A DNA stretch of 50,000 nt from Tubulanus polymorphus. Its lineage: Eukaryota > Animalia > Nemertea. Of this stretch, positions 1-50,000 are shown one piece after another. The position numbers and the translations under genes were made by a program. The notes under the pieces were generated by a model that searched no databases, was not told where the DNA came from, and worked only from the letters and a program-made list of their open reading frames with translations. The first letter of the stretch is position 1; the number at the start of each line of letters is the position of its first letter. The DNA lies in assembly GCF_964204645.1 (NCBI RefSeq), contig NW_027437482.1, forward strand, positions 1 to 50,000. Reading direction: 5' to 3'.

Positions 1-774
1 ATTGATACTCTGATTGGTTCCCCTAACCTATACCTCTAAACCTAACCCCGACCAGTGCCAGGAAAGCACGGAGATAGAGGGAAACCGAGAGCAATCGTCG
101 GTCCGCCCAGGTAGCTCAATCGGTAGAGCAGTCGTCCGGCAAACGAAAGGTCCGGTGTTCGAGTCCCGGTCTAGGTGGTGGATTGCTTTTCGGTATCCCT
201 AACTCTAATACCTTCCGGCAGGTGGAGTTAGCCGGCTTTCCCGCTGCCAGTGTCACAGTGGGTTCTGAAAAGATATCAGTTAATTACTCTCGATTAATTG
301 TGGTGGGTTAATCTGAAGAACACAAAAACATTAATTGATACTCTGATTGGTTCCCCTAACCTATACCTCTAAACCTAACCCCGACCAGTGCCAGGAAAGC
401 ACGGAGATAGAGGTGAAACCGAGAGCAATCGTCGGTCCGCCCAGGTAGCTCAATCGGTAGAGCAGTCGTCCGGCAAACGAAAGGTCCGGTGTTCGAGTCC
501 CCGGTCTAGGTGGTGGATTGCTTTTCGGTATCCCTAACTCTAATACCTTCCGGCAGGTGGAGTTAGCCGGCTTTCCCGCTGCCAGTGTCACAGTGGGGTT
601 CTGAAAAGATATCAGTTAATTACTCTCGATTAATTGTGGTGGGTTAATCTGAAGAACACAAAAACATTAATTGATACTCTGATTGGTTCCCCTAACCTAT
701 ACCTCTAAACCTAACCCCGACCAGTGCCAGGAAAGCACGGAGATAGAGGTGAAACCGAGAGCAATCGTCGGTCC

Positions 775-847
775 GCCCAGGTAGCTCAATCGGTAGAGCA
801 GTCGTCCGGCAAACGAAAGGTCCGGTGTTCGAGTCCCGGTCTAGGTG
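775..847 (+). tRNA. tRNA-like head of the 335-bp unit (degenerate, anticodon GGC/Ala-like); representative of 26 copies
   Basis: GCCCAGG-TA-GCTC-AATCGGTA-GAGC-A-GTCGT-CCGGCAA-ACGAA-AGGT-CCGGTG-TTCGAGT-CCCGG-TCTAGGT-G forms a cloverleaf with an A box (TAGCTCAATCGG) and a B box (GTTCGAGTCC). It has C at position 33, mismatches in the acceptor and anticodon stems and a bulged T stem, so it is probably not a translational tRNA. Confidence 0.8.
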
Positions 848-3800
848 GTGGATTGCTTTTCGGTATCCCTAACTCTAATACCTTCCGGCAGGTGGAGTTA
901 GCCGGCTTTCCCGCTGCCAGTGTCACAGTGGGGTTCTGAAAAGATATCAGTTAATTACTCTCGATTAATTGTGGTGGGTTAATCTGAAGAACACAAAAAC
1001 ATTAATTGATACTCTGATTGGTTCCCCTAACCTATACCTCTAAACCTAACCCCGACCAGTGCCAGGAAAAGCACGGAGATAGAGGTGAAACCGAGAGCAA
1101 TCGTCGGTCCGCCCAGGTAGCTCAATCGGTAGAGCAGTCGTCCGGCAAACGAAAGGTCCGGTGTTCGAGTCCCGGTCTAGGTGGTGGATTGCTTTTCGGT
1201 ATCCCTAACTCTAATACCTTCCGGCAGGTGGAGTTAGCCGGCTTTCCCGCTGCCAGTGTCACAGTGGGGTTCTGAAAAGATATCAGTTAATTACTCTCGA
1301 TTAATTGTGGTGGGTTAATCTGAAGAACACAAAAACATTAATTGATACTCTGATTGGTTCCCCTAACCTATACCTCTAAACCTAACCCCGACCAGTGCCA
1401 GGAAAGCACGGAGATAGAGGTGAAACCGAGAGCAATCGTCGGTCCGCCCAGGTAGCTCAATCGGTAGAGCAGTCGTCCGGCAAACGAAAGGTCCGGTGTT
1501 CGAGTCCCGGTCTAGGTGGTGGATTGCTTTTCGGTATCCCTAACTCTAATACCTTCCGGCAGGTGGAGTTAGCCGGCTTTCCCGCTGCCAGTGTCACAGT
1601 GGGGTTCTGAAAAGATATCAGTTAATTACTCTCGATTAATTGTGGTGGGTTAATCTGAAGAACACAAAAACATTAATTGATACTCTGATTGGTTCCCCTA
1701 ACCTATACCTCTAAACCTAACCCCGACCAGTGCCAGGAAAGCACGGAGATAGAGGTGAAACCGAGAGCAATCGTCGGTCCGCCCAGGTAGCTCAATCGGT
1801 AGAGCAGTCGTCCGGCAAACGAAAGGTCCGGTGTTCGAGTCCCGGTCTAGGTGGTGGATTGCTTTTCGGTATCCCTAACTCTAATACCTTCCGGCAGGTG
1901 GAGTTAGCCGGCTTTCCCGCTGCCAGTGTCACAGTGGGGTTCTGAAAAGATATCAGTTAATTACTCTCGATTAATTGTGGTGGGTTAATCTGAAGAACAC
2001 AAAAACATTAATTGATACTCTGATTGGTTCCCCTAACCTATACCTCTAAACCTAACCCCGACCAGTGCCAGGAAAGCACGGAGATAGAGGTGAAACCGAG
2101 AGCAATCGTCGGTCCGCCCAGGTAGCTCAATCGGTAGAGCAGTCGTCCGGCAAACGAAAGGTCCGGTGTTCGAGTCCCGGTCTAGGTGGTGGATTGCTTT
2201 TCGGTATCCCTAACTCTAATACCTTCCGGCAGGTGGAGTTAGCCGGCTTTCCCGCTGCCAGTGTCACAGTGGGGTTCTGAAAAGATATCAGTTAATTACT
2301 CTCGATTAATTGTGGTGGGTTAATCTGAAGAACACAAAAACATTAATTGATACTCTGATTGGTTCCCCTAACCTATACCTCTAAACCTAACCCCGACCAG
2401 TGCCAGGAAAGCACGGAGATAGAGGTGAAACCGAGAGCAATCGTCGGTCCGCCCAGGTAGCTCAATCGGTAGAGCAGTCGTCCGGCAAACGAAAGGTCCG
2501 GTGTTCGAGTCCCGGTCTAGGTGGTGGATTGCTTTTCGGTATCCCTAACTCTAATACCTTCCGGCAGGTGGAGTTAGCCGGCTTTCCCGCTGCCAGTGTC
2601 ACAGTGGGGTTCTGAAAAGATATCAGTTAATTACTCTCGATTAATTGTGGTGGGTTAATCTGAAGAACACAAAAACATTAATTGATACTCTGATTGGTTC
2701 CCCTAACCTATACCTCTAAACCTAACCCCGACCAGTGCCAGGAAAGCACGGAGATAGAGGTGAAACCGAGAGCAATCGTCGGTCCGCCCAGGTAGCTCAA
2801 TCGGTAGAGCAGTCGTCCGGCAAACGAAAGGTCCGGTGTTCGAGTCCCGGTCTAGGTGGTGGATTGCTTTTCGGTATCCCTAACTCTAATACCTTCCGGC
2901 AGGTGGAGTTAGCCGGCTTTCCCGCTGCCAGTGTCACAGTGGGGTTCTGAAAAGATATCAGTTAATTACTCTCGATTAATTGTGGTGGGTTAATCTGAAG
3001 AACACAAAAACATTAATTGATACTCTGATTGGTTCCCCTAACCTATACCTCTAAACCTAACCCCGACCAGTGCCAGGAAAGCACGGAGATAGAGGTGAAA
3101 CCGAGAGCAATCGTCGGTCCGCCCAGGTAGCTCAATCGGTAGAGCAGTCGTCCGGCAAACGAAAGGTCCGGTGTTCGAGTCCCGGTCTAGGTGGTGGATT
3201 GCTTTTCGGTATCCCTAACTCTAATACCTTCCGGCAGGTGGAGTTAGCCGGCTTTCCCGCTGCCAGTGTCACAGTGGGGTTCTGAAAAGATATCAGTTAA
3301 TTACTCTCGATTAATTGTGGTGGGTTAATCTGAAGAACACAAAAACATTAATTGATACTCTGATTGGTTCCCCTAACCTATACCTCTAAACCTAACCCCG
3401 ACCAGTGCCAGGAAAGCACGGAGATAGAGGTGAAACCGAGAGCAATCGTCGGTCCGCCCAGGTAGCTCAATCGGTAGAGCAGTCGTCCGGCAAACGAAAG
3501 GTCCGGTGTTCGAGTCCCGGTCTAGGTGGTGGATTGCTTTTCGGTATCCCTAACTCTAATACCTTCCGGCAGGTGGAGTTAGCCGGCTTTCCCGCTGCCA
3601 GTGTCACAGTGGGGTTCTGAAAAGATATCAGTTAATTACTCTCGATTAATTGTGGTGGGTTAATCTGAAGAACACAAAAACATTAATTGATACTCTGATT
3701 GGTTCCCCTAACCTATACCTCTAAACCTAACCCCGACCAGTGCCAGGAAAGCACGGAGATAGAGGTGAAACCGAGAGCAATCGTCGGTCCGCCCAGGTAG

Positions 3801-6800
3801 CTCAATCGGTAGAGCAGTCGTCCGGCAAACGAAAGGTCCGGTGTTCGAGTCCCGGTCTAGGTGGTGGATTGCTTTTCGGTATCCCTAACTCTAATACCTT
3901 CCGGCAGGTGGAGTTAGCCGGCTTTCCCGCTGCCAGTGTCACAGTGGGGTTCTGAAAAGATATCAGTTAATTACTCTCGATTAATTGTGGTGGGTTAATC
4001 TGAAGAACACAAAACATTAATTGATACTCTGATTGGTTCCCCTAACCTATACCTCTAAACCTAACCCCGACCAGTGCCAGGAAAGCACGGAGATAGAGGT
4101 GAAACCGAGAGCAATCGTCGGTCCGCCCAGGTAGCTCAATCGGTAGAGCAGTCGTCCGGCAAACGAAAGGTCCGGTGTTCGAGTCCCGGTCTAGGTGGTG
4201 GATTGCTTTTCGGTATCCCTAACTCTAATACCTTCCGGCAGGTGGAGTTAGCCGGCTTTCCCGCTGCCAGTGTCACAGTGGGGTTCTGAAAAGATATCAG
4301 TTAATTACTCTCGATTAATTGTGGTGGGTTAATCTGAAGAACACAAAAACATTAATTGATACTCTGATTGGTTCCCCTAACCTATACCTCTAAACCTAAC
4401 CCCGACCAGTGCCAGGAAAGCACGGAGATAGAGGTGAAACCGAGAGCAATCGTCGGTCCGCCCAGGTAGCTCAATCGGTAGAGCAGTCGTCCGGCAAACG
4501 AAAGGTCCGGTGTTCGAGTCCCGGTCTAGGTGGTGGATTGCTTTTCGGTATCCCTAACTCTAATACCTTCCGGCAGGTGGAGTTAGCCGGCTTTCCCGCT
4601 GCCAGTGTCACAGTGGGGTTCTGAAAAGATATCAGTTAATTACTCTCGATTAATTGTGGTGGGTTAATCTGAAGAACACAAAAACATTAATTGATACTCT
4701 GATTGGTTCCCCTAACCTATACCTCTAAACCTAACCCCGACCAGTGCCAGGAAAGCACGGAGATAGAGGTGAAACCGAGAGCAATCGTCGGTCCGCCCAG
4801 GTAGCTCAATCGGTAGAGCAGTCGTCCGGCAAACGAAAGGTCCGGTGTTCGAGTCCCGGTCTAGGTGGTGGATTGCTTTTCGGTATCCCTAACTCTAATA
4901 CCTTCCGGCAGGTGGAGTTAGCCGGCTTTCCCGCTGCCAGTGTCACAGTGGGGTTCTGAAAAGATATCAGTTAATTACTCTCGATTAATTGTGGTGGGTT
5001 AATCTGAAGAACACAAAAACATTAATTGATACTCTGATTGGTTCCCCTAACCTATACCTCTAAACCTAACCCCGACCAGTGCCAGGAAAGCACGGAGATA
5101 GAGGTGAAACCGAGAGCAATCGTCGGTCCGCCCAGGTAGCTCAATCGGTAGAGCAGTCGTCCGGCAAACGAAAGGTCCGGTGTTCGAGTCCCGGTCTAGG
5201 TGGTGGATTGCTTTTCGGTATCCCTAACTCTAATACCTTCCGGCAGGTGGAGTTAGCCGGCTTTCCCGCTGCCAGTGTCACAGTGGGGTTCTGAAAAGAT
5301 ATCAGTTAATTACTCTCGATTAATTGTGGTGGGTTAATCTGAAGAACACAAAAACATTAATTGATACTCTGATTGGTTCCCCTAACCTATACCTCTAAAC
5401 CTAACCCCGACCAGTGCCAGGAAAGCACGGAGATAGAGGTGAAACCGAGAGCAATCGTCGGTCCGCCCAGGTAGCTCAATCGGTAGAGCAGTCGTCCGGC
5501 AAACGAAAGGTCCGGTGTTCGAGTCCCGGTCTAGGTGGTGGATTGCTTTTCGGTATCCCTAACTCTAATACCTTCCGGCAGGTGGAGTTAGCCGGCTTTC
5601 CCGCTGCCAGTGTCACAGTGGGGTTCTGAAAAGATATCAGTTAATTACTCTCGATTAATTGTGGTGGGTTAATCTGAAGAACACAAAAACATTAATTGAT
5701 ACTCTGATTGGTTCCCCTAACCTATACCTCTAAACCTAACCCCGACCAGTGCCAGGAAAGCACGGAGATAGAGGTGAAACCGAGAGCAATCGTCGGTCCG
5801 CCCAGGTAGCTCAATCGGTAGAGCAGTCGTCCGGCAAACGAAAGGTCCGGTGTTCGAGTCCCGGTCTAGGTGGTGGATTGCTTTTCGGTATCCCTAACTC
5901 TAATACCTTCCGGCAGGTGGAGTTAGCCGGCTTTCCCGCTGCCAGTGTCACAGTGGGGTTCTGAAAAGATATCAGTTAATTACTCTCGATTAATTGTGGT
6001 GGGTTAATCTGAAGAACACAAAAACATTAATTGATACTCTGATTGGTTCCCCTAACCTATACCTCTAAACCTAACCCCGACCAGTGCCAGGAAAGCACGG
6101 AGATAGAGGTGAAACCGAGAGCAATCGTCGGTCCGCCCAGGTAGCTCAATCGGTAGAGCAGTCGTCCGGCAAACGAAAGGTCCGGTGTTCGAGTCCCGGT
6201 CTAGGTGGTGGATTGCTTTTCGGTATCCCTAACTCTAATACCTTCCGGCAGGTGGAGTTAGCCGGCTTTCCCGCTGCCAGTGTCACAGTGGGGTTCTGAA
6301 AAGATATCAGTTAATTACTCTCGATTAATTGTGGTGGGTTAATCTGAAGAACACAAAAACATTAATTGATACTCTGATTGGTTCCCCTAACCTATACCTC
6401 TAAACCTAACCCCGACCAGTGCCAGGAAAGCACGGAGATAGAGGTGAAACCGAGAGCAATCGTCGGTCCGCCCAGGTAGCTCAATCGGTAGAGCAGTCGT
6501 CCGGCAAACGAAAGGTCCGGTGTTCGAGTCCCGGTCTAGGTGGTGGATTGCTTTTCGGTATCCCTAACTCTAATACCTTCCGGCAGGTGGAGTTAGCCGG
6601 CTTTCCCGCTGCCAGTGTCACAGTGGGGTTCTGAAAAGATATCAGTTAATTACTCTCGATTAATTGTGGTGGGTTAATCTGAAGAACACAAAAACATTAA
6701 TTGATACTCTGATTGGTTCCCCTAACCTATACCTCTAAACCTAACCCCGACCAGTGCCAGGAAAGCACGGAGATAGAGGTGAAACCGAGAGCAATCGTCG

Positions 6801-8609
6801 GTCCGCCCAGGTAGCTCAATCGGTAGAGCAGTCGTCCGGCAAACGAAAGGTCCGGTGTTCGAGTCCCGGTCTAGGTGGTGGATTGCTTTTCGGTATCCCT
6901 AACTCTAATACCTTCCGGCAGGTGGAGTTAGCCGGCTTTCCCGCTGCCAGTGTCACAGTGGGGTTCTGAAAAGATATCAGTTAATTACTCTCGATTAATT
7001 GTGGTGGGTTAATCTGAAGAACACAAAAACATTAATTGATACTCTGATTGGTTCCCCTAACCTATACCTCTAAACCTAACCCCGACCAGTGCCAGGAAAG
7101 CACGGAGATAGAGGTGAAACCGAGAGCAATCGTCGGTCCGCCCAGGTAGCTCAATCGGTAGAGCAGTCGTCCGGCAAACGAAAGGTCCGGTGTTCGAGTC
7201 CCGGTCTAGGTGGTGGATTGCTTTTCGGTATCCCTAACTCTAATACCTTCCGGCAGGTGGAGTTAGCCGGCTTTCCCGCTGCCAGTGTCACAGTGGGGTT
7301 CTGAAAAGATATCAGTTAATTACTCTCGATTAATTGTGGTGGGTTAATCTGAAGAACACAAAAACATTAATTGATACTCTGATTGGTTCCCCTAACCTAT
7401 ACCTCTAAACCTAACCCCGACCAGTGCCAGGAAAGCACGGAGATAGAGGTGAAACCGAGAGCAATCGTCGGTCCGCCCAGGTAGCTCAATCGGTAGAGCA
7501 GTCGTCCGGCAAACGAAAGGTCCGGTGTTCGAGTCCCGGTCTAGGTGGTGGATTGCTTTTCGGTATCCCTAACTCTAATACCTTCCGGCAGGTGGAGTTA
7601 GCCGGCTTTCCCGCTGCCAGTGTCACAGTGGGGTTCTGAAAAGATATCAGTTAATTACTCTCGATTAATTGTGGTGGGTTAATCTGAAGAACACAAAAAC
7701 ATTAATTGATACTCTGATTGGTTCCCCTAACCTATACCTCTAAACCTAACCCCGACCAGTGCCAGGAAAGCACGGAGATAGAGGTGAAACCGAGAGCAAT
7801 CGTCGGTCCGCCCAGGTAGCTCAATCGGTAGAGCAGTCGTCCGGCAAACGAAAGGTCCGGTGTTCGAGTCCCGGTCTAGGTGGTGGATTGCTTTTCGGTA
7901 TCCCTAACTCTAATACCTTCCGGCAGGTGGAGTTAGCCGGCTTTCCCGCTGCCAGTGTCACAGTGGGGTTCTGAAAAGATATCAGTTAATTACTCTCGAT
8001 TAATTGTGGTGGGTTAATCTGAAGAACACAAAAACATTAATTGATACTCTGATTGGTTCCCCTAACCTATACCTCTAAACCTAACCCCGACCAGTGCCAG
8101 GAAAGCACGGAGATAGAGGTGAAACCGAGAGCAATCGTCGGTCCGCCCAGGTAGCTCAATCGGTAGAGCAGTCGTCCGGCAAACGAAAGGTCCGGTGTTC
8201 GAGTCCCGGTCTAGGTGGTGGATTGCTTTTCGGTATCCCTAACTCTAATACCTTCCGGCAGGTGGAGTTAGCCGGCTTTCCCGCTGCCAGTGTCACAGTG
8301 GGGTTCTGAAAAGATATCAGTTAATTACTCTCGATTAATTGTGGTGGGTTAATCTGAAGAACACAAAAACATTAATTGATACTCTGATTGGTTCCCCTAA
8401 CCTATACCTCTAAACCTAACCCCGACCAGTGCCAGGAAAGCACGGAGATAGAGGTGAAACCGAGAGCAATCGTCGGTCCGCCCAGGTAGCTCAATCGGTA
8501 GAGCAGTCGTCCGGCAAACGAAAGGTCCGGTGTTCGAGTCCCGGTCTAGGTGGTGGATTGCTTTTCGGTATCCCTAACTCTAATACCTTCCGGCAGGTGG
8601 AGTTAGCCG

Positions 8610-8776
8610 GCTTTCCCGCTGCCAGTGTCACAGTGGGGTTCTGAAAAGATATCAGTTAATTACTCTCGATTAATTGTGGTGGGTTAATCTGAAGAACACA
8701 AAAACATTAATTGATACTCTGATTGGTTCCCCTAACCTATACCTCTAAACCTAACCCCGACCAGTGCCAGGAAAGC
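8610..8776 (+). ncRNA. Structured 3' RNA domain of the 335-bp unit, homologous to the PLE 3' UTR domain (representative copy)
   Basis: Closing helix GCTTTCC/GGAAAGC, hairpin CGCTG..CAGTG, a GGGG..CCCC stem with inner stems, and the telomere-like strand CCCTAACCTATACCTCTAAACCTAACCC. Collinear with 12617-12717. Confidence 0.7.
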
Positions 8777-8817
8777 ACGGAGATAGAGGTGAAACCGAGA
8801 GCAATCGTCGGTCCGCG

Positions 8818-10119
8818 GCGGCTTGCACCGAAGCAGTAACGGTGCAGCTGCACGCTGCCGCGGACGTCTGGATGGAGACAGTTTCGAAAGAGCTGACCAT
8901 CCATTACGCTGCCACATTTGTTCAGCTAATGGGTGATCCTCTGCCGGACTGTCTATCAGCACAGGATGTCGCCCTGACATGGGCCCGGAGGAATTTCGGC
9001 TCCCGTCTAAGCCCCGGAACGATCCGGCTTTTCAACATCGCGCTGGATTTGCGGTCGAAATTCCGCGGTCAGGCTCTGTCTGACAAACTCAGAAATGTCC
9101 TATCTAACCCACCTTCTTCCCCTTCTCATTTCAGGTCACACCACCAGGAGGCACCCACGGAACCGAAGATTCGTCCGCCGCCGAGACCGAGCCGGAAGAT
9201 TCGAAAGCCCGCGACGCCGAGGACGCCTGCACCAACCGCAGCCGCGCCCGCCGCGCCCACAGCGCCTCCTTCTTTTTCTGATTCCAGGTCACCGAGAAGC
9301 TACGCGGATGTCACCAGGACGCCACCAACCAGAATGGCGCCACCACCGAGAAGTCCGATGCCGACGCCGCCGCCGCCACCAAGAAGTACGACGCCACCGA
9401 GAAGTCCGACGCCGCCGCCTCGAAACCCGACGCCGCCGCCGCCGCAGAGAACGCCGACCGCACCAACCAGCAGTCCGACGCCGTCTCTCTCTTCTTCTCT
9501 TTCCAGCTCTCCGTCTCATTACAGGTCACCAGGGCGCCTACTGCCAGCGCGAAGTCCGACGCCAACACCGAGACCGATGGCGCCCCAGGAAGTTCGCCGT
9601 CATCCGAATACGGGTCGGAAGAAACAGGATTGGAGTCTGCCACCAACCCGGCGACCCATTCTGGTGATTGGTGACTCAAATCTGAGTAACATCACATCAA
9701 GCCGCCGTCCGGATGACGTCCAGATCGAGAGCTTCCCCGGCTGCAAGATAGCTCATCTCGCCGACCTGATCGATGCTGTACCGGAGCGCCGAGATCGCCC
9801 GGATACGGTGATCATCAGCGTCGGAATCAACAACCGCGACAACAACTTCGAAGCGACCGCCAAGAAGACCACACAGCGCCTGATCAACGCCGCAGTCAAG
9901 AAGTATCAGCACTCGTTCGTCCACTTCGTTCAACTGAACACGACCCGCGAACACCAGCAGTTCGCCCGGAAGTTCAACGAATTCCTCGAGATTCACGACG
10001 ACGTCACCGCGATACCACCCATCGATGATCGACGCTTCAGAGTTGTTGGAGACGGGATCCACTGGAACCGTGGTACAGCTAACACCCTGCTGGACCACTG
10101 GCTCAGTGGTTTAAACTAA
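8818..10119 (+). CDS. PLE ORF1, 5'-truncated (Pro-rich region + SGNH/GDSL esterase)
   Basis: Matches the 519-aa ORF1 from AACTEAV onward. The track's N-terminus (8764-8817) comes from the satellite. Confidence 0.8.
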   Translation, partial: AACTEAVTVQLHAAADVWMETVSKELTIHYAATFVQLMGDPLPDCLSAQDVALTWARRNFGSRLSPGTIRLFNIALDLRSKFRGQALSDKLRNVLSNPPSSPSHFRSHHQEAPTEPKIRPPPRPSRKIRKPATPRTPAPTAAAPAAPTAPPSFSDSRSPRSYADVTRTPPTRMAPPPRSPMPTPPPPPRSTTPPRSPTPPPRNPTPPPPQRTPTAPTSSPTPSLSSSLSSSPSHYRSPGRLLPARSPTPTPRPMAPQEVRRHPNTGRKKQDWSLPPTRRPILVIGDSNLSNITSSRRPDDVQIESFPGCKIAHLADLIDAVPERRDRPDTVIISVGINNRDNNFEATAKKTTQRLINAAVKKYQHSFVHFVQLNTTREHQQFARKFNEFLEIHDDVTAIPPIDDRRFRVVGDGIHWNRGTANTLLDHWLSGLN

Positions 10120-10146
10120 GTATTAGTGAGACCAACGGGTCCACTA
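10110..10146 (+). promoter_or_regulatory. -1 programmed ribosomal frameshift signal (U UUA AAC + 7-nt spacer + hairpin); also at 16452, 20661, 24811, 28961, 33111, 39457
   Basis: The slippery heptamer is in the correct phase immediately before the ORF1 TAA. The hairpin is TAGTG(A)GACC-AACG-GGTC-CACTA. The -1 frame is open with no stop into ORF2. Confidence 0.8.
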
Positions 10147-10274
10147 TTGGTGAGTTAAATCAACCGGAATTAACCAATGCTTCTCTGATTTCTTCCATTT
10201 CCAGGTCCGACGAACACGAAGAACCGGCACCAAACCAAGCGCGACGCGATCCGGTCACCGCTCTCGGGAGCCCG

Positions 10275-12575
10275 GTGGTCAACCTCACACGTTCACTCCG
10301 CCTAAGTCCGGCGCAACATCAGCTACTCCGAAAGGGCCTCACTTATTGCCCGACTCCAAAAATCGGTTCTGATGCCGCCGCGACCGAGCGCACCAAGGGA
10401 GTGTGCCGATTCAACCGGCTAGTGAAACTCGACCATCACTTCCGAGACAAACCGGACCGCGAGGCTCCGCGTTTCCGTCTGCCCAGCAGTTGGGCTCCGG
10501 ATGAAATAGAACCAGTAATCGCCGGGTTCTGCAACGACGCGCACGAATTGGCTCAACAAACCAGGGATACGCGTCGCGTAAATGATAACCTCACTAAACA
10601 GGAACGCGAAGCCCTCCAGCAGCTGCGTGACAACACTAATATTGTCATCAAAGCCGCCGATAAGGGTTCCGCTACGGTTATCATGGACCGCGACGACTAC
10701 GTCCACGAAGCCATGCGCCAACTAGCCGATCTCGAGTATTATCAGCCGCTGCAGCAACCGATCTTCGAACAGACCGGGGAAGAAATTCGCGAAATCATCG
10801 AAAATATGGCTCGACGAAAAATCATCCCGCTAAAAACCGCCGAATATCTATTACCGCCCGATAATCCGAAACAGAGGCAGTTCTATCTGCTTCCCAAAAT
10901 CCATAAAGAACGCGAGAAGTGGACGGTACCCGATCGCGTACCGCCGGGGAGACCGATCGTCTCCGACTGCGGCTCCGAAACCTACGAAATTTCGGAATGG
11001 ATCGACTACTATTTGCAGCCGATCGCCCGCGGTCACCCGTCGTACGTCAAAGATACCAACCACTTTCTAGATATTTTGGCCGGTAAACAATTTAGCGCCG
11101 ATGCGTTACTCGTCACCATGGACATCGATTCGCTCTACACCAACATCCCCCACGAAGAGGGTATCGCCAGCATCCGACAAGCTCTCCGAGATAACCCGAA
11201 CCCGGGACGCCCGGATGCCGAGCTGCTGAAACTACTCGAAATCAGCCTGAAGAAAAATGACTTTAACTTTAACGAAAACACATATTTACAGGTAAAAGGT
11301 ACCGCAATGGGTAAGCGTTTTGCTCCTTCTTATGCCAATATCTTTGTAGCCGAATGGGAAAAAGAAGGTCTGTCCAGAAGCGAACTCCAACCATCGCTAT
11401 ACGCTCGGTTCATCGACGACATCTACATAGTTTGGGAACACGGCCGCGAAACGTTGATGCAATTCATCGACGTCCTACAAACAGTGAGCCGATCCATCAA
11501 ACTCAAGTTCGAAATCAGCGACACCAGCGTCAACTTCCTGGACGTAACCACTTTCAAAGGCCCGCGATTCGAGACAAGTGGCACAGTAGACACCAAAGTC
11601 TACTTCAAACCAACCGATTCGCATCAATTACTACATCGATCCTCGTTTCACCCTAAACACACATTTTCCGGTATAGTTAAAAGTCAAATTCTCCGGTTCC
11701 GGCGCATCTGCAATAACGATTCGGACTTACACGCAGCGTCCGGAACCGTCCTTAAAGTACTCAGAGGTCGTGGCTACAAAGACCGCGAACTGCGACACAT
11801 CAAAAGCCAAGCTCTACGGCACCACGCCGAACGAGATCTACGAGAACAACAACGGGCCGACGAACCGCCGAAAAAGCGTTTACCGCTTATCTTACCTCAC
11901 TCCGAAGCCAACCGAACCCTAGCCCGTAACATCCGAACCAGATTTACGGAACTGGCTACGGCCACCGGCCGGTCTGACGAGGTAACCACGGTCACCGCCT
12001 ACACCAAGCACAAGAGTCTCAAAGATCTCCTAACTTCGTCGCAGCTCAAACCCACGGAGCCACCCCCTCCCCGAGTCCCCTCTTCACCGCATCGTAACAG
12101 AAATACTTCCGTTGTTTCCAATTCTTCTATTTCCAGGTCTACTCAAAGAACTCCGTCAACCCGACGTCGAGGCACCGAGAAATGCAGAACACCGAGATGT
12201 CGTACGTGTCCACTCGTCCGAGAAACAACCGTTTGCCGCAGCCACAACAAAATGCACGCGATCCGCAGCACAATTAATTGCGCGACCCGTGAAATTGTAT
12301 ACTGCATCGAATGCACCAAGTGCAACATGCTGTACGTCGGCCAAACCGGAATGTCTCTACGAGAACGCGTCACTCATCACGTCTCACGCATCAGAACGAA
12401 GAATTCGACTCCAGTCTCGGACCACTTCAACCAAGTCGACCACACCCGCGAACACTTTCGGGTGTACGGTCTCCAACACCTACCAGGCTCCACGAGACCG
12501 ATCCGCGAAGCAGCCGAACAAGACTGGATACGACGACTCGACACGAACACGCCCCGAGGCATGAACGTCCCGTAG
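10275..12575 (+). CDS. PLE ORF2: reverse transcriptase + GIY-YIG endonuclease (copy 1)
   Basis: PLE RT motifs KAADKG, FYLLPKIHK, GRPIVS, DIDSLYTNIP, GTAMG, RFIDDI, FLD and YFKPT. Linker CRTPRCRTC. Endonuclease motifs IVYCIECTKC..YVGQT, R, H, E and GMN. There is no ATG start, and the frame is open upstream to the slippery site at 10110. Confidence 0.95.
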   Translation: MVNLTRSLRLSPAQHQLLRKGLTYCPTPKIGSDAAATERTKGVCRFNRLVKLDHHFRDKPDREAPRFRLPSSWAPDEIEPVIAGFCNDAHELAQQTRDTRRVNDNLTKQEREALQQLRDNTNIVIKAADKGSATVIMDRDDYVHEAMRQLADLEYYQPLQQPIFEQTGEEIREIIENMARRKIIPLKTAEYLLPPDNPKQRQFYLLPKIHKEREKWTVPDRVPPGRPIVSDCGSETYEISEWIDYYLQPIARGHPSYVKDTNHFLDILAGKQFSADALLVTMDIDSLYTNIPHEEGIASIRQALRDNPNPGRPDAELLKLLEISLKKNDFNFNENTYLQVKGTAMGKRFAPSYANIFVAEWEKEGLSRSELQPSLYARFIDDIYIVWEHGRETLMQFIDVLQTVSRSIKLKFEISDTSVNFLDVTTFKGPRFETSGTVDTKVYFKPTDSHQLLHRSSFHPKHTFSGIVKSQILRFRRICNNDSDLHAASGTVLKVLRGRGYKDRELRHIKSQALRHHAERDLREQQRADEPPKKRLPLILPHSEANRTLARNIRTRFTELATATGRSDEVTTVTAYTKHKSLKDLLTSSQLKPTEPPPPRVPSSPHRNRNTSVVSNSSISRSTQRTPSTRRRGTEKCRTPRCRTCPLVRETTVCRSHNKMHAIRSTINCATREIVYCIECTKCNMLYVGQTGMSLRERVTHHVSRIRTKNSTPVSDHFNQVDHTREHFRVYGLQHLPGSTRPIREAAEQDWIRRLDTNTPRGMNVP

Positions 12576-12616
12576 ACCGCCTCACTACAACAATTAACTC
12601 TCACTACTTTTTTACA

Positions 12617-12717
12617 GGGATAACCCGCTGCCCGTGCACTAGTGGGGTCTCCAAACCTTCGGTTTGGTCCCCTAACCTCTATCTCTAAACCTAACCTTAG
12701 CCCGTGCCAGGTTTCCC
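12617..12717 (+). ncRNA. Structured PLE 3' RNA domain containing the telomere-complementary priming motif (complete only here and at 35618-35718)
   Basis: Closing helix GGGA(T)AACC/GGTTTCCC, hairpin CGCTG..TAGTG, hairpin CCAAAC-CTTCG-GTTTGG within GGG/CCC, then CCCTAACCTCTATCTCTAAACCTAACC. Five copies end at this motif and continue into (TAACCC)n. Confidence 0.7.
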
Positions 12718-14900
12718 TCGTAAATTATCTTAACTGATTAATTATTAATCATCAATCTATTTGCAGAATCATCCTCCGTCGCCTGAAGCAGAAACCCGCT
12801 CAGAGACAGAGTACAAAACAAACTCCAAGATCACAAGCTCCACAGGAATCATCAACCTTTTATCTTTTAATTAGTTCTCTCTGCTTTACTTTGAAAACTC
12901 AATCGAAATTCAGTAAGTAAGAAGACAGACCAAATATCAGAAACAGTTAGAAAAATAAACAAAAGCGCGATATCGGGAACCGAACCCTAACCGCTAGTAC
13001 AGACTGGTTGCCTGTCCCAGGACGATAGAAACCGGTAACCAGTCCACCGCTATTATCTATTTCGAAAATATGCGTCAGCACTGAGATTATATCATAGAAA
13101 CACACGAAAAGTGTTAATTAATCTATTATAAATTTAGAAAGAAAGGGAATCTAGAATAGGTAAGAATATACTCAATTACTAAAAACGGCGCGCCTGATCG
13201 GGATTCGAACCCGCGGCACCCGAATTAAGCTCCGGAGAATACTCGGGAACCGTACCCGCCGCTCCGAAATTAACCGCTAGTACTGACGGGTTGCCGGTGC
13301 CCCGCGTTAGATACCGGTAACCGGTCCACCGCTCTTATTTATTTTGAAAATATGCGTCGGCACTAAGATTATATCGTAGAAACATCTGAAAAGTACTATT
13401 GTATCCGTCAAAGATTCGGAATTAAAAGGAATCCAGAATAGGTAAAAAACATTTGAAAAGAACTATTCAATTACTAAACGGCGCCTGGTCGGGACTCGAA
13501 CCCGCGGCACCCTAATTAACCTCCGTTTAATCTATAACGTTCGGTCGGGGACCTAACCCGCTACGTCCTAATTAACTATTATCGTACCCACGCGCCAACT
13601 CTTGGAGCATACTCTATATAGATCCGGGTGTCAAGTTTCAAATTTCTCTAAAACAGACAGTTTATTTTCGGATAACAATTCTAATGAGATCGCTCAAAAG
13701 TATTAGTAGCTATATTCAAAAACCGCACTATAGGTTGTAGAAGTATAAGAAGTTTATAGGATAAATAATAGTCCACGGACATCAATCACTGTTTACAAGT
13801 CACTCATAATTAGTGACCGATCGGCCACCTGCGCCTCTTGACTAATTATCCGACTCAATTCTATACAAAATCGCAGTTACGACGCCTTCAAACTCATCAG
13901 TTTTTTTCAAAGAACACAGCCCAATATTCCCGATTCAAAAAGAGTTTTATATCACGTATATATTTCAACCTTCGGATTAAAGAAGAGATCATAGTGTTTT
14001 TGAACCACTCAAACTACGCAAGCTTAAACCGATTTACTGAATACCCGCGCTCCGGTCTGAATATATTTGTCACATGTTCAAGTTCACATAGCTTTACTCG
14101 ATCCTAATAACTCTAAATAAGCGTAGTTTATCTAATAGAATTATATTTAAGAACTTAGAATTAAAACAGACGTATTAGTAAGACATTTCTATCAAAACTC
14201 GCCACCCATAATTAGGGCTAATTAACCACCCGCGCTCACTCAGTAATTTAGATCTTACGGGTTATAACTTCCTACTAAATCGCCGACGCCGCGCTGTCTA
14301 ATTCATCCAATTTTCGGTAGAATACCGCGTAGATATTTCAAAATCCGCTCTTAAAAGCTTTAGAATACGGAGAAAACTTGATTAACTAAGAACCGGATTT
14401 CACCATTTACGACTATTTAGTATACACGCGTATATCGGAATACGCCTCGGCCGCGCACCGCTAATTAACGCGTCTAAACTAATTAGGAATTAAGCAATTT
14501 TGAAACTGAACTCGGACATATTTCGAACATTCCGGTTCACGTATATTAATAATACATATTCTAGATTTCTCTTTATAGAAAACACTTTGAGTATTTATTA
14601 GGTTATATCGAAATAAACTTTTCAATTCTATATTAGACACGCCGTTCTTTAGATCTTTAGAACTATACATCAAAGCAAACTATTCAACAGCTAGATCAAG
14701 GGCCATAATTAGTGCTGTTTTCTAGTCACTCTGGATCAAAGGCATAATTAGTCAGACCCCTAGTTTGTCTATTAGCTTGATCACAGAAGTACAATTAGTC
14801 TAGATCACAAGGTCTCATATGGTCACTTAACTTCTAACTCGAATACTGTTCACTTGTTGCGCGCTGCGTGTATAAAAACCCGTGTCTAATCCTAGTTCAG
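12697..14900 (+). mobile_element. 2.2-kb AT-rich non-coding spacer of the long (6.34-kb) element unit: 3' extension plus promoter of the next copy
   Basis: A near-identical copy lies at 35698-37902. AATAAA at 12954-12959, two internal modules of about 270-280 bp, and a TATA box at the 3' end. Confidence 0.85.
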
Positions 14901-14901
14901 C
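14871..14901 (+). promoter_or_regulatory. Pol II core promoter (TATAAAA + Inr-like TCAG)
   Basis: TATAAAA at 14871-14877 and TCAG at 14897-14900. Telomere-joined copies start at the corresponding CATG about 30 nt downstream of the TATA box. Confidence 0.7.
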
Positions 14902-16461
14902 ATGATTCCTGCACTGACACTGACGAAGGCAACCTCGCCGAAATATCTGTCAATGGAGCGATCTACTCGAAAGAAGAAACGACCACCAGCTGAGAAGACC
15001 AGCAAGGGCGGAGGACGCCCTGAGCGACACCAGCAACCCGGGATGTCGCCGAAAAATTACTATAGAGCTCTTCAAGTGGCGCACCACCTTGCCCAGTTGA
15101 GCTCTGGTCCGAAAGCGATTCGGAGGAAGAAGGACCATCTGAAGATGTTCCTGCGGCCGGCGGCTTGCACCGAAGCAGTAACGGTGCAGCTGCACGCTGC
15201 CGCGGACGTCTGGATGGAGACAGTTTCGAAAGAGCGGACCATCCATTACGCTGCCACATTTGTTCAGCTAATGGGTGATCCTCTGCCGGACTGTCTATCA
15301 GCACAGGATGTCGCCCTGACATGGGCCCGGAGGAATTTCGGCTCCCGTCTAAGCCCCGGAACGATCCGGCTTTTCAACATCGCGCTGGATTTGCGGTCGA
15401 AATTCCGCGGTCAGGCTCTGTCTGACAAACTCAGAAATGTCCTATCTAACCCACCTTCTTCCCCTTCTCATTTCAGGTCACACCACCAGGAGGCACCCAC
15501 GGAACCGAAGATTCGTCCGCCGCCGAGACCGAGCCGGAAGATTCGAAAGCCCGCGACGCCGAGGACGCCTGCACCAACCGCAGCCGCGCCCGCCGCGCCC
15601 ACAGCGCCTCCTTCTTTTTCTGATTCCAGGTCACCGAGAAGCTACGCGGATGTCACCAGGACGCCACCAACCAGAATGGCGCCACCACCGAGAAGTCCGA
15701 TGCCGACGCCGCCGCCGCCACCAAGAAGTACGACGCCACCGAGAAGTCCGACGCCGCCGCCTCGAAACCCGACGCCGCCGCCGCCGCAGAGAACGCCGAC
15801 CGCACCAACCAGCAGTCCGACGCCGTCTCTCTCTTCTTCTCTTTCCAGCTCTCCGTCTCATTACAGGTCACCAGGGCGCCTACTGCCAGCGCGAAGTCCG
15901 ACGCCAACACCGAGACCGATGGCGCCCCAGGAAGTTCGCCGTCATCCGAATACGGGTCGGAAGAAACAGGATTGGAGTCTGCCACCAACCCGGCGACCCA
16001 TTCTGGTGATTGGTGACTCAAATCTGAGTAACATCACATCAAGCCGCCGTCCGGATGACGTCCAGATCGAGAGCTTCCCCGGCTGCAAGATAGCTCATCT
16101 CGCCGACCTGATCGATGCTGTACCGGAGCGCCGAGATCGCCCGGATACGGTGATCATCAGCGTCGGAATCAACAACCGCGACAACAACTTCGAAGCGACC
16201 GCCAAGAAGACCACACAGCGCCTGATCAACGCCGCAGTCAAGAAGTATCAGCACTCGTTCGTCCACTTCGTTCAACTGAACACGACCCGCGAACACCAGC
16301 AGTTCGCCCGGAAGTTCAACGAATTCCTCGAGATTCACGACGACGTCACCGCGATACCACCCATCGATGATCGACGCTTCAGAGTTGTTGGAGACGGGAT
16401 CCACTGGAACCGTGGTACAGCTAACACCCTGCTGGACCACTGGCTCAGTGGTTTAAACTAA
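14902..16461 (+). CDS. PLE ORF1: basic N-terminus, Pro/Ser/Thr-rich linker, SGNH/GDSL esterase
   Basis: SGNH blocks ILVIGDSNL (I), SFPG (II), VIISVGINN (III) and DGIH (V), plus RSPTPPP repeats. The real start may be the second ATG (14953, MERS), downstream of the ribozyme cleavage site. Confidence 0.88.
   Translation: MIPALTLTKATSPKYLSMERSTRKKKRPPAEKTSKGGGRPERHQQPGMSPKNYYRALQVAHHLAQLSSGPKAIRRKKDHLKMFLRPAACTEAVTVQLHAAADVWMETVSKERTIHYAATFVQLMGDPLPDCLSAQDVALTWARRNFGSRLSPGTIRLFNIALDLRSKFRGQALSDKLRNVLSNPPSSPSHFRSHHQEAPTEPKIRPPPRPSRKIRKPATPRTPAPTAAAPAAPTAPPSFSDSRSPRSYADVTRTPPTRMAPPPRSPMPTPPPPPRSTTPPRSPTPPPRNPTPPPPQRTPTAPTSSPTPSLSSSLSSSPSHYRSPGRLLPARSPTPTPRPMAPQEVRRHPNTGRKKQDWSLPPTRRPILVIGDSNLSNITSSRRPDDVQIESFPGCKIAHLADLIDAVPERRDRPDTVIISVGINNRDNNFEATAKKTTQRLINAAVKKYQHSFVHFVQLNTTREHQQFARKFNEFLEIHDDVTAIPPIDDRRFRVVGDGIHWNRGTANTLLDHWLSGLN
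14915..14952 (+). ncRNA. Minimal type I hammerhead ribozyme
   Basis: Stem I TGACA/TGTCA, core CTGACGA, stem II GGC-AACCTC-GCC, GAAA, palindromic ATAT in place of stem III, predicted cleavage after C14947. Minimal hammerheads are typical of PLEs. Confidence 0.75.
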
Positions 16462-16616
16462 GTATTAGTGAGACCAACGGGTCCACTATTGGTGAGTTAA
16501 ATCAACCGGAATTAACCAATGCTTCTCTGATTTCTTCCATTTCCAGGTCCGACGAACACGAAGAACCGGCACCAAACCAAGCGCGACGCGATCCGGTCAC
16601 CGCTCTCGGGAGCCCG

Positions 16617-18917
16617 GTGGTCAACCTCACACGTTCACTCCGCCTAAGTCCGGCGCAACATCAGCTACTCCGAAAGGGCCTCACTTATTGCCCGACTCCA
16701 AAAATCGGTTCTGATGCCGCCGCGACCGAGCGCACCAAGGGAGTGTGCCGATTCAACCGGCTAGTGAAACTCGACCATCACTTCCGAGACAAACCGGACC
16801 GCGAGGCTCCGCGTTTCCGTCTGCCCAGCAGTTGGGCTCCGGATGAAATAGAACCAGTAATCGCCGGGTTCTGCAACGACGCGCACGAATTGGCTCAACA
16901 AACCAGGGATACGCGTCGCGTAAATGATAACCTCACTAAACAGGAACGCGAAGCCCTCCAGCAGCTGCGTGACAACACTAATATTGTCATCAAAGCCGCC
17001 GATAAGGGTTCCGCTACGGTTATCATGGACCGCGACGACTACGTCCACGAAGCCATGCGCCAACTAGCCGATCTCGAGTATTATCAGCCGCTGCAGCAAC
17101 CGATCTTCGAACAGACCGGGGAAGAAATTCGCGAAATCATCGAAAATATGGCTCGACGAAAAATCATCCCGCTAAAAACCGCCGAATATCTATTACCGCC
17201 CGATAATCCGAAACAGAGGCAGTTCTATCTGCTTCCCAAAATCCATAAAGAACGCGAGAAGTGGACGGTACCCGATCGCGTACCGCCGGGGAGACCGATC
17301 GTCTCCGACTGCGGCTCCGAAACCTACGAAATTTCGGAATGGATCGACTACTATTTGCAGCCGATCGCCCGCGGTCACCCGTCGTACGTCAAAGATACCA
17401 ACCACTTTCTAGATATTTTGGCCGGTAAACAATTTAGCGCCGATGCGTTACTCGTCACCATGGACATCGATTCGCTCTACACCAACATCCCCCACGAAGA
17501 GGGTATCGCCAGCATCCGACAAGCTCTCCGAGATAACCCGAACCCGGGACGCCCGGATGCCGAGCTGCTGAAACTACTCGAAATCAGCCTGAAGAAAAAT
17601 GACTTTAACTTTAACGAAAACACATATTTACAGGTAAAAGGTACCGCAATGGGTAAGCGTTTTGCTCCTTCTTATGCCAATATCTTTGTAGCCGAATGGG
17701 AAAAAGAAGGTCTGTCCAGAAGCGAACTCCAACCATCGCTATACGCTCGGTTCATCGACGACATCTACATAGTTTGGGAACACGGCCGCGAAACGTTGAT
17801 GCAATTCATCGACGTCCTACAAACAGTGAGCCGATCCATCAAACTCAAGTTCGAAATCAGCGACACCAGCGTCAACTTCCTGGACGTAACCACTTTCAAA
17901 GGCCCGCGATTCGAGACAAGTGGCACAGTAGACACCAAAGTCTACTTCAAACCAACCGATTCGCATCAATTACTACATCGATCCTCGTTTCACCCTAAAC
18001 ACACATTTTCCGGTATAGTTAAAAGTCAAATTCTCCGGTTCCGGCGCATCTGCAATAACGATTCGGACTTACACGCAGCGTCCGGAACCGTCCTTAAAGT
18101 ACTCAGAGGTCGTGGCTACAAAGACCGCGAACTGCGACACATCAAAAGCCAAGCTCTACGGCACCACGCCGAACGAGATCTACGAGAACAACAACGGGCC
18201 GACGAACCGCCGAAAAAGCGTTTACCGCTTATCTTACCTCACTCCGAAGCCAACCGAACCCTAGCCCGTAACATCCGAACCAGATTTACGGAACTGGCTA
18301 CGGCCACCGGCCGGTCTGACGAGGTAACCACGGTCACCGCCTACACCAAGCACAAGAGTCTCAAAGATCTCCTAACTTCGTCGCAGCTCAAACCCACGGA
18401 GCCACCCCCTCCCCGAGTCCCCTCTTCACCGCATCGTAACAGAAATACTTCCGTTGTTTCCAATTCTTCTATTTCCAGGTCTACTCAAAGAACTCCGTCA
18501 ACCCGACGTCGAGGCACCGAGAAATGCAGAACACCGAGATGTCGTACGTGTCCACTCGTCCGAGAAACAACCGTTTGCCGCAGCCACAACAAAATGCACG
18601 CGATCCGCAGCACAATTAATTGCGCGACCCGTGAAATTGTATACTGCATCGAATGCACCAAGTGCAACATGCTGTACGTCGGCCAAACCGGAATGTCTCT
18701 ACGAGAACGCGTCACTCATCACGTCTCACGCATCAGAACGAAGAATTCGACTCCAGTCTCGGACCACTTCAACCAAGTCGACCACACCCGCGAACACTTT
18801 CGGGTGTACGGTCTCCAACACCTACCAGGCTCCACGAGACCGATCCGCGAAGCAGCCGAACAAGACTGGATACGACGACTCGACACGAACACGCCCCGAG
18901 GCATGAACGTCCCGTAG
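16617..18917 (+). CDS. PLE ORF2: RT + GIY-YIG endonuclease (copy 2)
   Basis: Same motifs as 10275-12575. Confidence 0.95.
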   Translation: MVNLTRSLRLSPAQHQLLRKGLTYCPTPKIGSDAAATERTKGVCRFNRLVKLDHHFRDKPDREAPRFRLPSSWAPDEIEPVIAGFCNDAHELAQQTRDTRRVNDNLTKQEREALQQLRDNTNIVIKAADKGSATVIMDRDDYVHEAMRQLADLEYYQPLQQPIFEQTGEEIREIIENMARRKIIPLKTAEYLLPPDNPKQRQFYLLPKIHKEREKWTVPDRVPPGRPIVSDCGSETYEISEWIDYYLQPIARGHPSYVKDTNHFLDILAGKQFSADALLVTMDIDSLYTNIPHEEGIASIRQALRDNPNPGRPDAELLKLLEISLKKNDFNFNENTYLQVKGTAMGKRFAPSYANIFVAEWEKEGLSRSELQPSLYARFIDDIYIVWEHGRETLMQFIDVLQTVSRSIKLKFEISDTSVNFLDVTTFKGPRFETSGTVDTKVYFKPTDSHQLLHRSSFHPKHTFSGIVKSQILRFRRICNNDSDLHAASGTVLKVLRGRGYKDRELRHIKSQALRHHAERDLREQQRADEPPKKRLPLILPHSEANRTLARNIRTRFTELATATGRSDEVTTVTAYTKHKSLKDLLTSSQLKPTEPPPPRVPSSPHRNRNTSVVSNSSISRSTQRTPSTRRRGTEKCRTPRCRTCPLVRETTVCRSHNKMHAIRSTINCATREIVYCIECTKCNMLYVGQTGMSLRERVTHHVSRIRTKNSTPVSDHFNQVDHTREHFRVYGLQHLPGSTRPIREAAEQDWIRRLDTNTPRGMNVP

Positions 18918-19033
18918 ACCGCCTCACTACAACAATTAACTCTCACTACTTTTTTACAGGGATAACCCGCTGCCCGTGCACTAGTGGGGTCTCCAAACCT
19001 TCGGTTTGGTCCCCTAACCTCTATCTCTAAACC

Positions 19034-19110
19034 TAACCCTAACCCTAACCCTAACCCTAACCCTTTGGTCCCCTAACCTCTATCTCTAAACCTAACCCTA
19101 ACCCTAACCC
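19034..19110 (+). repeat. Telomeric junction: (TAACCC)5 + 29-nt element 3' fragment + (TAACCC)3
   Basis: TAACCC x5 at 19034-19063, TTTGGTCCCCTAACCTCTATCTCTAAACC at 19064-19092, TAACCC x3 at 19093-19110. Confidence 0.95.
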
Positions 19111-20670
19111 ATGATTCCTGCACTGACACTGACGAAGGCAACCTCGCCGAAATATCTGTCAATGGAGCGATCTACTCGAAAGAAGAAACGACCACCAGCT
19201 GAGAAGACCAGCAAGGGCGGAGGACGCCCTGAGCGACACCAGCAACCCGGGATGTCGCCGAAAAATTACTATAGAGCTCTTCAAGTGGCGCACCACCTTG
19301 CCCAGTTGAGCTCTGGTCCGAAAGCGATTCGGAGGAAGAAGGACCATCTGAAGATGTTCCTGCGGCCGGCGGCTTGCACCGAAGCAGTAACGGTGCAGCT
19401 GCACGCTGCCGCGGACGTCTGGATGGAGACAGTTTCGAAAGAGCTGACCATCCATTACGCTGCCACATTTGTTCAGCTAATGGGTGATCCTCTGCCGGAC
19501 TGTCTATCAGCACAGGATGTCGCCCTGACATGGGCCCGGAGGAATTTCGGCTCCCGTCTGAGCCCCGGAACGATCCGGCTTTTCAACATCGCGCTGGATT
19601 TGCGGTCGAAATTCCGCGGTCAGGCTCTGTCTGACAAACTCAGAAATGTCCTATCTAACCCACCTTCTTCCCCTTCTCATTTCAGGTCACACCACCAGGA
19701 GGCACCCACGGAACCGAAGATTCGTCCGCCGCCGAGACCGAGCCGGAAGATTCGAAAGCCCGCGACGCCGAGGACGCCTGCACCAACCGCAGCCGCGCCC
19801 GCCGCGCCCACAGCGCCTCCTTCTTTTTCTGATTCCAGGTCACCGAGAAGCTACGCGGATGTCACCAGGACGCCACCAACCAGAATGGCGCCACCACCGA
19901 GAAGTCCGATGCCGACGCCGCCGCCGCCACCAAGAAGTCCGACGCCACCGAGAAGTCCGACGCCGCCGCCTCGAAACCCGACGCCGCCGCCGCCGCAGAG
20001 AACGCCGACCGCACCAACCAGCAGTCCGACGCCGTCTCTCTCTTCTTCTCTTTCCAGCTCTCCGTCTCATTACAGGTCACCAGGGCGCCTACTGCCAGCG
20101 CGAAGTCCGACGCCAACACCGAGACCGATGGCGCCCCAGGAAGTTCGCCGTCATCCGAATACGGGTCGGAAGAAACAGGATTGGAGTCTGCCACCAACCC
20201 GGCGACCCATTCTGGTGATTGGTGACTCAAATCTGAGTAACATCACATCAAGCCGCCGTCCGGATGACGTCCAGATCGAGAGCTTCCCCGGCTGCAAGAT
20301 AGCTCATCTCGCCGACCTGATCGATGCTGTACCGGAGCGCCGAGATCGCCCGGATACGGTGATCATCAGCGTCGGAATCAACAACCGCGACAACAACTTC
20401 GAAGCGACCGCCAAGAAGACCACACAGCGCCTGATCAACGCCGCAGTCAAGAAGTATCAGCACTCGTTCGTCCACTTCGTTCAACTCAACACGACCCGCG
20501 AACACCAGCAGTTCGCCCGGAAGTTCAACGAATTCCTCGAGATTCACGACGACGTCACCGCGATACCACCCATCGATGATCGACGCTTCAGAGTTGTTGG
20601 AGACGGGATCCACTGGAACCGTGGTACAGCTAACACCCTGCTGGACCACTGGCTCAGTGGTTTAAACTAA
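19111..20670 (+). CDS. PLE ORF1 (SGNH esterase), copy 3
   Basis: 519 aa with GDS/G/N/DxxH motifs. Confidence 0.88.
   Translation: MIPALTLTKATSPKYLSMERSTRKKKRPPAEKTSKGGGRPERHQQPGMSPKNYYRALQVAHHLAQLSSGPKAIRRKKDHLKMFLRPAACTEAVTVQLHAAADVWMETVSKELTIHYAATFVQLMGDPLPDCLSAQDVALTWARRNFGSRLSPGTIRLFNIALDLRSKFRGQALSDKLRNVLSNPPSSPSHFRSHHQEAPTEPKIRPPPRPSRKIRKPATPRTPAPTAAAPAAPTAPPSFSDSRSPRSYADVTRTPPTRMAPPPRSPMPTPPPPPRSPTPPRSPTPPPRNPTPPPPQRTPTAPTSSPTPSLSSSLSSSPSHYRSPGRLLPARSPTPTPRPMAPQEVRRHPNTGRKKQDWSLPPTRRPILVIGDSNLSNITSSRRPDDVQIESFPGCKIAHLADLIDAVPERRDRPDTVIISVGINNRDNNFEATAKKTTQRLINAAVKKYQHSFVHFVQLNTTREHQQFARKFNEFLEIHDDVTAIPPIDDRRFRVVGDGIHWNRGTANTLLDHWLSGLN
19124..19161 (+). ncRNA. Minimal hammerhead ribozyme (copy 3)
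   Basis: Identical to 14915-14952. Confidence 0.75.
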
Positions 20671-20825
20671 GTATTAGTGAGACCAACGGGTCCACTATTG
20701 GTGAGTTAAATCAACCGGAATTAACCAATGCTTCTCTGATTTCTTCCATTTCCAGGTCCGACGAACACGAAGAACCGGCACCAAACCAAGCGCGACGCGA
20801 TCCGGTCACCGCTCTCGGGAGCCCG

Positions 20826-23126
20826 GTGGTCAACCTCACACGTTCACTCCGCCTAAGTCCGGCGCAACATCAGCTACTCCGAAAGGGCCTCACTTATTGC
20901 CCGACTCCAAAAATCGGTTCTGATGCCGCCGCGACCGAGCGCACCAAGGGAGTGTGCCGATTCAACCGGCTAGTGAAACTCGACCATCACTTCCGAGACA
21001 AACCGGACCGCGAGGCTCCGCGTTTCCGTCTGCCCAGCAGTTGGGCTCCGGATGAAATAGAACCAGTAATCGCCGGGTTCTGCAACGACGCGCACGAATT
21101 GGCTCAACAAACCAGGGATACGCGTCGCGTAAATGATAACCTCACTAAACAGGAACGCGAAGCCCTCCAGCAGCTGCGTGACAACACTAATATTGTCATC
21201 AAAGCCGCCGATAAGGGTTCCGCTACGGTTATCATGGACCGCGACGACTACGTCCACGAAGCCATGCGCCAACTAGCCGATCTCGAGTATTATCAGCCGC
21301 TGCAGCAACCGATCTTCGAACAGACCGGGGAAGAAATTCGCGAAATCATCGAAAATATGGCTCGACGAAAAATCATCCCGCTAAAAACCGCCGAATATCT
21401 ATTACCGCCCGATAATCCGAAACAGAGGCAGTTCTATCTGCTTCCCAAAATCCATAAAGAACGCGAGAAGTGGACGGTACCCGATCGCGTACCGCCGGGG
21501 AGACCGATCGTCTCCGACTGCGGCTCCGAAACCTACGAAATTTCGGAATGGATCGACTACTATTTGCAGCCGATCGCCCGCGGTCACCCGTCGTACGTCA
21601 AAGATACCAACCACTTTCTAGATATTTTGGCCGGTAAACAATTTAGCGCCGATGCGTTACTCGTCACCATGGACATCGATTCGCTCTACACCAACATCCC
21701 CCACGAAGAGGGTATCGCCAGCATCCGACAAGCTCTCCGAGATAACCCGAACCCGGGACGCCCGGATGCCGAGCTGCTGAAACTACTCGAAATCAGCCTG
21801 AAGAAAAATGACTTTAACTTTAACGAAAACACATATTTACAGGTAAAAGGTACCGCAATGGGTAAGCGTTTTGCTCCTTCTTATGCCAATATCTTTGTAG
21901 CCGAATGGGAAAAAGAAGGTCTGTCCAGAAGCGAACTCCAACCATCGCTATACGCTCGGTTCATCGACGACATCTACATAGTTTGGGAACACGGCCGCGA
22001 AACGTTGATGCAATTCATCGACGTCCTACAAACAGTGAGCCGATCCATCAAACTCAAGTTCGAAATCAGCGACACCAGCGTCAACTTCCTGGACGTAACC
22101 ACTTTCAAAGGCCCGCGATTCGAGACAAGTGGCACAGTAGACACCAAAGTCTACTTCAAACCAACCGATTCGCATCAATTACTACATCGATCCTCGTTTC
22201 ACCCTAAACACACATTTTCCGGTATAGTTAAAAGTCAAATTCTCCGGTTCCGGCGCATCTGCAATAACGATTCGGACTTACACGCAGCGTCCGGAACCGT
22301 CCTTAAAGTACTCAGAGGTCGTGGCTACAAAGACCGCGAACTGCGACACATCAAAAGCCAAGCTCTACGGCACCACGCCGAACGAGATCTACGAGAACAA
22401 CAACGGGCCGACGAACCGCCGAAAAAGCGTTTACCGCTTATCTTACCTCACTCCGAAGCCAACCGAACCCTAGCCCGTAACATCCGAACCAGATTTACGG
22501 AACTGGCTACGGCCACCGGCCGGTCTGACGAGGTAACCACGGTCACCGCCTACACCAAGCACAAGAGTCTCAAAGATCTCCTAACTTCGTCGCAGCTCAA
22601 ACCCACGGAGCCACCCCCTCCCCGAGTCCCCTCTTCACCGCAGCGTAACAGAAATACTTCCGTTGTTTCCAATTCTTCTATTTCCAGGTCTACTCAAAGA
22701 ACTCCGTCAACCCGACGTCGAGGCACCGAGAAATGCAGAACACCGAGATGTCGTACGTGTCCACTCGTCCGAGAAACAACCGTTTGCCGCAGCCACAACA
22801 AAATGCACGCGATCCGCAGCACAATTAATTGCGCGACCCGTGAAATTGTATACTGCATCGAATGCACCAAGTGCAACATGCTGTACGTCGGCCAAACCGG
22901 AATGTCTCTACGAGAACGCGTCACTCATCACGTCTCACGCATCAGAACGAAGAATTCGACTCCAGTCTCGGACCACTTCAACCAAGTCGACCACACCCGC
23001 GAACACTTTCGGGTGTACGGTCTCCAACACCTACCAGGCTCCACGAGACCGATCCGCGAAGCAGCCGAACAAGACTGGATACGACGACTCGACACGAACA
23101 CGCCCCGAGGCATGAACGTCCCGTAG
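20826..23126 (+). CDS. PLE ORF2: RT + GIY-YIG endonuclease (copy 3)
   Basis: Same motifs as copy 1. Confidence 0.95.
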   Translation: MVNLTRSLRLSPAQHQLLRKGLTYCPTPKIGSDAAATERTKGVCRFNRLVKLDHHFRDKPDREAPRFRLPSSWAPDEIEPVIAGFCNDAHELAQQTRDTRRVNDNLTKQEREALQQLRDNTNIVIKAADKGSATVIMDRDDYVHEAMRQLADLEYYQPLQQPIFEQTGEEIREIIENMARRKIIPLKTAEYLLPPDNPKQRQFYLLPKIHKEREKWTVPDRVPPGRPIVSDCGSETYEISEWIDYYLQPIARGHPSYVKDTNHFLDILAGKQFSADALLVTMDIDSLYTNIPHEEGIASIRQALRDNPNPGRPDAELLKLLEISLKKNDFNFNENTYLQVKGTAMGKRFAPSYANIFVAEWEKEGLSRSELQPSLYARFIDDIYIVWEHGRETLMQFIDVLQTVSRSIKLKFEISDTSVNFLDVTTFKGPRFETSGTVDTKVYFKPTDSHQLLHRSSFHPKHTFSGIVKSQILRFRRICNNDSDLHAASGTVLKVLRGRGYKDRELRHIKSQALRHHAERDLREQQRADEPPKKRLPLILPHSEANRTLARNIRTRFTELATATGRSDEVTTVTAYTKHKSLKDLLTSSQLKPTEPPPPRVPSSPQRNRNTSVVSNSSISRSTQRTPSTRRRGTEKCRTPRCRTCPLVRETTVCRSHNKMHAIRSTINCATREIVYCIECTKCNMLYVGQTGMSLRERVTHHVSRIRTKNSTPVSDHFNQVDHTREHFRVYGLQHLPGSTRPIREAAEQDWIRRLDTNTPRGMNVP

Positions 23127-23242
23127 ACCGCCTCACTACAACAATTAACTCTCACTACTTTTTTACAGGGATAACCCGCTGCCCGTGCACTAGTGGGGTC
23201 TCCAAACCTTCGGTTCGGTCCCCTAACCTCTATCTCTAAACC

Positions 23243-23260
23243 TAACCCTAACCCTAACCC
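23243..23260 (+). repeat. (TAACCC)3 telomeric junction
   Basis: TAACCCTAACCCTAACCC between copies 3 and 4. Confidence 0.95.
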
Positions 23261-24820
23261 ATGATTCCTGCACTGACACTGACGAAGGCAACCTCGCCGA
23301 AATATCTGTCAATGGAGCGATCTACTCGAAAGAAGAAACGACCACCAGCTGAGAAGACCAGCAAGGGCGGAGGACGCCCTGAGCGACACCAGCAACCCGG
23401 GATGTCGCCGAAAAATTACTATAGAGCTCTTCAAGTGGCGCACCACCTTGCCCAGTTGAGCTCTGGTCCGAAAGCGATTCGGAGGAAGAAGGACCATCTG
23501 AAGATGTTCCTGCGGCCGGCGGCTTGCACCGAAGCAGTAACGGTGCAGCTGCACGCTGCCGCGGACGTCTGGATGGAGACAGTTTCGAAAGAGCTGACCA
23601 TCCATTACGCTGCCACATTTGTTCAGCTAATGGGTGATCCTCTGCCGGACTGTCTATCAGCACAGGATGTCGCCCTGACATGGGCCCGGAGGAATTTCGG
23701 CTCCCGTCTGAGCCCCGGAACGATCCGGCTTTTCAACATCGCGCTGGATTTGCGGTCGAAATTCCGCGGTCAGGCTCTGTCTGACAAACTCAGAAATGTC
23801 CTATCTAACCCACCTTCTTCCCCTTCTCATTTCAGGTCACACCACCAGGAGGCACCCACGGAACCGAAGATTCGTCCGCCGCCGAGACCGAGCCGGAAGA
23901 TTCGAAAGCCCGCGACGCCGAGGACGCCTGCACCAACCGCAGCCGCGCCCGCCGCGCCCACAGCGCCTCCTTCTTTTTCTGATTCCAGGTCACCGAGAAG
24001 CTACGCGGATGTCACCAGGACGCCACCAACCAGAATGGCGCCACCACCGAGAAGTCCGATGCCGACGCCGCCGCCGCCACCAAGAAGTCCGACGCCACCG
24101 AGAAGTCCGACGCCGCCGCCTCGAAACCCGACGCCGCCGCCGCCGCAGAGAACGCCGACCGCACCAACCAGCAGTCCGACGCCGTCTCTCTCTTCTTCTC
24201 TTTCCAGCTCTCCGTCTCATTACAGGTCACCAGGGCGCCTACTGCCAGCGCGAAGTCCGACGCCAACACCGAGACCGATGGCGCCCCAGGAAGTTCGCCG
24301 TCATCCGAATACGGGTCGGAAGAAACAGGATTGGAGTCTGCCACCAACCCGGCGACCCATTCTGGTGATTGGTGACTCAAATCTGAGTAACATCACATCA
24401 AGCCGCCGTCCGGATGACGTCCAGATCGAGAGCTTCCCCGGCTGCAAGATAGCTCATCTCGCCGACCTGATCGATGCTGTACCGGAGCGCCGAGATCGCC
24501 CGGATACGGTGATCATCAGCGTCGGAATCAACAACCGCGACAACAACTTCGAAGCGACCGCCAGGAAGACCACACAGCGCCTGATCAACGCCGCAGTCAA
24601 GAAGTATCAGCACTCGTTCGTCCACTTCGTTCAACTCAACACGACCCGCGAACACCAGCAGTTCGCCCGGAAGTTCAACGAATTCCTCGAGAATAACGAC
24701 GACGTCACCGCGATACCACCCATCGATGATCGACGCTTCAGAGTTGTTGGAGACGGGATCCACTGGAACCGTGGTACAGCTAACACCCTGCTGGACCACT
24801 GGCTCAGTGGTTTAAACTAA
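23261..24820 (+). CDS. PLE ORF1 (SGNH esterase), copy 4
   Basis: 519 aa with SGNH motifs. Confidence 0.88.
   Translation: MIPALTLTKATSPKYLSMERSTRKKKRPPAEKTSKGGGRPERHQQPGMSPKNYYRALQVAHHLAQLSSGPKAIRRKKDHLKMFLRPAACTEAVTVQLHAAADVWMETVSKELTIHYAATFVQLMGDPLPDCLSAQDVALTWARRNFGSRLSPGTIRLFNIALDLRSKFRGQALSDKLRNVLSNPPSSPSHFRSHHQEAPTEPKIRPPPRPSRKIRKPATPRTPAPTAAAPAAPTAPPSFSDSRSPRSYADVTRTPPTRMAPPPRSPMPTPPPPPRSPTPPRSPTPPPRNPTPPPPQRTPTAPTSSPTPSLSSSLSSSPSHYRSPGRLLPARSPTPTPRPMAPQEVRRHPNTGRKKQDWSLPPTRRPILVIGDSNLSNITSSRRPDDVQIESFPGCKIAHLADLIDAVPERRDRPDTVIISVGINNRDNNFEATARKTTQRLINAAVKKYQHSFVHFVQLNTTREHQQFARKFNEFLENNDDVTAIPPIDDRRFRVVGDGIHWNRGTANTLLDHWLSGLN
23274..23311 (+). ncRNA. Minimal hammerhead ribozyme (copy 4)
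   Basis: Identical to 14915-14952. Confidence 0.75.
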
Positions 24821-24975
24821 GTATTAGTGAGACCAACGGGTCCACTATTGGTGAGTTAAATCAACCGGAATTAACCAATGCTTCTCTGATTTCTTCCATT
24901 TCCAGGTCCGACGAACACGAAGAACCGGCACCAAACCAAGCGCGACGCGATCCGGTCACCGCTCTCGGGAGCCCG

Positions 24976-27276
24976 GTGGTCAACCTCACACGTTCACTCC
25001 GCCTAAGTCCGGCGCAACATCAGCTACTCCGAAAGGGCCTCACTTATTGCCCGACTCCAAAAATCGGTTCTGATGCCGCCGCGACCGAGCGCACCAAGGG
25101 AGTGTGCCGATTCAACCGGCTAGTGAAACTCGACCATCACTTCCGAGACAAACCGGACCGCGAGGCTCCGCGTTTCCGTCTGCCCAGCAGTTGGGCTCCG
25201 GATGAAATAGAACCAGTAATCGCCGGGTTCTGCAACGACGCGCACGAATTGGCTCAACAAACCAGGGATACGCGTCGCGTAAATGATAACCTCACTAAAC
25301 AGGAACGCGAAGCCCTCCAGCAGCTGCGTGACAACACTAATATTGTCATCAAAGCCGCCGATAAGGGTTCCGCTACGGTTATCATGGACCGCGACGACTA
25401 CGTCCACGAAGCCATGCGCCAACTAGCCGATCTCGAGTATTATCAGCCGCTGCAGCAACCGATCTTCGAACAGACCGGGGAAGAAATTCGCGAAATCATC
25501 GAAAATATGGCTCGACGAAAAATCATCCCGCTAAAAACCGCCGAATATCTATTACCGCCCGATAATCCGAAACAGAGGCAGTTCTATCTGCTTCCCAAAA
25601 TCCATAAAGAACGCGAGAAGTGGACGGTACCCGATCGCGTACCGCCGGGGAGACCGATCGTCTCCGACTGCGGCTCCGAAACCTACGAAATTTCGGAATG
25701 GATCGACTACTATTTGCAGCCGATCGCCCGCGGTCACCCGTCGTACGTCAAAGATACCAACCACTTTCTAGATATTTTGGCCGGTAAACAATTTAGCGCC
25801 GATGCGTTACTAGTCACCATGGACATCGATTCGCTCTACACCAACATCCCCCACGAAGAGGGTATCGCCAGCATCCGACAAGCTCTCCGAGATAACCCAA
25901 ACCCGGGACGCCCGGATGCCGAGCTGCTGAAACTACTCGAAATCAGCCTGAAGAAAAATGACTTTAACTTTAACGAAAACACATATTTACAGGTAAAAGG
26001 TACCGCAATGGGTAAGCGTTTTGCTCCTTCTTATGCCAATATCTTTGTAGCCGAATGGGAAAAAGAAGGTCTGTCCAGAAGCGAACTCCAACCATCGCTA
26101 TACGCTCGGTTCATCGACGACATCTACATAGTTTGGGAACACGGCCGCGAAACGTTGATGCAATTCATCGACGTCCTACAAACAGTGAGCCGATCCATCA
26201 AACTCAAGTTCGAAATCAGCGACACCAGCGTCAACTTCCTGGACGTAACCACTTTCAAAGGCCCGCGATTCGAAACAAGTGGCACAGTAGACACCAAAGT
26301 CTACTTCAAACCAACCGATTCGCATCAATTACTACATCGATCCTCGTTTCACCCTAAACACACATTTTCCGGTATAGTTAAAAGTCAAATTCTCCGGTTC
26401 CGGCGCATCTGCAATAACGATTCGGACCTACACGCAGCGTCCGGAACCGTCCTTAAAGTACTCAGAGGTCGTGGCTACAAAGACCGCGAACTGCGACACA
26501 TCAAAAGCCAAGCTCTACGGCACCACGCCGAACGAGATCTACGAGAACAACAACGGGCCGACGAACCGCCGAAAAAGCGTTTACCGCTTATCTTACCTCA
26601 CTCCGAAGCCAACCGAACCCTAGCCCGTAACATCCGAACCAGATTTACGGAACTGGCTACGGCCACCGGCCGGTCTGACGAGGTAACCACGGTCACCGCC
26701 TACACCAAGCACAAGAGTCTCAAAGATCTCCTAACTTCGTCGCAGCTCAAACCCACGGAGCCACCCCCTCCCCGAGTCCCCTCTTCACCGCATCGTAACA
26801 GAAATACTTCCGTTGTTTCCAATTCTTCTATTTCCAGGTCTACTCAAAGAACTCCGTCAACCCGACGTCGAGGCAACAAGAAATGCAGAACACCGAGATG
26901 TCGTACGTGTCCACTCGTCCGAGAAACAACCGTTTGCCGCAGCCACAACAAAATGCACGCGATCCGCAGCACAATTAATTGCGCGACCCGTGAAATTGTA
27001 TACTGCATCGAATGCACCAAGTGCAACATGCTGTACGTCGGCCAAACCGGAATGTCTCTACGAGAACGCGTCACTCATCACGTCTCACGCATCAGAACGA
27101 AGAATTCGACTCCAGTCTCGGACCACTTCAACCAAGTCGACCACACCCGCGAACACTTTCGGGTGTACGGTCTCCAACACCTACCAGGCTCCACGAGACC
27201 GATCCGCGAAGCAGCCGAACAAGACTGGATACGACGACTCGACACGAACACGCCCCGAGGCATGAACGTCCCGTAG
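24976..27276 (+). CDS. PLE ORF2: RT + GIY-YIG endonuclease (copy 4)
   Basis: Same motifs as copy 1. Confidence 0.95.
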   Translation: MVNLTRSLRLSPAQHQLLRKGLTYCPTPKIGSDAAATERTKGVCRFNRLVKLDHHFRDKPDREAPRFRLPSSWAPDEIEPVIAGFCNDAHELAQQTRDTRRVNDNLTKQEREALQQLRDNTNIVIKAADKGSATVIMDRDDYVHEAMRQLADLEYYQPLQQPIFEQTGEEIREIIENMARRKIIPLKTAEYLLPPDNPKQRQFYLLPKIHKEREKWTVPDRVPPGRPIVSDCGSETYEISEWIDYYLQPIARGHPSYVKDTNHFLDILAGKQFSADALLVTMDIDSLYTNIPHEEGIASIRQALRDNPNPGRPDAELLKLLEISLKKNDFNFNENTYLQVKGTAMGKRFAPSYANIFVAEWEKEGLSRSELQPSLYARFIDDIYIVWEHGRETLMQFIDVLQTVSRSIKLKFEISDTSVNFLDVTTFKGPRFETSGTVDTKVYFKPTDSHQLLHRSSFHPKHTFSGIVKSQILRFRRICNNDSDLHAASGTVLKVLRGRGYKDRELRHIKSQALRHHAERDLREQQRADEPPKKRLPLILPHSEANRTLARNIRTRFTELATATGRSDEVTTVTAYTKHKSLKDLLTSSQLKPTEPPPPRVPSSPHRNRNTSVVSNSSISRSTQRTPSTRRRGNKKCRTPRCRTCPLVRETTVCRSHNKMHAIRSTINCATREIVYCIECTKCNMLYVGQTGMSLRERVTHHVSRIRTKNSTPVSDHFNQVDHTREHFRVYGLQHLPGSTRPIREAAEQDWIRRLDTNTPRGMNVP

Positions 27277-27392
27277 ACCGCCTCACTACAACAATTAACT
27301 CTCACTACTTTTTTACAGGGATAACCCGCTGCCCGTGCACTAGTGGGGTCTCCAAACCTTCGGTTCGGTCCCCTAACCTCTATCTCTAAACC

Positions 27393-27410
27393 TAACCCTA
27401 ACCCTAACCC
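27393..27410 (+). repeat. (TAACCC)3 telomeric junction
   Basis: Between copies 4 and 5. Confidence 0.95.
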
Positions 27411-28970
27411 ATGATTCCTGCACTGACACTGACGAAGGCAACCTCGCCGAAATATCTGTCAATGGAGCGATCTACTCGAAAGAAGAAACGACCACCAGCT
27501 GAGAAGACCAGCAAGGGCGGAGGACGCCCTGAGCGACACCAGCAACCCGGGATGTCGCCGAAAAATTACTATAGAGCTCTTCAAGTGGCGCACCACCTTG
27601 CCCAGTTGAGCTCTGGTCCGAAAGCGATTCGGAGGAAGAAGGACCATCTGAAGATGTTCCTGCGGCCGGCGGCTTGCACCGAAGCAGTAACGGTGCAGCT
27701 GCACGCTGCCGCGGACGTCTGGATGGAGACAGTTTCGAAAGAGCTGACCATCCATTACGCTGCCACATTTGTTCAGCTAATGGGTGATCCTCTGCCGGAC
27801 TGTCTATCAGCACAGGATGTCGCCCTGACATGGGCCCGGAGGAATTTCGGCTCCCGTCTGAGCCCCGGAACGATCCGGCTTTTCAACATCGCGCTGGATT
27901 TGCGGTCGAAATTCCGCGGTCAGGCTCTGTCTGACAAACTCAGAAATGTCCTATCTAACCCACCTTCTTCCCCTTCTCATTTCAGGTCACACCACCAGGA
28001 GGCACCCACGGAACCGAAGATTCGTCCGCCGCCGAGACCGAGCCGGAAGATTCGAAAGCCCGCGACGCCGAGGACGCCTGCACCAACCGCAGCCGCGCCC
28101 GCCGCGCCCACAGCGCCTCCTTCTTTTTCTGATTCCAGGTCACCGAGAAGCTACGCGGATGTCACCAGGACGCCACCAACCAGAATGGCGCCACCACCGA
28201 GAAGTCCGATGCCGACGCCGCCGCCGCCACCAAGAAGTCCGACGCCACCGAGAAGTCCGACGCCGCCGCCTCGAAACCCGACGCCGCCGCCGCCGCAGAG
28301 AACGCCGACCGCACCAACCAGCAGTCCGACGCCGTCTCTCTCTTCTTCTCTTTCCAGCTCTCCGTCTCATTACAGGTCACCAGGGCGCCTACTGCCAGCG
28401 CGAAGTCCGACGCCAACACCGAGACCGATGGCGCCCCAGGAAGTTCGCCGTCATCCGAATACGGGTCGGAAGAAACAGGATTGGAGTCTGCCACCAACCC
28501 GGCGACCCATTCTGGTGATTGGTGACTCAAATCTGAGTAACATCACATCAAGCCGCCGTCCGGATGACGTCCAGATCGAGAGCTTCCCCGGCTGCAAGAT
28601 AGCTCATCTCGCCGACCTGATCGATGCTGTACCGGAGCGCCGAGATCGCCCGGATACGGTGATCATCAGCGTCGGAATCAACAACCGCGACAACAACTTC
28701 GAAGCGACCGCCAGGAAGACCACACAGCGCCTGATCAACGCCGCAGTCAAGAAGTATCAGCACTCGTTCGTCCACTTCGTTCAACTCAACACGACCCGCG
28801 AACACCAGCAGTTCGCCCGGAAGTTCAACGAATTCCTCGAGATTCACGACGACGTCACCGCGATACCACCCATCGATGATCGACGCTTCAGAGTTGTTGG
28901 AGACGGGATCCACTGGAACCGTGGTACAGCTAACACCCTGCTGGACCACTGGCTCAGTGGTTTAAACTAA
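27411..28970 (+). CDS. PLE ORF1 (SGNH esterase), copy 5
   Basis: 519 aa with SGNH motifs. Confidence 0.88.
   Translation: MIPALTLTKATSPKYLSMERSTRKKKRPPAEKTSKGGGRPERHQQPGMSPKNYYRALQVAHHLAQLSSGPKAIRRKKDHLKMFLRPAACTEAVTVQLHAAADVWMETVSKELTIHYAATFVQLMGDPLPDCLSAQDVALTWARRNFGSRLSPGTIRLFNIALDLRSKFRGQALSDKLRNVLSNPPSSPSHFRSHHQEAPTEPKIRPPPRPSRKIRKPATPRTPAPTAAAPAAPTAPPSFSDSRSPRSYADVTRTPPTRMAPPPRSPMPTPPPPPRSPTPPRSPTPPPRNPTPPPPQRTPTAPTSSPTPSLSSSLSSSPSHYRSPGRLLPARSPTPTPRPMAPQEVRRHPNTGRKKQDWSLPPTRRPILVIGDSNLSNITSSRRPDDVQIESFPGCKIAHLADLIDAVPERRDRPDTVIISVGINNRDNNFEATARKTTQRLINAAVKKYQHSFVHFVQLNTTREHQQFARKFNEFLEIHDDVTAIPPIDDRRFRVVGDGIHWNRGTANTLLDHWLSGLN
27424..27461 (+). ncRNA. Minimal hammerhead ribozyme (copy 5)
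   Basis: Identical to 14915-14952. Confidence 0.75.
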
Positions 28971-29125
28971 GTATTAGTGAGACCAACGGGTCCACTATTG
29001 GTGAGTTAAATCAACCGGAATTAACCAATGCTTCTCTGATTTCTTCCATTTCCAGGTCCGACGAACACGAAGAACCGGCACCAAACCAAGCGCGACGCGA
29101 TCCGGTCACCGCTCTCGGGAGCCCG

Positions 29126-31426
29126 GTGGTCAACCTCACACGTTCACTCCGCCTAAGTCCGGCGCAACATCAGCTACTCCGAAAGGGCCTCACTTATTGC
29201 CCGACTCCAAAAATCGGTTCTGATGCCGCCGCGACCGAGCGCACCAAGGGAGTGTGCCGATTCAACCGGCTAGTGAAACTCGACCATCACTTCCGAGACA
29301 AACCGGACCGCGAGGCTCCGCGTTTCCGTCTGCCCAGCAGTTGGGCTCCGGATGAAATAGAACCAGTAATCGCCGGGTTCTGCAACGACGCGCACGAATT
29401 GGCTCAACAAACCAGGGATACGCGTCGCGTAAATGATAACCTCACTAAACAGGAACGCGAAGCCCTCCAGCAGCTGCGTGACAACACTAATATTGTCATC
29501 AAAGCCGCCGATAAGGGTTCCGCTACGGTTATCATGGACCGCGACGACTACGTCCACGAAGCCATGCGCCAACTAGCCGATCTCGAGTATTATCAGCCGC
29601 TGCAGCAACCGATCTTCGAACAGACCGGGGAAGAAATTCGCGAAATCATCGAAAATATGGCTCGACGAAAAATCATCCCGCTAAAAACCGCCGAATATCT
29701 ATTACCGCCCGATAATCCGAAACAGAGGCAGTTCTATCTGCTTCCCAAAATCCATAAAGAACGCGAGAAGTGGACGGTACCCGATCGCGTACCGCCGGGG
29801 AGACCGATCGTCTCCGACTGCGGCTCCGAAACCTACGAAATTTCGGAATGGATCGACTACTATTTGCAGCCGATCGCCCGCGGTCACCCGTCGTACGTCA
29901 AAGATACCAACCACTTTCTAGATATTTTGGCCGGTAAACAATTTAGCGCCGATGCGTTACTCGTCACCATGGACATCGATTCGCTCTACACCAACATCCC
30001 CCACGAAGAGGGTATCGCCAGCATCCGACAAGCTCTCCGAGATAACCCGAACCCGGGACGCCCGGATGCCGAGCTGCTGAAACTACTCGAAATCAGCCTG
30101 AAGAAAAATGACTTTAACTTTAACGAAAACACATATTTACAGGTAAAAGGTACCGCAATGGGTAAGCGTTTTGCTCCTTCTTATGCCAATATCTTTGTAG
30201 CCGAATGGGAAAAAGAAGGTCTGTCCAGAAGCGAACTCCAACCATCGCTATACGCTCGGTTCATCGACGACATCTACATAGTTTGGGAACACGGCCGCGA
30301 AACGTTGATGCAATTCATCGACGTCCTACAAACAGTGAGCCGATCCATCAAACTCAAGTTCGAAATCAGCGACACCAGCGTCAACTTCCTGGACGTAACC
30401 ACTTTCAAAGGCCCGCGATTCGAGACAAGTGGCACAGTAGACACCAAAGTCTACTTCAAACCAACCGATTCGCATCAATTACTACATCGATCCTCGTTTC
30501 ACCCTAAACACACATTTTCCGGTATAGTTAAAAGTCAAATTCTCCGGTTCCGGCGCATCTGCAATAACGATTCGGACTTACACGCAGCGTCCGGAACCGT
30601 CCTTAAAGTACTCAGAGGTCGTGGCTACAAAGACCGCGAACTGCGACACATCAAAAGCCAAGCTCTACGGCACCACGCCGAACGAGATCTACGAGAACAA
30701 CAACGGGCCGACGAACCGCCGAAAAAGCGTTTACCGCTTATCTTACCTCACTCCGAAGCCAACCGAACCCTAGCCCGTAACATCCGAACCAGATTTACGG
30801 AACTGGCTACGGCCACCGGCCGGTCTGACGAGGTAACCACGGTCACCGCCTACACCAAGCACAAGAGTCTCAAAGATCTCCTAACTTCGTCGCAGCTCAA
30901 ACCCACGGAGCCACCCCCTCCCCGAGTCCCCTCTTCACCGCATCGTAACAGAAATACTTCCGTTGTTTCCAATTCTTCTATTTCCAGGTCTACTCAAAGA
31001 ACTCCGTCAACCCGACGTCGAGGCAACAAGAAATGCAGAACACCGAGATGTCGTACGTGTCCACTCGTCCGAGAAACAACCGTTTGCCGCAGCCACAACA
31101 AAATGCACGCGATCCGCAGCACAATTAATTGCGCGACCCGTGAAATTGTATACTGCATCGAATGCACCAAGTGCAACATGCTGTACGTCGGCCAAACCGG
31201 AATGTCTCTACGAGAACGCGTCACTCATCACGTCTCACGCATCAGAACGAAGAATTCGACTCCAGTCTCGGACCACTTCAACCAAGTCGACCACACCCGC
31301 GAACACTTTCGGGTGTACGGTCTCCAACACCTACCAGGCTCCACGAGACCGATCCGCGAAGCAGCCGAACAAGACTGGATACGACGACTCGACACGAACA
31401 CGCCCCGAGGCATGAACGTCCCGTAG
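29126..31426 (+). CDS. PLE ORF2: RT + GIY-YIG endonuclease (copy 5)
   Basis: Same motifs as copy 1. Confidence 0.95.
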   Translation: MVNLTRSLRLSPAQHQLLRKGLTYCPTPKIGSDAAATERTKGVCRFNRLVKLDHHFRDKPDREAPRFRLPSSWAPDEIEPVIAGFCNDAHELAQQTRDTRRVNDNLTKQEREALQQLRDNTNIVIKAADKGSATVIMDRDDYVHEAMRQLADLEYYQPLQQPIFEQTGEEIREIIENMARRKIIPLKTAEYLLPPDNPKQRQFYLLPKIHKEREKWTVPDRVPPGRPIVSDCGSETYEISEWIDYYLQPIARGHPSYVKDTNHFLDILAGKQFSADALLVTMDIDSLYTNIPHEEGIASIRQALRDNPNPGRPDAELLKLLEISLKKNDFNFNENTYLQVKGTAMGKRFAPSYANIFVAEWEKEGLSRSELQPSLYARFIDDIYIVWEHGRETLMQFIDVLQTVSRSIKLKFEISDTSVNFLDVTTFKGPRFETSGTVDTKVYFKPTDSHQLLHRSSFHPKHTFSGIVKSQILRFRRICNNDSDLHAASGTVLKVLRGRGYKDRELRHIKSQALRHHAERDLREQQRADEPPKKRLPLILPHSEANRTLARNIRTRFTELATATGRSDEVTTVTAYTKHKSLKDLLTSSQLKPTEPPPPRVPSSPHRNRNTSVVSNSSISRSTQRTPSTRRRGNKKCRTPRCRTCPLVRETTVCRSHNKMHAIRSTINCATREIVYCIECTKCNMLYVGQTGMSLRERVTHHVSRIRTKNSTPVSDHFNQVDHTREHFRVYGLQHLPGSTRPIREAAEQDWIRRLDTNTPRGMNVP

Positions 31427-31542
31427 ACCGCCTCACTACAACAATTAACTCTCACTACTTTTTTACAGGGATAACCCGCTGCCCGTGCACTAGTGGGGTC
31501 TCCAAACCTTCGGTTCGGTCCCCTAACCTCTATCTCTAAACC

Positions 31543-31560
31543 TAACCCTAACCCTAACCC
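31543..31560 (+). repeat. (TAACCC)3 telomeric junction
   Basis: Between copies 5 and 6. Confidence 0.95.
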
Positions 31561-33120
31561 ATGATTCCTGCACTGACACTGACGAAGGCAACCTCGCCGA
31601 AATATCTGTCAATGGAGCGATCTACTCGAAAGAAGAAACGACCACCAGCTGAGAAGACCAGCAAGGGCGGAGGACGCCCTGAGCGACACCAGCAACCCGG
31701 GATGTCGCCGAAAAATTACTATAGAGCTCTTCAAGTGGCGCACCACCTTGCCCAGTTGAGCTCTGGTCCGAAAGCGATTCGGAGGAAGAAGGACCATCTG
31801 AAGATGTTCCTGCGGCCGGCGGCTTGCACCGAAGCAGTAACGGTGCAGCTGCACGCTGCCGCGGACGTCTGGATGGAGACAGTTTCGAAAGAGCTGACCA
31901 TCCATTACGCTGCCACATTTGTTCAGCTAATGGGTGATCCTCTGCCGGACTGTCTATCAGCACAGGATGTCGCCCTGACATGGGCCCGGAGGAATTTCGG
32001 CTCCCGTCTGAGCCCCGGAACGATCCGGCTTTTCAACATCGCGCTGGATTTGCGGTCGAAATTCCGCGGTCAGGCTCTGTCTGACAAACTCAGAAATGTC
32101 CTATCTAACCCACCTTCTTCCCCTTCTCATTTCAGGTCACACCACCAGGAGGCACCCACGGAACCGAAGATTCGTCCGCCGCCGAGACCGAGCCGGAAGA
32201 TTCGAAAGCCCGCGACGCCGAGGACGCCTGCACCAACCGCAGCCGCGCCCGCCGCGCCCACAGCGCCTCCTTCTTTTTCTGATTCCAGGTCACCGAGAAG
32301 CTACGCGGATGTCACCAGGACGCCACCAACCAGAATGGCGCCACCACCGAGAAGTCCGATGCCGACGCCGCCGCCGCCACCAAGAAGTCCGACGCCACCG
32401 AGAAGTCCGACGCCGCCGCCTCGAAACCCGACGCCGCCGCCGCCGCAGAGAACGCCGACCGCACCAACCAGCAGTCCGACGCCGTCTCTCTCTTCTTCTC
32501 TTTCCAGCTCTCCGTCTCATTACAGGTCACCAGGGCGCCTACTGCCAGCGCGAAGTCCGACGCCAACACCGAGACCGATGGCGCCCCAGGAAGTTCGCCG
32601 TCATCCGAATACGGGTCGGAAGAAACAGGATTGGAGTCTGCCACCAACCCGGCGACCCATTCTGGTGATTGGTGACTCAAATCTGAGTAACATCACATCA
32701 AGCCGCCGTCCGGATGACGTCCAGATCGAGAGCTTCCCCGGCTGCAAGATAGCTCATCTCGCCGACCTGATCGATGCTGTACCGGAGCGCCGAGATCGCC
32801 CGGATACGGTGATCATCAGCGTCGGAATCAACAACCGCGACAACAACTTCGAAGCGACCGCCAGGAAGACCACACAGCGCCTGATCAACGCCGCAGTCAA
32901 GAAGTATCAGCACTCGTTCGTCCACTTCGTTCAACTCAACACGACCCGCGAACACCAGCAGTTCGCCCGGAAGTTCAACGAATTCCTCGAGAATAACGAC
33001 GACGTCACCGCGATACCACCCATCGATGATCGACGCTTCAGAGTTGTTGGAGACGGGATCCACTGGAACCGTGGTACAGCTAACACCCTGCTGGACCACT
33101 GGCTCAGTGGTTTAAACTAA
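31561..33120 (+). CDS. PLE ORF1 (SGNH esterase), copy 6
   Basis: 519 aa with SGNH motifs. Confidence 0.88.
   Translation: MIPALTLTKATSPKYLSMERSTRKKKRPPAEKTSKGGGRPERHQQPGMSPKNYYRALQVAHHLAQLSSGPKAIRRKKDHLKMFLRPAACTEAVTVQLHAAADVWMETVSKELTIHYAATFVQLMGDPLPDCLSAQDVALTWARRNFGSRLSPGTIRLFNIALDLRSKFRGQALSDKLRNVLSNPPSSPSHFRSHHQEAPTEPKIRPPPRPSRKIRKPATPRTPAPTAAAPAAPTAPPSFSDSRSPRSYADVTRTPPTRMAPPPRSPMPTPPPPPRSPTPPRSPTPPPRNPTPPPPQRTPTAPTSSPTPSLSSSLSSSPSHYRSPGRLLPARSPTPTPRPMAPQEVRRHPNTGRKKQDWSLPPTRRPILVIGDSNLSNITSSRRPDDVQIESFPGCKIAHLADLIDAVPERRDRPDTVIISVGINNRDNNFEATARKTTQRLINAAVKKYQHSFVHFVQLNTTREHQQFARKFNEFLENNDDVTAIPPIDDRRFRVVGDGIHWNRGTANTLLDHWLSGLN
31574..31611 (+). ncRNA. Minimal hammerhead ribozyme (copy 6)
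   Basis: Identical to 14915-14952. Confidence 0.75.
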
Positions 33121-33275
33121 GTATTAGTGAGACCAACGGGTCCACTATTGGTGAGTTAAATCAACCGGAATTAACCAATGCTTCTCTGATTTCTTCCATT
33201 TCCAGGTCCGACGAACACGAAGAACCGGCACCAAACCAAGCGCGACGCGATCCGGTCACCGCTCTCGGGAGCCCG

Positions 33276-35576
33276 GTGGTCAACCTCACACGTTCACTCC
33301 GCCTAAGTCCGGCGCAACATCAGCTACTCCGAAAGGGCCTCACTTATTGCCCGACTCCAAAAATCGGTTCTGATGCCGCCGCGACCGAGCGCACCAAGGG
33401 AGTGTGCCGATTCAACCGGCTAGTGAAACTCGACCATCACTTCCGAGACAAACCGGACCGCGAGGCTCCGCGTTTCCGTCTGCCCAGCAGTTGGGCTCCG
33501 GATGAAATAGAACCAGTAATCGCCGGGTTCTGCAACGACGCGCACGAATTGGCTCAACAAACCAGGGATACGCGTCGCGTAAATGATAACCTCACTAAAC
33601 AGGAACGCGAAGCCCTCCAGCAGCTGCGTGACAACACTAATATTGTCATCAAAGCCGCCGATAAGGGTTCCGCTACGGTTATCATGGACCGCGACGACTA
33701 CGTCCACGAAGCCATGCGCCAACTAGCCGATCTCGAGTATTATCAGCCGCTGCAGCAACCGATCTTCGAACAGACCGGGGAAGAAATTCGCGAAATCATC
33801 GAAAATATGGCTCGACGAAAAATCATCCCGCTAAAAACCGCCGAATATCTATTACCGCCCGATAATCCGAAACAGAGGCAGTTCTATCTGCTTCCCAAAA
33901 TCCATAAAGAACGCGAGAAGTGGACGGTACCCGATCGCGTACCGCCGGGGAGACCGATCGTCTCCGACTGCGGCTCCGAAACCTACGAAATTTCGGAATG
34001 GATCGACTACTATTTGCAGCCGATCGCCCGCGGTCACCCGTCGTACGTCAAAGATACCAACCACTTTCTAGATATTTTGGCCGGTAAACAATTTAGCGCC
34101 GATGCGTTACTCGTCACCATGGACATCGATTCGCTCTACACCAACATCCCCCACGAAGAGGGTATCGCCAGCATCCGACAAGCTCTCCGAGATAACCCAA
34201 ACCCGGGACGCCCGGATGCCGAGCTGCTGAAACTACTCGAAATCAGCCTGAAGAAAAATGACTTTAACTTTAACGAAAACACATATTTACAGGTAAAAGG
34301 TACCGCAATGGGTAAGCGTTTTGCTCCTTCTTATGCCAATATCTTTGTAGCCGAATGGGAAAAAGAAGGTCTGTCCAGAAGCGAACTCCAACCATCGCTA
34401 TACGCTCGGTTCATCGACGACATCTACATAGTTTGGGAACACGGCCGCGAAACGTTGATGCAATTCATCGACGTCCTACAAACAGTGAGCCGATCCATCA
34501 AACTCAAGTTCGAAATCAGCGACACCAGCGTCAACTTCCTGGACGTAACCACCTTCAAAGGCCCGCGATTCGAGACAAGTGGCACAGTAGACACCAAAGT
34601 CTACTTCAAACCAACCGATTCGCATCAATTACTACATCGATCCTCGTTTCACCCTAAACACACATTTTCCGGTATAGTTAAAAGTCAAATTCTCCGGTTC
34701 CGGCGCATCTGCAATAACGATTCGGACTTACACGCAGCGTCCGGAACCGTCCTTAAAGTACTCAGAGGTCGTGGCTACAAAGACCGCGAACTGCGACACA
34801 TCAAAAGCCAAGCTCTACGGCACCACGCCGAACGAGATCTACGAGAACAACAACGGGCCGACGAACCGCCGAAAAAGCGTTTACCGCTTATCTTACCTCA
34901 CTCCGAAGCCAACCGAACCCTAGCCCGTAACATCCGAACCAGATTTACGGAACTGGCTACGGCCACCGGCCGGTCGGACGAGGTAACCACGGTCACCGCC
35001 TACACCAAGCACAAGAGTCTCAAAGATCTCCTAACTTCGTCGCAGCTCAAACCCACGGAGCCACCCCCTCCCCGAGTCCCCTCTTCACCGCATCGTAACA
35101 GAAATACTTCCGTTGTTTCCAATTCTTCTATTTCCAGGTCTACTCAAAGAACTCCGTCAACCCGACGTCGAGGCACCGAGAAATGCAGAACACCGAGATG
35201 TCGTACGTGTCCACTCGTCCGAGAAACAACCGTTTGCCGCAGCCACAACAAAATGCACGCGATCCGCAGCACAATTAATTGCGCGACCCGTGAAATTGTA
35301 TACTGCATCGAATGCACCAAGTGCAACATGCTGTACGTCGGCCAAACCGGAATGTCTCTACGAGAACGCGTCACTCATCACGTCTCACGCATCAGAACGA
35401 AGAATTCGACTCCAGTCTCGGACCACTTCAACCAAGTCGACCACACCCGCGAACACTTTCGGGTGTACGGTCTCCAACACCTACCAGGCTCCACGAGACC
35501 GATCCGCGAAGCAGCCGAACAAGACTGGATACGACGACTCGACACGAACACGCCCCGAGGCATGAACGTCCCGTAG
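33276..35576 (+). CDS. PLE ORF2: RT + GIY-YIG endonuclease (copy 6)
   Basis: Same motifs as copy 1. Confidence 0.95.
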   Translation: MVNLTRSLRLSPAQHQLLRKGLTYCPTPKIGSDAAATERTKGVCRFNRLVKLDHHFRDKPDREAPRFRLPSSWAPDEIEPVIAGFCNDAHELAQQTRDTRRVNDNLTKQEREALQQLRDNTNIVIKAADKGSATVIMDRDDYVHEAMRQLADLEYYQPLQQPIFEQTGEEIREIIENMARRKIIPLKTAEYLLPPDNPKQRQFYLLPKIHKEREKWTVPDRVPPGRPIVSDCGSETYEISEWIDYYLQPIARGHPSYVKDTNHFLDILAGKQFSADALLVTMDIDSLYTNIPHEEGIASIRQALRDNPNPGRPDAELLKLLEISLKKNDFNFNENTYLQVKGTAMGKRFAPSYANIFVAEWEKEGLSRSELQPSLYARFIDDIYIVWEHGRETLMQFIDVLQTVSRSIKLKFEISDTSVNFLDVTTFKGPRFETSGTVDTKVYFKPTDSHQLLHRSSFHPKHTFSGIVKSQILRFRRICNNDSDLHAASGTVLKVLRGRGYKDRELRHIKSQALRHHAERDLREQQRADEPPKKRLPLILPHSEANRTLARNIRTRFTELATATGRSDEVTTVTAYTKHKSLKDLLTSSQLKPTEPPPPRVPSSPHRNRNTSVVSNSSISRSTQRTPSTRRRGTEKCRTPRCRTCPLVRETTVCRSHNKMHAIRSTINCATREIVYCIECTKCNMLYVGQTGMSLRERVTHHVSRIRTKNSTPVSDHFNQVDHTREHFRVYGLQHLPGSTRPIREAAEQDWIRRLDTNTPRGMNVP

Positions 35577-35697
35577 ACCGCCTCACTACAACAATTAACT
35601 CTCACTACTTTTTTACAGGGATAACCCGCTGCCCGTGCACTAGTGGGGTCTCCAAACCTTCGGTTTGGTCCCCTAACCTCTATCTCTAAACCTAACC

Positions 35698-37902
35698 TTA
35701 GCCCGTGCCAGGTTTCCCTCGTAAATTATCTTAACTGATTAATTATTAATCATCAATCTATTTGCAGAATCATCCTCCGTCGCCTGAAGCAGAAACCCGC
35801 TCAGAGACAGAGTACAAAACAAACTCCAAGATCACAAGCTCCACAGGAATCATCAACCTTTTATCTTTTAATTAGTTCTCTCTGCTTTACTTTGAAAACT
35901 CAATCGAAATTCAGTAAGTAAGAAGACAGACCAAATATCAGAAACAGTTAGAAAAATAAACAAAAGCGCGATATCGGGAACCGAACCCTAACCGCTAGTA
36001 CTGACTGGTTGCCTGTCCCAGGACGATAGAAACCGGTAACCAGTCCACCGCTATTATCTATTTCGAAAATATGCGTCAGCACTGAGATTATATCATAGAA
36101 ACACCCGAAAAGTGTTAGTTAATCTATTATAAATTTAGAAAGAAAGGGAATCTAGAATAGGTAAGAATATACTCAATTACTAAAACGGCGCGCCTGATCG
36201 GGACTCGAACCCGCGGCACCCGAATTAAGCTCCGGAGAATACTCGGGAACCGTACCCGCCGCTCCGAAATTAACCGCTAGTACTGACGGGTTGCCGGTGC
36301 CCCGCGTTAGATACCGGTAACCAGTCCACCGCTCTTATTTATTCTGAAAATATGCGTCGGCACTAAGATTATATCGTAGAAACATCTGAAAAGTACTATT
36401 GTATCCGTCAAAGATTCAGAATTAAAAGGAATCCTGAATAGGTAAAAAACATTTAGAATAGAACTATTCAATTACTAAACGGCGCCTGGTCGGGACTCGA
36501 ACCCGCGGCACCCTAATTAACCTCCGTTTAATCTATAACGTTCGGTCGGGGACCTAACCCGCTACGTCCTAATTAACTATTATCGTATCTACGCGCCAAC
36601 TCTTGGAACATACTCTATATAGATCCGGGTGTCAAGTTTCAAATTTCTCTAAAACAGACAGTTTATTTTCGGATAACAATTCTAATGAGATCGCTCAAAA
36701 GTATTAGTAGCTATATTCAAAAACCGCACTATAGGTTGTAGAAGTATAAGAAGTTTATAGGATAAATAATAGTCCACGGACATCAATCACTGTTTACAAG
36801 TCACTCATAATTAGTGACCGATCGGCCACCTGCGCCTCTTGACTAATTATCCGACTCAATTCTATACAAAATCGCAGTTACGACGCCTTCAAACTCATCA
36901 GTTTTTTTCAAAGAACACAGCCCAATATTCCCGATTCAAAAAGAGTTTTATATCACGTATATATTTCAACCTTCGGATTAAAGAAGAAGATCATAGTGTT
37001 TTTGAACCACTCAAACTACGCAAGCTTAAACCGATTTACTGAATACCCGCGCTCCGGTCTGAATATATTTGTCACATATTCAAGTTCACATAGCTTTACT
37101 CGATCCTAATAACTCTAAATAAGCGTAGTTTATCTAATAGAATCATATTTAAGAACTTAGAATTAAAACAGACGTATCAGTAAGACATTTCTATCAAAAC
37201 TCGTCACCCATAATTAGGGCTAATTAACCACCCGCGCTCACTCAGTAATTTAGATCTTACGGGTTATAACTTCCTACTAAATCGCCGACGCCGCGCTGTC
37301 TAATTCATCCAATTTTCGGTAGAATACCGCGTAGATATTTCAAAATCCGCTCTTTAAAGCTTTAGAATACGGAGAAAACTTGATTAACTAAGAGCCGGAT
37401 TTCACCATTTACGACTATTTAGTAAACACGCGTATATCGGAATACGCCTCGGCCGCGCACCGCTAATTAACGCGTCTAAACTAATTAGGAATTAAGCAAT
37501 TTTGAAACTGAACTCGGACATATTTCGAGCATTCCGGTTCACGTATATTAATAATACATATTCTAGATTTCTCTTTATAGAAAACACTTTGAGTATTCAT
37601 TAGGTTATATCGAAATAAACTTTTCAATTCTATATTAGACACGCCGTTCTTTAGATCTTTAGAACTATACATCAAAGCAAACTATTCAACAGCTAGATCA
37701 AGGGCCATAATTAGTGCTGTTTTCTAGTCACTCTGGATCAAAGGCATAATTAGTCAGACCCCTAGTTTGTCTATTAGCTTGATCACAGAAGTACAATTAG
37801 TCTAGATCACAAGGTCTCATATGGTCACTTAACTTCTAACTCAAATACTGTTCACTTGTTGCGCGCTGCGTGTATAAAAACCCGTGTCTAATCCTAGTTC
37901 AG
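35698..37902 (+). mobile_element. Second copy of the 2.2-kb spacer/promoter region
   Basis: Near-identical to 12697-14900; TATAAAA at 37873-37879. Confidence 0.85.
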
Positions 37903-37903
37903 C

Positions 37904-39466
37904 ATGATTCCTGCACTGACACTGACGAAGGCAACCTCGCCGAAATATCTGTCAATGGAGCGATCTACTCGAAAGAAGAAACGACAACCAGCTGAGAAGA
38001 CCAGCAAGGGCGGAGGACGCCCTGAGCGACACCAGCAACCCGGGATGTCGCCGAAAACGTATTATAGAGCTCTTCAAGTGGCGCACCACCTTGCCCAGTT
38101 GAGCTCTGGTCCGAAAGCGATTCGGAGGAAGAAGGACCATCTGAAGATGTTCCTGCGGCCGGCGGCTTGCACCGAAGCAGTAACGGTGCAGCTGCACGCT
38201 GCCGCGGACGTCTGGATGGAGACAGTTTCGAAAGAGCTGACCATCCATTACGCTGCCACATTTGTTGAGCTAATGGGTGATCCTCTGCCGGACTGTCTAT
38301 CAGCACAGGATGTCGCCCTGACATGGGCCCGGAGGAATTTCGGCTCCCGTCTGAGCCCCGGAACGATCCGGCTTTTCAACATCGCGCTGGATTTGCGGTC
38401 GAAATTCCGCGGTCAGGCTCTGTCTGACAAACTCAGAAATGTCCTATCTAACCCACCTTCTTCCCCTTCTCATTTCAGGTCACACCACCAGGAGGCACCC
38501 ACGGAGCCGAAGATTCGTCCGCCGCCGAGACCGAGCCGGAAGATTCGAAAGCCCGCGACGCCGAGGACGCCTGCACCAACCGCAGCCGCGCCCGCCGCGC
38601 CCACAGCGCCTCCTTCTTTTTCTGATTCCAGGTCACCGAGAAGCTACGCGGATGTCACCAGGACGCCACCACCCAGAATGGCGCCACCACCGAGAAGTCC
38701 GATGCCGACGCCGCCGCCGCCACCAAGAAGTCCGACGCCACCGAGAAGTCCGACGCCGCCGCCTCGAAACCCGACGCCGCCGCCGCCGCCGCAGAGAACG
38801 CCGACCGCACCAACCAGCAGTCCGACGCCGTCTCTCTCTTCTTCTCTTTCCAGCTCTCCGTCTCATTACAGGTCACCAGGGCGCCTACTGCCAGCGCGAA
38901 GTCCGACGCCAACACCGAGACCGATGGCGCCCCAGGAAGTTCGCCGTCATCCGAATACGGGTCGGAAGAAACAGGATTGGAGTCTGCCACCAACCCGGCG
39001 ACCCATTCTGGTGATTGGTGACTCAAATCTGAGTAACATCACATCAAGCCGCCGTCCGGATGACGTCCAGATCGAGAGCTTCCCCGGCTGCAAGATAGCT
39101 CATCTCGCCGACCTGATCGATGCTGTACCGGAGCGCCGAGATCGCCCGGATACGGTGATCATCAGCGTCGGAATCAACAACCGCGACAACAACTTCGAAG
39201 CGACCGCCAGGAAGACCACACAGCGCCTGATCAACGCCGCAGTCAAGAAGTATCAGCACTCGTTCGTCCACTTCGTTCAACTCAACACGACCCGCGAACA
39301 CCAGCAGTTCGCCCGGAAGTTCAACGAATTCCTCGAGAATAACGACGACGTCACCGCGATACCACCCATCGATGATCGACGCTTCAGAGTTGTTGGAGAC
39401 GGGATCCACTGGAACCGTGGTACAGCTAACACCCTGCTGGACCACTGGCTCAGTGGTTTAAACTAA
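37904..39466 (+). CDS. PLE ORF1 (SGNH esterase), copy 7
   Basis: 520 aa (one extra Pro) with SGNH motifs. Confidence 0.88.
   Translation: MIPALTLTKATSPKYLSMERSTRKKKRQPAEKTSKGGGRPERHQQPGMSPKTYYRALQVAHHLAQLSSGPKAIRRKKDHLKMFLRPAACTEAVTVQLHAAADVWMETVSKELTIHYAATFVELMGDPLPDCLSAQDVALTWARRNFGSRLSPGTIRLFNIALDLRSKFRGQALSDKLRNVLSNPPSSPSHFRSHHQEAPTEPKIRPPPRPSRKIRKPATPRTPAPTAAAPAAPTAPPSFSDSRSPRSYADVTRTPPPRMAPPPRSPMPTPPPPPRSPTPPRSPTPPPRNPTPPPPPQRTPTAPTSSPTPSLSSSLSSSPSHYRSPGRLLPARSPTPTPRPMAPQEVRRHPNTGRKKQDWSLPPTRRPILVIGDSNLSNITSSRRPDDVQIESFPGCKIAHLADLIDAVPERRDRPDTVIISVGINNRDNNFEATARKTTQRLINAAVKKYQHSFVHFVQLNTTREHQQFARKFNEFLENNDDVTAIPPIDDRRFRVVGDGIHWNRGTANTLLDHWLSGLN
37917..37954 (+). ncRNA. Minimal hammerhead ribozyme (copy 7)
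   Basis: Identical to 14915-14952. Confidence 0.75.
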
Positions 39467-39621
39467 GTATTAGTGAGACCAACGGGTCCACTATTGGTGA
39501 GTTAAATCAACCGGAATTAACCAATGCTTCTCTGATTTCTTCCATTTCCAGGTCCGACGAACACGAAGAACCGGCACCAAACCAAGCGCGACGCGATCCG
39601 GTCACCGCTCTCGGGAGCCCG

Positions 39622-41922
39622 GTGGTCAACCTCACACGTTCACTCCGCCTAAGTCCGGCGCAACATCAGCTACTCCGAAAGGGCCTCACTTATTGCCCGA
39701 CTCCAAAAATCGGTTCTGATGCCGCCGCGACCGAGCGCACCAAGGGAGTGTGCCGATTCAACCGGCTAGTGAAACTCGACCATCACTTCCGAGACAAACC
39801 GGACCGCGAGGCTCCGCGTTTCCGTCTGCCCAGCAGTTGGGCTCCGGATGAAATAGAACCAGTAATCGCCGGGTTCTGCAACGACGCGCACGAATTGGCT
39901 CAACAAACCAGGGATACGCGTCGCGTAAATGATAACCTCACTAAACAGGAACGCGAAGCCCTCCAGCAGCTGCGTGACAACACTAATATTGTCATCAAAG
40001 CCGCCGATAAGGGTTCCGCTACGGTTATCATGGACCGCGACGACTACGTCCACGAAGCCATGCGCCAACTAGCCGATCTCGAGTATTATCAGCCGCTGCA
40101 GCAACCGATCTTCGAACAGACCGGGGAAGAAATTCGCGAAATCATCGAAAATATGGCTCGACGAAAAATCATCCCGCTAAAAACCGCCGAATATCTATTA
40201 CCGCCCGATAATCCGAAACAGAGGCAGTTCTATCTGCTTCCCAAAATCCATAAAGAACGCGAGAAGTGGACGGTACCCGATCGCGTACCGCCGGGGAGAC
40301 CGATCGTCTCCGACTGCGGCTCCGAAACCTACGAAATTTCGGAATGGATCGACTACTATTTGCAGCCGATCGCCCGCGGTCACCCGTCGTACGTCAAAGA
40401 TACCAACCACTTTCTAGATATTTTGGCCGGTAAACAATTTAGCGCCGATGCGTTACTCGTCACCATGGACATCGATTCGCTCTACACCAACATCCCCCAC
40501 GAAGAGGGTATCGCCAGCATCCGACAAGCTCTCCGAGATAACCCGAACCCGGGACGCCCGGATGCCGAGCTGCTGAAACTACTCGAAATCAGCCTGAAGA
40601 AAAATGACTTTAACTTTAACGAAAACACATATTTACAGGTAAAAGGTACCGCAATGGGTAAGCGTTTTGCTCCTTCTTATGCCAATATCTTTGTAGCCGA
40701 ATGGGAAAAAGAAGGTCTGTCCAGAAGCGAACTCCAACCATCGCTATACGCTCGGTTCATCGACGACATCTACATAGTTTGGGAACACGGCCGCGAAACG
40801 TTGATGCAATTCATCGACGTCCTACAAACAGTGAGCCGATCCATCAAACTCAAGTTCGAAATCAGCGACACCAGCGTCAACTTCCTGGACGTAACCACCT
40901 TCAAAGGCCCGCGATTCGAGACAAGTGGCACAGTAGACACCAAAGTCTACTTCAAACCAACCGATTCGCATCAATTACTACATCGATCCTCGTTTCACCC
41001 TAAACACACATTTTCCGGTATAGTTAAAAGTCAAATTCTCCGGTTCCGGCGCATCTGCAATAACGATTCGGACTTACACGCAGCGTCCGGAACCGTCCTT
41101 AAAGTACTCAGAGGTCGTGGCTACAAAGACCGCGAACTGCGACACATCAAAAGCCAAGCTCTACGGCACCACGCCGAACGAGATCTACGAGAACAACAAC
41201 GGGCCGACGAACCGCCGAAAAAGCGTTTACCGCTTATCTTACCTCACTCCGAAGCCAACCGAACCCTAGCCCGTAACATCCGAACCAGATTTACGGAACT
41301 GGCTACGGCCACCGGCCGGTCTGACGAGGTAACCACGGTCACCGCCTACACCAAGCACAAGAGTCTCAAAGATCTCCTAACTTCGTCGCAGCTCAAACCC
41401 ACGGAGCCACCCCCTCCCCGAGTCCCCTCTTCACCGCATCGTAACAGAAATACTTCCGTTGTTTCCAATTCTTCTATTTCCAGGTCTACTCAAAGAACTC
41501 CGTCAACCCGACGTCGAGGCACCGAGAAATGCAGAACACCCAGATGTCGTACGTGTCCACTCGTCCGAGAAACAACCGTTTGCCGCAGCCACAACAAAAT
41601 GCACGCGATCCGCAGCACAATTAATTGCGCGACCCGTGAAATTGTATACTGCATCGAATGCACCAAGTGCAACATGCTGTACGTCGGCCAAACCGGAATG
41701 TCTCTACGAGAACGCGTCACTCATCACGTCTCACGCATCAGAACGAAGAATTCGACTCCAGTCTCGGACCACTTCAACCAAGTCGACCACACCCGCGAAC
41801 ACTTTCGGGTGTACGGTCTCCAACACCTACCAGGCTCCACGAGACCGATCCGCGAAGCAGCCGAACAAGACTGGATACGACGACTCGACACGAACACGCC
41901 CCGAGGCATGAACGTCCCGTAG
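39622..41922 (+). CDS. PLE ORF2: RT + GIY-YIG endonuclease (copy 7)
   Basis: Same motifs as copy 1. Confidence 0.95.
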   Translation: MVNLTRSLRLSPAQHQLLRKGLTYCPTPKIGSDAAATERTKGVCRFNRLVKLDHHFRDKPDREAPRFRLPSSWAPDEIEPVIAGFCNDAHELAQQTRDTRRVNDNLTKQEREALQQLRDNTNIVIKAADKGSATVIMDRDDYVHEAMRQLADLEYYQPLQQPIFEQTGEEIREIIENMARRKIIPLKTAEYLLPPDNPKQRQFYLLPKIHKEREKWTVPDRVPPGRPIVSDCGSETYEISEWIDYYLQPIARGHPSYVKDTNHFLDILAGKQFSADALLVTMDIDSLYTNIPHEEGIASIRQALRDNPNPGRPDAELLKLLEISLKKNDFNFNENTYLQVKGTAMGKRFAPSYANIFVAEWEKEGLSRSELQPSLYARFIDDIYIVWEHGRETLMQFIDVLQTVSRSIKLKFEISDTSVNFLDVTTFKGPRFETSGTVDTKVYFKPTDSHQLLHRSSFHPKHTFSGIVKSQILRFRRICNNDSDLHAASGTVLKVLRGRGYKDRELRHIKSQALRHHAERDLREQQRADEPPKKRLPLILPHSEANRTLARNIRTRFTELATATGRSDEVTTVTAYTKHKSLKDLLTSSQLKPTEPPPPRVPSSPHRNRNTSVVSNSSISRSTQRTPSTRRRGTEKCRTPRCRTCPLVRETTVCRSHNKMHAIRSTINCATREIVYCIECTKCNMLYVGQTGMSLRERVTHHVSRIRTKNSTPVSDHFNQVDHTREHFRVYGLQHLPGSTRPIREAAEQDWIRRLDTNTPRGMNVP

Positions 41923-42038
41923 ACCGCCTCACTACAACAATTAACTCTCACTACTTTTTTACAGGGATAACCCGCTGCCCGTGCACTAGTGGGGTCTCCA
42001 AACCTTCGGTTTGGTCCCCTAACCTCTATCTCTAAACC

Positions 42039-42056
42039 TAACCCTAACCCTAACCC
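42039..42056 (+). repeat. (TAACCC)3 at the array/subtelomere boundary
   Basis: TAACCCTAACCCTAACCC followed by TTACAG and non-element sequence. Confidence 0.93.
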
Positions 42057-42140
42057 TTACAGTTACTGTAAGAGCTGATCAGTGATAATCAGCAAAATGA
42101 GATGTAGTTGATGATAGAGCGCGACCTAAAACACAGCTTA

Positions 42141-42321
42141 CCCTGTGTCTCTAATGCGGCACCGCTCTCTTACCCCGCCCTGTGTCTCCAATGCGGCACC
42201 GCTCTCTTACCCCGCCCTGTGTCTCTAATGCGGCACCGCTCTCTTACCCCGCCCTGTGTCTCCAATGCGGCACCGCTCTCTTACCCCGCCCTGTGTCTCT
42301 AATGCGGAACCGCTCTCTTAC
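42141..42321. repeat. 37-bp subtelomeric minisatellite, about 5 copies
   Basis: Unit CCCTGTGTCTCYAATGCGGCACCGCTCTCTTACCCCG at 42141, 42178, 42215, 42252 and 42289. Confidence 0.92.
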
Positions 42322-42580
42322 TGAGTCTCTCTCAAAATATTCCTGAGTTTAATTCCTAATAATCCATTTTTGTAAATTCAACTCGTATAAACTATCAAAC
42401 CGACATAAAACCACATTTCATCATCGTAACGCAGTTAGTTATTTTACTGTTACGTAATTTGTGTCGAGTCAACTAGACACCCGGATTAATGAGGATGACT
42501 GAGGTTTTTTTTTAAAGAGAAATATCTAGAGGTCACCCAGACTCAATTTTACCCCTTTGATATCATTCGAGGTGAAGTTC

Positions 42581-43963
42581 TTTATTTCTGTGACAAATTT
42601 CTATGAAATATTTTGCTCAAATAAATTCATTCTGATCTAATATCAACGAAAATAAGTGTAGTTATTCATAATTCAGTATGAAATTGGGCTCTGTTTTGAG
42701 GAATTACTATTTTTCCAGAAATCGGATCCAGAATATCACCTTGCCATCACCATGACAACGCACCAGTCAAAACAAACAACAATCATTCAGAAATGAAGCC
42801 CTGTAGATTCTTAAATTTGGTTTCAAGTTTCTTTACTTTGGTTGAGTAGATTCTGAATGATGCAAAGTTTACTAGAGACACTGGTTTTATCAAAATCATC
42901 TCTGGAAGACAGTGCCAATCCTGGAAGGGTTTTAACAGTAACTCAGATATTGTGTTCCACAGCATTCAGATCAAACCAACAGTTCACACTCAATTTGAGA
43001 ACTATTTTGTGTTTATCTAAAATGCATTTCACGTTTATTTTGACTCAAGATATAAATTTCTAAATTTCCAATAGATGGCACCTGTGATATACAGTATATT
43101 CGTATTAATCCAATAATTTGGTGGTTCAGCAGAAATCCAATAGGTGGCGATCATGTCGTAATAACTATTCATCAGTATATATCAGACACCCTGGTTTATC
43201 ATCTGATCAAAATCACTGGGTTTGAACTTGGAACATCCTAAAAATCCTCTAAACAGCATGAAACATCACAGTCATTTAGAATCAATAATTCATTCATTTG
43301 ACGCGCAGTCAATTTCAGGTGTAGACGTGTCGCAGGTTTCAGTTATTGAGATCCTCCTCCATTAGACTGAAAATAAATCAAACAACGTTCATTATAACAT
43401 CATTAGAGCAATTCACAAAAATCATATCAAATATTCGATACAAATAAGAGTAACTAAACGAACCTGATCTAAACATCACCTTCTTTTGAGTAGAATAAAC
43501 AAAACTCTAGCGTTACGCCTACATCTGAAATAATACAAAACACTGAAAATCATTATTTCTTCATCAGATAAAAATGAAAACAGATTCAACAAGATTCAAA
43601 ATGCTTTTAGTGCCAAGAATTTTCAGTGTTACAATCTTTTTTTCATACAAGACTTAACGGTAAATTAGTTCAGACTTAGAGCAGGGAACACTATATGAAT
43701 TTATTCCCACACCGTCTGAAATTACAGATTTCACAATGAAATTTGCAGCGTGTTCGTTGCTCAGCAGCAGGTGAATCGCACCATTCAAACATGTTTGATA
43801 TTTCCACAGTTAATTTCAGCGCAGCAAAATTTTTGTTTAGTCCCAAACACAGTAAATTGAGCCGCAATCTTTGACAAGCTTTCAAATCATGACGGCATCA
43901 ATGATTTGAGAACGGCGCTGAAAACCTGCTTGGATTTTGGTTAACTCGGTTTTAAAACACCAC
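42581..43963. repeat. Locally duplicated AT-rich block
   Basis: About 42581-43485 recurs at about 49083-50000. About 43307-43963 recurs at about 47283-47926. About 43390-43910 recurs, with a deletion, at about 46801-47238. Confidence 0.85.
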
Positions 43964-44415
43964 AGTTTTTAACTTCGAAACTGTTTCTACAAATCTACTG
44001 TGGGTTTTTTATTCGTCGACTAAAAGTGGTGCAACGCCGTGCATATCACAGCAGTTTGTGTCAGTTGCGATCGAAAGCAACTGTTGGCCTACTGTAGGCC
44101 GGAGTAGAACACGGGCATCTAGCCCGATACGGCTTGCGACGAGTCGGTAGGCGTCGCAAGCCGGCATATGTCGAACAGATAGAGCAGAAACTGGCGGCCT
44201 CTCGTAGGCCGTTAATCGGCGATAAACCCAGTTGTGTCGGTAGGCGTCGCGTTGCTTGTCGACATAAGTCAGCCTTAATCCTGCTTTCTCAGAGAACTGC
44301 TCTTCCTTCTCTTTGAGATTTTCCTAAATCTGCACCCGTACCTTCGCCGTGCCCTCCTCCAATTTTCCAGGGGATCCTCGTGATTCGTGAGATTGTAGTC
44401 GGGAAATTCTCTTAC

Positions 44416-46378
44416 CTGTTTTGGAATCCGCTCGGTCCGGCAACGGCGCTTCCCGATAAACTACCGTTCAAACTGGAGCCAGCAATCGCTCTGTTACTGG
44501 CCGATTAGCGATCGCTCTCATCGCGGATTATCCCGACTCGGTCGATGTGGCTTCCGCTAGCGCTAAGACTGCCAGTCATAGCCATAGACATCTCACCGAT
44601 ACTAGGTCCGATACTGGAGTTCGCTACCCGGTGACTGGTCGTTTCTATACTGTGAGAATCAGCTACAACAAATATAAACATTCACTCATACTAGTACTGA
44701 ACTAACTTAAATGACGTCATAGGGCGATTTATATAGCAGCCACACCAGACAACATGGCTTTATCAGTTAAACCCCCTATGACATCATCAAATTATCTTTC
44801 TCTTTCTGGCAAGTCTATATAAAACGTAGAAAAGTTGGCCACCTCCAATAAATCCGCCTATGACATCATCAAATTATCCCTTCAGAATCCTAGAAAGACC
44901 GCTGATTCCGGACCCTGCACTATATGAAAAGTATGGTTTAAGTACTTACGGGCGTAAGGCCCCGATGGGCCACTTCCTTCGTTCTTTTCGAACTCAAATC
45001 GAACTCCGCCCGGAGTCAGTCGTCGATACGCCGCAACCACCGCTGCGACACAGCGATATCGGTACCACGCCGTAAACATACGGCTAAACTAGCGACAACT
45101 GGCGCTACGATAACAGACGCAGTTACACCACCGGCTATTACCATATTCCTCTTGTGCTGTGGTAGGTGACCGTAACGTGTGTGTAACTGAAACACAAGAT
45201 AAACACATGAGAAATAGCATTTTTCATAGTAAAATTTGCGATAAAAATCTAGCGCGTGGTGGATTTAGGTTCCAATTTCTGTTTCTGACTAGCGCCATCA
45301 AGCGAGTAATTTCAGAACTTGAATATGTCGATATCCTGTATTTCACCCGATAAGCCTTATCCTATGTCCTTGTCATTACGGTTAAATGACAGTAACCACT
45401 TGATACAGTTTATGCGCAGTGTTTAGAACTAGGATTTTGACAAATAAAATCAATAAGGATTTATTACTTCTAAGTGTTGGTTATTCAACGTCACTCTGTG
45501 AATTCAATTCGAATACAGTCTATATTCAATCCCAGTTTTTGGCTATATTCAATTATTGAAAAACTGGGATTGGGATTGACAATCCCAGTTTTTTGTGTGG
45601 TTTTAATTTGACACTGGACCCAGTTCCACAGTTGTGGGGGTTTAATTTCATCCAGTTCCACAGTTGTATGGGTTTAATTGAGACTGGATCCAGTTCCAGT
45701 AAGGGTTATAACTGTTCCTAGGTGGGAGGTGTTTACATACAGTGACATCAGTTCGTTAACAGTCCCTATAGTCAATTATAGTCAATTTGACTTTGTATTG
45801 AGTTTAACAGTTGTGTGGGTTTAATTTCAACATGAAAGGACTTTTCAAAGGACATAATAATATCTGTAATGAGGCATTCAATGAATGAACACTTTAAATC
45901 CCAATTCATCTGTTTGGGTTAAATTCCTTTAGTTCAACAATTTCATCAAATTGAAAAACTGTAGTCAGAAAGCTGACCTATCACACATATTAAGCTATCA
46001 TTTTATGTCTCACGTGGTCACCCTGTGTGATAGGCTTCACGTATAAAAGACTTTCAGTTATGTGTCCATGCGTATATGTTCTCGGAATTCGGATCAAAAA
46101 TGACCTTTTGGGCACGAGGCCCTTGTGATTCGTGTGGAAATATAATAATGATCACTAAATTGAGATTCTCAGAGACAGACGGCAGATGGATTCCTAATAT
46201 TAGTCGATAATTTACCTCGCGTCCGACCCAGACGGGAATCTCTATGATCATCGCGGGAACTGCGATTCCAGCAACGAGTCCGATACCGACCGGAGCGCCA
46301 ACTAACGTGCCGAGTTGCCACAATATCTTCTTCTTTCGGCTCCATGGCTTTTTACCCCAGAAAGTGCAGCCAGACGGA
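44416..46378 (-). pseudogene. RNF19: RNF19 (Dorfin)-like RBR E3 ubiquitin ligase pseudogene fragment
   Basis: Three GT-AG-bounded exons. 46378-46216 encodes [33 protein letters not shown]. 45186-44950 encodes LHTRY..HKRNMVIAGGVTASVIVAPVVA / YVYGVVPISLCRSGGCGVS..GGVRFEF, with a deletion and frameshifts. 44662-44416 encodes SIGEMSMAMTGSLSASGSHIDRVG..*..GSLSGSA, with an in-frame TAA at 44507-44505. Recognised from recalled similarity to RNF19A. Confidence 0.85.
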
Positions 46379-46649
46379 CTGAAAATCAACATAATCGACT
46401 AAATTATTACTCAATTTCTAAGGACTTATAAACCTTTATCATCGATTAAAGGCCGAGCTCGGGTTTACAAGGAAGGACCATAAATATCAATGGATTCATT
46501 CTATCACTTGCAACCATTTGATTCAGAGCTCTGACAACTAGAGAATCGCCATGTGTGCAGGGGCCAGTTGCATAGTCATGGCTTAGACTTAAGACTACTC
46601 TAAGACCAACTTAGTTAATAATATAACCAATCTAACAACTTAAGACCAG

Positions 46650-46778
46650 GGCCCTGTTTCACAAAAAAGTTAAACTCAAATTCTTGGTGTAATTGCCATT
46701 GGTTACTTCATTTCTTCAATGAACACAACAATTCAAACTTAACCGTTTAAGCCTTAAACTTTTTCGTGAAACTGCACC
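46650..46778. mobile_element. MITE, probably PIF/Harbinger-like, nested in a similar element remnant
   Basis: Imperfect TIRs GGCCCTGTTTCACAAAAAAGTT / AACTTTTTCGTGAAACTGCACC, with a CAG 3-bp duplication at 46647-46649 and 46779-46781. Confidence 0.65.
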
Positions 46779-48196
46779 CAGTCCCAAGATTTAAGACCAC
46801 CATTATAACATCATTAGAGCAATTCACAAAAATCATATCAAATATTCGATATAAATAAGAGTAACTAAACGAACCTGATCTAAACATCACCTTCTTTTGA
46901 GTAGAATAAACAAAACTCTAGCGTTACGCCTACATCTGAAATAATACAAAACACTGAAAATCATTTTTTTCATACAAGACTTAACGGTAAATTGGTTCAG
47001 ACTTAGAGCAGGGAACACTATATGAATTTATTCCCACACCGTCTGAAATTACAGATTTCACAATGAAATTTGCAGCGTGTTCGTTGCTCAGCAGCAGGTG
47101 AATCGCAACATTCAAACATGTTTGATATTTCCACAGTTAATTTTGTCGCAGCAAATATTTTTGCTAAGTCCCAAACACAGTAAATTGAGCTGCAATCTTT
47201 GACAAGCTTTCAAATCATGATAGCATCAATGATTTGAGACAGTAACCACTTGATCTGGTTTATGCGCAGTGTTTAGAACTAGGTCAATTTCAGGTGTAGA
47301 CGTGTCGCAGGTTTCAGTTATTGAGATCCTCCTCCATTAGACTGAAAATAAATCAAACAACATTCATTATAACATCATTAGAGCAATTCACAAAAATCAT
47401 ATCAAATATTCGACATGAATAAGAGTAACTAAACAAACCTGATCTAAACATCATCTTCTTTTGAGTAGAATAAACAAAACTCTAGCGTTACGCCTACATC
47501 TGAAATAATACAAAACACTGAAAATCATTATTTCTTCATCAGATAAAAAATGAAAACAGATTCAAAATGCATTTAGTGCCAACAATTTTCAGGCTTAGAA
47601 TTTTTTTTCTCATACAAGACATAACTGTAAATTGGTTCAGACTTAGAGCAGGGAACACTAGCCTATATGAATTTATTCCCACACCGTCTGAAATTACAGA
47701 TTTCACAATGAAATTTGCAGCGTGTTCGTTGCTCAGCAGCAGGTGAATCGCACCATTCAAACATGTTTGATATTTCCACAGTTAATTTTGTCGCAGCAAA
47801 TAATTTTGCTAAGTCCCAAACACAGTAAATTGAGCCGCAAGCTTTCAAATCATGATGGCATCAATGATTTGAGAACGGCGCTGAAAACCTGCTTGGATTT
47901 TGGTTAACTCGGTTTTAAAACACCACTGAAACTGGTTTGTAGAGGTCTGTGATTAGGGCCTAAGATATATCTACCTGAATTGAGGGATCACTTGTTCACT
48001 TCATCGCCAAACAGTTATTCCTTGAACTCTCTGATGACTGCAGTTATTCAGTTGAGCATCACCCTGAAATAAACATAGAAACCTGTCAGAGAAAGCACTC
48101 TAAAATCCAGGGTATCAGAGGGTCAAATGCTCCATCTGTATTGATAGTAATAGTTTAGGCCTCGATCCACTCTTTATGTCATTGATACTTTTTACT

Positions 48197-48509
48197 GCGG
48201 TGAGGGCTAGTGGTTAGAGCGTTCATCTCTGGGAAGCCAGGTCGTGGGTTCGATCCCCGTTGTGTCCTCGGGCAAGACACTTATCCTCACTGCCTCTCTC
48301 CACCCAGGAGTAAATGGGTACCTGGTCTGATAGAAGACTCCTGAGCGCTTGTTAGCAGCTCGGTGTTACTTCTCCAAAGGGAGAGATGACTGATACATGT
48401 TAGAGTATTAAAATTGGCCCGGGTAATAATACCGAAAAATGTAAAGCGCTCTGAGCAGCTTGGCTGGATTTAGCACTATATAAGACACATATTAATATTA
48501 TTATTATTA
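48197..48509 (+). mobile_element. tRNA-derived SINE with a Deu/Nin-like core and (ATT)n tail
   Basis: A/B boxes (GGCTAGTGG; GGTTCGATCCC), core GTGTCCTCGGGCAAGACACTT..CTCTCCACCCAGGAGTAAATGGGTACC, and a LINE-like 3' end GTAAAGCGCT..CTATATAA + (ATT)n. Confidence 0.75.
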
Positions 48510-50000
48510 CTGAATGATAATGGTTTTACAGCACGCATCAGTGAATAGAGATTGCTGCTGCTCGTGGGGTTAAACCGGAGTGTTTTATGTCGCTCTCCAT
48601 CTCGAATCACCTTCATACATCACAAGTATTCGATTCATAAGTAAATCTACTTACTGTATTTCAATGTTGAAATGGTTTGAAGACATTCTGTCGCTTCTGC
48701 GTTGAAAGAGAAGCTTCTAAATATTTCAAGTGTAAATAGCGATTTATTCGTCCGCCATGCTTGTTCTGCAGACCGCGCAGCTCGAGGTCGACTCGGACTC
48801 AGGCTTTGCGCTCCGAGCACCAACTAAAGAGTTCACGGTTCTAGCCGCGGATGGCTTTAGATACCGCTCCGGATTACTAGCGGGGGTAATGAATTCCACG
48901 GAATTAGCAATACGTAGCAATTCTAGTGAACTTCCGAGCTATTGTTCGAATAAAACATTCTAAAATTATTCCCAATTAATGAAAGAATCAAATAATCTTA
49001 TAAGTTGAATTGGTGACTCACAACACGTATTTAACCTAATAGTTTTTTTCAGCGGGGCACGGCTGAGAGTATCGACAAGTTTTGTATTTCTTTAACAAAT
49101 ATCTGTGAAATTTTTTGCTAAAAATTCATTCTATTATTATATCGATAAAAATAAGTGTAGTTATTCATTTCAGTATGAAATTTGGCTCTGTTTTCAGGAA
49201 TTACTATTTTTCCAGACATCGGATCCAGAATATCACCTTGCCATCACCATGACAACGCACCAGTCAACAAACAACAATCATTCAGAAATGAAGCCCTGTA
49301 GATTCTTGAATTTGGTTTCAAGTTTCTTTATTTTGTTTGAATAGATTATGAATAATGCAAAGTTTACAAGAGACACTGGTTTTATCAAAATCATCTCTGG
49401 AAGACAGTGCCAATCCTGGAAGGGTTTTAACAGTCACTCAGATATTGTGTTCCACTGCATTCAGATCAAACCAACAGTTCACACTCAATTTGAGAACTAT
49501 TTTGTGTTTATCTAAAATGCATTTCACGTTTATTTTGACTCAAGATATAAATTTCTAAATTTCCAATAGATGGCGTCTGTGATATACAGTTTAATCCAAT
49601 ACGAATACGTATTCGTATTAATCCAATAATTTGGTGGTTCAGCAGATATCCAATAGGTGGCGATCATGTCGTAGTAACTATTCATCAGTATATATCAGAC
49701 ACCCTGGTTTATCATCTGATCAAAATCACTGGGTTCGAGCTTGGGATATCCCTCCAAATCCTCTAAACCGCATGAAACATCACAGTCATTAAGAATCAAC
49801 AATTCATTCATTTGACGTGCAGTCAATTTCAGGTGTAGACGTGTCGCAGGTTTCAGTTATTGAGATTCTCCTCCATTAGACTGAAAATAAATCAAACAAC
49901 ATTCATTATAACATCATTAGAGCAATTTCACAAAAATCATAGTAAATATTCGATATAAATAAGAGTAACTAAACGAACCTGATCTAAACATCATCTTCTT

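Follow-up and report, generated by a model that had tools for sequence, protein, structure and literature searches.

The repeat array and the adjacent PLE copies

The window, i.e., the whole 50,000-nucleotide stretch of Tubulanus polymorphus DNA that was analysed, contains a tandem array followed by seven copies of a Penelope-like element (PLE) lying head to tail, with short (CCCTAA)n tracts at their joins. The features found were as follows.

1-8816, plus strand: tandem array of a 335-bp unit, 26.3 copies (TRF and unit-by-unit comparison)
8145-8217, plus strand: tRNA-like segment of a representative unit (Rfam RF00005), with A-box-like TAGCTCAATCGG and B-box-like GTGTTCGAGTCC
8227-8230, plus strand: TTTT run, candidate Pol III terminator, 10 nt past the tRNA-like end
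8240-8255, plus strand: first block in common with the PLE 3' UTR (TAACTCTAATACCTT; gapped alignment), containing a CCCTAAC heptamer
8275-8304, plus strand: 5' strand of helix P1 (GCTTTCC, 8275-8281) and block A (CCCGCTGCCAGTGTCACAGTGGGGT, 8280-8304), from BLASTN, alignment and pair counting
8305-8392, plus strand: AT-rich long hairpin of the unit, standing in for the 7-bp UUCG hairpin of the PLE with the same GGGG/CCCC closure
8393-8441, plus strand: block B (TCCCCTAACCTATACCTCTAAACCTAACC..CCAGTGCCAGG, 8393-8436; BLASTN E=6e-8) and 3' strand of P1 (GGAAAGC, 8435-8441)
8444-8464, plus strand: unit tail GGAGATAGAGGTGAAACCGAG, resembling part of the PLE 3' UTR (TCGGTTT..ACCTCTATCTC) in inverted form
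8816/8817, plus strand: array/PLE junction (unit comparison), with 1 nt of ambiguous overlap
8817-12703, plus strand: PLE copy 1, 5'-truncated, with ORF2 (RT and GIY-YIG) at 10275-12575
12594-12717, plus strand: PLE 3' UTR module, long form, with the P1 5' strand GGGATAACC (12617-12625) and block A (12624-12648)
12668-12717, plus strand: continuation of the module, with block B (12668-12711) preceded by the UUCG hairpin, and the P1 3' strand GGTTTCCC (12710-12717)
12704-14901, plus strand: 2.2-kb AT-rich spacer after the long-form 3' UTR
14902-35704, plus strand: PLE copies 2-6, head to tail, starting at 14902, 19111, 23261, 27411 and 31561 and joined by CCTAACCCTAACCCTAACCC
19064-19110, plus strand: 47-nt PLE 3'-end fragment between telomeric repeats
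35705-37903, plus strand: second spacer copy, 98.9% identical to the first
37904-42057, plus strand: PLE copy 7, the most proximal and most divergent, ending in CCTAACCCTAACCCTAACCC and followed by unique low-GC DNA

When the window was analysed with TRF, a period of 335 bp was found across positions 1-8816, with 26.3 head-to-tail copies and 99% matches. The start of the window falls within the array, and at least 26 copies are present. Unit-by-unit comparison showed that 21 of the 25 complete units were identical. Five 1-nt indels were the only differences; one of them falls in the partial unit with which the window begins and the others in complete units, and four of the five are in homopolymer runs. 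No substitutions between units were found across 8.7 kb of array. Telomeric repeats, A-tails and target duplications between successive units were absent within the array. The unit, which has a GC content of approximately 50% and no coding capacity, is a chimera of a tRNA-like segment and a region that aligns with nearly the whole 3' UTR of the adjacent PLE.

ORF2 was intact in all seven PLE copies and ORF1 in six, every ORF being intact in copies 2-6, and the copies were 99.5-99.9% identical. The PLE carries RT and GIY-YIG endonuclease domains, and its ORF1 is GDSL-like. The Pfam match to GIY-YIG (residues 674-755, E=3e-4) was just under the cutoff; the GIY/YIG motifs, the CCHH-type cysteines and the CX4CX2C linker were readable in the translation, and relatives of the PLE carry PF01541. 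Judged by its sequence, the PLE looks active. A TATAAAA motif (14871-14877) is located 31 bp upstream of the ATG that forms the 5' end of the short PLE copies. Joins between PLE copies were precise, consisting of 3' end, (CCCTAA)2.5 and 5' end at a period of 4150 bp, and junctions with telomeric repeats were found at 19029-19110, 23241-23260, 27391-27410, 31541-31560 and 42037-42057. The PLE joins have the appearance of serial additions to an end or of template jumps, which agrees with the greatest divergence being in the most proximal copy, and the 47-nt fragment resembles an addition that was broken off. Copies made by retrotransposition stop after CCTAACC (12690-12696). The partner PLE also inserts inside chromosomes.

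The orientation of the PLE puts the chromosome end leftward, beyond the array, whose left edge is outside the window. The array is thus placed distal to the PLE copies and has the same polarity, which is that expected of reverse-transcribed additions to a chromosome end. At the junction, the last unit stops at ...GGTCCG(C), position 8816, 1-2 nt inside the tRNA-like 5' end, and PLE copy 1, which is without its first 256 bp, picks up at PLE position 256/257. The earlier sequence-only reading had described the array as co-oriented with the PLE and fused directly to copy 1, and both points held. Its further prediction that copies of the unit end at CCTAACC did not, the sole visible (proximal) array end being the one within the tRNA-like segment.

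The tRNA-like head and the domain in common with the PLE

The Rfam tRNA model RF00005 matched every unit over its full length (1-71) with 43 bits (40.5 in one unit), compared to a gathering score of 29. Both the 335-bp period and the tRNA-like head proposed from the sequence were found throughout the array. As in the head of a SINE, internal Pol III A and B boxes could be read directly from the sequence. In the Rfam alignment there were two non-standard pairs, mismatches in the acceptor and anticodon stems, and C instead of U at position 33. Because of the stem mismatches and the C at position 33, the head is considered to be tRNA-derived and not a working tRNA. A functional tRNA gene was rejected on the same features, on the absence of any ARAGORN tRNA call in the array, and on the minimum free energy fold of the tRNA-like part alone, in which the cloverleaf was not preferred. 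The tRNA-like part is flanked by complementary sequences, the 5' leader AGCAATC and the trailer GATTGCT. A tRNA reading was also considered for minus-strand GGTTCGAATCCC-like stretches in the spacer and rejected, Rfam at E<=5 and ARAGORN both being negative.

A TTTT run is the usual Pol III stop signal. One occurs at unit positions 83-86, upstream of the PLE-like domain, and would be a candidate internal terminator for any Pol III transcript running from head to tail of the unit.

When the unit was compared to the PLE by BLASTN, two collinear matches were found, a 54-nt stretch at 81% (E=6e-8) and a 26-nt stretch at 88%, which taken singly has E=0.44. When the unit and the PLE 3' UTR were aligned locally with gaps, the score was 45 compared to 16.4 +/- 2.7 for shuffles (z=10.9), and a third collinear block (TAACTCT..TAC..) was added, starting 19 nt past the ORF2 stop. 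The three collinear blocks of homology thus begin 19 nt past the stop codon and reach past the point at which retrotransposed copies end, and the collinearity with the PLE 3' UTR that had been noticed from the sequence is confirmed by both methods. In contrast, the common domain had been taken for the 3' end of the unit, which it is not, because 43 bases separate CCAGG from the next tRNA-like head. The CCTAACC at which the retrotransposed partner ends is internal to the unit. The unit tail that follows (8444-8464) is able to pair with block B, and its resemblance to the inverted PLE 3' UTR has modest support (z about 3.7, with 2 of 1000 shuffles equally good).

Four elements make up the domain: the helix that closes it, P1; two GCC(A/C)GUG motifs; a hairpin closed by GGGG/CCCC; and a single-stranded stretch, CCUAACC, with complementarity to the G-strand of the telomere. 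P1 is equivalently placed in the PLE (GGGAUAACC/GGUUUCCC) and in the unit (GCUUUCC/GGAAAGC), with A-U to U-A flips between them. Pairs were counted by script, a MAFFT alignment of the module having misplaced a 90-nt insert. Each P1 was obtained by chance in 13-14 of 20000 shuffles in one test and 7-8 of 2000 in a second, and RNAfold recovered P1 in the PLE (z=-2.4). The whole-unit RNA fold was no more stable than shuffles (z=0.13). Between the unit and the local PLE there was approximately 12-19% divergence inside the common blocks and the hairpin was swapped outright, yet every paired element was retained, a pattern that calls for constraint unless the donor was a second PLE subfamily. The unit could simply have inherited its P1 flips from some other autonomous PLE subfamily in which they arose; what they prove is the importance of the structure to PLEs, and not selection on the unit itself.

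The module was also present in L002, a PLE of 61% protein identity from another sample, in which the hairpin has a different sequence with its pairing kept. The two-motif domain with a P1-like closing helix recurred in a relative at 49% identity, 42 of 2000 shuffles being equally good, and P1 was not significant in the more distant relative L015. The 3' UTR runs into (CCCTAA)n in L002, and 3' (CCCTAA)n joins were found in L013/L014 as well. Within this PLE lineage, the domain is conserved as a structured RNA module.

The unit had been proposed to carry a tRNA-like head rather than a hammerhead, and the searches agree with this. No hammerhead or other known ribozyme was found in the unit at the Rfam gathering score or at E<=5-10, and the CUGANGA (e.g. 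CUGAAGA)/GAAA candidates seen by eye lacked helix II. Known ribozymes and telomerase RNA were likewise absent from the PLE 3' UTR and spacer at the gathering score and at E<=5-10, and no Rfam ribozyme was detected in 12560-13000 or in 10 related loci. The translated array ORF had no match among 5.8 billion proteins. Among metagenome contigs, the block-B DNA pattern occurred only in L010 and L011, both of which consist of degenerate telomere repeats and lack a PLE. An ORF1 search did not find T. polymorphus paralogues, and no record matched ORF1 exactly.

Comparison with known systems

The tRNA-SINEs of 'stringent' LINE/SINE pairs have a 3' tail in common with the partner LINE. Like these, the unit combines an A/B-box tRNA-derived part with a structured 3' domain from an autonomous partner, and its size is in the SINE range. 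Unlike them, its partner is a PLE, TTTT stands between head and tail, the borrowed domain is non-terminal, and the unit is known here solely as a uniform tandem array and not as dispersed copies.

Animal non-LTR retrozymes are tandem repeats of approximately 150-450 bp that carry type I hammerheads and derive from PLE pLTRs (PMC7229834; bioRxiv 10.64898/2026.07.22.740005). The unit resembles them as a non-coding repeat of approximately 300 bp (335 bp, at least 26 copies), arranged head to tail in up to dozens of copies, derived from a terminal non-coding part of a PLE (collinear 3' UTR homology with P1 retained), and presumably dependent on the PLE RT. It differs in having a tRNA-like segment, no detectable ribozyme and a GC content of approximately 50% (below 45% in retrozymes), and in that the array is located at the distal edge of a PLE array joined by telomere repeats.

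The partner had been called a telomeric PLE. As in the endonuclease-deficient telomeric PLEs Athena, Coprina and Terminons (PMC8557442; PMC5408684), it has reverse-complement telomeric repeats at its 3' end and forms arrays with 3' ends toward the centromere, and like some Athena and Terminon families it has a GDSL-like accessory ORF. In contrast to them, it keeps an apparently intact C-terminal GIY-YIG endonuclease with the CX4CX2C linker, inserts inside chromosomes and has no hammerhead beside the telomeric stretch. The term therefore stands for its telomeric-repeat joins and proximal 3' ends and is inapplicable in the Athena sense, because the partner bears an endonuclease. We know of no tRNA-headed satellite partner described for Athena, Coprina or Terminons.

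Telomeres are built or targeted by retrotransposons in other animals, with HeT-A/TART/TAHRE in Drosophila and TRAS/SART in Bombyx, and Chironomus has complex terminal repeats of approximately 340-350 bp. The locus resembles the Drosophila and Bombyx elements in its head-to-tail, uniform orientation at a presumed chromosome end, with some copies 5'-truncated, and resembles Chironomus in that a complex repeat of approximately 340 bp is most distal; any capping role of the array here is hypothetical. It differs from all of these in that the elements are PLEs and canonical (TTAGGG)n persists between them, so that telomerase is probably active. Retrotransposon-built or -targeted telomeres are reviewed in PMC4700185.

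Origin of the array and its significance

The reading that we favour, tentatively and with slightly less than even confidence, is that the unit is a tandem element akin to the retrozymes, non-autonomous and dependent on the PLE but lacking a hammerhead. Tandem repeats of approximately 150-450 bp from PLE pLTRs are already regarded as PLE-dependent non-autonomous retroelements (PMC7229834; bioRxiv 10.64898/2026.07.22.740005). The unit would have been derived from the neighbouring PLE by joining of a tRNA-gene-like piece, including its trailer and TTTT, to a complete 3' UTR domain. The array would be transcribed into multimers, the borrowed domain would be recognised by the PLE reverse transcriptase, and multimeric, circular or serially template-jumped unit RNA would be copied onto a chromosome end or nick, giving head-to-tail units with the polarity of the PLE copies. 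Animal non-LTR retrozymes probably spread by the same route, but with the hammerhead that the unit lacks. The tRNA-like part might provide Pol III promoter boxes, or a site at which host RNase P trims multimers to unit length, and recombination may later have enlarged or homogenised the array. The absence of substitutions in 8.7 kb is as expected from one or few recent events, although perfect homogeneity is equally expected from gene conversion, unequal exchange or assembly collapse. Also in favour are the three-block 3' UTR homology, the retained P1 helix, the recurrence of the module in other PLEs, the apparent activity of the PLE and its serial-looking joins, together with the distal, co-polar position of the array next to a 5'-truncated PLE copy. 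The copy 1-spacer-copy 2 dimer could, however, be a later endonuclease-mediated insertion beside an older array, and the junction would then be uninformative on array growth.

A more specific version, which we regard as rather unlikely, is a hammerhead-less counterpart of the retrozymes in which host RNase P would cut multimers at the tRNA-like 5' ends, 1-2 nt from where the visible array end lies. The P1 domain would offer its internal CCUAACC to a telomeric 3' end, and the PLE RT, a member of the sister group of telomerase, would prime inside the RNA in the way that telomerase positions its template, so that chromosome ends are lengthened or healed by 335-bp units. In this version the partner would represent a lineage of endonuclease-bearing PLEs, found in at least three families from marine animals, for which telomeric repeats are the target microsatellite.

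An ordinary subtelomeric satellite, the main rival, is quite possible, if on balance doubtful. A single chimeric insertion or rearrangement, joining a PLE 3' UTR fragment to a tRNA gene or pseudogene, would have been amplified and homogenised as DNA, whether through unequal exchange between sister chromatids, slippage during replication or break-induced replication; the PLE-like domain would be a passive relic and the PLE copy 1 junction an end-joining or PLE-insertion scar. The exact 335-bp period without substitutions or inter-unit marks of separate insertions is consistent with this, as is a junction that overlaps by 1 nt only and lies away from a PLE-type 3' end. Several observations that argue against PLE-dependence also fit a satellite: TTTT after the head argues against Pol III transcripts reaching the domain, the whole-unit fold is unremarkable, and the translated ORF and metagenome pattern searches found no second unit-bearing locus. 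The lack of telomeric repeats between units, unlike every PLE-PLE junction, and a proximal array end away from CCTAACC likewise count against PLE-dependence. Satellites frequently derive from retrotransposon repeats and are frequently subtelomeric (PMC7004042; PMC5615363). A satellite accounts less well for a borrowed region that is not a random fragment but a complete PLE 3' domain, bounded at the UTR start and just past P1, for paired elements retained despite the block divergence and swapped hairpin, and for a polarity and distal position that fit RT-made terminal arrays; moreover, retrozymes, which of the known tandem repeats of PLE origin are nearest to the unit, are classed as retroelements.

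The SINE interpretation of the sequence-only reading is supported as to the tRNA/PLE 3' UTR chimera and weakened by the internal TTTT, the non-terminal domain and the missing telomeric repeats between units. A classical tRNA-SINE, transcribed by Pol III from its A and B boxes into RNA ending in the PLE-like tail and added as single units primed at CCUAACC onto telomeric overhangs, would explain the recognisable boxes, the domain common to the autonomous partner and a unit length within the usual SINE range. It is nevertheless improbable: TTTT 10 nt past the head should halt Pol III before the tail, 43 nt lie beyond the common domain, (CCCTAA)n is absent between units whereas all PLE copies made in that way carry it, the array does not end proximally at CCTAACC, and the translated-ORF and metagenome searches turned up no dispersed copies. 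Very improbable indeed is a host-function array, of tRNA-like genes or a telomerase-RNA-like template, or an assembly collapse or expansion artefact. Each unit does resemble a small Pol III gene with its tRNA-like part and TTTT, CCUAACC sits inside a domain closed by a helix, like the template of a telomerase RNA, and the units are perfectly identical; yet the tRNA-like part is degenerate, with ARAGORN negative, mismatched stems and a cloverleaf that is not the preferred fold. A telomerase RNA was not adopted as the main reading, since a tandem 1.5-repeat template is missing from the unit; none of the Rfam models for telomerase RNA matched the unit even at E<=10. Against an artefact, the differences are 1-nt indels, four of five in homopolymers, typical of long reads from a real array, and the array joins unique PLE sequence cleanly.

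Among retroelements, those whose reverse transcriptases are most closely related to telomerase are the PLEs (PMC8557442). For want of an in vitro system, little is known of how these enzymes choose their RNA and primer. The locus offers a compact RNA module, in which P1 and two GCCNGUG motifs are combined with a hairpin that varies and an internal stretch complementary to the telomere. The module is common to an apparently active PLE and a 335-nt non-coding partner, which makes it well suited as a minimal substrate in assays of binding and priming. If the array was made by reverse transcription as in the PLE-dependent reading, PLE parasites need no hammerheads, tRNA-like elements can be recruited by PLE-type as well as LINE-type retroelements, and endonuclease-bearing PLEs are able to build telomere-adjacent arrays. 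Were it true that an endonuclease-bearing lineage targets telomeric repeats, the accepted split between dispersed endonuclease-bearing and telomeric endonuclease-deficient PLEs would be blurred. Should the array be no more than a satellite, it would still show clearly that a subtelomeric satellite can originate from a retroelement/tRNA chimera.

Layout of the array and the neighbouring PLE copies

The principal features of the window were the following.

1–8816 (+): 335-bp tandem array, 26.3 copies (TRF)
8817–42057 (+): seven near-identical copies of an approximately 4.15-kb retroelement
12704–14901 and 35705–37903: 2.2-kb AT-rich spacer, found after two of the seven copies, 98.9% identical to each other
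42141–42321: 37-bp tandem repeat, 4.9 copies, 96% matches
Right of the retroelement copies: unique low-GC DNA

The units of the 335-bp array showed no substitutions over 8.7 kb; the only differences were five indels of one base each, and four of these fell in homopolymer runs. The repeat array is real, with its mobility, transcription and terminal location only proposed. The 37-bp repeat lay approximately 80 bp proximal to the last retroelement copy, where the unique low-GC region begins.

In the retroelement, the nuclease was preceded by a linker with a CX4CX2C motif, and the RT/nuclease protein had its best database match (97% identity) in NCBI, to a protein from Tubulanus polymorphus, a nemertean; thousands of more distant relatives came from marine metagenomes. 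The window is not human. ORF1 (519 codons) was proline-rich with a C-terminal GDSL/SGNH-like domain and was homologous to the ORF1 of relatives that pass the Pfam GDSL threshold. The RT/GIY-YIG and GDSL-like ORF1 features therefore identify the element as an endonuclease-bearing (EN+) Penelope-like element (PLE).

In PLE copies 2 to 6, each 3' UTR was followed by CCTAACCCTAACCCTAACCC and then by the next copy, starting exactly at ATGATTCC, with a period of 4150 bp. After copy 2 (19029–19110), five CCCTAA repeats were followed by 47 nt of PLE 3'-end sequence (19064–19110), with 2.5 repeats of its own, and then by the next copy; the fragment has the appearance of an addition that was aborted between two complete ones. 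Since every copy is followed on its 3' side by sense-strand CCCTAA, the chromosome end is expected to the left, in agreement with the known polarity of telomere-primed elements. The copies varied by true substitutions, with 22 substituted positions and one 3-nt indel (8817–42057) in a graded distribution: copies 1 and 2 were nearly identical, and copy 7, the most proximal, was the most divergent and had the most private changes. This gradient fits older copies being proximal, nearer the centromere. A 5'-truncated PLE inside a 32-Mb T. polymorphus chromosome ended in ...TCTAAACCTAAACCC followed by host DNA. Retrotransposed copies thus have CCTAACC(C) as their 3' end, and insertion of the PLE also occurs away from telomeres.

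Copies 1 and 6 ran beyond CCTAACC into TTAGCCCGTGCCAGGTTTCCC and then into the 2.2-kb spacer, in which a TATAAAA lay 31 bp upstream of the ATG that forms the 5' end of the short PLE copies. The spacer may belong to the PLE and bear a promoter, or it may be a separate sequence. It also contained many TAATTA-type motifs, an internal duplication of approximately 250 bp, and degenerate repeats (TCGGGAYTCGAACCCGCGGCACCC) resembling a minus-strand tRNA T-arm, for which there was no Rfam or ARAGORN call.

A tRNA-derived part of the unit, and a structured RNA domain common to unit and PLE

A full-length match to the Rfam tRNA model was found in every unit (43 bits; threshold 29), in agreement with the tRNA-like head described in the earlier sequence-only reading; ARAGORN called no tRNA in the array. 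The Rfam alignment included two non-standard pairs and lacked U33, and the preferred fold was not a cloverleaf. The tRNA-like part is a tRNA-derived relic in which the A and B boxes are recognisable. A TTTT run occurred 10 nt past its end, upstream of the PLE-like domain, and the tRNA-like part thus positioned resembles a small Pol III gene that carries a stop signal of its own. In every unit (as at 8130–8235), a 5' leader AGCAATC was perfectly complementary over 7 bp to a 3' trailer GATTGCT; this pairing encloses the tRNA-like part within an extended stem immediately before the TTTT run.

The remainder of the unit was homologous to the PLE 3' UTR in three collinear blocks, with a gapped local score of 45 compared to 16.4 ± 2.7 for shuffled sequences, and the collinearity that had been claimed was thereby upheld. 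Homology began 19 nt past the ORF2 stop and ended at CCAGG, 15 nt past the 3' terminus of retrotransposed PLE copies; the unit therefore corresponds to the long-form 3' UTR. In a unit written from its tRNA-like part onwards, the shared domain has 43 nt after it, and part of this tail resembles, with modest support, a piece of the PLE 3' UTR in inverted orientation. As also described earlier, array and PLE had the same orientation and were directly fused at 8816/8817, to a copy 1 that lacked its first 256 bp. Array copies had been expected to end at CCTAACC; instead, the sole visible proximal end was ...GGTCCG(C), 1–2 nt inside the tRNA-like 5' end and overlapping the PLE by 1 nt. It lay near the expected RNase P cut (a single junction, with a post hoc coincidence of approximately 1 in 100), and a unit-length RNA excised from a multimer would have its 3' end here.

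The part common to the unit and the PLE 3' UTR is a structured RNA domain. Its closing helix, P1, was formed in the PLE by GGGAUAACC, directly 5' of block A (one of the homologous stretches), and GGUUUCCC, directly 3' of CCAGG, and at the equivalent positions of the unit by GCUUUCC and GGAAAGC. Two C-G pairs were retained between PLE and unit, and the pairs after them changed from A-U to U-A. For each of the two helices, chance gave an equally good one in 13–14 of 20000 shuffled flanks, or in 7–8 of 2000 by duplex energy, and RNAfold found P1 in the PLE (z = −2.4). Inside P1 were, in order, CGCU-GCC(C/A)GUG; a hairpin closed by GGGG/CCCC, which in the unit is long and AT-rich and in the PLE has 7 bp and a UUCG loop; a single-stranded ...CCUAACCU.UA.CUCUAAACCUAACC; and a second motif, (G/A)CC(C/A)GUGCC. 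PLE copies 3–5 had a common U-to-C change breaking one pair of the 3' UTR hairpin. P1 straddles the 3' terminus of the retrotransposed copies and can therefore form only in a longer precursor RNA. We infer that 3'-end choice or priming occurs within the shared domain, at CCUAACC. Neither the unit and the PLE 3' UTR nor the spacer and the relatives matched any hammerhead, other ribozyme or telomerase RNA model.

3' ends of related PLEs

Entry of the 3' UTR into telomeric repeats was found in relatives from marine samples at the following loci.

L002: 2940–3036
L013: 5090–5290
L014: 4500–4578

The PLE at L002 (61% protein identity) had the same blocks as the window PLE, and its hairpin GGGGAACC/GGUUCCCC differed in sequence with pairing retained, after which the 3' UTR entered (CCCTAA)n. 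The 3' UTR of a second family (54% identity) also entered telomeric repeats, which followed the 3' ends in three families among those seen. A TARA metagenome relative (49% identity) had two GCCAGUG motifs approximately 90 nt apart, closed by UUCCAA/UUGGAG, a closure equalled in 42 of 2000 shuffles. A related PLE (L012:5043–5299; 56% identity over the RT) ended in a (CTA)n microsatellite, so the 3' simple repeat varies within the clade; its 3' UTR contained CCCTGTGCCAG, similar to the GCCNGTGCC motif.

Two TARA metagenome relatives (L006:2838–4520 and L015:5197–7526) were assembled as tandem copies with a 1.7–2.3-kb non-coding stretch from the ORF2 stop to the next ORF1, paralleling the long form and spacer of the window. 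Downstream of the telomeric repeats behind the related PLE at L013 (5600–6401), a segment of approximately 300 bp occurred twice, with a G-strand-like GGGTTGGGTTAGGGG; it may represent a further repeat adjacent to a PLE, from a different organism. A metagenome contig with degenerate telomere repeats and no PLE ORF (L010, minus strand, approximately 100–200) contained ACCAGTGCCAGCAAAG and CCCGCTGG, similar to ACCAGTGCCAGGAAAG and CCCGCTGCC of the unit, which may be chance.

Origin of the array and comparison with known elements

Animal non-LTR retrozymes are tandem units of approximately 300 bp derived from PLE pLTRs and are regarded as non-autonomous PLE derivatives (PMC7229834; bioRxiv 10.64898/2026.07.22.740005). 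They are the nearest described kind to the unit, which differs in missing their defining hammerhead and in having the additional tRNA-like part. The explanation that we tentatively prefer is that the 335-bp unit is a retrozyme-like tandem element that depends on the PLE and has no hammerhead. The array would then have grown in a single recent burst of rolling-circle or serial template-jump reverse transcription, processes proposed for retrozymes and PLE tandems. Since the units differ by indels and not by substitutions, DNA-level amplification with homogenisation fits equally well, as would apply to a plain subtelomeric satellite that began as a PLE/tRNA chimera, a possibility to which we give somewhat less weight. 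A host-function array or an artefact is very unlikely.

While the sequence-only description was confirmed, its interpretation of the unit as a SINE mobilised by the PLE was supported in part. The tRNA-derived part, the recognition domain derived from the partner and the size of the unit all suit a SINE, and tRNA-SINE/LINE pairs are alike in logic. However, the unit has an internal terminator (the TTTT), its 43-nt tail extends beyond the shared domain, the phase of the visible proximal end is not that of CCTAACC, and the units abut without telomeric repeats, which are present at every telomere-type PLE junction. A textbook Pol III SINE with units added singly is thus improbable. As for the order of events, the copy 1–spacer–copy 2 dimer is the youngest PLE unit, and endonuclease-mediated insertion may have placed it beside an older array, with loss of intervening sequence.

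No paper on a tRNA-linked PLE derivative or on a telomere-repeat-joined EN+ PLE array was found in the literature search, although the absence of a match is not proof. Athena and Coprina, like the window PLE, have a telomere-complementary 3' end and a GDSL-like ORF (PMC8557442; PMC5408684), but their EN-minus and hammerhead features are not those of the window PLE. The head-to-tail arrays of this EN+ PLE with (CCCTAA)n joints, together with two other marine families, fall outside the usual EN+/EN− split. In the view published as of 2021, EN+ PLEs are dispersed and telomeres are occupied by EN− PLEs only (PMC8557442); by that measure, a PLE that is EN+ yet both joined by telomeric repeats and inserted in chromosome interiors is noteworthy.
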